Source: an uncultured Pseudomonadales bacterium (GTDB taxonomy: Bacteria > Patescibacteriota > Microgenomatia > UBA1400 > PJMF01). From it: a stretch of 53,790 bases of DNA. The translations under genes were made by a program, and so were the position numbers. The DNA is taken from contig CAYQLH010000001.1 in NCBI GenBank assembly GCA_964418385.1, positions 1-53,790 on the forward strand. The letters run 5' to 3'. Shown one piece after another: positions 1 to 53,790 of the stretch. The notes beneath the pieces were generated by a model. It saw only the letters and a list, made by a program, of their open reading frames with translations. It was not told the origin of the DNA and did not search any database. The first letter of the stretch is position 1. Each line of letters starts with the position of its first letter.

Positions 1-103
1 GCAAACCTTCCCGAAAAGGTGGCAAACTTGCTAAATTTACAAACACAAAAATTAGCATTTGTAGAATTGCCAGACAAATAATACGCCCTGTACGTTTCAG
101 CAT
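1..103 (-). CDS. 5' end of an unidentified membrane/secreted protein gene that runs off the left edge (MLKRTGRIICLAILQMLIFVFVNLASLPPFREGL...)
   Basis: ATG at 103-101 on the minus strand, with AAAGAAAGG about 6 nt upstream. The frame stays open to the window edge and the N-terminus is hydrophobic. Only 34 codons are visible, so no family can be called. Confidence 0.3.
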   Translation of the reverse strand, partial: MLKRTGRIICLAILQMLIFVFVNLASLPPFREGL

Positions 104-358
104 TGCTGCCTTTCTTTTGCTTTACTTTGTCCCGGGATACGTGTGCCTACAAACACTATAGGCAGACGACTTGAGTCTATGCTCGCGCCCGGTTGGCCAA
201 GTAAACGCTACGGAGAAACATAGCAAAGTGTTATACTATCAACCTGGCAAAAGTCATCTGCCTAATTGCACACTTTGCTGAGCGTGAATACGCGCACTCT
301 GATACGACTGTTTGAAAAATTATTTAAGTTCTCCTTTCGTTATAGCGTTTAACTTGGC
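104..358 (-). promoter_or_regulatory. Long structured 5' leader or candidate cis-regulatory RNA upstream of the edge gene
   Basis: It lies downstream of a TGTGATATAAT promoter (365-375, minus) and has no ORF. Long-range inverted repeats are 327-357 with 197-219 (CCAAG/TAAACGCTA/GGAGAAC blocks) and a perfect 10-bp pair 222-231 with 270-279. There is also a hairpin TGCCTA/TAGGCA at 144-164 and a CTGCC segment that could pair with GGCAG next to the start codon. Confidence 0.3.
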
Positions 359-364
359 GTGTTT

Positions 365-375
365 ATTATATCACA
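365..375 (-). promoter_or_regulatory. Extended -10 promoter (TGTGATATAAT)
   Basis: The reverse complement of 365-375 reads TGTGATATAAT. The same 11-mer is used upstream of other genes in this window (9907, 18451). Confidence 0.45.
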
Positions 376-537
376 AATTTGAAATTGTGGGCGGGGAATT
401 TGCGGTCTGGTTGTTGGTCAAATCTTTGGTGACGGCACCATGCTTGCTTGATTGCTTGCCAAAATAAATTCACGTGTTGTTTCGTGCCTGCCTTTTTTGC
501 CTTGGTCCCCTCCCCTATGGCGTGGGCGAAGCCTTTA

Positions 538-572
538 ATGCTGCACGTGTAGCATTACAATTTTCCAGGCGT
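538..572 (+). repeat. Copy 1 of a 35-nt intergenic element with a CACGTG-centred palindrome (ATGCTGCACGTGTAGCAT TACAA TTTTCCAGGCGT)
   Basis: 31 of 35 positions are identical to 40814-40848, in the same orientation. The palindromic core is 537-556 with one G/T imperfection. Confidence 0.8.
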
Positions 573-658
573 GAAGTGTATAAAAATGTAACATTTTTAT
601 TAAAATGACGTCGATTGGTGTCATGAATCTTAAAAAGCGGATGATATTAAATAAAAAG

Positions 659-669
659 TGTGGTATAAT
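659..669 (+). promoter_or_regulatory. Extended -10 promoter (TGTGGTATAAT) for the CDF/Gpx pair
   Basis: Exact TGTGGTATAAT lies about 50 nt upstream of the first possible start at 718. Confidence 0.5.
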
Positions 670-717
670 TTTGTCAAACGCGATAGTTAATGCCAATTTG
701 AGGAAGTCAAGTAAAAA

Positions 718-1845
718 TTGAGAGACAACAGTATGAATGACAAGCGTGAAAAAACAATTATTCAAACAAGCACTATCAGCATAATTTCAAATATTGTCCT
801 TGCTGGCTTTAAAGCCTTTGTGGGTATGCTGGCGAACTCAATTGCAATTGTTTCTGATGCTGTTAATAATTTGAGTGATGCCTTATCAAGCATCATCACC
901 ATCGTTGGTACGAAACTTGCTAGTAAACCGCCAGATAAAAAACATCCATACGGTTATGGCAGAATTGAATATATGACCGCTTTACTTGTTTCTGCTATCG
1001 TTTTATATGCTGGTATGACTACTTTGGTGGAATCTGTGAAAAAAATTATTCAGCCCCAGCCCGCAGATTATAGCCCATTGACACTGATAATTTTAATTGT
1101 CGGCATTATGGTTAAATTTGCTTTAGGGTTGTATGTCAAGAAAAAAGGAAAAGATGTTCATTCTGATTCATTGGTGGCCAGTGGATCAGATGCATTGAGC
1201 GATGCAGTGTTATCGATTTCGGTTTTGGCAGCGGCAATTGTTTATATGATGTTTGATCTTAATTTGGAAGCGTATGTGGGGGTATTATTATCAATATTTA
1301 TTATGAAGGCCGGTTTTGAATTGATTAAAGAGTCAGTGGATAATATGCTTGGTGTCAGAGTGGAAAGCAATTTGGCCAGAGCGATAAAAAAAGAAATTGT
1401 AAAAGAAGAAGAGATACAAGGAGCGTATGATTTGGTATTAAATGATTACGGACCGGATAAGTATTTAGGATCAGTGCATATAGAAGTGGCCGATACTTTG
1501 ACTGTGGCTGATATAGATAAAATCTCGCGCAAGATTACCAAATCAATTATGAAAAAGTATGGAGTGATATTACATACGATTGGGGTTTACTCAGTAAATA
1601 CTCGGGATCAAAAATTGATTGCAGTCAAAAAAGAAATTACCAAAATAGTATTTTCTCATCCAGGAATATTACAAATGCATGGTTTTTATTTTGATCAAGA
1701 GGAGAAAAGTATCAGTTTTGATATTATTATCGATTTTAAAATAAAAAATAGAGAAAAAATTTATAAAGAAATATTTGATGAAGTGCAAAACCGCTATCAA
1801 AATTATAAAATAGATATCACCTTAGATATCGATGTGAGCGATTAA
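718..1845 (+). CDS. Cation diffusion facilitator (CDF) family divalent-metal efflux transporter
   Basis: 375-aa ORF with 6 predicted TM helices plus a C-terminal cytoplasmic domain. CDF-typical strings include SIAIVSDAVNNLSDA, HPYGYGRIEY and LVASGSDALSDA. The start may be TTG 718 or ATG 733. Confidence 0.85.
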   Translation: MRDNSMNDKREKTIIQTSTISIISNIVLAGFKAFVGMLANSIAIVSDAVNNLSDALSSIITIVGTKLASKPPDKKHPYGYGRIEYMTALLVSAIVLYAGMTTLVESVKKIIQPQPADYSPLTLIILIVGIMVKFALGLYVKKKGKDVHSDSLVASGSDALSDAVLSISVLAAAIVYMMFDLNLEAYVGVLLSIFIMKAGFELIKESVDNMLGVRVESNLARAIKKEIVKEEEIQGAYDLVLNDYGPDKYLGSVHIEVADTLTVADIDKISRKITKSIMKKYGVILHTIGVYSVNTRDQKLIAVKKEITKIVFSHPGILQMHGFYFDQEEKSISFDIIIDFKIKNREKIYKEIFDEVQNRYQNYKIDITLDIDVSD

Positions 1846-1855
1846 AGGAGATGAA

Positions 1856-2401
1856 ATGTCAATATATGATTATTTTTTACTAGATAGAAATGGTAAAGAA
1901 ATTCCATTGCAAGAATACAAAGGAAAAGTATTAATCATTGTGAACACGGCTACTGGTTGTGGTTTTACTCCGCAATATAAGGGTTTGGAAGCACTATATC
2001 AAAAATATCATGAAAAAGGATTGGAAATCATTGATATTCCATGCAATCAATTTGGCAATCAAGCGCCTGGTAGCGATAAGGAAATACACGAATTTTGTAC
2101 TTTAAAATATCGTACTTCATTTGATCAATTTGCCAAGGCGGACGTGAATGGAGAGCATGAATTGGCGTTGTATGCGTATTTAAAAAGACAAGTCAAAGCA
2201 GATAAAATAGTTGGCGCTAAAAACAAAATGATGATGAAAACAGTTGAAAAAATAAGTAAGACCACAAAAAATAAGGAAGATATCAAGTGGAATTTTACAA
2301 AGTTTTTAGTGGACAAAGAAGGAAAGGTCGTTGAAAGGTATTCTCCGACTTTTAAGCCCGAAGAAATTGAAGAAGATATCCAGAAAGTAATATCTCAATA
2401 G
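1856..2401 (+). CDS. gpx: Glutathione peroxidase family protein
   Basis: VNTATGCGFTPQY with the catalytic Cys, NQFGNQAPG, and WNFTKFLVD, which are the three canonical Gpx motifs. GGAG lies upstream of the ATG. Confidence 0.9.
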   Translation: MSIYDYFLLDRNGKEIPLQEYKGKVLIIVNTATGCGFTPQYKGLEALYQKYHEKGLEIIDIPCNQFGNQAPGSDKEIHEFCTLKYRTSFDQFAKADVNGEHELALYAYLKRQVKADKIVGAKNKMMMKTVEKISKTTKNKEDIKWNFTKFLVDKEGKVVERYSPTFKPEEIEEDIQKVISQ

Positions 2402-2454
2402 TCTGAAACAAGTGTTAGTGGTACCAGACTGCGCTTAAGAGGAGAAAGGTTTAG

Positions 2455-2538
2455 CGGAGGTAGAGGGATTCGAACCCACGAAGCCTTGCGGACTCACGCT
2501 TTCCAAGCGTGTGCAATTGACCACTATGCGATACCTCC
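2455..2538 (-). tRNA. tRNA-Ser (anticodon GGA)
   Basis: Hand-folded cloverleaf with acceptor GGAGGTA/TACCTCC and anticodon stem CACGC/GCGTG. The anticodon loop is TTGGAAA, there is a long variable arm (AGTCCGCAAGGCTTC), and the T-loop is TTCGAAT. There is one U-U mismatch in the T stem and no encoded CCA. Confidence 0.85.
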
Positions 2539-2562
2539 ACTTTTAAAGATGTGTGTATTGTA

Positions 2563-3126
2563 TCACATTTTTGCTAAAAATTGGCGCCATTTTTGGGTCA
2601 TCCGGGTGAGAGTCGAGTTGATGGCCGCTCCTTTGGCTTCAAGCTCATCGATGTCTTCGGGACGAAACCAACGCAAATCGTCTGATTCTGGGGAGATGGT
2701 AAACTCCCAGGTGGGTGAGCGCATGAGAAAGCGGATATCATGGTGATAATGCGGATCACCAGCGTAAGCATTGATGGTGTGAACGTCGAGATCAAAAATC
2801 TCTGTTTGCAAAAGTTCGGGGTTGACAATGCCTGATTCTTCGCGAACTTCACGCAGGGCTGCTTGAGTAAGCGTTTCGCCGGCATCTACATGGCCGCCCA
2901 GTTGTACCCAGAGCTTAAATTTGTGGTGAAAAGTCAGCAACACTTGACTGCAGTCGGGACTTAAAAGCCAACCGTCAGCAGTGAGATGGTGTTTTTGGTT
3001 TTGGGGATAAGTGAGGGGCTCGCCTTGTTTTAACCAAGCGATTGTTTCCTCTTGAGAGCGGCGATCGCGCTCGTCTGAAGGGCAATAGCGGGCAACAGCG
3101 GCAATGATAACTTCGTGCGTGGACAT
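2563..3126 (-). CDS. NUDIX hydrolase
   Basis: Nudix box GGHVDAGETLTQAALREVREESGI (GX5EX7REUXEEXGU). Confidence 0.85.
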   Translation of the reverse strand: MSTHEVIIAAVARYCPSDERDRRSQEETIAWLKQGEPLTYPQNQKHHLTADGWLLSPDCSQVLLTFHHKFKLWVQLGGHVDAGETLTQAALREVREESGIVNPELLQTEIFDLDVHTINAYAGDPHYHHDIRFLMRSPTWEFTISPESDDLRWFRPEDIDELEAKGAAINSTLTRMTQKWRQFLAKM

Positions 3127-3134
3127 AGGTAGTT

Positions 3135-4529
3135 TTAATCTTGTCTAACAGCGTGATAAATATCGCCGGCACCGAGGATGAGGAGAATGTCGCCGGGGTG
3201 GGTGTGGGTGGGGATAAGCGTGGCGAGCGCGGGAACATCTGGGGCGTCAGCAATAAATTCAAAATCTTTGCCGGTAGCTTTGATCGCTTTAATGAGGGTG
3301 TGGCGGGAAACGGTGGGATCAAAAGATTCACGGGCTGAAGGAAAGATTTCGCAAATAAGCAGTCGCGGGCATAAGCTTAAACTTTCGGCAAATTCGTTTA
3401 AAAGGGCTTTGGTGCGAGAAAAGGTGTGTGGTTGAAAAGCCACCACCAGTTTGCGATCAGGAAATTTTTCTTGCATGGCTCGGATGGCGGCGCGAATTTC
3501 ACTGGGATGATGCGCATAGTCGTCCCAGATATCAACGCCGTTTTGAGTACCGACAAATTCCAGGCGACGCCGGACCGAGCGATAATTCTTGAGAGCGCTT
3601 AAGATTTTTGGGCGGTGAAAGCCCATTTTTTCTAAAGTCGCCAAAGCAGCGAGAGCGTTGAGCTGATTGTAAAGTCCAGGCAGGAGAAGGTCAATTTTAA
3701 TTTTGGTAAGCGAGTAATCATGGGAATCCTTTTGCCCAAAGCTGACAATAGTGACATCAGGGCGGTTTTGGTGAAGTTGACTGGCGAGCTCACACAAAGT
3801 GGTGTCGTCACCGTTATAGACCAGGATACCCTCTGGTTTGAGTTGACAGAAAAAGTCGAGAAAAACTTGTTGCGTGTGCTCAAAATTGCGATAAACGTCG
3901 GGGTGATCATAACGGAGATTGGGACAAACAATAATTTGTGGATGGAGGTAGGAAAAACGGACTCGTGCTTCTGGAGTGCCGAGGGTGGTGGGATCAGCAA
4001 TGTATTCGTCTGCCTCAGCAATGAAATAATCAGCGTCTGGCAAGTACTGACCAGTTTTGGACAAGCCTAAGATTTCGCCCACACCGACAGCGTAGGATTT
4101 GGGTTTGATTTGTGCGCATACCCAGGCAATCATAGCGGAAATACTCGATTTACCACCGACACCGCAAACGGCAATACCGTGCTGGCGGTCAAAAAGCGAA
4201 GCTAAGGCTTGCATGTGAGAAAAGGTTGGTAAACCGCGTTTGAGCGCTGCTTGAACTTGGGGGTGCGTGTGACCACCGTGGGAACCGGTATACACGACTG
4301 CATCGACATCTTTGGGTAGCGGTGCTTTAAGAGGAATGATAGGGATGTTGAGCCGCTCTAGATTGTTACTGGTGGGGAAACGCTCATCAGTGTCGGAACC
4401 GCTGACTTTGAGACCGGCATCGAGGAGACACGACGCCAAAGCGGTCATGCCAACACCTTTTATGCCCATTAAAAAAACATGTTTATATCGCAAAATATCT
4501 TCATTTTGATCAATTATTGTCTGTGTCAT
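3135..4529 (-). CDS. murC: UDP-N-acetylmuramate--L-alanine ligase (MurC/Mpl type)
   Basis: N-terminal Rossmann motif MGIKGVGMTALASCLLDAGLKVSGSD and the Mur-ligase P-loop CGVGGKSS. The central and C-terminal domains are of typical length (464 aa). Confidence 0.85.
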   Translation of the reverse strand: MTQTIIDQNEDILRYKHVFLMGIKGVGMTALASCLLDAGLKVSGSDTDERFPTSNNLERLNIPIIPLKAPLPKDVDAVVYTGSHGGHTHPQVQAALKRGLPTFSHMQALASLFDRQHGIAVCGVGGKSSISAMIAWVCAQIKPKSYAVGVGEILGLSKTGQYLPDADYFIAEADEYIADPTTLGTPEARVRFSYLHPQIIVCPNLRYDHPDVYRNFEHTQQVFLDFFCQLKPEGILVYNGDDTTLCELASQLHQNRPDVTIVSFGQKDSHDYSLTKIKIDLLLPGLYNQLNALAALATLEKMGFHRPKILSALKNYRSVRRRLEFVGTQNGVDIWDDYAHHPSEIRAAIRAMQEKFPDRKLVVAFQPHTFSRTKALLNEFAESLSLCPRLLICEIFPSARESFDPTVSRHTLIKAIKATGKDFEFIADAPDVPALATLIPTHTHPGDILLILGAGDIYHAVRQD

Positions 4530-5754
4530 GGACGTGACTTTCTAGTTCGGCAATGATGTTGCGAGCGCCGTCGCGGTCGCACCAAAGGGTTTCAGTGTGA
4601 CCGTCGTAATTCATGCTTTTTTCGTGGCCTTTGCCAAAAATGGCAATGACGTTACCATCGTGGGCGTAATGCTCGAGAGCAAAACGGAGAGCTTTTTCGC
4701 GATTGGGAATGGAAACAACTTTGGCTTGGTGGGGTGAAATTTCACTTTTCATTTGTTGGATGATGGACCAAATGTTTTCGGTGCGTGGGTCTTCGCTAGT
4801 AAAAATAGCAACGTCGCAGTATTGCGCCATGAGTTTGCCCATTTGCGGACGTTTGGTATGATCGCGCAGACCAGCGCAGCCGACAATACCAATAAGTTGA
4901 TTTTTGCCGGTGAGATATTGCTTGTGGATAGCTGGCAAAACGGCGGCGAGCGCTTGCGGGGTGTGCGCAAAATCGACGATCATGGTAAAATTGAGTTTGG
5001 TGGGAATAATCTCAAGGCGACCTTCTGGTAATTTGAAAGTGGCGATATTGGTTTGAAGCGTTTTTTCGTTGACTCCTAAGTGTTTACAAATGGTAATGGC
5101 AAGATAAGCATTGGCACGATTATAGTCTTCGCTGAAGCGATCGCGAATAGCTTTTTCTAAGGGCGCGCTGAAGCGAGTGGTTTTCGAATAAGTAACCAAG
5201 TTGACTGTTGGTTTGAGGAGACGTTTGATTTGGTGAAAGTATTCCGTATCATCGGCCACGACGGCAGTGTCCGCCGCGTTGAGGACGAGAGTTTTTGCTT
5301 GGAGATAATTGTCAAAGTTGAGATGATAATCCCAGTGATCGTGATCGACATTGGTCAGTCCGGAAACAGTGGCGTGAATACCGATACCGCGCCATTGATA
5401 TGCTCCTTGAGAAGTCATTTCCAAAACGCAATACTCCATGCCAGCATCCACCATTTGGTGTAAGTAGCGGTACAAATCGGTAGGAGACGGCGTGGTGGTG
5501 TGGAAACCAGTGTCGAGCGTTTTGTCACCGATATAAGCGGCAACGGTGGAAAGCAGTCCCACTTTATAACCAGCGTGATGAAGAAGATGATAGATGAGCG
5601 AACTGGTGGTGGTTTTACCATCAGTGCCGGTAATCATGATGATTTTAAGCTGACGTTCTGGATGACCTTCGCGCGCGGCGGCGATAAGGCCGGGAATTCC
5701 GGTTTTGGCAAAATGATAATAGCGCTTGGCTCGGTAAATCAGCTGCTTCATCAA
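4510..5754 (-). CDS. murE: Mur ligase, MurE-like (UDP-MurNAc-tripeptide synthetase) with a shortened N-terminal domain
   Basis: ITGTDGKTTT P-loop, HTTTPSP, LEMTSQG, NVDHDHWDYH, SEDPRTEN and FGKGHE. Its 3' end overlaps the murC start by 20 nt. Confidence 0.7.
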   Translation of the reverse strand: MMKQLIYRAKRYYHFAKTGIPGLIAAAREGHPERQLKIIMITGTDGKTTTSSLIYHLLHHAGYKVGLLSTVAAYIGDKTLDTGFHTTTPSPTDLYRYLHQMVDAGMEYCVLEMTSQGAYQWRGIGIHATVSGLTNVDHDHWDYHLNFDNYLQAKTLVLNAADTAVVADDTEYFHQIKRLLKPTVNLVTYSKTTRFSAPLEKAIRDRFSEDYNRANAYLAITICKHLGVNEKTLQTNIATFKLPEGRLEIIPTKLNFTMIVDFAHTPQALAAVLPAIHKQYLTGKNQLIGIVGCAGLRDHTKRPQMGKLMAQYCDVAIFTSEDPRTENIWSIIQQMKSEISPHQAKVVSIPNREKALRFALEHYAHDGNVIAIFGKGHEKSMNYDGHTETLWCDRDGARNIIAELESHVHDTDNN

Positions 5755-7157
5755 ACCTCGATTTTTTGCTTGATATATTCTGGTAATTTGGCGATACTGA
5801 CGTGTTCTTGTGCCATCGTGTCGCGGTCGCGAACAGTGACTTTGTCGCTTGAAAGAGCATCAAAGTCGACAGTGATTGTCAGCGGCGTCCCGATTTCGTC
5901 TTGGCGGCGATAGCGTTTGCCGATATTGCCGTGGTCGTCGAATTCAATTTGATAAAGCGGTCGCAGCATGGCTGTGATTTCGCGGGCTTTACTGACAAGT
6001 TCTGGTTTGTTGCGCAAAAGTGGGAAGACAGCAGCTTTGATTGGCGCCAGACGTGGGTGGAGTTTCAAAACTAAGCGTTCGCCAGTTTCTATTTTTTCTT
6101 GAGTATAGCCGAAATCTAGGAACATTAAGAAGAGACGACCTAAACCAACTGAGGTTTCCATGATGTGTGGAATGAAGCGTTCACCAGTTTTTTCGTCAAA
6201 ATACGTCAAGTCAGCACCAGAAAATTTGGAATGTTGCGATAAATCCCAATTGCCGCGAGCGTGGATGCCTTCAATTTCTTTAAAGCCACCCAAAAATTGA
6301 CTGTTGTACTCGATGTCAAAAGCGGCGGAAGCATAATGTGAGAGTTTGACGTGTTTAAACCAGCGGATTTTGCTTTCGTCCATACCGAGGCTTAAATACC
6401 ATTGCCAGCGCTGTTGTTTCCAATATTCGTATTTTTCTTCCATCATGCTAGGATGCAAGAAATACTGCATTTCCATTTGCTCAAATTCGCGAGTGCGGAA
6501 AATAAACTGACGGGCAATAATTTCGTTGCGAAATGCTTTACCTACTTGAGCGATACCGAATGGCAAGTGGGGGTGGAGTGAGTCAATGGTGTTTTTGTAT
6601 TCCAGGTAAATCCCACCGCATGTTTCTGGGCGCAAATAGACAACGTTTTCATCGGTGAGATCATCTGTGGGCGCGCCGATATTGGACTTGACCATTAAAG
6701 AGAAGCGGCGCGCGGGCGTGAGATCGGTGCTACCACAAATAGGACAAGTGAGTTTTTTGCCGCTGGCACGAACCTCTTCGAGTTTAGCGTTGACAACGTC
6801 AATGGTTTCTTTGTCGACATTGATCCCAAATTCTTCCAAGAGATGATCGGCGCGAATGCGAGCGTGACAATGTTTACAGTCAATTTGTGGATCATCAAAA
6901 TTGTCGACGTGACCGGAAGCTTTCCAGGTTGTAGGCGCCATGAAAATAGCACTGTCGAGCCCCAAAACATCCTCGCGCAGTTGAACCATTTCACGCCACC
7001 AAGCGTCGCGAATGTTGTTTTTGAGGAGAATGCCGTAATGACCATAATCGTAAATTGCGCTCATGCCGCCATAAATTTCGCTGGACGGGTAAACAAAACC
7101 TCGCGATTTGCAAAAGCTCACCAGTTGCTCAAGTTTGGATTTTTCTTGTTTGGCCAT
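5751..7157 (-). CDS. glyQS: Glycine--tRNA ligase (homodimeric GlyQS type)
   Basis: RGFVYPSSEIYGG near the N-terminus, with class II motifs and an anticodon-binding C-terminus. A GAGGA RBS is present. A TGTGGTATAAT promoter lies at 7196-7206 on the minus strand. Confidence 0.92.
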   Translation of the reverse strand: MAKQEKSKLEQLVSFCKSRGFVYPSSEIYGGMSAIYDYGHYGILLKNNIRDAWWREMVQLREDVLGLDSAIFMAPTTWKASGHVDNFDDPQIDCKHCHARIRADHLLEEFGINVDKETIDVVNAKLEEVRASGKKLTCPICGSTDLTPARRFSLMVKSNIGAPTDDLTDENVVYLRPETCGGIYLEYKNTIDSLHPHLPFGIAQVGKAFRNEIIARQFIFRTREFEQMEMQYFLHPSMMEEKYEYWKQQRWQWYLSLGMDESKIRWFKHVKLSHYASAAFDIEYNSQFLGGFKEIEGIHARGNWDLSQHSKFSGADLTYFDEKTGERFIPHIMETSVGLGRLFLMFLDFGYTQEKIETGERLVLKLHPRLAPIKAAVFPLLRNKPELVSKAREITAMLRPLYQIEFDDHGNIGKRYRRQDEIGTPLTITVDFDALSSDKVTVRDRDTMAQEHVSIAKLPEYIKQKIEV

Positions 7158-7275
7158 AATTCCTCACTAATTTTATTAATTTCTCAAACTGGGATATTAT
7201 ACCACAAAATCTGGTTTTTGTTGGATTATTATTTTAATAAAAGTACTGGCTTTTGCGAGCGCAACGGGAAGCTGT

Positions 7276-8499
7276 TTAGCGACATCTTTCTTGTAAATCG
7301 CTTAAAACAATGCAAAAACGTCGGTAAGCTTCGTACGGTGAATCGTAGGCAGAAAAATAGGCATGTACATCGCCGTCTGCGAAATATTTGGTGCACATGT
7401 AGTAAAAATGATCGCTGGTTTGCAGGCGCCGCCAATCTTGTAAAAGTTGTGGATCTTTTTTTGCCAGGATTGCTTTTTCGAGGTCATAAATTTTTTTGAG
7501 GGTGTCAATTTGAAGATCGTTGGAGCGCCAGGCAGAAAGATCGCGCTTTTCGTCAGCCCAAGATATGGGTTCGTCAACGTTGTAAATTGGTAGAGATTTG
7601 ACCCATTTTGTCCATTGGTTCTGGTCGGTAATGTTTTTGGGGTTAAATTCATCTTGTGGACGGGTAAATTGAAGGTGGTCATCAGCAACACTATCAATGA
7701 CAAAACGGCGAAAAAAATCAAAAATGCCAGTTGACGACCACTGATGTTCACCGAAAGTTTCAAAATCCATAAATAAATTGATGAGTTCTTCATCGCGGTA
7801 GTCATGAAGCCAACGGAGGTATTTTTCGCTGGTGAGCGGCCAGGAAACCCAAGATTTTTGTGAAAAGCGGAAGGCGATATCATCAGACAAAGTGGCGTGC
7901 TTAAGCATCAAAGGCAGAGGAGGGTCGCAATTGGCGCGATAAAGAGTGGTTTTGGGACGATCACCCAAGAGCCAATCCACGCCTTCTGTCAGTAAACCGC
8001 GAAAACCAAGTTCGGCGACTTGATAGCCAATATTATTGTTGTAAATCATTTCGGTGTTGCGAAAAGTCACTGGTTTAATGCCGAAAAGATCGTGCATGAG
8101 TTTTTGATGCATTTTGACTTGGTTTTTAAATTCCGTGGGCGAATAGAGGGCAGCGAGCGAATGGTAATAATTCTCTCCGACAACTTCTACTTGAGAGTGA
8201 TGAGCAGCAAGGCGTTTGAGAAGATCAAGAACGTCGCTACCCCACGCTTGTGCTTGTTCTAGAAAAACGCCAGAGCAAGAAAAACTAAATTTAAAATCGG
8301 GATAAGTTTCAATCAAGCGCAAAAGTAAGGATAACATTGGGCGGTAGGATTTGTCGGCGACTTTATCAAAAACTTGGTGATTTTGGTCGTAACAAGCGTC
8401 ACAAAAATATTGATGTTTGGGGTCGTCTAAATCTAACACCGAAAAATTGGTGAGTCTGTAGGGCTGATGTAAAAGGAAATAAAAGCAAACTTTTGGCAT
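7276..8499 (-). CDS. Glycoside hydrolase family 57 protein (alpha-amylase / alpha-glucan-acting)
   Basis: MPKVCFYFLLHQPYRL start and the FMDFETFGEHQW catalytic region, both typical of GH57. The start was moved to ATG 8499, so it sits 1 nt after the upstream gene's stop instead of overlapping it by 160 nt. Confidence 0.8.
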   Translation of the reverse strand: MPKVCFYFLLHQPYRLTNFSVLDLDDPKHQYFCDACYDQNHQVFDKVADKSYRPMLSLLLRLIETYPDFKFSFSCSGVFLEQAQAWGSDVLDLLKRLAAHHSQVEVVGENYYHSLAALYSPTEFKNQVKMHQKLMHDLFGIKPVTFRNTEMIYNNNIGYQVAELGFRGLLTEGVDWLLGDRPKTTLYRANCDPPLPLMLKHATLSDDIAFRFSQKSWVSWPLTSEKYLRWLHDYRDEELINLFMDFETFGEHQWSSTGIFDFFRRFVIDSVADDHLQFTRPQDEFNPKNITDQNQWTKWVKSLPIYNVDEPISWADEKRDLSAWRSNDLQIDTLKKIYDLEKAILAKKDPQLLQDWRRLQTSDHFYYMCTKYFADGDVHAYFSAYDSPYEAYRRFCIVLSDLQERCR

Positions 8500-8500
8500 G

Positions 8501-9808
8501 CTAGCGACGACGCCCATTGGCTTTTGCTTTGCGGCGCTGGCCTGGTTTGGAAGCGATTTGATTATAAATTTTACTGATCTCGTCTGCTGTTTGCTGCCAT
8601 GAGTTATGATCGAGTTGAGAAAGCTGGTCGGCGACAACGTGCTGGCGATAATCATGATCATCGATTAAATGTAAAACTTCGGTTGCCATGGCGTCAATAT
8701 CCCAGAAATCAAATTTCGGGCTGTCGGACATGACTTCGACCACTCCAGAGTTTTTGGAGGCGATCACTGGCGTGCCCAACATCGCAGCTTCGGCGGCCAC
8801 TAAACCAAAGGGTTCGCTGACTGAAGGCATCACGAAAACATCAGCGCGGCGCAAAATCGCCTGCTGGGCACCACCACGTACAAAACCGGAAAAAAGTACG
8901 TTGGCGGAAAGCGATTTACTAGCCGTCGATAAGAGCAGATGCTGATACATGTCGCCCATACCTGAAACTACGAAGAGAATTTCTGGACGGATAGTGAGTA
9001 ATTTTTCGGCGAGTTTGAGGAAATAATCAGGACCTTTTTGCATCGTGAGCCGACCCATAAAAACAACCACTGGTCTGTTTTTGGCGAAAATTTTATCACC
9101 ACCAGAGAGTGTTTGCAAAAAACGGACTACGCCATTGTGAACGACGTCAATTTTACAAGGATCAATTGAATATTGCTCTACGAGTAATCTTTTGGTGTAA
9201 TAGCTGACAGCCAAGACACGATCAGCAAGGCGCATACCTTCAACTTCACACCGAGCGATGTAAGAATTGCGATCACTAGATCCAGAACGGTCGTATTCGG
9301 TTGAATGGATATGAGCAACAAAAGGAATGCCGAGTTCTTGTTTGATCCGAATCGCTGCTGGCATGGTCATCCAATCATGGGCGTGTACCAGATCAAATGA
9401 ACCTAAGTGTGAAAGCGCATAAGCAAAAACTTGATTGGCATATTCTTCAACTCGATCTTCCATCCAAGAACCAGGTAAAGGCAGGGAATTGTTTTTACCG
9501 TTTATTTGCAGTTTTTTGTGATTGCTGTAGGCGTGAAAGGGCGGTTTTGAGAGTGCATAATCAGGAAAAATTTGGCTCCAACTCGCGTGGGAACAATCGA
9601 CAACATCGTAATTCGTTTGGGTGTCTTTTGCAAGATAAGGCAAAGTAAATTTGAGATTGTAGCCGTCGCGAACGAGGGCGTCAGCCATAGCGGCGCAAGC
9701 GGTACCGAGACCACCACTATTGTGGGGCGGAAGTTCCCAGCCTATCATCAGCACTCTCGGTTTTTGTTTCACGCTTTTTATGATAGCACCCACTTTTGGC
9801 TTTGGCAA
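8501..9808 (-). CDS. Glycogen/starch-synthase-like glycosyltransferase (GT-B fold, GT4/GT5)
   Basis: MIGWELPPHNSGGLGTAC (a KxGGL-like motif). The C-terminal half has FVMPSVSEPFGLVAAEAAMLGTPVI (an E-x7-E region). The exact start is uncertain (TTG 9808, GTG 9772 or ATG 9748). Confidence 0.75.
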   Translation of the reverse strand: MPKPKVGAIIKSVKQKPRVLMIGWELPPHNSGGLGTACAAMADALVRDGYNLKFTLPYLAKDTQTNYDVVDCSHASWSQIFPDYALSKPPFHAYSNHKKLQINGKNNSLPLPGSWMEDRVEEYANQVFAYALSHLGSFDLVHAHDWMTMPAAIRIKQELGIPFVAHIHSTEYDRSGSSDRNSYIARCEVEGMRLADRVLAVSYYTKRLLVEQYSIDPCKIDVVHNGVVRFLQTLSGGDKIFAKNRPVVVFMGRLTMQKGPDYFLKLAEKLLTIRPEILFVVSGMGDMYQHLLLSTASKSLSANVLFSGFVRGGAQQAILRRADVFVMPSVSEPFGLVAAEAAMLGTPVIASKNSGVVEVMSDSPKFDFWDIDAMATEVLHLIDDHDYRQHVVADQLSQLDHNSWQQTADEISKIYNQIASKPGQRRKAKANGRRR

Positions 9809-9906
9809 GTAGATCTTTGGTAATCATAAGACATCAATTTTTTATGGGTCCAAAACTTTAAATATTAGAGGATATTTTTGCCTGGACGTTGTGCACGTCT
9901 GAGTCG

Positions 9907-9917
9907 TGTGATATAAT
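9907..9917 (+). promoter_or_regulatory. Extended -10 promoter (TGTGATATAAT) 7 nt from ATG 9925
   Basis: Exact motif. An inverted repeat GACGTTGTGCACGTC (9885-9899) overlaps the expected -35 position. Confidence 0.55.
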
Positions 9918-9924
9918 ATCCCCT

Positions 9925-11097
9925 ATGGATAAAGGAATTACGGTTGGTATTGATGCGCGTTTGAGTGGCGTGGCAAACGCGGGTTTGGGTCGTCATATAA
10001 TGAATTTAGCGGCGTATTTGCCCATTTTTTTACCTGATGATTGGCACTTGGTTTATTTTTTTGAAGAATTAGCGCAATTAGCTGAGGTGAGCAATTTAGT
10101 GGAAACGTTACCATCAAAGTTACAGCGCCAGGCTTTGGCTGGGATGAAACGGATGCAAGCGGTGGTGACGCCTGTGGGTCATTATGGCTGGGCAGAACAG
10201 TTGAAAATGCCTGGCTATTATAAGCAGGCACGACTAGATTTGTTGCACGTACCGCATTTTAATTTACCATATTTGGCGTCAGCAACTCATATTGTCGTGA
10301 CAATTCATGATCTGCTGTGGCATGAAAAACGTGGCCGAAATGTGACGACTTTACCTGCGTGGCAGTACGCACTTAAGTATTTTGCATATCGGCGGCTTGT
10401 AGATCACACGGTGGCTGCAGCCGATGCGATTATTACACCAAGCCAAAATATCCGTACGACCGTAGAGCGCTTTTATCCGAGTGCATCGCAAAAAATTAAA
10501 GTAATTTATAATGGAGTGACGCCGTGGTCAGCTGACGCTGCGGAGGTGAGTGTTGAGTTGCCTTGGAGTGATTATTTTTTGTACGTGGGGTCATTGTATC
10601 CGCACAAAAATGTAGACTTGGTTTTGCAAGTACTCCGCGATGATCCAGAATTGCATTTAGTGGTGGTTTCAGCGCGCAACGCTTTTACGGAAAACTTTAT
10701 TCAGAAAGTGACTCAATACGGTTTGCAGGAAAGGGTACTCATTTTGGGTAAACAAACTGACCAGCAATTGCGATCTCTATATCGTCACGCTTTAGCTTTG
10801 CTACAGCCTTCGCTTTCTGAAGGTTTTGGTTTAACTGGTGTTGAAGCGATGAATTGCGGTTGCCCGGTGGTGGCTTCGCAAATTCCAATTTTTGCAGAAA
10901 TTTATGCTGATGCAGCCGTTAATTTTGATCCAAAATCAGCAAAAAGCTTGGTTGTGGCTTTGCAAACGGTGCACGGTTGGACTCCTCGCGAGCGTCAAAA
11001 AGCAATTACTGCCGGTTATCGGCAAGCAGGCCGATATAGTTGGGAGCGGATGGCACGGGAAACAATGACGCTTTATCAGACGCTTGTGAAAAAGTAA
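9925..11097 (+). CDS. Glycosyltransferase family 4 (GT-B)
   Basis: MDKGITVGIDAR start and PSLSEGFGLTGVEAMNCGCPVVAS (GT4 E-x7-E motif). The start was chosen at the ATG 7 nt after the -10 element. Confidence 0.8.
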   Translation: MDKGITVGIDARLSGVANAGLGRHIMNLAAYLPIFLPDDWHLVYFFEELAQLAEVSNLVETLPSKLQRQALAGMKRMQAVVTPVGHYGWAEQLKMPGYYKQARLDLLHVPHFNLPYLASATHIVVTIHDLLWHEKRGRNVTTLPAWQYALKYFAYRRLVDHTVAAADAIITPSQNIRTTVERFYPSASQKIKVIYNGVTPWSADAAEVSVELPWSDYFLYVGSLYPHKNVDLVLQVLRDDPELHLVVVSARNAFTENFIQKVTQYGLQERVLILGKQTDQQLRSLYRHALALLQPSLSEGFGLTGVEAMNCGCPVVASQIPIFAEIYADAAVNFDPKSAKSLVVALQTVHGWTPRERQKAITAGYRQAGRYSWERMARETMTLYQTLVKK

Positions 11098-12233
11098 TGA
11101 TTATGAAGATGCCAAAAAAGGTGGCGATTGTTTACGATTGGGCAGATACGCGCTTTGGTGGCGCTGAAAAAGTGCTTGTGTCTTTAGCCAAACTTTATCC
11201 GGAAGCGACGTTGTTTGTGGCTTATCGTGAGAACGAAGCCGAATGGATAAGAATTTTTCGTGAAGTCCAAGTGAGTCCCCTTCAACATTGGCCGCGATGG
11301 TGGCGACGACACAAAAGTTGGTTGGCACCTTTTTTGCCTTGGGCTTTTGAGCAATTTGATTTCACAGGTTTTGATTTGGTAATTTCGGTGACCAGTTTTG
11401 CGGCTAAAGGCATTTTAACTAAACCGGGACAGTTGCACGTGTGCTATTTATTGACGCCAACGCGGTTTTTATTTTCACACGAAGATGAATACTTGCCACA
11501 CCGAGGTTTTTTGATTCGTTGGTTGCTTGAGAATTTACGTCGTTGGGACCAAGTTGCGATTTGGCGTCCGGATAAAGTGATTGCGATTTCACGTCTGGTG
11601 GCAGAGCGTTGCCATCGGTATTATGGACGCGATTCCGACGCCGTAGTTTATCCCACTATTTTGTCTGAAAATCCGCTTGGGTGTGAGCAAGGCGCGAAAT
11701 TGGAATTGGAATTGCCTGAGAAATTCTTTTTGTGCGTCGGACGCTGGCGTGCTTATAAAAAATTGGACTTAGTGGTGCGAGTGTGCGCTCGGAAAGGTTT
11801 TAATTTAATTTGTGTGGCGACTGGAGCGTCACAGCATGTACTCGAAAAGCAAATTTCACGCGATACAAAGCAAAAAATTTATTTGTTACAAAATGCAACG
11901 CCGAAAGCTTTACAAGTGTATTATAATAGGGCATTGGCGCTGGTGGCACCTGGTCTGGAAGATTTCGGAATCAATTTACTTGAAGCCAATCAGGCAGCTA
12001 CGCTGGTGGTAACACACCCAGATTCTGGTGCGCGAGAACTTTTGGACAAAAGTCAAGCGATTGATTTAAATCCTGAGTTTTTGGAAAGAAGTTTGGAGTT
12101 GGCTTTGGAGAAACTTGAAGCAGCGCTAAAGCGACGAGCACCAGTACAGCCGTTGGGCGAGCGTGATTTTATGACGGCATGGCTTAAAGAAATAAACCAA
12201 TATGAACAAGATGCAAAAAAAGAAAGTTTTTGA
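11097..12233 (+). CDS. Glycosyltransferase (GT-B, GT4-like)
   Basis: KKVAIVYDWADTRFGGAEKV and APGLEDFGINLLEANQAATLVV. The start is in a TAATG overlap with the preceding GT. Confidence 0.7.
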   Translation: MIMKMPKKVAIVYDWADTRFGGAEKVLVSLAKLYPEATLFVAYRENEAEWIRIFREVQVSPLQHWPRWWRRHKSWLAPFLPWAFEQFDFTGFDLVISVTSFAAKGILTKPGQLHVCYLLTPTRFLFSHEDEYLPHRGFLIRWLLENLRRWDQVAIWRPDKVIAISRLVAERCHRYYGRDSDAVVYPTILSENPLGCEQGAKLELELPEKFFLCVGRWRAYKKLDLVVRVCARKGFNLICVATGASQHVLEKQISRDTKQKIYLLQNATPKALQVYYNRALALVAPGLEDFGINLLEANQAATLVVTHPDSGARELLDKSQAIDLNPEFLERSLELALEKLEAALKRRAPVQPLGERDFMTAWLKEINQYEQDAKKESF

Positions 12234-13348
12234 TGTCAAGTGATGCGAAGCAACACCAGTTTGTGGTAATTTTGGCGGGCGGAAGTGGCACGCGTTTATG
12301 GCCGCGCTCGCGCGGGGAAACACCCAAACAATTTTTGAAAATCGTGGGTGAGACGACGATGCTGCAGTTGACTGCTCAGCGAGCGTTGAAAGTGGCCGAT
12401 TGGGATCATATTATCGTGATTACCAACGAAAAACACGCCCAAATGGTACGCGCACAACTGCCAGAAATTAAAGCGAGCAATGTACTTTTGGAACCAGAAA
12501 AACGCGATACGGCTTTGGCGATGTTGGTGGGCGCTTTGTATGCGCGTGCTTTAGACCCGGCAGCGGTGGTGATGAATTCAGCTTCTGATCATTACGTCAT
12601 GGATCATGATTTACCGGAGTTTGCCCGGACTATGGCAAAGGCATGCACAATTGCGAGCCAAGGTGAAAAATTAATTACTGTGGGCATCGCTCCACGCCGA
12701 CCAGAGACTGGTTTTGGTTATATCAAAGTTGGTGAGCAGTTGGACAATGATAAACGCTTGCCTGTTTGTCAGGTGGATGCTTTCACGGAAAAACCAAACG
12801 CCGCTACGGCAGCTGCTTTTATTGCCACTGGTAAGTATTTTTGGAATGCCAACATGTACGTCTGGTCGGCACAGACGCTTTGGGACGCTTTTGTGACGCA
12901 TGCGCCTAAAATTGCTGAAGCGGCGCAAATACTTTTAGAAGCAAAACCCAAAGATTTTCCGAAGCTCCTGCCGCAAGTTTATGCTGGTGCACCAAGTATT
13001 TCTATCGATTATGCCATTTCAGAAAAGGCTCACAATTTGGTATTGATTCCGGGCAATTTTGGTTGGTCGGACGTGGGTGATTGGCGCGTGGCGTATGAAC
13101 TTGGTGGCAAGGATGAGCATGAAAACGTTTTTACCAAAGAGCAAGCTGAGGCAAGCTTAAGTGTTTACGAAAGTCGAGATGATTTGGTAGCAAGTTCTAC
13201 CAAACGCTTGGTGGCTTTGGTGGGAGTAGAAAACTTGGTGATCGTGGATACACCAGAAGTGCTTTTGGTGTGTGATCGCGATCGAGCTCAGGATGTCAAA
13301 AAGATAGTAGAAGAGCTCAAAAAGCAGCAACGCGAGGAGTACTTGTAA
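12233..13348 (+). CDS. manC: Mannose-1-phosphate guanylyltransferase (no PMI domain)
   Basis: VILAGGSGTRLWPRSRGETPKQF, FGYIKVGE, FTEKPN, YFWNANMYVW and GWSDVGDW. Confidence 0.85.
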   Translation: MSSDAKQHQFVVILAGGSGTRLWPRSRGETPKQFLKIVGETTMLQLTAQRALKVADWDHIIVITNEKHAQMVRAQLPEIKASNVLLEPEKRDTALAMLVGALYARALDPAAVVMNSASDHYVMDHDLPEFARTMAKACTIASQGEKLITVGIAPRRPETGFGYIKVGEQLDNDKRLPVCQVDAFTEKPNAATAAAFIATGKYFWNANMYVWSAQTLWDAFVTHAPKIAEAAQILLEAKPKDFPKLLPQVYAGAPSISIDYAISEKAHNLVLIPGNFGWSDVGDWRVAYELGGKDEHENVFTKEQAEASLSVYESRDDLVASSTKRLVALVGVENLVIVDTPEVLLVCDRDRAQDVKKIVEELKKQQREEYL

Positions 13349-13353
13349 CCACT

Positions 13354-13992
13354 ATGCAAAAAAATAATTGGTATCGCTTAGAAAAAAGAGTTTTGGATGT
13401 GGTGGTGTCTTTAATTTTGATGGTGGTGTTTATTCCAGCATGGATTTTGGTGCCCTTGGCGATTTTTATTGAGTCTGGACGACCGATTTTTTTCAAACAT
13501 AAACGAGTGGGCCTCAATGGTCGTGAGTTTTATTTGTGGAAGTTTCGTTCGATGGTGAAAGATGCTGACAAAATTCTTCACGAAAACGATGACGTTTTGT
13601 TGCGGAAATTTAAAAACGGCGACTGGAAAATGAAAGCCTCAGAAGATCCGCGGATCACGCCTTTGGGCAAGTTTTTGCGCGCGTTTACCATTGATGAGTT
13701 TCCGCAACTTTTTAATGTCTTGCGAGGCGAGATGAGCATGGTGGGCCCACGCGCTTATTTGCGTGAAGAGTTGGAGGAGCAAACCGCGCGTTATCCAGAA
13801 ACAAAAAAGTATATCAAGGATATTATTTCGGTGAAGCCAGGTATTACTGGTCCGTGGCAAGTGAGCGGTCGCAACGAAATCCCTTTTGCCAAACGTGCTG
13901 AGCTCGATGCGACTTATGCGCAACAAGATTCTATCTGGGATGATATTAAGATTCTTTTCAAAACGCCCCGCGCAATGATTTCTAAGTGGTAG
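13354..13992 (+). CDS. Bacterial sugar transferase (polyprenyl-phosphate hexose-1-phosphate transferase, WbaP/EpsL family)
   Basis: One N-terminal TM helix, KFRSMVKDAD, DPRITPLGKFLRAFTIDEFPQLFNVLRGEMSMVGPR and DIKILFKT. Confidence 0.88.
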   Translation: MQKNNWYRLEKRVLDVVVSLILMVVFIPAWILVPLAIFIESGRPIFFKHKRVGLNGREFYLWKFRSMVKDADKILHENDDVLLRKFKNGDWKMKASEDPRITPLGKFLRAFTIDEFPQLFNVLRGEMSMVGPRAYLREELEEQTARYPETKKYIKDIISVKPGITGPWQVSGRNEIPFAKRAELDATYAQQDSIWDDIKILFKTPRAMISKW

Positions 13993-14066
13993 TGTGTCGG
14001 GCGGGACTCGAACCCGCGACATTCTGCTTAGAAGGCAGACACTCTATCCAGCTGAGTTACCGACAC
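13993..14066 (-). tRNA. tRNA-Arg (anticodon TCT)
   Basis: Perfect hand-folded cloverleaf with acceptor GTGTCGG/CCGACAC and D arm ACTC/GAGT. The anticodon stem is TCTGC/GCAGA with loop CTTCTAA. The T arm is GCGGG-TTCGAGT-CCCGC and the discriminator is A. It starts 1 nt after the convergent sugar-transferase stop codon. Confidence 0.95.
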
Positions 14067-14075
14067 ATGATATGT

Positions 14076-14084
14076 ATTATACCA
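14076..14084 (-). promoter_or_regulatory. Extended -10 promoter (TGGTATAAT) directly upstream of tRNA-Arg
   Basis: The reverse complement reads TGGTATAAT, 9 nt before the tRNA 5' end. Confidence 0.55.
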
Positions 14085-14104
14085 GATTTTGATGATTTTG
14101 GATG

Positions 14105-14204
14105 GGGAAGTGCTTTCAAGCGACAAACACCGGTCTGGAGGAGGACCGGCGTCGTCTGTCATTTCCCAAGAAACTTGGGCAGCGATTGCTCGCACTTACA
14201 TGAC
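14105..14204 (-). ncRNA. Candidate small structured RNA between a second promoter (GTGTTATAAT, 14211-14220) and tRNA-Arg
   Basis: A 9-bp hairpin ACGCCGGTC/GACCGGTGT (14127-14152) has loop CCUCCUCCA. Further hairpins are CCCAAG-UUU-CUUGGG (14165-14179) and a GCAA tetraloop (14181-14193). A possible closing helix is AAGUGC/GCACUU (14108-14113 with 14192-14197). There is no credible ORF. Confidence 0.25.
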
Positions 14205-14429
14205 ATTTTTATTATAACACAAAAATTAATTTCGCAAGTGGCAATTTTTGGAAGTGCACAAAACCAGTTTTGCCCAGAAGAATTTTCCTCAATAAAGAGG
14301 CTAGTGGTAGCGAAGTAACTTATATTATATCATATTATGTCTAATTTGTCAAGAGGCAATTTTGAAATTGAGCGATTTTACCTTAAATTTGGTGCCAATT
14401 TGCCTCATTTTTGAGGTATAATATGCTTT

Positions 14430-14855
14430 GTGATAACGGTAAACTTATTTGTGAATTCGCATTTTTTGGTTGACCGCAAGATGTTGCGCGAGCGAGCTTG
14501 CCAATTTTTGGCGGCACACCAGATGGAAAATGCGATTGTGGACGTTCACGTGGTGGGATCTCACAAAATAAAAACTCTTAATACTCAAATTGGACATGAA
14601 GGGGTGACGGATGTCCTTTCTTTTCCACAATATGATCCGAAAGAAAAAGATTTTGCGCTGCCGCCTGGTGTGCCACGACACTTGGGAGACGTGGTAATCA
14701 ATTTTGCGGAAGCGGTCAATCAAGCGCGCAAGAAGGGCAAAATGGTGGACGAGCAAGTTTGGTTTTACCTGGAACACGGGTTGTTGCATCTTTTGGGTTT
14801 TCACCATGATGATGGGATGGAAGAGACATATGCTCGCCCTGAAATCAAAATCTAA
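14430..14855 (+). CDS. ybeY: rRNA maturation endoribonuclease YbeY
   Basis: HGLLHLLGFHHDD zinc motif and TDVLSFP. The GTG start lies 7 nt after TATAAT (14417-14422). Confidence 0.88.
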   Translation: MITVNLFVNSHFLVDRKMLRERACQFLAAHQMENAIVDVHVVGSHKIKTLNTQIGHEGVTDVLSFPQYDPKEKDFALPPGVPRHLGDVVINFAEAVNQARKKGKMVDEQVWFYLEHGLLHLLGFHHDDGMEETYARPEIKI

Positions 14856-15906
14856 CACCGGCAGTGTTTGGCATTGGTGGCAGTCGTGTCTTTTGGTTTT
14901 TTGGCTGGCGGTTTTGGTGGGGCTTTTATTTTTGTGGCAGGCGCTCGCAAGCGTGGATAGTTTTTTGCAATATACAGATTTAACGACGTCAGAATTAACA
15001 CGTTTACTACACGAGGCGGCAGTAAAACCTTTACCAGATCAAAATGGTCGTGTCAACCTTTTGGTTTTGGGAGTAGATAGCGACGATTTTCGGACAGCCG
15101 CTCCTTTGACCGATACGATGATGATTGTGAGTTTGGAACCAGCAAGCAGCTCGGTGTGGCTGTTGCCTTTGCCGCGAGATTTGGTGTTGCCAGGAGAATC
15201 GCAGCGCATTAACGCGATTTACCCGATTTTTTGGCAGCAAGCAAGTGAGTCGGCGCGGGTGCAAACCGGTCACTATTTGAGTGAAAAACTGGGTGTGCCC
15301 TTGATGTGGACGGTTGTGGTTGCCATGAATGAGGTGAGCGAGTTTGTGGATTTGGTGGGGGGTGTGGACGTGAATGTGGAGCGCTCATTTGTGGATTATC
15401 AATATCCGCGCTCTGGGGTCGACGTGCGCGTGGTCCACGATCCAGCTTTGCTTTACGAAACCGTCAGTTTTGGAGAGGGACTCAATCACTTTGATGGCGA
15501 GCAAGCGCTGAAATTCATGCGTTCGCGTCACGCGCAATCCGAGGAAGGTTCTGATTTTGCGCGTTCGGCACGGCAGCAGCGAGTTTTGACTGCCCTTGGT
15601 GTGCGTTTGAGCAGCGAGTTGCAGTCTCAGCTAGCACATTTCGATTTTAGCCTTTTGGGCAAATTGTATGCTTTTTACCAAAAATATTATGCCGTGCAGG
15701 TGCCTTTTGAGGATGCTTTGGCGGTGGCCATAAAGTTTTTTCAACAAGGGCGATTGCCACAAGTCTGGAATCGACGTTTAAATGTGGATGAGCCTGGAAG
15801 CGCCATTGTGGAAAACAAAACTGATTTTACTTTGAGGGTGGAGAGTTTGGAAGCGTTGCGACGCGAAGTGCGCTTACAACTTGACTTGACGGAGTCTGAG
15901 AGTTGA
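14830..15906 (+). CDS. LytR-CpsA-Psr (LCP) family glycopolymer-to-cell-wall ligase
   Basis: N-terminal TM helix, LLVLGVDSDD, TDTMMIVSL, LPLPRDL and FDGEQALKFMRSRH. The start was moved to ATG 14830, because the upstream part of the ORF overlaps ybeY out of frame. Confidence 0.85.
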   Translation: MLALKSKSNTGSVWHWWQSCLLVFWLAVLVGLLFLWQALASVDSFLQYTDLTTSELTRLLHEAAVKPLPDQNGRVNLLVLGVDSDDFRTAAPLTDTMMIVSLEPASSSVWLLPLPRDLVLPGESQRINAIYPIFWQQASESARVQTGHYLSEKLGVPLMWTVVVAMNEVSEFVDLVGGVDVNVERSFVDYQYPRSGVDVRVVHDPALLYETVSFGEGLNHFDGEQALKFMRSRHAQSEEGSDFARSARQQRVLTALGVRLSSELQSQLAHFDFSLLGKLYAFYQKYYAVQVPFEDALAVAIKFFQQGRLPQVWNRRLNVDEPGSAIVENKTDFTLRVESLEALRREVRLQLDLTESES

Positions 15907-15965
15907 CAAGAATGCAGGTGTGTGCTATATTATGATAAGTTTATAGAAAAGTAAGAGAGGTGCTG

Positions 15966-16400
15966 ATGCCTAAAACAAAAACAACAAATCGAACTAATGG
16001 CCGGGTGTGCACAGAGTGCGGACGAGTAGTGCGCGTAGGCGATGTTTATTGTCCGGCCTGTGGTAAGTTTATCAACGATGGTAAACACAAACGTCCTGAA
16101 GAAACTGATATTCAGGAACCGCTAGAAGTTGTGAGTGCAACGCGAGTCCGCTCCGGTCACTCACGGATTATTGCTTCGATTTTGGCATTTTTCTTGGGTG
16201 GCTTGGGTGTCCACAATTTTTATTTGGGTTTTACTGGTCGTGGCGTCATTCAACTGCTTTTAACAGTTTTGCTTTCCTGGGTAACTTGCGGTGCTTCACT
16301 TCTTGCCGCTTATATCTGGGCTTTTGTAGAAGGAGTCTTGATTTTAGTGGGGGCAGATGGCTACAATACTGATGCCAACGGTGAAAGTCTACGCGATTAA
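15966..16400 (+). CDS. Zinc-ribbon plus TM2 domain membrane protein
   Basis: CTECGRVVRVGDVYCPACG (CxxC...CxxC), followed by ILAFFLGGLGVHNFYLGFTGRGVIQLLL (TM2 domain signature). An AGAGAGG RBS is present. Confidence 0.8.
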   Translation: MPKTKTTNRTNGRVCTECGRVVRVGDVYCPACGKFINDGKHKRPEETDIQEPLEVVSATRVRSGHSRIIASILAFFLGGLGVHNFYLGFTGRGVIQLLLTVLLSWVTCGASLLAAYIWAFVEGVLILVGADGYNTDANGESLRD

Positions 16401-16692
16401 ACAATGTTGGACGGTGTGGGCAGGTAGCTGCTTGTTGCCTGTGTGTGTTTTGGTTTTGTGGTGCTTACCAGAAAACTTTTGGTCTGCCTTGCCGTTTGAG
16501 CTGTGTTTGATTAAGCTTTTGACTGGTCACGAATGTTGGGGTTGCGGTAGTTTGCGCGGCTTTTCGCATTTGGCACATGGACACTTTGCGGCGGCATGGG
16601 CAAGCAATCCCTTGGTTTATTTTTGGCTTGGAGCCGGCATTGGTATGACTGCTTGGTGCTGGTGGCAGATTTGGAAAGAGCGGGATGCTTGA
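16357..16692 (+). CDS. DUF2752-like small membrane protein
   Basis: TGHECWGCGSLRGFSHL resembles the CPxCGxTR motif of DUF2752, flanked by hydrophobic helices. The start is uncertain, with an internal GTG after the TM2 stop also possible. It overlaps both neighbours. Confidence 0.6.
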   Translation: MATILMPTVKVYAIKQCWTVWAGSCLLPVCVLVLWCLPENFWSALPFELCLIKLLTGHECWGCGSLRGFSHLAHGHFAAAWASNPLVYFWLGAGIGMTAWCWWQIWKERDA

Positions 16693-17752
16693 CAGTTTGC
16701 GGATTAAAGGCCAAAATTACCGTTTGCCGATTTTTTGCCCAGATGCAACCCGAGGCGTGGTGAAAAATTTGGATACCTCGGATTTAACTTCGGCAGGAGT
16801 GCGAGGATTAATTGTGAACACGTGGCATTTGCATGAATATCCTGGCAGCGAGGCTATGGTGGCTCATGGCGGTGTTAAAGAACTGATGGGTTGGGACGGT
16901 TTGACAATTTCTGATTCGGGTGGGTTTCAAGTGTTTTCACTTTTTCAGCGCTTACCTGGTTTTGGTAAAATTACTGATAAGGGCTTAGTCACTTACACCG
17001 GGCCCAAAAAACAGCGTCAAAAGTTGTTTCGGCCAGAAGATTCGATCCGGATGCAATTGGCGCTTGGCAGTGATATTGTGATTTGCCTGGATGATTACAC
17101 ACCACCGGAGGCAGATAAAGCGCGGGCCCGCCAGAGCGTGGAACGCACAGTTGCTTGGGCCAGACGTTGTAAAAGAGAGTATGAAAAACAATTACGTTAC
17201 TGGCGCTTGGAAGCGAGCGAACGACCGCTCATTTTTGCCGTAATCCAGGGACACGATTATATGGACTTACGCACTCAGTGCGCACAGGCATTGATGGAGA
17301 TTGGTTTTGATGGCTATTGCTTGGGTGGGGCGAAGTTTTTAGCGAACGGACGCTTGGATTTAGCGTGGGCGGCAGACAATGCACGTTTGACTCCTGACGA
17401 ATTGCCTCGTTACGCGATGGGGTTTGGTAAACCAGATGAAATCGCGGCGCTTTACCGGTGTGGTTATCAGATATTTGATTGTGTTTTGCCCACACGCGAC
17501 GCTAGGCATGGAAGATTGTACGTGAGTGACGGCAAGCAGGGTTTTAAATTTTTAAATATTAATCAAGCGAAATATGCGACAGACAAACAATCTGTAGACC
17601 GAGAGTGCGCGTGCCACACTTGCCAAACAACTACGCGCGCGTATCTACATCATTTATTGAAGCTTGGCGATGGCAGTTTTGCGCGGTTAGCAGAAATTCA
17701 CAATGCTTATTTATTTTCGCATTGGACAGACAAGTTGCGCTTGGCAAAGTAA
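16685..17752 (+). CDS. tgt: tRNA-guanine transglycosylase (Tgt) superfamily protein, divergent
   Basis: Catalytic motifs LTISDSGGFQV and IFDCVLPTRDARHGRLY, plus zinc site CACHTC...HH. The substrate-pocket region reads CLGGAKFLANG instead of the bacterial GGLAVGE. Confidence 0.8.
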   Translation: MLDSLRIKGQNYRLPIFCPDATRGVVKNLDTSDLTSAGVRGLIVNTWHLHEYPGSEAMVAHGGVKELMGWDGLTISDSGGFQVFSLFQRLPGFGKITDKGLVTYTGPKKQRQKLFRPEDSIRMQLALGSDIVICLDDYTPPEADKARARQSVERTVAWARRCKREYEKQLRYWRLEASERPLIFAVIQGHDYMDLRTQCAQALMEIGFDGYCLGGAKFLANGRLDLAWAADNARLTPDELPRYAMGFGKPDEIAALYRCGYQIFDCVLPTRDARHGRLYVSDGKQGFKFLNINQAKYATDKQSVDRECACHTCQTTTRAYLHHLLKLGDGSFARLAEIHNAYLFSHWTDKLRLAK

Positions 17753-17775
17753 GAAAATATGGTAGAATAAGCTTT

Positions 17776-18330
17776 ATGAAAAAAAATCAAGTGTGGGTGG
17801 TTTTGAGTGCAATTTTGGTCGTGGTAGCGGTGGTGACTTTGTGGCACCGTCCTCGTCAAGTGGAACTTGTGACCGTTTTGCCTGACACCAATGAACTTTT
17901 GACAAGCTCTCCGGTTGTGTTAACAGATTTAACAGCGAGTGCGGGTGCACAAGCTGGAGATATTATTTTAAGCGAGGGTGTGGGCTTAGTTGGTGGTTGG
18001 TCTGATACCGTCAGCCGGCGAGCGTCGATGGCAATTGATCCTGCGGGAGATGGTCGTTTTGACGTGGCCATTGCTTGGGGCGGGAGTGCGTGGCAGACGG
18101 CAATGTGGACTTTTACTGGCACCTGGGACGAGATAACAAAGAGCTTGGTGTATAGTGACGGTGTTTACAAAATTCAAACTTACGCTGACGACGGTACCAT
18201 GAGTGAAGAGATTCTTGGTTCCAATCAGAGTGGCTACTTGAAGTATCAGGACGGTTTTTTGTATTGGCATGACGACGCTGGCGGTCCCGGTGAGGGTGCG
18301 GCGTTTGAGCCGATGAGTGCGGAGTCGTGA
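17776..18330 (+). CDS. Hypothetical N-terminally anchored exoprotein with a small beta-rich domain
   Basis: MKKNQVWVVLSAILVVVAVVTLW anchor. The ATG lies 7 nt after TGGTAGAAT (17760-17768). I recognise no motif. Confidence 0.6.
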   Translation: MKKNQVWVVLSAILVVVAVVTLWHRPRQVELVTVLPDTNELLTSSPVVLTDLTASAGAQAGDIILSEGVGLVGGWSDTVSRRASMAIDPAGDGRFDVAIAWGGSAWQTAMWTFTGTWDEITKSLVYSDGVYKIQTYADDGTMSEEILGSNQSGYLKYQDGFLYWHDDAGGPGEGAAFEPMSAES

Positions 18331-18450
18331 TTTTAATCATATTTTGTTTTTGTTTGTTCACGCTGACGCCTGGTTTTTGTTAAACATTTGTTAAACAAAG
18401 TTTGAAACGCGACCTCGGCGTTTTGCTTGCGGTGAGGATTCTTGCTGGGG

Positions 18451-18461
18451 TGTGATATAAT
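18451..18461 (+). promoter_or_regulatory. Extended -10 promoter (TGTGATATAAT) 7 nt from the hisS ATG
   Basis: Exact motif, which implies a leaderless hisS mRNA. Confidence 0.55.
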
Positions 18462-18468
18462 ACGACAT

Positions 18469-19779
18469 ATGGCAGAAAAATTAAATCTTACTCCTTTAAG
18501 CGGCATGCCGGAGTGGACGCCGGCGCAACAGTTAGTTTTTGAGGATTGGAAAGCGCGAGTGCGTCAGGTTTATAGTAGTTTTGGTTATGTCCCAATGGAG
18601 ACGCCGGCACTGGAGCGCGCGGAAGTGCTTTTGAGTAAAGCGGGCGCTGCGAGCAAACAGGTTTATCAGTTTGAGCGCGGTGACACTCAGCTTGCCTTGC
18701 GCTTTGATTTGACGGTGCCGCTGTCGCGGGTAGTCGCGGCCAAGCAGTCCACTCTCCCCTTCCCTTTTCGGCGACAAGCAATTGACCGGTCATGGCGTGG
18801 CGAGCGAGCCCAACTGGGGCGTTTCCGAGAGTTTTATCAAGCTGATGCCGATATTATTGGTCGCGGGAGTTTGAGCTTGAGTGCTGATGCGGAAATATTG
18901 GCAATGGCCAGTGAAGCAGTGGCGAGTTTAAACTTGGGTGAGTGTCAGTTGCAAATTTCCAATCGTAAAATTTTGAGCGGTTTTTTGGCTGCTTTGGGCG
19001 TCATGGATAAAACGGCGGTGATACAGTTGCTTGATGATGCGCCTAAAATTGGCCCCAAAAAGCTAAAAGAAGAACTGGCTTTACTGCGACTCGATACTTT
19101 TGAGATCCGCAAGATCGTGAAATTTTCTGAAATTGCTGGCAATTTTCACGCGGTGAGCCAAGAACTTTTGCGTTTAGATGTGGACAATCAAGAATTTAAT
19201 GAAGGTTTGGAAGAATTGCATCAACTGGATCAACTCTTGGCACTTTACGAGTTGCCCGTGGGCGCGTATCAGTACAATTTAGCAATTGTGCGCGGTTTGG
19301 ATTATTACACGGGGATGGTTTTTGAAACCTGGGCTGTGGAGTGGCCGCGTTTAGGTTCGGTTTGTTCTGGTGGTCGCTATGACGACCTGGTGGGACATTT
19401 GAGTAAAGCGAAAATGCCTGGCGTCGGTTGTTCAATTGGTTTGACACGTCTTTTTGCTGGCGCGCTGGCGGCGGGACTGATTGATGAAACTGTGCAAACC
19501 AATGCGCGAGTTGTAATTGTGCCCTTGAGCGAACGGCGTGAACTGATTTATCCGATTGCACAAGTTTTGCGGCGTGAAGGCGTCAAGACAATTTTAGCTG
19601 ATGAGCAAATGGGTTTGAAAAAAGCACTGAAATACGCCAATGATTTGGGTGTACCTTTTGTCTTGGTGATTGGCGATGATGAGCTTGACGCGCACCGGCT
19701 AACTTTGAAAAACATGGAGGCTGGCGAGCAAATGAGTTATAATTTAGCGCAGGTGCTTGATGTTTTGCGTGAAAATTAG
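18469..19779 (+). CDS. hisS: Histidine--tRNA ligase
   Basis: Class II motifs including FRRQAIDRSWRGERAQLGRFREFYQ, GGRYDDLVG and GCSIGLTRL, plus a C-terminal anticodon-binding domain. Confidence 0.9.
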   Translation: MAEKLNLTPLSGMPEWTPAQQLVFEDWKARVRQVYSSFGYVPMETPALERAEVLLSKAGAASKQVYQFERGDTQLALRFDLTVPLSRVVAAKQSTLPFPFRRQAIDRSWRGERAQLGRFREFYQADADIIGRGSLSLSADAEILAMASEAVASLNLGECQLQISNRKILSGFLAALGVMDKTAVIQLLDDAPKIGPKKLKEELALLRLDTFEIRKIVKFSEIAGNFHAVSQELLRLDVDNQEFNEGLEELHQLDQLLALYELPVGAYQYNLAIVRGLDYYTGMVFETWAVEWPRLGSVCSGGRYDDLVGHLSKAKMPGVGCSIGLTRLFAGALAAGLIDETVQTNARVVIVPLSERRELIYPIAQVLRREGVKTILADEQMGLKKALKYANDLGVPFVLVIGDDELDAHRLTLKNMEAGEQMSYNLAQVLDVLREN

Positions 19780-19823
19780 TTTTGACGTTGTTTTAACGCC
19801 GAATTGTTATAATCTGACGACTT

Positions 19824-20525
19824 ATGAGAATACTTTTGGTGGAAGATAAGATCCCATTAAACAATTCGTTGAGCAAAATTCTACGAAAAAACAATTATGC
19901 CGTGGATCAAGCTTTTGATGGCGAGGAAGCTTTAGATTTGCTTGATCCCGCTTTACATGATTTGATGATTTTGGATTTGACATTGCCCAAAATCGATGGT
20001 TTGGAAGTGATTACTCGGGTGCGAGAAAACAAAAACAATGTGCCGATTTTGGTTTTAACTGCTCGTGGAGCGACGCCGCAGATTGTGAATGGTTTGGAAA
20101 TCGGAGCCGATGATTATTTGGCGAAACCATTTGAGGTCGATGAACTTCTGGCACGTGTCAGAGCACTCTTGCGGCGTTTGAACGGTAATAAAACGCCACT
20201 TTTGCAGGTGGACGATTTGATTTTGGATACTCTTAATGGCGAAGTTAGTCGCGCTGGTGAAGCGATTAAGCTTTCAAAAACTGAGTATGCTTTGCTTTAT
20301 TATTTAATGATGAAGGCGCATTGGATTGTTACCAAAGAAGAATTACTTTTACACGTGTGGGAAAATGATACTCAAGTGTATGATCGAGTGGTGGATACTT
20401 ATATTTGCTTTTTACGCCGGAAAATTGATAAAGCATTTCCGGAAAAGAAAAAACTGATCCAAACGATAAAAACACGCGGCTATAGACTTGGTGACGCGCG
20501 AGTGACAGGAACGAGCGATGTTTGA
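19824..20525 (+). CDS. OmpR-family response regulator
   Basis: MRILLVEDK, DLMILDLTLPKIDG (phospho-acceptor Asp), and a winged-helix C-terminus (TRGYRL). Confidence 0.9.
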   Translation: MRILLVEDKIPLNNSLSKILRKNNYAVDQAFDGEEALDLLDPALHDLMILDLTLPKIDGLEVITRVRENKNNVPILVLTARGATPQIVNGLEIGADDYLAKPFEVDELLARVRALLRRLNGNKTPLLQVDDLILDTLNGEVSRAGEAIKLSKTEYALLYYLMMKAHWIVTKEELLLHVWENDTQVYDRVVDTYICFLRRKIDKAFPEKKKLIQTIKTRGYRLGDARVTGTSDV

Positions 20526-21618
20526 AGCGATTGAAAAAAACTTCCGGCATGTGCAGTGGAAATTAACTTTAATTTTTTCTGCTTGCTTTTTGTTGGTAAT
20601 TGTTTTTTATTCACTGCTGCTTTTGCGTGCTCATGATTGGGCGCGGTACAGTTTTGAGCAAAATGTCCGTCGAGAATTAAGTTTGCAAGACTTAGATGCT
20701 CCTTTGTTGCCTGGACGAGTAGCATGTGCTCCTCCAAGTAAACCTTATCGCGCCACACCGACAACTGAAGACATGGATTTGACAGAATTAATCATCCATA
20801 ACTTTGATCGTTTTGTACGGCGTTTTCGCTGGAATTTGTGGCTTTTTGATTTGTTGATTTGGCTGAGCGTCAGTTGCGGCGGTTACTTTTTTATTGGGTG
20901 GCTTTTAAAACCTGCACGTGCGGCGGCGGCGGCGCAAGAAGAATTTTTGGCCAATGCTTCTCACGAGTTAAAGACGCCAATTACCACCATTAAAACTGAA
21001 TTGTCGCTTTTGGAAGGTGAGAAAATGAGTCGCGATGCACGTGAGTGCGTCACCGCAATCACCACTGAGAATAATGCGTTGGCGGCGACAGTAGAAAAAT
21101 TATTGCAACTTTTACGTCACGAAAAAAGACTTAGGTTGACTGGTAAGTGTGAGGTCTGGCCGTTGACGCAACGTCTGATCAAACGTGCGGCGCGTACTTG
21201 GTCTGCTAAAAAACTCGAGTTTAGAGTCACGGGCGTTCGTGGTGCTTGTTTGATGGCGCCTGAGACAGTTGTGTCTGAAATTCTGGAATTATTATTGGAT
21301 AATGCTGCCAAATACGCTGATGATGATTCTTTGGTGAGTGTAGAAATTAGTGCGGATAAGTTTGTGAGTGTGCGGGTGATTAATTGTGGCGTGGGTATCC
21401 CAGAAACAGCTAGAGCGCAGATATGGGAACGATTTTTCCGAGTGACGGACAAACGTATCCAAGCAGAAACCGGCAGCGGTCTCGGGCTCGCAATTGCCAA
21501 GCAATTGGCACAGGATGCAGATTTGAGTTTGACATTGGAAAGCGGTGCGCCAGAGCGAACTGTATTTTGTTTGCGAGGCAAAAGAGGGACTGAACACAAA
21601 AAATTAACTTTAACTTAA
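20518..21618 (+). CDS. Sensor histidine kinase (HisKA + HATPase_c), two TM helices
   Basis: H-box FLANASHELKTPIT, plus N, G1 and G2 boxes (LLDNAAKY, GVGIPE, GSGLGLAI). ATGTTTGA overlaps the regulator gene. Confidence 0.88.
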   Translation: MFEAIEKNFRHVQWKLTLIFSACFLLVIVFYSLLLLRAHDWARYSFEQNVRRELSLQDLDAPLLPGRVACAPPSKPYRATPTTEDMDLTELIIHNFDRFVRRFRWNLWLFDLLIWLSVSCGGYFFIGWLLKPARAAAAAQEEFLANASHELKTPITTIKTELSLLEGEKMSRDARECVTAITTENNALAATVEKLLQLLRHEKRLRLTGKCEVWPLTQRLIKRAARTWSAKKLEFRVTGVRGACLMAPETVVSEILELLLDNAAKYADDDSLVSVEISADKFVSVRVINCGVGIPETARAQIWERFFRVTDKRIQAETGSGLGLAIAKQLAQDADLSLTLESGAPERTVFCLRGKRGTEHKKLTLT

Positions 21619-21701
21619 CATTTTAATGGTATAATGGTATAGTTAGAGCAAATAAAGCGTTTTAATCTTGTTTTAACGTGCAAAGAGTAGAACAAAACAG
21701 T

Positions 21702-23000
21702 ATGAAAATGCAAATAATACAAAAATTAAAATCGTTTGGGAAGAAGCTGTGGGCGCACAAATGGCGGCACCTTTTGATTCTCTTGATACTGGCTGGTGGC
21801 TTGTGGTGGTGGTTGCGTCCCAAGCCAAAGACCGATGAAAAAACGGCTTTGGTGGAAACCGTTATTCCGGTGAAACGTCAGGATATCAGCGATACAGTAG
21901 AAGTTTCTGGAACAATTTCGAGCGCCAATTACACTCAAGTGCAAACGCAGGCCATTGGCACAATTACTGATATTTACGTGGAAGAGGGTCAAGAAGTAAA
22001 AGAAGGCGATAAACTTTTCCAGTTGGAGCTGACTCCAGAGGGTAAGCAAGCAAATCAATCTGCTTATTCGAGTTACTTGCAAGCGCAAAATTCGCTCAAA
22101 TCAGCTGAGAATCAGCTCAATTCCTTGCAGGTAACACTTTTTGACAAGAATAAGTACTTTATCGATCATGCCGATAAGGAAAAATTGGCTCACGAAAATC
22201 CCGATTGGATTATGCAATGGGCAGATTGGCTCGCAGCTGAGGGTTCGTACAAAAATCAAGAAGAAGTCATCAAACAATCGCGCGCCAATGTGGCATCGGC
22301 GTATCAGACCTACCGCAATACGGGAGCTGTGGTTTACGCTCCGGTTTCAGGAGTAGTAGAGAATATTACTGCGGTGAAAGGTTTGAGTTTTGGCAGTGTG
22401 AGCTCAGGTTCTGGAATTTCACTTTCAGCGCGTTTGGCAACGATTAAAACCGGTGAGCAAGTTTTGGCAGTTTTTACGGTTGCTGCCAGTGACATTCTCA
22501 AAATTGAGCTTGATCAGGATGTCGTTTTAAACAGTAGCAATTTACCAAATGAATATCACGGCAAAATCGTCAGCGTGGACCGCTATGGGACTACAGGCAC
22601 GACGACTACTTATCAAGTAATTGCCCGTTTTGAGATTGCCGAAAACGAGAATACCGAATCACTTTTACCAAACATGAGCGTGGATGGCGAAATTGAAGTT
22701 GCCGAATATAAAGATGCCTTGGTGGTGCCTACTTTGGCAATTACGACTACCGACGACCATTCGCAAGTGACAGTGCGCAAAGATGGGGTGGATACAGTGC
22801 GCGAAGTCACGACCGGCATTACTCAAGGCAACTTGACACAAATTATTGATGGTTTAAGCGAGGGTGAAGAAGTAGTGATGTCGTTGGAGGAGTTCAGCGA
22901 AGACGGACAAATGCGCATGGGTGGAGTGCCGATGGGCATGAGCGGCAGCCGACCCAGTAGTGGCAGGAGTGACGGTTCACGTCGACCGCCAGATCGCTAA
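21702..23000 (+). CDS. HlyD/MacA-type periplasmic adaptor (membrane fusion) protein
   Basis: N-terminal TM helix, biotinyl-lipoyl-like hairpin (GTITDIYVEEGQEVKEGDKLFQL), a coiled-coil stretch and a beta-barrel domain. The Gly/Ser/Arg-rich tail is unusual. The start is GTG 21678 or ATG 21702. Confidence 0.75.
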   Translation: MKMQIIQKLKSFGKKLWAHKWRHLLILLILAGGLWWWLRPKPKTDEKTALVETVIPVKRQDISDTVEVSGTISSANYTQVQTQAIGTITDIYVEEGQEVKEGDKLFQLELTPEGKQANQSAYSSYLQAQNSLKSAENQLNSLQVTLFDKNKYFIDHADKEKLAHENPDWIMQWADWLAAEGSYKNQEEVIKQSRANVASAYQTYRNTGAVVYAPVSGVVENITAVKGLSFGSVSSGSGISLSARLATIKTGEQVLAVFTVAASDILKIELDQDVVLNSSNLPNEYHGKIVSVDRYGTTGTTTTYQVIARFEIAENENTESLLPNMSVDGEIEVAEYKDALVVPTLAITTTDDHSQVTVRKDGVDTVREVTTGITQGNLTQIIDGLSEGEEVVMSLEEFSEDGQMRMGGVPMGMSGSRPSSGRSDGSRRPPDR

Positions 23001-23052
23001 TGATCAATTTTTGTGAACAAAATATAGTTTAACTTTGTACAAATTTAATAAA

Positions 23053-23940
23053 ATGGCTGATATTAAGGAAAAAAATACTAGCGATAATAAGAACAATTTG
23101 GCAGTGGCGTCGAGTCTTGATTGTCAGCATGATCGCGAAGAGCATCGAGTGGCGTGTGCAAATGTTGCCACGACAGGCGCAAAGAAAAACCATGGTGCAG
23201 CCGCTAGTGAGAGCGTGAAGCCGCAGACACGAAAAGTGATTGAGATTAAAAATTTGGTTAAAACTTATCACGGTCAGGCTGGGGAAACACCGGTTTTGAA
23301 AGGAATTGATTTTGAAGTGCACGAAGGTGAATTCGTTTCTATCATGGGTCCTTCTGGTTCGGGTAAATCAACTTTAATGCATATTTTGGGTGTTTTAGAT
23401 GTGCCTTCAAGCGGTCAGTACTGGCTTGATGGCGTGAACATTAAAGATTTAAGTGAGGATGACTTGGCGAGCGTGCGTGGTGAAAAAATTGGTTTTGTTT
23501 TTCAAGCTTTTAATCTGTTGCAACAAAAAACGGTTTTGGAAAACGTGATGCTTCCTGGTATTTATGGACGAATGCCGATGAAAAAACGCATTGCCAGGGC
23601 AAAAGAATTGGTGGTCATGGTACGACTGGAAAATCGGATTAATCATTTGGCATGTCAGCTTTCCGGCGGACAGCAGCAACGGGTGGCGATTGCACGCAGT
23701 TTGATGATGGATCCAGCGATTATTTTGGCTGATGAACCCACGGGGAATTTGCCGACTGACCAGACTGATGAGGTTTTGAGTTTTTTTACTAAATTAAATC
23801 GTGAGCATCACAAAACAATTGTCATTATTACCCATGAGCCCGCGGTGGCTTCTTATTCAGATCGGACGATAGTCTTGCGTGACGGCGTGATCACCCGCGA
23901 TGGACCTGCCAATAAGGATGTGCATTATGATAATGTTTGA
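23053..23940 (+). CDS. ABC transporter ATP-binding protein (MacB/LolD type)
   Basis: Walker A GPSGSGKST, Q-loop, signature LSGGQQQRVAIAR, and Walker B ILADEPTGNL. About 60 aa of non-homologous N-terminal extension make the true start uncertain. Confidence 0.88.
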   Translation: MADIKEKNTSDNKNNLAVASSLDCQHDREEHRVACANVATTGAKKNHGAAASESVKPQTRKVIEIKNLVKTYHGQAGETPVLKGIDFEVHEGEFVSIMGPSGSGKSTLMHILGVLDVPSSGQYWLDGVNIKDLSEDDLASVRGEKIGFVFQAFNLLQQKTVLENVMLPGIYGRMPMKKRIARAKELVVMVRLENRINHLACQLSGGQQQRVAIARSLMMDPAIILADEPTGNLPTDQTDEVLSFFTKLNREHHKTIVIITHEPAVASYSDRTIVLRDGVITRDGPANKDVHYDNV

Positions 23941-25117
23941 GATTTTCCAGGAGTCATTGTCAGCCTTGTGGCAAAACAAAGGTCGCACTTTTCTTTCAGT
24001 GCTGGGAATCGTGATTGGGATTGCAAGTGTGATTTCGATGATGGCAATTGGCAATGGCACACAAGAAGCGGTGGCCGAGCAAATCCAGCAGTTGGGCACA
24101 AATACGATTACTTTGTCTTCGTTTGAAAAACCTTTAACCAGTGCTGACGTGAAAGCAATCATGGCGAATGATTATGAAGGCGTTTTAAGTGCCTACGTGG
24201 AGCAAGTACAAAGTCAACAAACATTAGTAGTGGATACCGAAAGCGAGTCCGCAAGTGTCACTGGCGTTTCGGAAAATTATTTGGAAGTTGCGAATAAAGA
24301 AATTGACCTCGGGCGTTTTTTAAACGAGGATGATTACACCCAAGGATTACGTTCGGCAGTGATAGGTAGTTCGACGGCGACCAATCTTTATGGTACGAAA
24401 TCTGAAGCCGTGGGACAAAAATTAAAAGTGGGATCACTGTATTTTACCGTCGTGGGTGTGTTTACAGAAAGTGGCTCTGGGAGCAGTGGTTTTTCTGACC
24501 CGGATGATTTTGTCATTATTCCTTTAAGCGTGATGCAAAACGAAATTGCTGGTTCACGCAATTTAGGATCGGTGGTTTTTACTGTGAGCGATGAAAGCTT
24601 GGTAGATCAGGCGAAAGCAATAATTGGCTATACAATGTTGCGCCGGCGCGAGATTGAAGACGTGCAAGACGCGGATTTTTCGATGTTTGCTGCATCTGAT
24701 CTTTTAGAAACACTTTCAAGTGTCACTGGGATGTTGACACTTTTGATTTCTGGAATTGCCGGGATTTCGCTTTTGGTGGGCGGAATTGGCATTATGAACG
24801 TGATGCTCATGAGTGTTTTGGAGAGAACGCGTGAAATTGGTTTGCGTAAAGCCTTGGGAGCACGGCAAATCCATTTGATTGCCCAATTTCTTTTTGAAGC
24901 TATTTTAGTGACTTTTAGCGGCGGTGCCATTGGCTTTTTGCTTGGTATGGGCGCCAGTGCTTTAATATCAAAGTTTAGCGAAATTACGGCGACTGTGACT
25001 TTGGATAGCATTTTAATGGCAATTGGTGTGTCAACGGCAATTGGTTTAATTTTTGGCATTTATCCCGCTCGCAAGGCTGCTAAGCTGGCACCTATTGAAG
25101 CTTTACGTACTGAATAA
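23927..25117 (+). CDS. ABC transporter permease (MacB/FtsX family)
   Basis: MacB_PCD-like extracytoplasmic domain between TM1 and TM2. The C-terminal FtsX region has ERTREIGLRKALGA. It overlaps the ATPase stop. Confidence 0.88.
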   Translation: MIMFEIFQESLSALWQNKGRTFLSVLGIVIGIASVISMMAIGNGTQEAVAEQIQQLGTNTITLSSFEKPLTSADVKAIMANDYEGVLSAYVEQVQSQQTLVVDTESESASVTGVSENYLEVANKEIDLGRFLNEDDYTQGLRSAVIGSSTATNLYGTKSEAVGQKLKVGSLYFTVVGVFTESGSGSSGFSDPDDFVIIPLSVMQNEIAGSRNLGSVVFTVSDESLVDQAKAIIGYTMLRRREIEDVQDADFSMFAASDLLETLSSVTGMLTLLISGIAGISLLVGGIGIMNVMLMSVLERTREIGLRKALGARQIHLIAQFLFEAILVTFSGGAIGFLLGMGASALISKFSEITATVTLDSILMAIGVSTAIGLIFGIYPARKAAKLAPIEALRTE

Positions 25118-25142
25118 TATCCTTTGTTATATTAATATCTAC

Positions 25143-25171
25143 TTGACAAGTCCGGAGCAGTTGCATATAAT
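25143..25171 (+). promoter_or_regulatory. Near-consensus sigma70-type promoter (TTGACA-17 nt-TATAAT)
   Basis: TTGACA at 25143-25148 and TATAAT at 25166-25171. ATG 25178 lies 6 nt downstream. Confidence 0.65.
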
Positions 25172-25177
25172 TTGAGA

Positions 25178-25702
25178 ATGATGCAAAATGATAAGAGTGT
25201 GAACATTAATGATCAACATACAGAAGATAGTGTTGATTTGCGCGCAAATGCCGGTTGGTTTGATTTAGATACGACTTTGATTATTTTTGCTGGCATGGTG
25301 GTTTTGGTTTTGACGGGTGTTTTTTTCTCGGCGCGCAGGTTTGATAGTCGTGACACTATGAGTGACGCGAGCATGAGTACGCAACAGGTAAATGGAGTAA
25401 ATGCCGCCGGTACGAGTGGTACTCAAGCGCGCGTGCAAGATGTTTATGGTTTGTGGCGTGGTGATGGCGTGAGTTTTAACTTCCATGAGGGTGGCATGGT
25501 AGAAATTGATGACGCTGACGGTGAGCTTTTAGTTGGTTCTTGGGAATGGGATGAACAAAATTTATTGGCGAGTGTGCGTTTGAACGGTATGTCCGGTGAA
25601 GTGCACTATTTGACTTTCAGCTGGGATGATGGTTTATTGATTTTAACCAGTCAAAGTGGCAATGATTTTCAAGCCGGTTTGACTTTGGTGCGCAATGGAT
25701 GA
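25178..25702 (+). CDS. Hypothetical N-terminally anchored exoprotein, small beta-rich (lipocalin-like?) domain
   Basis: TM helix LIIFAGMVVLVLTGVFF and a C-terminal GLWRGDGVSFNFHEGGMVEI...GSWEWDE...LTFSWDDGLLILT pattern. The family is not recognised. Confidence 0.6.
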   Translation: MMQNDKSVNINDQHTEDSVDLRANAGWFDLDTTLIIFAGMVVLVLTGVFFSARRFDSRDTMSDASMSTQQVNGVNAAGTSGTQARVQDVYGLWRGDGVSFNFHEGGMVEIDDADGELLVGSWEWDEQNLLASVRLNGMSGEVHYLTFSWDDGLLILTSQSGNDFQAGLTLVRNG

Positions 25703-26905
25703 GACGAAGCCGTAACATTCTTCGAGCTCGATCTTCGATTTATTTGGTTTTGTTTTTATCATTTTTGATAAATTTCACCTTCCATCTTTCGGTGTGGAAT
25801 TTAATTCTGCTTAAACTTGGCTTTTCAATTGCCATGCTTTCACTTTACATGAGTGTGCATTATTTGACGCAATTAATATTTGAATTACCGTCAGGAATTA
25901 TAAGTGATCGTTTTGGTGCGCAAAAAACATTGATTTTAGGTGAAATTGTGCACTGGTGCAGTTTTGTTTTATTTTTGTTGTTTCCCAGCAAAGTAACTTT
26001 GATTATTCTCGCGCTTGGCGGTGGGTTTGAATGCGCTATGCTTTCAGACACTGATACAACTCTGGTTTATAAAATCTTAAAAGCTACGCGACAGATGGAT
26101 TATTACCCGCTGTTTTTTGCTTGGCACAATGCCTTGGGTTTTATGGGCTACGGTTTGGCTTCTTTAATCGGGGCTTTTGTGGCAAGTCATTGGGGTTTGA
26201 TGTGGACGCTGTGGGCAAGTTTACCGATATATACTCTTTATTTAATAATTGTTTTTTGTTTGCGTGAGCCAAAATTCTTGAAAAATGTGACTGTTAAAAA
26301 GGACTTGAAATGCTTGAGTTTGGCTGAATGCCGGCGACTAGTTTGGCGCCCGGCGCGATTTACGCTCAAGTGTTGTCTATGCGGCAATTATTTACACGTT
26401 AAATATGATTGTGTGGGCGTATTATCAAAATTACGCTGAAGAATTCGGTTTGTCAATAAACTACTACGGATTGTTGGCGCTGGCGTTTTGTTTGTGTGAA
26501 GCGGGACCGCAATTTCTGTCGCGTCATTTTGTGCATCACCAACAGATTCAACGTGTGTATAAGATATTAGCTTTTTTGGCGGGAGCTTGCCTTTTAATAG
26601 CAAGTTTAAAGATAGATGTTTGGGGTATCGTCTTTTTATTAACGACAATTGCGATCACTGGCCTTTCTTTTCCCATTAGTGATACTGTGATTAGACGCGG
26701 GAATTTGTCGTCGGCGTGGACAACGATTATTTCAATCAAAACCTTTGTTTCAATACTTTCGTTTGTAATTGCTAATATGATTTTTGGCTTGGTGGCCGAT
26801 ATCTATGGTTTGCAAGCGGGTTTTTTGGTAATAGTGAGCATAGCAGCAATTGCTTTAGTGCTTTTTTCGCATTTAGGTTATCGTTTGCAAAGTGAAGATT
26901 GCTAA
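25699..26905 (+). pseudogene. MFS transporter split by a frameshift (ORFs 25699-26439 and 26405-26905)
   Basis: The N-half carries MFS motif A (ELPSGIISDRFGAQKT) and 6 TM helices. The C-half frame is open from 26342 (FGARRDLRSSVVYAAIIYTLNMIVW...) and supplies 6 more. The frames can be joined by a 1-nt shift near 26330-26345. Confidence 0.5.
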
Positions 26906-26941
26906 TTGTCTGGCGCCTTAAACCTGAATAGTCGGTAACAC

Positions 26942-26970
26942 TTGACTTTTTTGTTATTATATGATATAAT
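26942..26970 (+). promoter_or_regulatory. Near-consensus promoter TTGACT-17 nt-TGATATAAT
   Basis: -35 at 26942-26947 and an extended -10 at 26962-26970. It is followed by a leader of about 72 nt and AAGGAGG at 27034-27040. Confidence 0.65.
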
Positions 26971-27048
26971 TTGCGCCTAGTTCTTTAAAAGCACTTAAAC
27001 TCAATATGCCCTATTCATAGGACAAATTTTATCAAGGAGGTCATTAAA

Positions 27049-27804
27049 ATGATGACAACTAATTCTTACCGCGAGGCTTTGGACCGAGCAAACGCTCGCA
27101 AGTTGCAGCTGCACCAATTGTTGGTGCACAATGTGCGAGCATTAATGCTGAAAGGTCTCCTTGAGGGACGGACGAGTTTTGCGTGCTGCTGTGACGACGA
27201 CTGTATCAGTATCGACGGCGTGGCGGTTGTGGGTTCGGAGGACGTTGGCGCTGACGTTTTTGCGCAGGTACTGTCTGCTGTTCCTCATGCCCTGCATGAG
27301 GTTTTGGGCTCGGCGCTGCTAACCAGTTTCGATGGCGAAACATTTGTCATTTCCACTGTGGCTCATGAGCGGAAATGCCGTGAACTGAACATTCGCACCA
27401 TCTTTGATGATGGCACGGTGTTTCTTGATGATGGGGGCGATGATCCTGATGCGCCAACCGTTATTGCTGATGACGTGGTGGAGCAGCTCACTCCTGAGCA
27501 CGCCACTGAATGTTTCAGCATGAATGATGAGGATAAGAGCGTGCAGTCTCTGGGAGACTTGGCGGCCAACTTGCGTGGACGCCCGTCGCGGATTTCCTTC
27601 GCTCGTCAGGCTCAGGAGCTTACCGTGCCCTCACGCATGGCTGACGCTGAAAGCGCCATTAAGCCAGACGGCGGTGCGATTCAACTGAAGTTTAAGGTTG
27701 ACGGTCTAGTCTACCGGACCCAAATTTTGGTCGATGCTGGACAGAAAGCAGCGCTGAGGGAGGCGTTGTTGCGTGGGCAGCAAGTGAGCGTCGAGGTAGT
27801 TTAA
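27049..27804 (+). CDS. Hypothetical acidic cytoplasmic protein, GC-rich orphan
   Basis: 251-aa ORF with a perfect SD (AAGGAGG, 8-nt spacing), its own promoter and its own terminator. There is no signal peptide or TM helix, and I recognise no motif. Confidence 0.7.
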   Translation: MMTTNSYREALDRANARKLQLHQLLVHNVRALMLKGLLEGRTSFACCCDDDCISIDGVAVVGSEDVGADVFAQVLSAVPHALHEVLGSALLTSFDGETFVISTVAHERKCRELNIRTIFDDGTVFLDDGGDDPDAPTVIADDVVEQLTPEHATECFSMNDEDKSVQSLGDLAANLRGRPSRISFARQAQELTVPSRMADAESAIKPDGGAIQLKFKVDGLVYRTQILVDAGQKAALREALLRGQQVSVEVV

Positions 27805-27820
27805 GGTGCTTTAAAGTTTT

Positions 27821-27853
27821 GCCCGCTGTTTTGCAGCGGGCTTTTATCTTTTT
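27821..27853 (+). terminator. Rho-independent terminator
   Basis: GCCCGCTG-TTTT-CAGCGGGC followed by TTTTATCTTTTT. Confidence 0.85.
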
Positions 27854-27916
27854 AATTTGCACTCGGAAATGTGCAAAAATGTGTTAGAATACACTTAACC
27901 TAGTGTGAAAGGGAAA

Positions 27917-28645
27917 ATGCAAGTGCGAAATATTGTGATTGCAATTTTGGTGATTTTGGTTGTATGGGGTTGGGCGAGACCCGCAAAAGTGGTGGAACGC
28001 GATGTTTTCAATAATGAAATCGACTTCGGTTCGATGGGGCAAGTGTTTAAAGCGATTTATCGGCGTGGATCAACAAAGATGGCGGATTTTAGTGCGGATG
28101 CGCCAAGCGAGCAAGAATTGCGACTTTTGGGATGGGCGGCTACTGGGCGTAATCGCGATGGCAAGTCTGGATTCACTGTGCCTTTGGCGATGGGAGTTGA
28201 TCCTTACGTGAATGTTTATTTATTGGATAGTAACTCGGTGCAACAATTTGACATTGCCAAAAATAATTGGGTGAAAATTGCTGGAACTGACAAGAGAGCT
28301 CAAGTGGTCAAAATGGAAGCCGCTGGGAAAGTGCCAGCGCTCATGATTTTCGTGGGTGTACCAAGTAATTTGCCAGTAATGATCCCAGATTCAAATTACT
28401 TACATGTCGCCACTGGTGCGATGGCCCAAAACGTTTATTTACTGGCAAGCGAGCTGGGAGTACAAACTCGTTACATTTCGTCCATCGACGCTGATGGTAT
28501 CCGCCAAGTTTTAGCTTTGGATAAAGAGGCGGTGCCGATTGCAGCGGTATTATTGGCCAAAGACAAATTGTCTTTGCCAGCGCCACAAGCAACTTTTGTG
28601 GAGTCTGAGTCAGAAATGATAGACAACGTATCCAGAAAAAAATAA
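27917..28645 (+). CDS. Nitroreductase-fold (SagB/ThcOx-like) protein with an N-terminal TM anchor
   Basis: IYRRGSTKMADF resembles the RRSxRxF FMN-binding start. LRLLGWAATG, YLLDSN and ATGAMAQNVYLLASELG fit the nitroreductase superfamily. An AAAGGGA RBS lies before ATG 27917. Confidence 0.55.
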   Translation: MQVRNIVIAILVILVVWGWARPAKVVERDVFNNEIDFGSMGQVFKAIYRRGSTKMADFSADAPSEQELRLLGWAATGRNRDGKSGFTVPLAMGVDPYVNVYLLDSNSVQQFDIAKNNWVKIAGTDKRAQVVKMEAAGKVPALMIFVGVPSNLPVMIPDSNYLHVATGAMAQNVYLLASELGVQTRYISSIDADGIRQVLALDKEAVPIAAVLLAKDKLSLPAPQATFVESESEMIDNVSRKK

Positions 28646-28660
28646 GCAAGCGACTGGGGT

Positions 28661-30115
28661 TTAAATTATTTCTTCTCGTGTTTGATTGCTACTGTCTGGC
28701 GATGGTGTTTGCGCGACAGAAGTAATGCCAAGTTCGCGATAGCCGCGAGCGCGTTTGCGAGCCATGGCACGTAAAATTTCAATATTGTTGTCTAGATAAT
28801 CGTAAACGCAGGCTTGAGTTTTGCCAGGATGGACTCGCTGGATGCGGCCTACGTATTGTATCAGTTTGCCTTTCCAAGAAAAAGGAAAGGCAAGAAAAAG
28901 TGTGTCTGCTGCGGGCCAATCGAAACCTTCACCGACGACACCGCCGGTGGCGACCATCACCTGATAGGAATTATTTTTGACTTGGAGAAGAATTTGCTCG
29001 CGGTCTTCCTTTTTCAGCTGTCCGGTCACTAAGGCGATTGATAACTGCGGCGCGTTCATTTTTAACATCATTTCCAGCGCTTCGGCATGACCAACGCGTT
29101 CCGAGAGAACGATAATTTTTTTGCCTTCATTTACACAATGGAGCACGTCCGCGGTGACTTGTTGAAGACGAGTTGGGTCTGCGGCGAGAATAGTACCAAT
29201 TTCGACAAATTCTTTGGTGGCAGCGTTTTCAATATCGAGCGTCGTTGTTCGCCAGACCAACTGTGTGGGTACTCGATTGGCCGGCAAAAGATCAGCATCG
29301 TTGTCTGAAGTTTGGCTGGACGTGGGCACAATGGGACCAATATAGAAGCGCATCAAGCGATCAAGTTTATCTTTACGGAAAGGAGTAGCTGTCAAGCCCA
29401 GACAATAACGAGCGGCAAAACCGCGGACAACCTTGGAAAAAGTGTTAGCGGGTACGTGGTGACACTCATCAACGACCACCAGACCGAATTCATTTTTGAT
29501 TGATTTAGTGCCACGGCTAAGCAAAGTTTGATAGGAAGCGATGGTTATTCTCTCGCCAATTCTCCATTTACCGTCCCCAATAATACCAATTTCCTCTGGG
29601 TTAATTTGGCAATAATCGCTAATTCTTTTAATCCATTGGTCAAGCAAAGCCCGAGTATGGACGATGACAAGTGTTTTTTGTGCGCGGGCGCAAATAACCT
29701 CAATAGCAAGCATAGTTTTGCCAAAACCAGGCTTGGCTTCCAAAATGGCGCGATTGGTGGCCAAGAGTTTCTCTTGAGCACGGATTTGCTCTGGTTTCAG
29801 TTGAATCTTTGAAATGATAGGAGCAACCTGACATTCGACTCGGCGATCGTCCAGAACGAGTTCGTCGCCACGGTTTTTCAGATATGTCCATAAGGCTGGT
29901 CCAAAACCTATCGGTAAATAAAAACCAGATTTGAGCAAACGAAAGCATTTAATTTGTTTGGGTACTTTCCAAACAGAATAACCCATCCGGATCAGTTCGC
30001 CAATTTTGGGATTGGGAAAAGTGAGACTTTTGGTGATAAACTCGTTTAAATCACCATCCACCTGCGAGGGTGCGAGAAAAATTTCGCAATCGACGCGGGC
30101 GTGAACTTTGGTCAT
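28661..30115 (-). CDS. Superfamily-2 DEAD/DEAH-box helicase (XPB/Rad25- or type III res-subunit-like)
   Basis: Walker A KPGFGKTMLA, motif II VVDECHH, motif III LGLTATP and C-terminal helicase motifs (GEGFDWP, QYVGRIQR). It has a unique N-terminal domain of about 130 aa. Confidence 0.8.
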   Translation of the reverse strand: MTKVHARVDCEIFLAPSQVDGDLNEFITKSLTFPNPKIGELIRMGYSVWKVPKQIKCFRLLKSGFYLPIGFGPALWTYLKNRGDELVLDDRRVECQVAPIISKIQLKPEQIRAQEKLLATNRAILEAKPGFGKTMLAIEVICARAQKTLVIVHTRALLDQWIKRISDYCQINPEEIGIIGDGKWRIGERITIASYQTLLSRGTKSIKNEFGLVVVDECHHVPANTFSKVVRGFAARYCLGLTATPFRKDKLDRLMRFYIGPIVPTSSQTSDNDADLLPANRVPTQLVWRTTTLDIENAATKEFVEIGTILAADPTRLQQVTADVLHCVNEGKKIIVLSERVGHAEALEMMLKMNAPQLSIALVTGQLKKEDREQILLQVKNNSYQVMVATGGVVGEGFDWPAADTLFLAFPFSWKGKLIQYVGRIQRVHPGKTQACVYDYLDNNIEILRAMARKRARGYRELGITSVAQTPSPDSSNQTREEII

Positions 30116-31557
30116 GATTTTTTTTCTACTTTGGGACCATCTGGCGTGTCAATAATATTATATCCGAGCGCAGCAATGCGATCGCGCAAGTAATCCGCGC
30201 GTGCATAGTCTTTTTGGGCGCGCGCGTCTTGGCGTTGCTCTAAAAGGCGTTGGGCTTCGCCATCATCATCAAGAACAACTTCAAGCTGCGTTTCGTGTTT
30301 TTTGAGTTCGCTTTGGCGACGCAAATCAAGACCCAAAATCTCATCAAATTCGATAATCAAGTCATAACGTTCACGCGGGGTAAGATTTGACTTAAGGATT
30401 TGGTTGACCAAAGCGAGTGCTTCAGGGACATTAAGATCGTCATTGACAAGTTGCAAGAATTGTTGAGTGTATGCTTGAATTCTCTCGATTCGCTCTTGAG
30501 TGACACTAGCATCGTCGGGACTGGCTGAGTATTGGGCAAGATTGGTCAGTAGGCGATCGTAAGCTTTAGCAGCGGCGGCAAGGCTTTCCCAAGTAAAATT
30601 AAGTTCGTGGCGATAGTGTGACGTCAAGAACAAATAGCGAAGTTGCATCGGCGTGTAGCCATGCTGCAAAATGTCTTCCAAACGGTAAATATTACCCAAG
30701 CTTTTAGACATTTTTTGGCCGTCAATCCGCATAAAATTGCCGTGAACCCAAATCTTGACAAACGGTTTGCGACCGGTATATGCTTCTGCTTGAGCAATTT
30801 CATTGGTGTGATGGACGGGGATATGATCCACGCCACCAGTGTGAATATCGACCGGGTCACCAAGTTGATCAAGCGACATCGCCACACATTCCAGATGCCA
30901 ACCCGGGAAGCTGCGCTCACCCCATGGCGACGGCCAAACCATTTGTCTGTTTTCGCCTGGCTTTTCCAGTTTCCAGACCGCAAAATCCGTCGGCTGTCTT
31001 CTGCCAGCAACTTTTTCCACCCGAGCGCCTTCTTGTAAAGCTTGAGGATTGAAACCTGCCAAAGCACCATAATCAGCGACCCGTGAGGTGTCAAAATAGA
31101 GACCGTCGCCAGGAATCAAATAAGCAAAACCCTTTTTCTCAAGTTCGATAGCAATTTTTAATTGCTCCTCAATGTATTCAGTGGCGCGAGTGATGACGTC
31201 AGGACGGATGATGTTCAGATCATCGCAGCGATCATAAAAGTATTTTTCAAATTTGCGCGCAATCGCCGTGACCGAATCGCCATCACGTCGAGCACCTTTT
31301 TCAAGTTTATCTTCACCAGTGTCACTATCGGAGGTGAGATGACCAACGTCAGTGACATTTTGGACGTGTTTGAGTTTGTAACCATCATATTTAAGAGTGC
31401 GGATGAGAAGATCGTCCATGACGTAGTGCCTTAAATTGCCGATGTGAGCATAGTCGTAAGCAGTAATACCACACGAATAAATACCTAAGGGTCGATCTGT
31501 CGGTTGAGTGACGGTTTCCTGTTTCTTTCTTGCGGTGTTATAAAGTGTAAGCTGCAT
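30112..31557 (-). CDS. cysS: Cysteine--tRNA ligase
   Basis: HIGNLRHY (HIGH) and KMSKSLGN (KMSKS). Its stop overlaps the helicase start by 4 nt. Confidence 0.92.
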   Translation of the reverse strand: MQLTLYNTARKKQETVTQPTDRPLGIYSCGITAYDYAHIGNLRHYVMDDLLIRTLKYDGYKLKHVQNVTDVGHLTSDSDTGEDKLEKGARRDGDSVTAIARKFEKYFYDRCDDLNIIRPDVITRATEYIEEQLKIAIELEKKGFAYLIPGDGLYFDTSRVADYGALAGFNPQALQEGARVEKVAGRRQPTDFAVWKLEKPGENRQMVWPSPWGERSFPGWHLECVAMSLDQLGDPVDIHTGGVDHIPVHHTNEIAQAEAYTGRKPFVKIWVHGNFMRIDGQKMSKSLGNIYRLEDILQHGYTPMQLRYLFLTSHYRHELNFTWESLAAAAKAYDRLLTNLAQYSASPDDASVTQERIERIQAYTQQFLQLVNDDLNVPEALALVNQILKSNLTPRERYDLIIEFDEILGLDLRRQSELKKHETQLEVVLDDDGEAQRLLEQRQDARAQKDYARADYLRDRIAALGYNIIDTPDGPKVEKKS

Positions 31558-31577
31558 TAATCCTCCTTTTACTCACT

Positions 31578-32810
31578 TTACTGCGTGGCACTCATGCTGG
31601 CTTCCGGTGATTGAGGCAATTTCGACTCACTTGCGGGTTCATTGGTGGTTGCGACTTCTGGTGCGGTGGACGATTCTGAGCTTGTCTCAGGAGCCAATTC
31701 AACGCTCACTTCTGGGAGTGACAATTGTTCACTATTTGTGTTCGTATTTGGGAAAAATTCCTTGTTATCAATAAAAAATCCTGTATCAATTTTAACAGGG
31801 AATTCACGGGTGCTATCAATCAACCAACCTAAATTGGCAGTATAGGTGACGATATAATAGTTGGCGATTTCTGTGCCGCCAACTTGCCCAGGACGGACTT
31901 CCATAGTCAACGCCGTGGACGTTTGACCAGCGTTGTCAGTCAGATGTGGATTGGCGAGGCGGAGTAAATAGTTGCCATCTTGATCAACAACGTAGTAAGT
32001 ACCATTTTGTGAGTCATCAAGAGACAGCGGAGTGTGGAGCAATTGTTGACCATTATCGAGCTGGAGCAAAAAACTGAATTTGTTATTGGGAAGATTGCAG
32101 CCCGCGTCTGAACCTGTGAGGCTTAAAAGCTTTAAGCAAGCGGTATCAAAATACTCGCGATCGCCAATCCAAATATTAGCGGCAATACCCCGACCTGGTT
32201 CGACAGTATATTTAAGATCGACATCGTTGGCCACTTCGAGATTGGAGACCACATCGTACCCTTGAAAACGTTCAATAGTGGTGGCAGTTTGAACTTTCTG
32301 ACTCGTAGTAATTGTTTCAAGATCAGTAGTAGTGTCAGCAATTTGATCAGCCAGAAGTTCTTGCGTGAGTCCTAGAAGCTCGCTGTCCTCGCTTAAAACA
32401 GTGCCACCAAAAAGCTGAGTGGCATCGATACCGACGTTGAAAAGCTGCCACTCAATGCCAGGCTGGTAATCTTTGCTAATTTGTACCAGCGCAAGCGAAT
32501 CGAGAAGATTAGCAGAAACGTCAGCATTAGAATTGACATCGGTAGCTGTTTTTTCGAAACGCAAAAAAGCGCTGGTGGGATTTTCTTTATCACCGAATTC
32601 AGCTCTAAACCCCGGATTGATCGCCACAAAAAGGCTACGCGAATCGTCACTTGCCGGCAAGATATTAGCATTGAGTTGGAAATTGTTGCGCCATGACGCC
32701 GGTATGAAAGGTAACGTTAAAAACCAACGGCTATTAACGACAAGTAAGAGCAAAAAGATTGCCATGACGCCGCTAAGGATATAAACTTTTTTAGATGCCT
32801 TGATTTTCAT
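31578..32810 (-). CDS. Hypothetical N-terminally anchored exoprotein with a Ser/Thr/Glu/Pro-rich tail
   Basis: Anchor VYILSGVMAIFLLLLVV. The body of about 330 aa has no motif I recognise. The C-terminal low-complexity region reads ETSSESSTAPEVATTNEPASES. Confidence 0.6.
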   Translation of the reverse strand: MKIKASKKVYILSGVMAIFLLLLVVNSRWFLTLPFIPASWRNNFQLNANILPASDDSRSLFVAINPGFRAEFGDKENPTSAFLRFEKTATDVNSNADVSANLLDSLALVQISKDYQPGIEWQLFNVGIDATQLFGGTVLSEDSELLGLTQELLADQIADTTTDLETITTSQKVQTATTIERFQGYDVVSNLEVANDVDLKYTVEPGRGIAANIWIGDREYFDTACLKLLSLTGSDAGCNLPNNKFSFLLQLDNGQQLLHTPLSLDDSQNGTYYVVDQDGNYLLRLANPHLTDNAGQTSTALTMEVRPGQVGGTEIANYYIVTYTANLGWLIDSTREFPVKIDTGFFIDNKEFFPNTNTNSEQLSLPEVSVELAPETSSESSTAPEVATTNEPASESKLPQSPEASMSATQ

Positions 32811-32853
32811 ACTTATTTATTATACCGCACATTTAGGCTTTTTGTCTAGCAGT

Positions 32854-34098
32854 TTAAAGATCGCGCCCCATAAATTTGTGTCCAGATTGATCAGTGAAAT
32901 AGTGGCGATTCTCAAGCTCTTTGGGCAAGTATGGTTGTCCTGACTCATTGTACGGTTCGTAGCCTTGCGCATAACCGAGTTCTTTGAGGAGCTTGGTGGG
33001 CGCATTGCGCAAGTAAAGTGGGATTTCTAGATTACCATGTGTTTCCACATCATTTAAAGCTTCAAAGTAAGCTTCGTATGCGCGACGATCTTTTTTGCAC
33101 AGTGCCAAATAAGCAACGCCGTGGGCGAGGTTAATTTGCGCTTCTGGCATCCCAATATTGGTAATCGCTTCATAAACTTGGTTGGCGACGACCAAAGCAG
33201 TCGGCACAGCGAGGCCAATATCTTCGCTGGCAAAAACGATCATCCGACGGGCAATATATTCTGGTTGTTCGCCATTTTTGAGCATCCTGGCAAGATAATA
33301 CAAAGCCGCGTCAGGATCGGAGGCGCGCAGCGATTTAATAAAAGCAGAAATAGTGTTATAGTGCTCTTCCCCATCACGATCATAGCGAAGAGTGTTTTGG
33401 GCGCTAGCGCGCAAGTGATCAAGTTTTAAATCACCAAAAGTATCCCAGGTTTGCTCGAGAAGATTGAGGAGATGGCGAGCGTCACCGCCAGCATAGGTGA
33501 GCAACCAAGTGCGCGTCTGTGAGTTAAGTTTAACTTTGGGATTTTGTTTTTGCAAATATGCCAGGGCACGATCAATGACAACTTGTAAATCATTTTCGCT
33601 TAAGGCTTGAAAGGTATAGACGCGACAGCGTGAAAGCAAAGCGTTATTAATGGTGAAACTAGGATTTTCCGTGGTGGCACCGATAAGGACAATTTCTCCA
33701 GATTCCACAAAAGGCAATAAATAATCTTGCTGGGCTTTATTGAAGCGATGGATTTCGTCGAGAAAAATTACTGGTGCGCCGTAAACAAGAAACTCAAGTT
33801 CGCTCTGGGCGCGACGTTCGGCATCGATAATTTTTTTGAGATCCGATTTACCAGCAGCCACGGCTGAAACCTCGTAAAAATGACGATCATTGACCAAGGC
33901 AACAAGTCTGGCGAGAGTGGTCTTGCCAACTCCCGGTGGTCCCCAAAAAATCATCGAGTAAACCTTACCTTGCTCGAGAGCACGACGCAGTGGCTTGCCG
34001 TCGCCCATAAGCTGAGCCTGACCGATAAAATCCTCCAGTTTGCTCGGGCGTAAAATCGAGGCAAGCGGTTGAGGTCTGGAATTGATTTTAGCTGACAC
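32854..34098 (-). CDS. rarA: Replication-associated recombination protein A (AAA+ ATPase)
   Basis: FWGPPGVGKTTLARL, FLDEIHRFNK, and a MgsA C-terminal region (YLARML, EDIGLA). Confidence 0.9.
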   Translation of the reverse strand: MSAKINSRPQPLASILRPSKLEDFIGQAQLMGDGKPLRRALEQGKVYSMIFWGPPGVGKTTLARLVALVNDRHFYEVSAVAAGKSDLKKIIDAERRAQSELEFLVYGAPVIFLDEIHRFNKAQQDYLLPFVESGEIVLIGATTENPSFTINNALLSRCRVYTFQALSENDLQVVIDRALAYLQKQNPKVKLNSQTRTWLLTYAGGDARHLLNLLEQTWDTFGDLKLDHLRASAQNTLRYDRDGEEHYNTISAFIKSLRASDPDAALYYLARMLKNGEQPEYIARRMIVFASEDIGLAVPTALVVANQVYEAITNIGMPEAQINLAHGVAYLALCKKDRRAYEAYFEALNDVETHGNLEIPLYLRNAPTKLLKELGYAQGYEPYNESGQPYLPKELENRHYFTDQSGHKFMGRDL

Positions 34099-34525
34099 GA
34101 TGCTTCATCCGATATTTACTGGCCACTTTGATCTTGGCTGTTTCACGTTCGATCAGGGCCAAAGTATTGGCGTAATCTTCATCGGTGAGCTCTTGAGCCA
34201 TCAGCTCTTGGGCGCGTTTTTTGGCGTCTTGGGCGAGGGCGAGATCAATGTCCGCCGCTTGCGAAGCTTCGGCCACCAAAATCAAAAGTTCATTGCCCGC
34301 AAACTCAGCCACGCCAGCGTCGACAGCAAAGGAAATCACATCATCTTCACTGCCGTCATGACGTTTGTAAACCAGGAGCTCGTCGGCTTTAAGCGGGGCG
34401 ATATAAGGAACGTGGTTAGCCAAGATGCCAACAACACCGTCTTTGGTGGGCAGGATAACCTCAACCGCTTCGGTATCGTAAGCGACCTTTTCCGGAGTGA
34501 TAATTTGCAGCTTAAAACTTTTCAT
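34088..34525 (-). CDS. atpC: F1 ATP synthase epsilon subunit
   Basis: Position at the end of the atp operon and an N-terminal beta-sandwich start (KLQIITPEK...). Its length fits the family. Confidence 0.85.
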   Translation of the reverse strand: MKSFKLQIITPEKVAYDTEAVEVILPTKDGVVGILANHVPYIAPLKADELLVYKRHDGSEDDVISFAVDAGVAEFAGNELLILVAEASQAADIDLALAQDAKKRAQELMAQELTDEDYANTLALIERETAKIKVASKYRMKHRVS

Positions 34526-34548
34526 ATAGACAAAATGTGTGCAATATG

Positions 34549-36923
<2,375 letters not shown>

Positions 36924-36936
36924 ACAATCCCTTTAC

Positions 36937-38451
36937 TTATTTTTCGGTGTGCGAAAACAAAACGGCGTGCGCATCCAAAGCGGCTTTAAGAGCAGCTTCT
37001 ACTTCTGGTGTTAAATCCTTGACTTTGTCAATTAAAGCTAAAGCCTGACCGTCTTGATCATGTAAGAAACGGAGCAAGCTCTGTTCGAAAGTACCCACTT
37101 GAGCAACGTCGACGTCGTCCAAATAACCTTGTCCCAAAGCGTACAAGATTGCTACTTGCTCTGACATTGTCAGCGGGGCGTATTGTTTTTGCTTGAGCAC
37201 TTCGGTGGCGCGGCGTCCGCGTTCGATCTGCTCGCGAGTTTTCTCGTCTAAGTCTGAGCCAAATTGTGTAAACGATTCCAGCTCGCGGAACTGAGCAAGA
37301 TCGACGCGCAGACGACCGGAAACTTTCTTCATGGCTTTGGTCTGAGCGCTGCCACCGACACGGGAAACTGAAAGACCAGCATTGACCGCAGGGCGAATGC
37401 CACGATAGAATAGGTCAGTTTCCAAATAGATCTGGCCATCAGTAATGGAAATAACGTTGGTGGGAATGTAAGCGCTAGAATCGCCGGCTTGCGTTTCGAT
37501 AATGGGCAAGGCTGTCAGCGAACCGCCGCCGTAATCTTTATTGAGTTTGGCAGCACGCTCCAAAAGTCGTGAGTGGAGATAAAAAACATCGCCTGGGAAA
37601 GCCTCACGTCCCGGTGGACGGCGCAAAATAAGCGAAATTTGACGATAAGCGACGGCGTGCTTGGAAAGATCATCATAAATCACCAAAGCGTCGCGACCTT
37701 TAGCCATAAAGTATTCGCCAATGGCGGCGCCGGCATAGGGAGCGATATAAGAATAAGCGGCGGCTTCGGAAACACCGGCATCCACAACGACGGTGTAATC
37801 AAGTGCTCCGGCTTGGCGCAACTGCTCTACTAGGCGCGCGAGTTTGGACTCTTTCTGACCGATACTGACGTAGATGCACACCACGTTTTGGTCTTTTTGG
37901 TTGAGAATGGTGTCAATCGCAATTGCCGTTTTACCGGTCTGACGGTCACCGATGATCAGCTCGCGCTGACCGCGACCAATCGGCACCATAGCGTCGATAG
38001 CTTTAATACCCGTTTGCAAAGGCTGATTGACGCTTTCGCGAGTAATCACACCAGGAGCAATTTTTTCAATGGGGTTGTAGGTTTCTGCTTTAATCGGGCC
38101 CAAGCCGTCTACTGGTTGACCCAAAGGATTAACGACGCGACCGATGAGCTCGTCGCCCACGGGAATGGACAGAATTTTACCGAGCTGCTTGACAGTTTGA
38201 CCTTCTTTGATCTGAGTATCGCTGCCCAAAATAATTGCGCCCACCGTCGTATCCTCAAGATTGAGCACCAAACCGATTTCGCCATGCTCAAACTCCACCA
38301 TTTCGCCACTGCCGACATCGCTGAGACCGCTGATCTTGGCAACACCATCAGCGACTTCAAGTACCGTTCCGATTTTTTCTACACTGAAACCTTTGGTAAA
38401 GGATTCGGCTTGCTTTTTGAGTTCGGCGATTAATAAATTCGTTTCTGACAT
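36937..38451 (-). CDS. atpA: F1 ATP synthase alpha subunit
   Basis: [12 protein letters not shown]-loop and overall strong conservation. Confidence 0.97.
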
Positions 38452-38458
38452 ATGACTT

Positions 38459-38860
38459 TCATGCTAATAATTGTTTGCGAAAATCTAATAATTGTCGCTC
38501 TAGCGACCAGTCGTAGCGACGATCGCGAGCCGTAGTGATGATGCCAGGGCGACTGGCATCAGTGCTAATTTCTAAATTGACATTTTGGACGTGAAACTGA
38601 TCAGCGAGGAAATCTTGAAGGGTGTTTTTTTGACCTGGAGTAAGTGGTGCCGGCGCTTGGACTTGAGCGGTGAGGCTATTACTGGTGGCGTCAAGACGTT
38701 CGCGCAAACCGTTTAAAATATTGTTGATCAAACCAAGTTGGCGATGAGAGCGCAAAAGTTGCAGAAAACCGGCGAAATTTTCTTCGCGACTGGCAGGCGT
38801 ACTCTCTTCGAGGATAGCTTGTAAAGTGTCAATATAGTCTGAGGTTTTAATTTTTGCCAT
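38459..38860 (-). CDS. atpH: F1 ATP synthase delta (OSCP) subunit, shortened (133 aa)
   Basis: Operon position between atpF and atpA. The C-terminal delta-like pattern is [21 protein letters not shown]. Confidence 0.7.
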
Positions 38861-38865
38861 AGCTT

Positions 38866-39357
38866 TTATGCTTTCACTCCTTCTTGGAGGTAATCGGCGG
38901 TAATAGTCGCAGGATCCACTTTTTCGTCAACTATGCGACGCACGCCTGTAGCAATGATAGCAGCGAGTTCGGATTTTGCCTCAAGCATCATTTTACCTTT
39001 GGTGACAGCAACTTGTTTTTCGCCGTCAGCGACGATTTTTAAGGCTTGTTGTTTAGCGGCAGCGACGATCTGTTGTTCTTGGTTTTGACCTTGAGTGCGG
39101 GCAGTGGCGATAATATCGCTGGCTTCACGGCGAGCACTCGCAAGAATTTCTTCTTGCTGCGCTTGTGCCTGTGCGAGCGATTCGTCTGCTTTTTTGGCAT
39201 TATTGAGACCGTCGACAATTTGTTTTTGACGTTTGGTGATGAACTCGAGCAAACCTTCGAGGGCAAACTTTTTGAGAATAAAATAGAGCAGCGCAAAATT
39301 GATCAGCTGCGAGATCACAGTTGGCCAACTAATTCCTAACGCATTAATTAATTCCAT
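38866..39357 (-). CDS. atpF: Fo ATP synthase subunit b
   Basis: A single N-terminal TM helix followed by a long charged helix rich in A/E/Q/K, at the expected operon position. Confidence 0.85.
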   Translation of the reverse strand: MELINALGISWPTVISQLINFALLYFILKKFALEGLLEFITKRQKQIVDGLNNAKKADESLAQAQAQQEEILASARREASDIIATARTQGQNQEQQIVAAAKQQALKIVADGEKQVAVTKGKMMLEAKSELAAIIATGVRRIVDEKVDPATITADYLQEGVKA

Positions 39358-39390
39358 AATTTGCCCCCGAAAGTGACTTGCTTATAATTT

Positions 39391-39633
39391 TTAGGTGAAA
39401 AGGATGATCAGCGCGATCACCAGTGAGTAAATACCGGTTGACTCACAAACGGCCATGAGCACAAAGACGAGACCGCTGATTTTGTCTGCCGCTTCCGGAT
39501 TGCGACCAATCGCATTTAAAGCTTTACCAGCAACATAGCCTTCACCGACCGCTGGGCCCAAAGCACCCAAACCCATACACAAACCAGCAGCCAAGGCTTT
39601 AATGGCAGCGGCGTTTTGTACGATTTCTTCCAT
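39391..39633 (-). CDS. atpE: Fo ATP synthase subunit c
   Basis: Helical hairpin with GLGALGPAVGEG and the essential carboxylate in MAVCESTGIY. The start was set at ATG 39633, which is preceded by GAAAGGA. Confidence 0.9.
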   Translation of the reverse strand: MEEIVQNAAAIKALAAGLCMGLGALGPAVGEGYVAGKALNAIGRNPEAADKISGLVFVLMAVCESTGIYSLVIALIILFT

Positions 39634-39695
39634 ATATCCTTTCTTGTTTATCAATTATTTTTTACTTTATACCATACTCCGTATTATACCATAGT

Positions 39696-40472
39696 TTAAC
39701 TTTCAATCACATCAAGCGAACCATTGATAAAGATGGTGGCCAGGAGGGCAAAAACGTAAGCCTGGATAACAGAGGAAAAAAGCGTGAGGACGAAGAAGGG
39801 AAACGGCACGAAATATGGCACCAAAGCTGTCATCACTGCCATTAAGACCTCGCCGGCAAAAACGTTACCAAAAAGACGAAATGAAAGGGAAAGAATTTTG
39901 GCAAGCTCACCAATGACATCCATTAAACCCAAGAAGAAAGCGATGGGGCTGGAAAAGTTGAAAAACTTGTGTAAGTATTTGCCAAAACCGTTGACCATAA
40001 TGAAACAAAGCTGACAAGTGATCACCACGATCAAAGTCATGACTAAAATCATACTGTAGTCAGCCAAAACAGAGCGGAAAAGACTGATATTTCCGTAGGA
40101 AATTGCACTGAGTCCTGGAAAAAGAGTGATAAGGTTGGCCACAGCGATAAAGGTAAAAAGACAAAAAGCGAGCGGGAAAAGCTGACGTGAACGTTTTTCG
40201 TCGCCGGTGATACCCTGCACTTGATTCCACACAGCCATCACGAGCATTTCCACTAACAGTTGGAATTTACTGGGGACTGCGCGCCAGTGACGACGGGTGG
40301 AAACCAAAGCGATAATAATGATGGCGCTGACTAAAAACTGTAAAACGAGAGTGGTGGTAACTGCTAAAGGACCGATGTGGAAAAGGACTCCAGGCGTGAG
40401 ACTAACTTCTAATCCAGAAACTCCAGGAAACAAAAAACCAAAAAAACGACTGACAATATTTGCTTCCTCCAT
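39696..40472 (-). CDS. atpB: Fo ATP synthase subunit a
   Basis: LSLSFRLFGNVFAGE, which holds the conserved Arg of subunit a, in a polytopic protein. Confidence 0.92.
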   Translation of the reverse strand: MEEANIVSRFFGFLFPGVSGLEVSLTPGVLFHIGPLAVTTTLVLQFLVSAIIIIALVSTRRHWRAVPSKFQLLVEMLVMAVWNQVQGITGDEKRSRQLFPLAFCLFTFIAVANLITLFPGLSAISYGNISLFRSVLADYSMILVMTLIVVITCQLCFIMVNGFGKYLHKFFNFSSPIAFFLGLMDVIGELAKILSLSFRLFGNVFAGEVLMAVMTALVPYFVPFPFFVLTLFSSVIQAYVFALLATIFINGSLDVIES

Positions 40473-40475
40473 ATT

Positions 40476-40754
40476 TTAGCGAGCGTGAGAACGCGTCCTT
40501 TCGCGGTTGATCATTTTTCTAGTGGTGGCAATGGTTATGATGTTCATAAGTACAAACCCTAAGACGAGTCCGATTATAGTATAAAAAAATTTTTTGTCAA
40601 GAACCAAATCGAGGGCGTACCCGAGACCACCGCCCAGGACGAGACCTAAAGCGGCGCTTGTAAGAGCGATGAGGTGCGTTTGACGCAGCTGGCGGCGAAA
40701 AGTGTCGATGGCTTGATTGGCACGAGAATTGTCTTGATTCGTTTTTGCTGACAT
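40476..40754 (-). CDS. AtpI/AtpZ-like small membrane protein
   Basis: It is the first gene of the atp operon, with two hydrophobic helices and a basic tail. ATG 40754 lies 7 nt after the -10 element of the atp promoter. Confidence 0.55.
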   Translation of the reverse strand: MSAKTNQDNSRANQAIDTFRRQLRQTHLIALTSAALGLVLGGGLGYALDLVLDKKFFYTIIGLVLGFVLMNIITIATTRKMINRERTRSHAR

Positions 40755-40761
40755 TGACTTT

Positions 40762-40790
40762 ATTAGATCACAAAAATGCATTTTTGTCAA
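40762..40790 (-). promoter_or_regulatory. atp operon promoter (TTGACA-18 nt-TCTAAT with a TGTGA prefix)
   Basis: On the minus strand, TTGACA is at 40790-40785 and TGTGATCTAAT at 40772-40762. Confidence 0.55.
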
Positions 40791-40813
40791 GTCTTTTGGA
40801 CAATTTACAGTTT

Positions 40814-40848
40814 ATGCTGCACGTGCAGCATAACGGTTTTCCAGGCGT
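40814..40848 (+). repeat. Copy 2 of the 35-nt element (ATGCTGCACGTGCAGCAT AACGG TTTTCCAGGCGT)
   Basis: A perfect 20-nt palindrome TATGCTGCACGTGCAGCATA lies at 40813-40832. The element matches 538-572 at 31 of 35 positions. Confidence 0.8.
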
Positions 40849-41021
40849 AAATGTTGTGAAATTGTTGCAAAATTTGCGTGTTGCGATTGTCTATTTGAGC
40901 ACATTGGACAGAAATAACGCTTGCAAATTTTGCTTTTGTGGCACATTGTTCTCTCCGCTCAGCTGCGATTGCGATAAACTTAATCATACACAAAACCTCA
41001 CAATCTGGAAGCTTGATCGTG

Positions 41022-41030
41022 TGGTACAAT
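41022..41030 (+). promoter_or_regulatory. Extended -10 promoter (TGGTACAAT) 7 nt from ATG 41038
   Basis: The motif is seen directly. Confidence 0.5.
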
Positions 41031-41037
41031 AAATGGT

Positions 41038-42582
41038 ATGAAAAGCAAGATTCGCACGTGGTGGCGGCGCTACGGTTGGGAAAGCCTGAGTTTACTCGTT
41101 TTGGCAGGGTTGCTGATTTTGGGAGCGACACATCACGAGCAATGGCGCGATGAAGCTCAGCAATGGCTTTTGGTGCGCGACTGCACTTTTCACGACTTGT
41201 GGCAAATGCTCGCTTACGAAGGACATTTTTTGCTATGGTACTTGCTGATTTGGCCCTTGGCACATGCCGGTTTTTCTTTGGCGAGCGTCAATTTTTTAAG
41301 CGCTTTTTTGGTGTGGCTGGCGGCAGCGTTGATTGTCTTTAAAAGTCCCTTTGTACGTTGGAAGCGGTGTGCCTTTATTTTTTGTTTGCCGATGCTGTAC
41401 TGGTACCCGGTGGTGGCGCGCTGTTACGCTTTAATTCCTCTCGCTATCGCGGCAATGGCACTCACTCACCGTCAGCGTTGGCAGCGACCCTGGGCTTATT
41501 TGTTGAGTGTTTGGTTTTTGGCTAATACTCACGTGATTATGCTTGGACTGGTGGGAATGTGTTTGTTGGTGTTTTTGCTGGAAAATATCCAAGCTTGGCC
41601 ACAAATAAAGCCGCGCTCGCGCCAGATTTTAGTTTACAGTTGGATCATGACTGGCGTCTTACTTTTGCTGACGGCGTGGCCGCTGATGGGGAGTTTGCAC
41701 AAAAATCAGATGGTGGGTAATGGCGCGACTGACCTCAAATCGGCAGTGGTAAAATTGAATTACTTGCCCCTGCAACTTTTGGGCGACAATTTTTATCTGT
41801 GGTGGCAGTGGCGCTGGAGTATTTATTTGCTTTTGTGCGTGGTAGTCTGGCACTTAATCGTCGATATCTGCGCTTATCCGCGAGACTATTTGCAAATCAT
41901 CCCTGCTGTGGGCTGGCAACTGTGGATTTACGTTGCCCTTTGGGGGCAAATTCCGCAGCGTAGTATCAGCGTCATTTTCATTTGGCTATTTTTTCACTGG
42001 TTACGCCGCGAAAAACCACTGCCCAAAATGCTGAGTGTCGATTGGAAATTGCAAAAGTCTTCCTTGGTGATTTTGTTGATCGCGAGCATTACCACTGGGA
42101 TGTATTGGTGGTGGCGTGAGTGGAAGGGCAATTATTCACAAGCAGGCAAAATTGCCGCCTATATTCAAGAAAAAATCCCCAGTGATGGGGCAGTGATAGT
42201 GATGGGCAATCGACCAGAATTTGGCTCGGCGGTGGCTGGTTTTTTACCAGCAAGTTATCGTTTTTATTATTTGCCCACACACGAAGATTTCTCTTACACT
42301 GTCTGGGATGAATCGGCGCTAGACTCAGTGACTGAGACTTCATTTTTACAGGAATTGCAGCAAGTTTTTCCGGATAAAAAGTGGTATTATCTGTACGCAG
42401 CCGAAAAAATATCACCAACTGATGATAGCGAGCTCGTGGCAACGCTCGAGGCAAATGGCGCCTTGAAATGGCTGACCGGCTGTGATGCTGGTTTTGGGGC
42501 GCGAGAGATGATTTGGCTTTTCGAGATCGTGCCAGAAGAAGCAACTAATTTATCACTCGATATTGGCACTGAAACAACGTAA
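41038..42582 (+). CDS. Polytopic membrane protein, putative GT-C-fold glycosyltransferase with a C-terminal soluble domain
   Basis: About 10 or more TM helices. An acidic motif in the first loop (HEQWRDEAQQW) resembles the GT-C DE/DxD loop. The extracytoplasmic C-terminal domain is about 140 aa. The assignment is tentative. Confidence 0.4.
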   Translation: MKSKIRTWWRRYGWESLSLLVLAGLLILGATHHEQWRDEAQQWLLVRDCTFHDLWQMLAYEGHFLLWYLLIWPLAHAGFSLASVNFLSAFLVWLAAALIVFKSPFVRWKRCAFIFCLPMLYWYPVVARCYALIPLAIAAMALTHRQRWQRPWAYLLSVWFLANTHVIMLGLVGMCLLVFLLENIQAWPQIKPRSRQILVYSWIMTGVLLLLTAWPLMGSLHKNQMVGNGATDLKSAVVKLNYLPLQLLGDNFYLWWQWRWSIYLLLCVVVWHLIVDICAYPRDYLQIIPAVGWQLWIYVALWGQIPQRSISVIFIWLFFHWLRREKPLPKMLSVDWKLQKSSLVILLIASITTGMYWWWREWKGNYSQAGKIAAYIQEKIPSDGAVIVMGNRPEFGSAVAGFLPASYRFYYLPTHEDFSYTVWDESALDSVTETSFLQELQQVFPDKKWYYLYAAEKISPTDDSELVATLEANGALKWLTGCDAGFGAREMIWLFEIVPEEATNLSLDIGTETT

Positions 42583-42608
42583 AACTCGCCCGTTAGCGTA
42601 GGCGAGTT
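42583..42608. terminator. Bidirectional hairpin terminator between convergent genes
   Basis: AACTCGCC-10 nt loop-GGCGAGTT, with an A-run upstream and TTTG downstream. Confidence 0.6.
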
Positions 42609-42627
42609 TGCTTGCTACATTTTGGCT

Positions 42628-43803
42628 TTAATAGTTGACATCGTTACCTGTGGGCACGAGGCTGATCCAAATCTTGCCACGCGGTATTTCCAGCTCCTGA
42701 CCACTCTTGGTGGTAAATTCGAGCTCGCTTTCGCGCGACTTTTTGGACCATTTGATCTCGGTGGCTTCGCCACCAGAAAAGAGAATACCGTCACCCTTGC
42801 TAATAACGTCATACATCATGTGCTTGAGCTCATCAATCGGACCTTCTTCGTCCACAAACATCACAATGACGTTGGTGAAGGCCAACGGATCGCCGGTTTC
42901 CAAGTCTTTTGAGGCTTCGCCACCGTTGGAGCGCAGATACTTGCCGCTGGCGGCGTCATATTTCCAGCTCACGTCAAATGCTGGCAAACCACTCCAGAAA
43001 CTATAACTGATATTTTGCGAGCCGCTGCCCGCTTCGGCATCAACAAACTTCCAGCCAGTATAATCTTCTGACCAATCATCATCGGTGGTCGGGTCAATAT
43101 TGGTCCAGCCACGTTTGGTCGCCACTTCCCACAATTTTTCGGTACTGGTGGTCATGGTGTGCTCGGTGGCGATGTCCTTGCCAGGGATACGATTGTAGTC
43201 GCGGATGAAAGTGGGATAACCAACGCTGAATTGGTTGATGTCGTTTTCGCCAGTCCAGCCATAGTCGGAAAGTTGCCCCAAGGCATTAGCCGGACCCTCC
43301 AGATTGGCACCGCCCACATGGACGTACATGGGGCGATTAAACCCTGAAGCAAGGTTGATGAAATAAGTGCGTGCCGAGCGAATAGGGGCCAAAGTAACGT
43401 CTTCATCTTGGACATCACAGTAAAAAAGGGCCATAAACCGTGTAATTCCTCCTTCGGCGACAGCTTCAAAGACAACATCAGCGCTGGTAAGCCCTGATTG
43501 CGGACGTGCGTCTTGCGAATTTTCGATCATGACAGCCAGTGGACGACGTTTTTCCCACGCAGTGCGCTCAGGCTCGGAGTAATAGACGCCATTGAGGGGA
43601 CAAACTTCAGTTTTTGGCAAAGCGTCAAGACCGGAAATCAAGGTATCGTCGGCGGTGGTTTCGGGTTGTGTTGGCTCCGGCGTGGCTTCGGCTACCTTTG
43701 CTGCTTGATGGTTACCCGAGCGGAAGACAAGAGTCGAAATTAATAAAGAAACAAAAAAGAGAACAACTGGCACCAGGTAAAGTAATTTGTCATTTTTTTT
43801 CAT
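42628..43803 (-). CDS. DUF3048 (YerB-like) domain exoprotein
   Basis: RPLAVMIENSQDARPQSGLTSADVVFEAVAEGGITRFMALF is the DUF3048 signature, with an N-terminal anchor. ATG 43803 is preceded by GAAAGGAAAAG. Confidence 0.8.
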   Translation of the reverse strand: MKKNDKLLYLVPVVLFFVSLLISTLVFRSGNHQAAKVAEATPEPTQPETTADDTLISGLDALPKTEVCPLNGVYYSEPERTAWEKRRPLAVMIENSQDARPQSGLTSADVVFEAVAEGGITRFMALFYCDVQDEDVTLAPIRSARTYFINLASGFNRPMYVHVGGANLEGPANALGQLSDYGWTGENDINQFSVGYPTFIRDYNRIPGKDIATEHTMTTSTEKLWEVATKRGWTNIDPTTDDDWSEDYTGWKFVDAEAGSGSQNISYSFWSGLPAFDVSWKYDAASGKYLRSNGGEASKDLETGDPLAFTNVIVMFVDEEGPIDELKHMMYDVISKGDGILFSGGEATEIKWSKKSRESELEFTTKSGQELEIPRGKIWISLVPTGNDVNY

Positions 43804-43813
43804 TCTTTTCCTT

Positions 43814-44074
43814 TCAGACTGTACGAGCAATTACGGTAATCACGCCCAGAAGTGCGAGAATCACAAGTGTCGCCCATCCGGTTCTCTTGAGATCGGTAGT
43901 GAAAACACTAGCCGGAAAACCGAAAAAGTCATATGCGCTTATTGTATCACGTTTTGGCGCGTTTGTCACGACTTTCGAAGTGTCTGGCGGGAGTGTACCC
44001 GCTTGTTTGGCAGCAGGGCGATTTGCATTGCGCTGGCGAAACTTTTTTTTGGGTAATTTCTGACGGGGTGCCAT
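43814..44074 (-). CDS. Small basic protein with a C-terminal TM helix (tail-anchored?)
   Basis: 86-aa ORF packed tightly between rseP and the DUF3048 gene. The N-terminal half is Lys/Arg-rich and the C-terminus reads WATLVILALLGVITVIA. Confidence 0.45.
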   Translation of the reverse strand: MAPRQKLPKKKFRQRNANRPAAKQAGTLPPDTSKVVTNAPKRDTISAYDFFGFPASVFTTDLKRTGWATLVILALLGVITVIARTV

Positions 44075-44075
44075 T

Positions 44076-45236
44076 TTAACCTCCTGTAAATAATCTCATA
44101 ATATCAGCGCCGGTAACGAGCAACATCAGTAAAATCACCAGCGCAAAACCAACGTAGTTAAGCAAACCTTCGATTTTGGCAACTCGCTGCCGACCGACGA
44201 TTTTTTCGCAAATTATCAAGAAAAGTCGACCACCGTCCACTGCAGGAATCGGCAAAAGATTGATCACGCCAAGATTGAGCGAGAGAATACCAGCGAAACT
44301 AATAATGCTCATCATTCCCGCGCGGAATGTTTCTTGACGATCGAGTTCGCTGACGATACCCACCGGCCCCATGACGACAACTTCCGATTTTCCTGGAGTG
44401 AAAAGCTGTTTGAGAGCTGTCCACAAGCCTTGTAGCATCGCTCCAGTCATGTAAAACGATTGACGAAAACCATAATAGACACTTAAAGGAATATGCTGAT
44501 ACCAAGGATAAAAATAATCCTGATAAGAACTAAAACTAAGACCAATGGCCCCACCGCCGACAGGAATATTTTCATCGCGACGTAAAGTGGCGGTGTAGGT
44601 GGCGATGTTGCCAGTGCACACACCTTCATGACAATCGCCGATGAGCTCCAAAGTGATCGTTTGGCCATGATGAGCGGCAAAATAGGCCATAGCCTGTTCG
44701 CGAGTTTCGACTAAAACGCTACTTGCCGAACTATCGCTGAGGCGATAAAGACGGGGACCAACGCTAATACCCGCAATGGCGGCTGGGCTTTCTGCTTCCA
44801 CGTAATCAATATAAACTTGGCCTGTGACTTTGCGCGGGATGCCCCAGACGCCATAAGCAAGGACAAAAACCAAAGCTGCCAAAAAAAGATTAACCACCGG
44901 ACCAGCAAGAATGACCAAAAAACGCTGCCACGCTGGTTTGTGATAAAACAGAGTTTGATCAGCGGTGTCAGTGTTGGTTTTGGTGTGCGAGCAACGATCC
45001 TCTTGAGCGGGAGCTGTTTCTCCAGCAAGATTGACATATCCGCCTAAAGGCAATAAATTGAGCACAAAATTTGTACCTTTCCAGCGAAAAAGTTCACAAA
45101 GCTGCGGCGGAAAACCAATCCCAAACTCGTCTACGCGCACGTGGAAAAACTTGGCCACACTAAAGTGACCGAACTCGTGCGCAATCACAAGAACACTTAA
45201 AATCAAAAGATAGATAATGATCGTGCCTAAGATCAT
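44076..45236 (-). CDS. rseP: RIP metalloprotease RseP (site-2 protease)
   Basis: HEFGHF zinc motif in TM1, one PDZ-like insert and the NLLPIPAVDGG motif. Confidence 0.9.
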   Translation of the reverse strand: MILGTIIIYLLILSVLVIAHEFGHFSVAKFFHVRVDEFGIGFPPQLCELFRWKGTNFVLNLLPLGGYVNLAGETAPAQEDRCSHTKTNTDTADQTLFYHKPAWQRFLVILAGPVVNLFLAALVFVLAYGVWGIPRKVTGQVYIDYVEAESPAAIAGISVGPRLYRLSDSSASSVLVETREQAMAYFAAHHGQTITLELIGDCHEGVCTGNIATYTATLRRDENIPVGGGAIGLSFSSYQDYFYPWYQHIPLSVYYGFRQSFYMTGAMLQGLWTALKQLFTPGKSEVVVMGPVGIVSELDRQETFRAGMMSIISFAGILSLNLGVINLLPIPAVDGGRLFLIICEKIVGRQRVAKIEGLLNYVGFALVILLMLLVTGADIMRLFTGG

Positions 45237-45784
45237 AAGGTGGTTAATTCTTTTTCTTTAGCAACGACCAGTTCATCCACGCTGGCAATTAATTTTTTGG
45301 TTTCTTCTTCGAGTGCGGCGAGGTCTGTCTTGATATCATCTTCGGAAATGCCTGCACTCCCTTGGCGCGCTTCGATGTCTCGTTTGGTTTCGGCTCGCAA
45401 GGTGCGGATCAGCACTTTGCCGTCCTCTCCTTTTTGATGCAGGGTTTTGACGAGTTTGGCACGATCTTCACCAGTAAGTGGCGGCACGCTAATACGGATA
45501 ATTTCGCCATCCACCACCGGATTTAAATTGATGCCGGCACTTTGAATACCTTTTTCTATCGCTGCCAAAACAGACTTATCCCACGGCGAGACAACGATCA
45601 TCGTGGGGTCGGTGACCGTGATCGCGGCAAGCTCGGTCACTTTCATGGTAGTCCCGTAGGCTTCTACTTTGACACTATCGAGCAGCTGAGGGCTGGCACC
45701 GCCAGTGCGCAAAGCACCAATATCGGTGCGAATGCTTTCCAGAGCTTCACGGCCACGGTTTTGATAATTTTTGAAGTCGTACAT
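45233..45784 (-). CDS. frr: Ribosome recycling factor
   Basis: Full-length Frr pattern (LDSVKVEAYG, ISVPPLTGEDR, TLRAETKRDI). Confidence 0.93.
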   Translation of the reverse strand: MYDFKNYQNRGREALESIRTDIGALRTGGASPQLLDSVKVEAYGTTMKVTELAAITVTDPTMIVVSPWDKSVLAAIEKGIQSAGINLNPVVDGEIIRISVPPLTGEDRAKLVKTLHQKGEDGKVLIRTLRAETKRDIEARQGSAGISEDDIKTDLAALEEETKKLIASVDELVVAKEKELTTL

Positions 45785-45878
45785 TAGAGACTTTCTTTTT
45801 GCTTTATGTGCGTATTATACCGCAGATTTGCGGGTTTTTCAGGGGCAGTTTGACAAGGGATGCGCGCGCAGACAAGGT

Positions 45879-45914
45879 GTGACGGCTGGATGGTCGACAC
45901 CATCCAGCCGTCAC
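45879..45914. repeat. Perfect 16-bp inverted repeat with a 4-nt loop (GTGACGGCTGGATGGT cgac ACCATCCAGCCGTCAC)
   Basis: Seen directly, 15 nt downstream of the giant gene's stop codon and upstream of the frr promoter. There is no U-tract on either side. Confidence 0.85.
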
Positions 45915-45929
45915 CAAGTTTGACTTTCT

Positions 45930-48900
45930 TTAGATCGCAACTTCGTAGCGCTGGACATGTGGATCTTTCATCCAGCTTGGCGCTGAGGTATTGAAGTCTG
46001 GGCGCGAGTAGAAAAGATGTGGCGACATCTTGTCATTGTATTTGGGATAAAGGCGCGGATCGTCTTTGACAACCTCCCAATCAGCTTTAGTCTCTTTCCC
46101 GCCCACACAAGCACCAAAAGTCCGTGGAAGATTTAACTCGTTGTGAAGTTCAGCACCGTTTTCGTCTTTACTCCACTGAAGCATTGTCCCCGCCACGGCC
46201 AACTGCCGATCACAATAGAGATCGCCATTAAATGGTAACAGATCTGGATCAGCGACACGCCAATTTGGAATGATAAATTGCTTAGCGGCAAAGAAGCCCT
46301 GCAGATCAGCAGTATAAGGCGAGCGACAGCCTTTGTTTTCTTCCCACGCCTGAGCTGGCAATGTCCCCACACCAGGATCAATCGTGATCGTGTCTCGAGC
46401 AATAATCGCCTTGAAATGCCCCGGAGCGGTGTAGATATTGGTGTCGATCAAGAAATCACCCTCCGTCACAAAAATGATAAAATTAGTCTCTGGCGCGAAG
46501 AAGGCAGAATTTTTGGTCATGTTTTCGCCGTCTGGAGCCGGATCGTCTCTTTGAGCGCCCAGCATACTCGTGCTGACTCGCTTTTTGGTCGGCCATGAAT
46601 CATCGCGTACCGTCTTGTTGTATTTATATTTACTCTCCGTGATACCTTTGATCTGACAAATGTAAAAGCCCTCAGCGTCTTTGTCACTATAATTACCTTC
46701 ACTTATACGCTTAACTACAGCCTGACAATCTGGTAACTTGTCGATTTCTACTTTATCAGCAAAATACTTGTAGCTAAAGTCATTTTTGGCGGCGTCGGTG
46801 AAGTCAGCATTGTTCAACTTTGCTATAGAAGAACTACCACCGCCACAGCGACCATCTGACATATTATCATCTGTTCCAGCGGATGACAATGAACCATTAG
46901 CTTTACTATCGTAATTAGCAATAGTCCATTGGGGTTTAGTCACAACTACCTCCAGCCCACAACGTCTGCCACGTTCACCGACACGATAATTGGTGCTCTT
47001 GGTGCCAGGGATAAAGAGTGTGCCTTCATTCAGATTCGCCTTTTTTCCGCTGTATTCTTGTGCATGAGCTGTATCCATTGTATAACCGCCACGGCCATCG
47101 GACTTTTTATTGCAACTCAAAATATCAAAACATTGTTTTTCACCTGTGTCATTGAATGCATTCACTTTAGCTGTACACTCAGGGTGAGAAGCGTCTTCTG
47201 TATTGACTTTAACTTGACCGTAAGCACATTCATAGTAGCCGCCAATACCATATCCAGGCTTAATCTCACGTTTACCCATAGGCGTATTAATAAAGTAAGC
47301 TGCTTGATCATGGTGTGTAGTGTCGAGATCAATGGCAGTGAAGCACTTCATATAATTTGTGCGATCGTCATCTTGAAATTTCATCCCCGGTGTCTCACAA
47401 ACTGGTGCCTGACAAGCTTTGGTGCCATGAGTGACTATGCCGCAATCGTCAGTAGTCTTCGATTTACCGCCTGGACCCAAGCAGTCCACCTCGTAAAAGC
47501 CATAACGACAATCAAACACATCGTCAGCACTTGAGTTACCGCACTCGTTGACACAAGCAGGCGGGCAATGATTACACCCAATCTCTTCCAATCGGCAATT
47601 CTCATCGTCTTTACCAGTGCAGATCCATTCAAACTGTGGACCACAATTACAATCTCTGCCGCGATAATATAGTCCGTAGCTACCCCGAGTGGAGGTGAAG
47701 TAGCTACCAGATGATGCACTGCAAGCATTGTCTGAAGGTGGAGTGATACAACGACGGACAAAACGCTCCACATGTCCACAACCGTCGTCGCGGTAGCCAT
47801 ACTCCTGCCGTTCAGGTGGGCAATATGATTTGATTGCATTACGAGAGGCGAAAGCAGCAGCGTCATTAGGTGCGCACTCTTTCCAGCGGCAAACTTGAAT
47901 ATCTTCGGCGGTCGTCCCTGCACGATAATATGCTTTGGGAGCGTAAACGACTTGACCCGCGGCATCATAACTCCTAATGCGTTCACCGCGCCAGGTCAAC
48001 CAAGCATTGCGTTCGCGATAAAACATTTCGGTTCTATTTTCATAAAGGTCGCCCGCTTGCTTACTGTCAGTGTTTTTATCCCGAGAACAAGTAAGATCAG
48101 GAGTACCTCCTGTTTTTGTTTTGCAACCACAACTACATTTAATCGGTCTTCCTTCTGATGTATAAACTATTTCTCCTTTTGGACAAACTTCTGATTCACC
48201 AGTTTCACACTGTGCCGCAATATTGTCAAAGCTGTAATAGCCATAGGCTTCACATTTGTCTGCTGCAGGATAGGATGGAGTTATTGGCGGAGCGGGACAT
48301 AAAGCGTCATAGCAGTAGACCACACCATTCTCGGTGTAAATACCTCTCTTGTGACTCCGAATAAGCGCGCCGTCTGTGGCGAGACTACTATCGCTTGCAC
48401 AGTGGCCGCCGCCGCCGTACCCGCTAAAAACCTGCTCCTGTGAGTAGAGATGATTATGTGTACAAGCATTTTCACAATGGCTGATACATTGATAATTCAT
48501 ACCCATGTAAACGACATTTACTCGAATGCCAACTTCATCTCTGTCACAAGCGTTACTGCCTACTTCTTTCATAAACTGCCCGGTTGTGTCACGGACCTGA
48601 TTACAAGGCTTGCGGCAGGCGACAATGCACGATTGACCATTGGGGAGCTTTTTTGGAAGACCAGCGCTACCATCGGGACATGACGTTCGAATAGGCCAGT
48701 AACGATTTCCATTCGGGTTATTCTTCCAGTTCAAACCGTGTACAAATTGATCCTTATAAGAATCATAATACCAGTCATAGGCTGCTGCTTGAGCGCATGT
48801 CTTGTAGTTGCCGCACTCCTTGCATTGACGCCCCAGACCAGTCTCACTTGCAGGAACATAACGGATAAAATTGCTGACATCGCAACTTTCGTCCACTTCT

Positions 48901-50588
48901 ACATAGTACTCATTAACCTCGCGACAGTCTTTTTCATACCGGTAACAGCCAAATTTCTCACACGAGCCGGTATTGAGATAAGCAAGATTACTGTGCGGAC
49001 TGTTGCAAAAGGAATTACGACTTTCCTGTCCACCATAAATCTGGCCATTAGTGGCATATTCGCTGGTGCCACCAGTTATTAAACGATTGTTTACAGCTCT
49101 GAAACAACCCTCCATCAGTTTGCGAATTGTGCACCGTTCATTGTCGACGCTACTATCAGGACATAAATCACGGGCCCAGTCATTTGTTTGATTTCTCCCT
49201 TTAACTTGTTCATAATAACTCAAGCTAGCGCGAGCCATCTGAATGGCTTGTTTTAATTCTTCACGTAACGTTGGTAATTCAATGCGATACTGTCTAACAG
49301 CCTCAACGCTTTCTTCCGCTTCTTGCCACTGTTTATAGGCATCATTTTTGTATGTTGCCAATCTGCTGCGACAAGTGCTCGCATCTGTGTATGTGCTACA
49401 AGGCCAAGAATAGCCATTGTAGTGGAAATAATACCACCATTCGTAAGTATAATTACCATAGTAATATAAATCGTAGTATTTATCCCACAGCTTGTAGTAG
49501 TAATCTCGATTTGATCTGATGGTCTCCAAGCAGGAACTAGACGAAGTGTTGCTCCCGCAGTTATACTCGTAAGAACCAGCTCGGATGTACAAATTACTAC
49601 CACTGTAAGAAGCGGTGCCATAGTTAGCAAGATAGTAATAACGATAATACTGATTATAATAAGAATCCTTCTTATTTTTTAAACCATTAGCACAATCAGT
49701 TTGATTTTGATTGGTGGAACAATAACTGGAACGGTCATTGTAACTAACAAAGTAGCGCCACTGACGATCATAAGTACCATTGCTGTAGAGAGCGTTATAT
49801 CGGTCATACGTATTTTTGCGGACATCAGCAATGCTTTGCAAATCATTGATTTTACTGTCGAAGTTATAGGTGTAACTGCGATCGGCATTGTTTTCAATAT
49901 AACTGAGTTTGTTTAAAACAGAATCATGATTATTTCCATTAGGATCTGGCACTTCCGAATTTTCTAAATCGTCAAAATTGGTCTTCACCAGTTGGTTGAC
50001 ATCAGAAACTGCCCGTCGACAACGCTGTAAGGCTTCTTTGGCTGGTGTGGCCCATTTTAACGGTTTGTCCTCAAAAGTCTCACCCTTTTCGTCAAAAATA
50101 CCCACTGTGTCTTGATAGACAATAGTGCTGCAGGAATTGCCGGTCAGGGCTGCATAGCGCTCGCATACCAAAGAGCATTTTTTAGCAAAAGAATCAGCGG
50201 CGCTGATGTAACCCGTGCGACAGTGTTGCATGGTGCCGTCACAGGCTGTTTTTCTCATGTACAGTGTCCACTCTTTGTGGGTACAACCGCCGCTATCTAG
50301 CGTCCGATAATCCCAAAAAGTACGATACTGATTGCCATCAATGCTGGTGTCTAAATTTTTATAATTTAAGCGACCACCGCATTGGCTGATAAAGGCGTCC
50401 ATTTCGCTTGGTCTTTTGAGCTTTGACGTGAACCAGTAATTGAGAACGTCTGGATCGCCCCCCCCGCTATTGTGATAAGGGCACGACCACGCCAAAACTT
50501 GACTTTTTACGAAAGCGGTGAGCATCAAAACGAGCGCAAATGTTCTTATCAATTTTAACCACTGGTGACAATGTTTAAAAATCTTCAT
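45930..50588 (-). CDS. Giant (1552 aa) secreted cysteine- and tyrosine-rich protein, with no family I recognise
   Basis: An uninterrupted 4.66-kb ORF with a signal-peptide-like N-terminus (LIRTFALVLMLTAFVKSQVLA/WS). I count about 76 Cys, often in CxxC/CxC clusters (CKECGNYKTC, CSCGC, CNCG, CNHCPPACVNEC). It has a Tyr-rich triple repeat and a Cys-poor C-terminal region of about 260 aa. Its start overlaps the upstream gene's stop by 4 nt. Confidence 0.85.
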   Translation of the reverse strand: MKIFKHCHQWLKLIRTFALVLMLTAFVKSQVLAWSCPYHNSGGGDPDVLNYWFTSKLKRPSEMDAFISQCGGRLNYKNLDTSIDGNQYRTFWDYRTLDSGGCTHKEWTLYMRKTACDGTMQHCRTGYISAADSFAKKCSLVCERYAALTGNSCSTIVYQDTVGIFDEKGETFEDKPLKWATPAKEALQRCRRAVSDVNQLVKTNFDDLENSEVPDPNGNNHDSVLNKLSYIENNADRSYTYNFDSKINDLQSIADVRKNTYDRYNALYSNGTYDRQWRYFVSYNDRSSYCSTNQNQTDCANGLKNKKDSYYNQYYRYYYLANYGTASYSGSNLYIRAGSYEYNCGSNTSSSSCLETIRSNRDYYYKLWDKYYDLYYYGNYTYEWWYYFHYNGYSWPCSTYTDASTCRSRLATYKNDAYKQWQEAEESVEAVRQYRIELPTLREELKQAIQMARASLSYYEQVKGRNQTNDWARDLCPDSSVDNERCTIRKLMEGCFRAVNNRLITGGTSEYATNGQIYGGQESRNSFCNSPHSNLAYLNTGSCEKFGCYRYEKDCREVNEYYVEVDESCDVSNFIRYVPASETGLGRQCKECGNYKTCAQAAAYDWYYDSYKDQFVHGLNWKNNPNGNRYWPIRTSCPDGSAGLPKKLPNGQSCIVACRKPCNQVRDTTGQFMKEVGSNACDRDEVGIRVNVVYMGMNYQCISHCENACTHNHLYSQEQVFSGYGGGGHCASDSSLATDGALIRSHKRGIYTENGVVYCYDALCPAPPITPSYPAADKCEAYGYYSFDNIAAQCETGESEVCPKGEIVYTSEGRPIKCSCGCKTKTGGTPDLTCSRDKNTDSKQAGDLYENRTEMFYRERNAWLTWRGERIRSYDAAGQVVYAPKAYYRAGTTAEDIQVCRWKECAPNDAAAFASRNAIKSYCPPERQEYGYRDDGCGHVERFVRRCITPPSDNACSASSGSYFTSTRGSYGLYYRGRDCNCGPQFEWICTGKDDENCRLEEIGCNHCPPACVNECGNSSADDVFDCRYGFYEVDCLGPGGKSKTTDDCGIVTHGTKACQAPVCETPGMKFQDDDRTNYMKCFTAIDLDTTHHDQAAYFINTPMGKREIKPGYGIGGYYECAYGQVKVNTEDASHPECTAKVNAFNDTGEKQCFDILSCNKKSDGRGGYTMDTAHAQEYSGKKANLNEGTLFIPGTKSTNYRVGERGRRCGLEVVVTKPQWTIANYDSKANGSLSSAGTDDNMSDGRCGGGSSSIAKLNNADFTDAAKNDFSYKYFADKVEIDKLPDCQAVVKRISEGNYSDKDAEGFYICQIKGITESKYKYNKTVRDDSWPTKKRVSTSMLGAQRDDPAPDGENMTKNSAFFAPETNFIIFVTEGDFLIDTNIYTAPGHFKAIIARDTITIDPGVGTLPAQAWEENKGCRSPYTADLQGFFAAKQFIIPNWRVADPDLLPFNGDLYCDRQLAVAGTMLQWSKDENGAELHNELNLPRTFGACVGGKETKADWEVVKDDPRLYPKYNDKMSPHLFYSRPDFNTSAPSWMKDPHVQRYEVAI

Positions 50589-51730
50589 TGGCTCAAAAGT
50601 CCGCTACTAATTAGTTTTTCGTAGATCTGCTGCGCAGAGAGAGTGGTGAGATCATTGATCACGTTATCTTTGTCGTCGGCCTTGCCGGTGCGCTTGGTGA
50701 CGACGAGGCGGCAAACTGGACCTGAAATAATGGGACGCATTTGTTGGGCGATAGTTTCGCCGTCAGTCTCAGGATTGATGTTTTCGGTGATGTCCGTGGC
50801 GTAGCGGCGCAGCGCCTCGGCCATCAAGCATCTTTGTGTGGGCGTAAAGTTCCCGGTGTCGAATTGCATGTAGCGTGGAAAAGCACGTTTGGTCAGATAG
50901 ACAAAGTCAAGTGCTGCCACGTCTAGGAATTCATTTTCACGCGGTTGATAGTCGAGATTGGTCTTGTAAGCCGCAAAGTGTCGCTCAAGAGCGAGCAGCA
51001 AATCACGGTAGACAAGAGTGTTGACATTGGCTTCGTTGAGGCTTTCGTCTTGGTCAAACTTGAGTTTCTCTAATTGTTCTTCATTGGCCACCAGAAGTTT
51101 TTGCAGATCTTTGTCAAAATTCTTACTGGCTGTTTGCAGGTGATAGCCCGCGACATAAACAAAAGGAATGACTTTGTCGCTCTCTTCGAGCTCGTAGCCG
51201 TGATGAATATCTTGATGCAATTTGTCCAATTCTGGATAATTTAGTTCCACCGCGGCGCTTAAACAAAGCTCGTGCGCTATCGCGCGTGTCTTGGCATCTA
51301 GTTTTTGATCGGCTTCAAGATCGCTCATGAGTAAACAGTTGAGCGCCGTCAACTTATCAGTGGCTACCAACTTTTGCGCTTGATTGAGATAATGTTTTGT
51401 TTGTGGATAGGTCTCATCAGTGGCTTTTTCGAGTGCGTGCCACGCCCACGCGGCGGCAAGAGTATTGTCGAGTGAATTGACGATTTCTTCTTCCGGAATA
51501 CTCGTGAGTAAGCGGCGCGCTTGCGCTTGGTATTTATCGTCAGCTTGGGCAACGAGATTTGCGCGTTGCCTGTCAGCAGCGAGCATTACGGTAATCGCAG
51601 AAATGATCAAAAGCACAGCGGCAGTGATACCCAGTGAAAGCGATAAGATTTGGTTAGCCTTTATCCAGGAGACAGTTTGGCGAAAAGCGGTTGCTAGTTG
51701 GTCGGTGATTTTTTTCATGTCATCTTTCAT
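50585..51730 (-). CDS. Hypothetical single-pass membrane protein with a large helical ectodomain (381 aa)
   Basis: TM helix ILSLSLGITAAVLLIISAITVML after a charged N-terminus. The remainder is rich in Leu/Glu/Lys/Asp and looks helical. It overlaps both flanking genes by 4 nt. Confidence 0.7.
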   Translation of the reverse strand: MKDDMKKITDQLATAFRQTVSWIKANQILSLSLGITAAVLLIISAITVMLAADRQRANLVAQADDKYQAQARRLLTSIPEEEIVNSLDNTLAAAWAWHALEKATDETYPQTKHYLNQAQKLVATDKLTALNCLLMSDLEADQKLDAKTRAIAHELCLSAAVELNYPELDKLHQDIHHGYELEESDKVIPFVYVAGYHLQTASKNFDKDLQKLLVANEEQLEKLKFDQDESLNEANVNTLVYRDLLLALERHFAAYKTNLDYQPRENEFLDVAALDFVYLTKRAFPRYMQFDTGNFTPTQRCLMAEALRRYATDITENINPETDGETIAQQMRPIISGPVCRLVVTKRTGKADDKDNVINDLTTLSAQQIYEKLISSGLLSQ

Positions 51731-52401
51731 TCAAATAGCGCTTGAGTCTCCGGGGAATTATCCAAAACTGCGTCTGCCTCCAAGCGATGAGCGGTGGCTG
51801 TCGCCGTCGTTCCATCCCAAACATAAGGCATAGCATTACCGTCATCCGTATAAATGTAGTGATTGTCGTAGGTGCCCTCAAATTCCAAACCCATAAAATT
51901 AAACTCAACGGTGTTGTTGGCGTTGACACGGAAATAGATGCCCCGCCCAAGTTGGTTCAAACTACTGATATCTTTTTCGACACCCTGCTCGAAAAGCCTA
52001 ATCACTTTGTAAATTCCTGGTGGGGGTGCCACTTGATCAGTCCGGCTTTCGGTGAGTGCTACTAAATCGTTGGTGGCGTAGACTGTGCCATTAACGTCCG
52101 TGTTGGCGACACCATAATATTTCATGAGTTCCGTCACTTCGTTGGCGAGGTAATCCTCTACATGGGATTCGCTAGTTTGCGAGGAATAACTGATGGGCAC
52201 TGGCTCTTCTTCCGGGTGATCGTTGCTACTCGTGGCGGTACTAGGAGTGTCACTGGCGGGCGTGGTTGTGGTCGTTTCCTGAGGCGTTGAGTTACTCACC
52301 ATTTTGATCAATAAGCCACCAATCACAAGCGCCATCACGCCAATGAGGGCAAAAATAAGATACATCACCAGTTTTTTAGTTTTGTCTCGACTCATATCCA
52401 T
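51727..52401 (-). CDS. Hypothetical N-terminally anchored exoprotein with a Thr/Ser-rich linker (224 aa)
   Basis: TM helix LVMYLIFALIGVMALVIGGLLI, linker TPQETTTTTPASDTPSTATSS and a beta-rich C-terminal domain. An AAGGAAA RBS is present, with TGCTAAAAT upstream. Confidence 0.7.
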   Translation of the reverse strand: MDMSRDKTKKLVMYLIFALIGVMALVIGGLLIKMVSNSTPQETTTTTPASDTPSTATSSNDHPEEEPVPISYSSQTSESHVEDYLANEVTELMKYYGVANTDVNGTVYATNDLVALTESRTDQVAPPPGIYKVIRLFEQGVEKDISSLNQLGRGIYFRVNANNTVEFNFMGLEFEGTYDNHYIYTDDGNAMPYVWDGTTATATAHRLEADAVLDNSPETQALFE

Positions 52402-52525
52402 AAGTTTCCTTGCGTTTCATTTTAGCATTTTTCCCGCTTTTGGCAAGTGGCAGTTTTGCACGCGAAATCAAAGAAAATTATAATTCAATCTGGTAAGCAA
52501 TTTGTGGACGTGAGCTTGCTGGTTT

Positions 52526-52536
52526 TGTGGTATAAT
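52526..52536 (+). promoter_or_regulatory. Extended -10 promoter (TGTGGTATAAT) for efp
   Basis: Exact motif 30 nt upstream of the efp ATG. A GGAAAGGA RBS lies in between. Confidence 0.55.
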
Positions 52537-52566
52537 ATTGAATCTTAGAATTTGCGGAAAGGAATT

Positions 52567-53133
52567 ATGGCAACAGTCAATGGCGGCAATCTCAAAAAGG
52601 GCATGTACATTAGTTTTAAAGGGCAGCCACATCAAGTCACAGGGACGCAGTTTGTTTCTCCAGGCAAGGGATCGGCGTTTACACGAGCCAAGCTCAAAAA
52701 TCTGACTACTGGTAATACCTTGGAATTCACTTTTAAATCCACGGAAACGATCGAAGTTTTGGATATTCCTAGTCGCGAGCTGACTTATTCTTATCATGAT
52801 GACGATGTGGTCGCTTTCATGGATATGCGCACTTATGAGCAATTTGAAGTCAAACGCGATCTCGTGGGTGACGGTGTTTATTATTTAACTCCAGACGTCA
52901 AGGCTTACGTGATGTTTTTGGACGACCAGCCGATCGGTGTCACACTGCCGCCCAAAGTCAAGCTCAAAGTCACCGAAGCACCAGAAGCAATCAAGGGCGA
53001 TCGCGTGACAGCAGGTAAAAAACCGGTCGTAATGGAGACGGGTTTAACCGTGCAGGCGCCGATTTTCATCAAAACTGGCGAAACGCTTTTGATTGACACA
53101 ACCAACGGTGAATACGTCTCTCGGGCGAACTGA
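52567..53133 (+). CDS. efp: Elongation factor P
   Basis: Full-length EF-P pattern, including VSPGKGSAFTRAKLKN, which holds the conserved loop Lys. Confidence 0.93.
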   Translation: MATVNGGNLKKGMYISFKGQPHQVTGTQFVSPGKGSAFTRAKLKNLTTGNTLEFTFKSTETIEVLDIPSRELTYSYHDDDVVAFMDMRTYEQFEVKRDLVGDGVYYLTPDVKAYVMFLDDQPIGVTLPPKVKLKVTEAPEAIKGDRVTAGKKPVVMETGLTVQAPIFIKTGETLLIDTTNGEYVSRAN

Positions 53134-53137
53134 GGCG

Positions 53138-53728
53138 TTATTTTGCCGGTAAATCGTTTAAAAGTGTGTCCAAGTTTTTTTGCAACTGAGCAAAGGTACC
53201 GTTATTGGTTAGCAGGTGGGTAAAGTTGCTTTTGTTTGCTAGCGCGTCTAAAGTCTCTAATCGCTGGCGGGCGCAGTCTCCAGTCAGATGGTCGCGCGCC
53301 TGTAAACGTTCCCAGCGGATTTCTTCGTCAGCACTAAGCTGCCAAGTTTGTGCCAGTGACAAGGCTGAAAAAGCAAAACGCAAATAGCCATCAGCAACAA
53401 AAACCAACTTTTGGTGAGCGCGCTGCTGCACAAAAAGCCAAAGCTCGAGCGCCTCTTTGAGAGGTTGGGCAAAAATTCGTGCTAGCCAAAGCTGGATGTC
53501 TGGGTGGACATCTGCATAGGTGAAAAGAATTTCCGTGTCTACCGAGGCGTCGTCGCGAAAAACTTTCAAGCCAAAACGAGCTTGCAAGATGTCTTTAATT
53601 TCGTTTTTTGCAAAGAGTTTAATTAAAAATTCATCAGCATCGGCGACGGTAAGCCCGCGCTGACGCAAAAAGCGCGCCAGTGTGGATTTGCCGCTAGCTG
53701 TGGATCCGGTGAGTGCAATCATTTCCAT
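53138..53728 (-). CDS. coaE: Dephospho-CoA kinase-like P-loop kinase
   Basis: IALTGSTASGKSTLARFLRQRGLTVADADE (P-loop followed by the DxD region). ATG 53728 lies 8 nt after TATAAT (53742-53737, minus). The C-terminal half is divergent. Confidence 0.65.
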   Translation of the reverse strand: MEMIALTGSTASGKSTLARFLRQRGLTVADADEFLIKLFAKNEIKDILQARFGLKVFRDDASVDTEILFTYADVHPDIQLWLARIFAQPLKEALELWLFVQQRAHQKLVFVADGYLRFAFSALSLAQTWQLSADEEIRWERLQARDHLTGDCARQRLETLDALANKSNFTHLLTNNGTFAQLQKNLDTLLNDLPAK

Positions 53729-53762
53729 TTGTCCCAATTATACCCCAAAAGCGCGACTGTTT

Positions 53763-53773
53763 TGTGGTATAAT
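53763..53773 (+). promoter_or_regulatory. Extended -10 promoter (TGTGGTATAAT) firing toward the right window edge
   Basis: Exact motif. GTG at 53780 lies 6 nt downstream, and the downstream feature is cut off by the window end. Confidence 0.45.
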
Positions 53774-53790
53774 AACGCTGTGCCCTGGTG

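Follow-up and report, generated by a model that had tools for sequence, protein, structure and literature searches.

The three genes analysed here most likely encode a cell-surface complex of a gut-associated Patescibacteria bacterium. They lie in the window (the whole stretch of 53,790 nucleotides that was analysed) and specify two predicted membrane proteins, the products of genes 1 and 2, and a Cys-rich protein of 1552 residues, referred to below as the giant. All three proteins represent new families within an already described kind, the large secreted Cys-rich proteins of the CPR. The conserved core of the system appears to be gene 2 plus the C-terminal module of the giant, and not the trio, with gene 1 added only where giants are present. 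An anonymous giant ORF can now be regarded as a defined unit, consisting of three co-occurring families, a conserved cysteine framework, and a C-terminal module that is portable and comes with a fixed partner gene.

To our knowledge, the way in which Patescibacteria recognise and hold their hosts is largely unknown beyond type IV pili, and their large surface proteins are mostly unannotated. For the complex described here, a tentative arrangement, somewhat short of probable, is that the giant would be exported by Sec and fold extracellularly, where most of its ~76 cysteines would form stabilising disulfides. Its retention on the cell would be due to the conserved C-terminal module, which would bind the helical, extracytoplasmic domain of the gene 2 protein, a membrane anchor or stalk in this model. 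The gene 1 protein would be an accessory subunit, and the long, faster-evolving N-terminal body of the giant would face outward and touch the host cell or a substrate. If this docking model is true, it provides a handle for localising, pulling down or blocking a surface complex of uncultivated gut episymbionts, and adds two folds without a PDB match, of which the C-terminal module is also without a match in the viral library BFVD. Should the model not hold, the module still marks a narrow clade.

Organisation and Expression Signals of the Operon

The features of the operon are collected in Table 1. At both gene junctions the stop and start codons overlap in an ATGA, as read from the sequence (...GAATGAAAG... 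and ...CAATGAAGA...), and the three co-directional reading frames with 4-nt overlaps are those that had been predicted. Four codons into gene 2 there is another in-frame ATG, which is used by the gene caller of another assembly (377 aa); the three genes are tightly coupled whichever start holds.

Table 1. Coordinates of the operon features in the window.
Feature	Position	Strand	Remark
Gene 1, 224 aa	51727-52401	minus	ORF
Gene 2, 381 aa	50585-51730	minus	ORF
Gene 3 (giant), 1552 aa	45930-50588	minus	ORF
Promoter-like site TTGCCA-16 nt-TGcTAAAAT, extended -10	52419-52446	minus	upstream of gene 1
Shine-Dalgarno-like AAGGAAA	52405-52411	minus	ends 3 nt before the gene 1 ATG at 52401
Hairpin, 16-bp perfect stem, 4-nt loop	45879-45914	minus	15 nt past the stop codon of the giant
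Signal-peptide-like N-terminus of the giant, residues 1-33	50490-50588	minus	from translation
Tyr-rich block of the giant, residues 284-410, 28 Tyr	49359-49739	minus	Tyr count
C-terminal module of the giant, residues 1151-1552	45933-47138	minus	alignment and profile search

The single upstream promoter and ribosome-binding region of the original prediction could be located ahead of gene 1. In a consensus scan, the promoter-like site matched the consensus at 10 of 12 positions, with a TG before the -10 element, and its counterpart in a second sample (L082) is 99% identical. Identity in L082 jumps from 83% to 99%, which may reflect recombination or a chimeric contig. The hairpin after the last stop, which had been called very strong, is borne out by its fold energy: RNA folding gave an MFE of -36.2 kcal/mol (z = -5.2), and none of 200 shuffled sequences was equally stable. 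It is not a canonical intrinsic terminator, because no U-tract follows it, and it is absent from the output of the terminator scan. The hairpin likely marks the 3' end of the operon transcript or stabilises the transcript. A related palindrome occupies the same place in a sister organism (L084), and frr, the neighbouring gene, is preceded by a promoter-like site of its own (45842-45814).

The flanking genes are housekeeping genes (efp, frr, rseP). The giant gene (4.66 kb) takes up 8.7% of the window, close to the earlier figure of almost 9%. The reading frames and their grouping are more than a chance arrangement, because the giant ORF is full-length in six other giants and the trio is found at five other loci.

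Export Signals and the Cysteine Framework

Export or anchor signals had been predicted at the start of all three proteins, and hydrophobic N-terminal segments are indeed present in each. In the gene 1 protein the segment spans residues 8-38, with the membrane anchor placed at ~12-33, and in the gene 2 protein it spans residues 25-55, with the anchor at ~28-50. The giant starts with a basic n-region and a 12-residue hydrophobic core (TFALVLMLTAFV), followed by ...VLA↓WSC. On the Kyte-Doolittle scale, hydrophobicity over 12 residues peaks at 2.46 (residue 16), every 19-residue window stays below the membrane-helix threshold, and the sequence beyond residue 40 is free of hydrophobic segments. A signal-peptide-like N-terminus of this type is common to all seven giants. 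Judged from these translations, the products of genes 1 and 2 are predicted single-pass membrane proteins, and the giant has a cleavable-looking signal peptide and no anchor of its own.

A regex search of the three proteins found no LPXTG motif and no lipobox, and the possibility of a sortase substrate or a lipoprotein was rejected on these grounds. The giant likewise has no wall-binding domain (SLH, LysM, CWB2 or LPXTG). Since LPXTG, lipobox and membrane helix are all missing, the giant would need a partner for its retention.

Beyond its anchor, the gene 1 protein consists of a linker rich in Thr, Ser and Pro and a conserved C-terminal domain of ~130 aa with the motif APPxGxY...GTYDxHY...PYxWDG...HR. 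In giant-type complexes it would contribute a small domain on a Thr-rich stalk that is probably O-glycosylated. It is without a match in Pfam, NCBIfam, PDB sequence profiles and PADLOC. A match to a Sie-like PHROG (E 6.5e-7) spans the membrane helix and the Thr-rich linker and is probably compositional; it is the strongest library match among the three window proteins.

The giant contains 76 cysteines (4.9%), 73 before residue 1312 and 3 after, in agreement with the earlier estimate of ~76 (~5%) over the first ~1300 residues. They form 2 CxxC, 3 CxC and 8 Cx3C motifs, and their spacing is irregular apart from three C-x8-C pairs. These pairs (Cys 290/299, 344/353 and 397/406, ~54 residues apart) lie in the Tyr-rich block, so that the repeat block of the original prediction is real; the whole protein has 115 Tyr (7.4%). 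Conservation of the block is among the lowest in the giant, with an identity to other giants of 0.17-0.21, and the cysteines of its pairs are kept in three to six of the seven giants.

Homologues with conserved cysteine spacing, on which the original prediction depended, do exist. Six other full-length giants are collinear with that of the window; identity among the seven is no more than 26-51%, but all of them keep 53 of the 76 cysteines. None of the Pfam families matches the giant at E <= 1, NCBIfam and PADLOC gave no match, no PHROG match was significant, and PDB sequence profiles gave chance-level matches. The earlier failure to recognise any known family is thus upheld by the profile libraries, and by Foldseek on models of the C-terminal module and the gene 2 protein. 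Nor was a Cys-repeat family of Pfam found in the ten related giants and short members that were scanned, and PHROGs gave nothing usable for family members.

The proposed resemblance to eukaryotic furin/EGF-like repeats and Giardia VSPs is not supported. Like these, the giant has many cysteines and would be extracellular, but there is no Pfam match, no C-terminal membrane helix and no CRGKA tail. Because CxxC is rare in the giant (two sites), the likeness to Giardia VSPs is superficial.

Distribution and Synteny

The host is a Patescibacteria (CPR) bacterium, which fits the reduced-genome, probably host-dependent organism that had been guessed. The habitat of the operon is clear, namely the animal gut: related copies come from goat jejunum and from other gut MAGs and metagenomes. 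When 1.84 billion representatives were searched exhaustively with HMMER, 15 proteins were found, all with the C-terminal module, and the family occurs in only three species representatives among 185,579, with two paralogues per genome. This rarity (15 cluster representatives in 1.84 billion) limits generality and weakens the central role that had been proposed for the operon.

Word-indexed homologue searches returned a paralogous giant, P0002, and 99% copies of the gene 1 and gene 2 proteins, and nothing else. An orphan-gene reading of that result was overturned by the exhaustive search and by synteny. The genome to which the window belongs is not among the GTDB representatives, and neither an exact search for the hairpin sequence nor an initial genome scan with a single protein gave a match. 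No relatives were found in IMG/VR, INPHARED and PLSDB; cargo of a phage or plasmid, such as a tail fibre or receptor-binding protein, was rejected given this lack of viral and plasmid relatives, the absence of a significant PHROG match for the giant, and the housekeeping flanks. Nothing specific was found in the literature on the family or on Tn-seq hits in cultivated Saccharibacteria.

The three genes also stand together at five other loci (L086, L087, L088, L092 and L094), so the predicted synteny extends to other genomes. At these loci, homologues of gene 1 adjoin giants (blastp 4e-39 to 9e-16; hmmsearch 2e-61 and 4e-64), and one of them (L087) has an additional second pair of gene 2 and giant. 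The order is either gene 1-gene 2-giant or gene 2-giant-gene 1, gene 1 being downstream of the giant at three loci, and the junction between gene 2 and the giant is mostly a 4-nt overlap.

The C-terminal ~400 residues of the giant also terminate smaller secreted Cys-rich proteins. Of seven loci that were checked for these, five (L089, L091, L097, L098 and L100) have a gene 2 homologue directly upstream, and in total C-module proteins are immediately preceded by one at 11 other loci. Across the wider family, the module nearly always follows a gene 2 homologue. Over 11 cassettes, divergence of gene 2 and of the module is correlated (Mantel r = 0.61, reached by 1 of 5000 permutations), which is no proof of binding because adjacent genes that are inherited together also diverge together. 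P0002 has its own promoter-like site, and on its contig no homologue of gene 1 or gene 2 was found in the 78 bases upstream, nor downstream; an anchor in trans must therefore be assumed for it if the docking model holds.

Related loci lie in a neighbourhood of cell-envelope genes (LytR-CpsA-Psr and GT1, GT2 and PMT_2 glycosyltransferases). As such clusters build wall polymers, they would also suit an envelope lattice, in which the giant is a structural, S-layer-like coat held by the products of genes 2 and 1 and serving protection or shape instead of adhesion, its divergence reflecting phage or immune pressure. The gene architecture would be identical to that of an anchored complex, and the outlay is large for a small genome. 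Such a coat is nevertheless unlikely. Bacterial S-layer proteins are typically Cys-poor, whereas the giant has 4.9% Cys; if the coat were essential, related Patescibacteria in general should have it, and not just three species representatives among 185,579; and two paralogues per genome do not suit a coat either.

The C-Terminal Module and the Gene 2 Protein

The C-terminal region of the giant had been described as beta-looking and ~260 aa long. The conserved unit is larger, ~400 residues, and is mixed beta/alpha in its AlphaFold2 model (pLDDT 73.2, pTM 0.77), which covers the C-terminal 402 residues. Its most conserved core comprises residues ~1370-1552 (window 45933-46481) and ends in ...YSRPDFNTSAPSWMKDPHVQRYEVAI; matches in the exhaustive profile search fall mainly at profile positions ~944-1127. 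Within the giants, conservation is highest in the module and lower in the body: the module is 70-88% identical to that of P0002, and the rest of the protein ~45%. Together with the invariance of 53 of the 76 cysteines and the conservation of the trio, this favours the docking model.

The anchor of the gene 2 protein is followed by an all-alpha domain, in which Cys132, Cys156 and Cys301 are conserved and which has an AGLLSQ motif at its C-terminus; from the conserved cysteines and the context, we infer that this domain lies outside the cell. Its AlphaFold2 model is an all-helical repeat (pLDDT 76.4, pTM 0.73). Both models derive from shallow alignments (16 sequences for the module, alignment A7, and 7 for the gene 2 protein) and include low-confidence segments. 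Foldseek gave no significant match for either: the best for the module were E 1.9 in PDB (bactofilin) and 2.1 in BFVD, and for the gene 2 protein E 0.17 in PDB (14-3-3). PDB sequence profiles gave only chance-level matches for the module and the gene 2 protein, the latter was also without a usable match in Pfam, NCBIfam, PHROGs and PADLOC, and profile-profile comparison found no relation between the two. The invariant residues of the gene 2 protein are hydrophobic, Cys or Gly, plus one Thr; as none is of a catalytic type, they fit a scaffold. A LanC-like or glycosidase-like alpha/alpha-toroid enzyme was rejected on the same grounds and for want of a significant fold match.

A scaffold of this kind might act only transiently, as an extracytoplasmic folding or assembly chaperone that holds the C-terminus of C-module proteins while dozens of disulfides form, the mature protein then being wall-attached or released. 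The strict pairing with the module through 4-nt overlaps would suit a chaperone, as would the lack of catalytic-type residues and the helical-repeat model, whose weak matches are 14-3-3 peptide-binding cradles and alpha/alpha toroids; moreover, no DsbA, DsbB or VKOR is encoded among the genes of the window, a lack that at the same time weighs against the disulfides of the docking model. The Foldseek matches are, however, not significant (E >= 0.17), and the giant has no wall-binding domain that could take over its retention, which leaves a passing role of this sort improbable.

In the docking model, by comparison, the gene 2 protein stays bound. One possibility is that contact with it is made by the invariant tail of the module, R-x-E-x-x-COOH, which is disordered in the model. 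The invariant polar residues of the module (D1460, R1489, N1518, R1547 and E1549) could alternatively belong to an active module in a released effector, a bacteriocin-like or host-lytic toxin, with the products of gene 1, gene 2 or both as outward-facing immunity proteins or export helpers. Cultivated Patescibacteria are obligate episymbionts, and the giant is without an anchor of its own. One short family member carries a Hint/pretoxin-HINT domain, which is frequent in polymorphic toxins, and gene 1 downstream of the giant, as at three loci, takes the usual place of immunity genes. However, neither an invariant His or Ser nor a free catalytic Cys could be discerned. That gene 2 is always upstream and translationally coupled points to a stoichiometric partner more than to an immunity protein. 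A polymorphic toxin architecture as such was rejected: these toxins combine a conserved N-terminus with a variable C-terminal toxin, whereas here the C-terminus is conserved, the invariable partner lies upstream, and no toxin, hydrolase or defence profile and no fold was matched. A released toxin accordingly has a low probability.

Docking could also be more general than a single complex. The module and the gene 2 protein might form an undescribed, modular surface-display system of gut Patescibacteria, in which the module, as a new fold, would attach different disulfide-rich cargo ectodomains of 500-1900 aa to a dedicated membrane-anchored helical receptor. Giants, together with gene 1, would then determine how these episymbionts recognise and hold host cells, and host range would depend on the paralogues and how far they have diverged. 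A system of this breadth is conceivable but rather doubtful.

Comparison with Known Systems

An analogy in layout is found in archaea. In Sulfolobales, SlaA is a large secreted protein without an anchor, and SlaB, encoded in the same operon, is a helical stalk protein anchored at its C-terminus. The operon described here shares the pairing of an anchorless large secreted protein with a membrane-anchored, largely helical stalk protein, and glycosylation is likely in both; the anchor is, however, N-terminal in the gene 2 protein, and the giant is Cys-rich. The two systems are not related. Models of the C-terminal module and the gene 2 protein had no match to PDB by Foldseek at E <= 0.001, solved S-layer components included.

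The adhesin operons of Mycoplasma (P1 with P40/P90, and P140/P110) also belong to reduced-genome, host-dependent bacteria and are short operons of co-translated surface-complex partners. These adhesins differ in having C-terminal membrane helices of their own and in not being Cys-rich, and no homology to the giant was detected.

In kind, the giant stands closest to the secreted Cys-rich proteins of the CPR (Anantharaman et al. 2016, PMC4736985), which are likewise very long and signal-peptide-bearing. Those of Peribacteria measure 1655 +/- 751 aa with 7.2% Cys, vary between strains, and have been proposed to act in attachment (PMC4736985). The giant belongs with them by its length (>1000 aa), signal-peptide-like N-terminus, Patescibacteria host and Cys content, although the latter is lower (4.9% against 7.2%). 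The abstract and cysteine-related passages of PMC4736985 mention neither a conserved partner-gene cassette nor a shared C-terminal module, both of which the giant has. The exhaustive search gave no sequence relationship to any protein beyond the 15 of the family, and so none to the Peribacteria proteins, which the searched library may not contain.

A type IV pilus tip or minor pilin was rejected, as the class III (pilin) signal peptide G↓F-T-L-x-E is missing from the N-termini of all three window proteins. PilM and T4SS-pilin genes do occur near two of the related loci (L088 and L089), but at a distance of several kb, and they do not belong to the cassette.

Operon layout and flanks

The three minus-strand genes, g1, g2 and the gene encoding the giant protein, are joined by an ATGA overlap at each junction, as read directly from the sequence. 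A perfect hairpin follows the last stop; it lacks a trailing U-tract and thus departs from the textbook form of a terminator. A promoter-like site of its own serves frr, which comes next. Both flanks are housekeeping in character: efp and coaE lie on one side, while frr, genes for an M50 (RseP-type) protease and a DUF3048 protein, and the F-type ATP synthase operon lie on the other. Since the ATP synthase beta subunit is 76-77% identical to that of Patescibacteria MAGs, the host is a CPR/Patescibacteria bacterium.

Features of the operon and further ORFs of the window that lack a Pfam match
Feature	Position	Strand	Remarks
g1	51727-52401	minus	ORF, 224 aa
g2	50585-51730	minus	ORF, 381 aa
giant	45930-50588	minus	ORF, 1552 aa
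Promoter-like site TTGCCA-16-TGcTAAAAT	52446-52419	minus	5' of g1
AAGGAAA	52411-52405	minus	last base 3 nt before g1 ATG
16-bp hairpin, perfect	45879-45914	minus	15 nt past giant stop; -36.2 kcal/mol, z = -5.2
ORF without Pfam match	41038-42582	plus	
ORF without Pfam match	31578-32810	minus	
ORF without Pfam match	27049-27804	plus	
ORF without Pfam match	25172-25702	plus	
ORF without Pfam match	17605-18330	plus	

The three proteins

Both smaller proteins have a single hydrophobic segment. In g1 (residues 8-38) it is followed by a Thr/Ser/Pro-rich linker and a domain of ~130 aa, and in g2 (residues 25-55) by a helical domain. A weak match of g1 (E 6.5e-7) to the 'superinfection exclusion Sie-like' family PHROG 8545 extends over residues 6-108, just the membrane helix plus Thr-rich linker, and is therefore probably compositional. 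At the N-terminus of the giant, a basic stretch leads into a hydrophobic core of 12 residues and then VLA|WSC; no further hydrophobic segment, LPXTG, lipobox or pilin-type signal was found in it. It contains 76 Cys (4.9%), 73 of them before residue 1312, and 115 Tyr, of which 28 fall within residues 284-410, a block with three C-x8-C pairs ~54 residues apart. On re-reading of ORFs, overlaps and composition, the original prediction described the operon accurately except in its stress on CxxC-type clusters, as the giant holds only two CxxC motifs.

The trio had been put forward as an undescribed system, and no credible match to a characterised family was found in Pfam, NCBIfam, PHROGs or PADLOC, or, for the giant, its C-module (the last ~400 residues, 1151-1552), g2 and g1, among PDB sequence profiles. 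AlphaFold2 modelled the C-terminal 402 residues of the giant at pLDDT 73.2 and pTM 0.77 (16-sequence alignment), and g2 as all-helical at pLDDT 76.4 and pTM 0.73 (7 sequences). Foldseek gave nothing credible for the C-module (best E = 1.9 in PDB, 2.1 in BFVD). The best PDB match of the g2 model, 14-3-3, is not credible (E = 0.17), and some alpha/alpha toroids reach TM 0.26-0.33, none significantly. The term 'new fold' is provisional for these models, the comparison having covered PDB (for the C-module also BFVD).

Relatives and distribution

In a word-indexed search of 5.8 billion proteins, g1 and g2 returned 99% copies only, and the giant a single homologue, P0002 (45% identical). When 1.84 billion cluster representatives were searched exhaustively with HMMER, a profile of the giant's last 1100 residues matched 15 proteins: four of giant size (the window's and three more), a 181-aa C-terminal fragment, and ten shorter ones of 341-787 aa, most of them secreted and rich in Cys, in which the C-module is the sole common part. 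Outside this 15-member family, no homology of the giant is detectable, and viral, phage and plasmid collections hold no relatives. A collinear alignment can be made of seven giants, which are 26-51% identical; of the window giant's 76 Cys, 53 are invariant in all seven, so that homologues with a conserved cysteine framework, as the original prediction required, do exist. Conservation is best in the last ~190 residues, and the Tyr-rich block ranks with the most divergent parts. The direction of conservation contradicts a polymorphic-toxin layout.

Among 185,579 GTDB genomes, one per species, giant-type modules occur in two, with two copies in each ('RGIG2556 Goat_Jejunum' and a 'Patescibacteria group bacterium' MAG), and the short-type C-module in one, with five copies. 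Several TPA_asm MAGs that bear the label 'uncultured Gammaproteobacteria' or 'Pseudomonadales' (L004, L007, L008, L022, L039) have an ATP synthase 71-75% identical to that of the window, and records with such labels include five copies of the C-module family (L096-L100); these labels look unreliable.

There are apparently two giants in the sister organism: an orthologue upstream of frr, seen as a 154-aa C-terminal fragment 84% identical to the window's (L084:1-465), and the paralogue P0002 (L001:78-4637). P0002 adjoins ruvB and has its own promoter-like site, TTGTCA...TGtTAGAAT; neither g1 nor g2 was seen in the 78 bases upstream or downstream of it. In a short member, P0025 (L089:8001-10364), a Hint/bacterial intein-like domain (E 1e-8 to 7e-7 for Pfam Hint, PT-HINT and Hom_end_hint) is inserted at residues ~64-213, directly past the signal peptide and a Gly/Cys-rich stretch, which suggests self-cleavage or splicing of the secreted protein.

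Synteny

At all other giant loci with sufficient flanking DNA, the end of a g2 homologue briefly overlaps the start of the giant and a g1 homologue adjoins. The proposed three-gene unit thus recurs elsewhere, in the order g1-g2-giant (L086, L087) or g2-giant-g1 (L088, L092, L094); L087 has an additional g2-giant pair. Homology at these loci is detected by blastp (g1, 4e-39 to 9e-16; g2, 3e-8 to 5e-4) and by profile search (g2, 2e-58 to 6e-89; g1, 2e-61 and 4e-64). Short C-module proteins (L089, L091, L097, L098, L100) have a g2 homologue directly upstream and no g1, which identifies the pair of g2 and C-module protein as the conserved core; judged by gene order, g1 is an addition accompanying the giants. 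Over 11 cassettes, g2 and the C-module diverge in a correlated manner (Mantel r = 0.61, reached by 1/5000 permutations), a pattern that shows long co-inheritance, not necessarily contact.

Several related loci adjoin LytR-CpsA-Psr and GT1/GT2/PMT_2 glycosyltransferase genes, and the window has a similar cluster ~30 kb off. The recurrent wider neighbourhood of giants (L086, L087, L088, L094) includes LytR-CpsA-Psr and the GT1/GT2/PMT_2 block, together with a gene resembling PDDEXK_1 nucleases, one for an AMP-binding enzyme and one for a conserved membrane protein of 312-329 aa that contains NYNYNY repeats. At L089, three tandem T4SS_pilin (PF18895) genes (14602-16012) lie ~4 kb downstream of the short C-module cassette, with an FtsK-like gene within ~0.6 kb after them.

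Proposed mechanism

The mechanism that we infer is built on sequence-level facts that are themselves established. The signal peptide and the conserved framework of ~50 Cys argue for an extracytoplasmic, disulfide-stabilised giant. It lacks an anchor of its own and is always co-encoded with a membrane-anchored partner, usually translationally coupled, and the C-module is its conserved, portable part. The simplest model, which we favour tentatively, is that g2 would be a membrane anchor or stalk receiving the C-module, possibly through the invariant, disordered tail R-x-E-x-x-COOH, with g1 as an accessory of giant-type complexes and the divergent body displayed outward. The invariant residues of g2 are hydrophobic, Cys or Gly, with a single Thr besides, as would befit a scaffold more than an enzyme; that g2 is instead a folding chaperone seems improbable. 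In layout, the system is reminiscent of SlaA/SlaB of archaea, with no homology, and an S-layer-like coat formed by the giant is an unlikely, though somewhat better, alternative. Two observations count against the anchor model: no Dsb or VKOR gene is present in the window, and P0002 is apparently solitary, with a promoter-like site to itself. It is also rather doubtful that the giant is an effector released for a lytic or toxic action, with g1 and g2 as helpers or immunity proteins.

For CPR Peribacteria, PMC4736985 describes large secreted proteins that are rich in Cys, of unknown function and proposed to have a role in attachment, and the giant fits that description. What is new, within the searches made here, is that the g1, g2 and giant families are absent from every library searched, that the C-terminal module is paired with a dedicated membrane partner, and that the trio is conserved in gut Patescibacteria. 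The operon is real, conserved and testable, yet rare.

Other observations

The sister contig L082 (Logan SRR28201445 contig _30906) is a mosaic relative to window positions 50734-52819. The body of efp has only ~83% DNA identity, as do other genes of the sister organism (82% for L084), and identity rises to ~99% from the efp 5' end through g1 and most of g2. This would reflect either recent interspecies recombination of the g1-g2 segment or a chimeric contig.

Elsewhere in the window, two plus-strand ORFs of 246 and 166 aa (25699-26905) overlap; each belongs by its Pfam match to the MFS_1 transporters, and they are probably a single gene split by a frameshift or assembly error. For five more ORFs, from 176 to 514 aa in length, Pfam gave nothing at E <= 1e-5; the longest of them, 514 aa, is overlapped by an opposite-strand ORF of 152 aa (40805-41263). 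The first 2000 nt have a GC content of 36%, against 42-49% elsewhere in the window, and contain most of a cation-efflux gene (718-1845).
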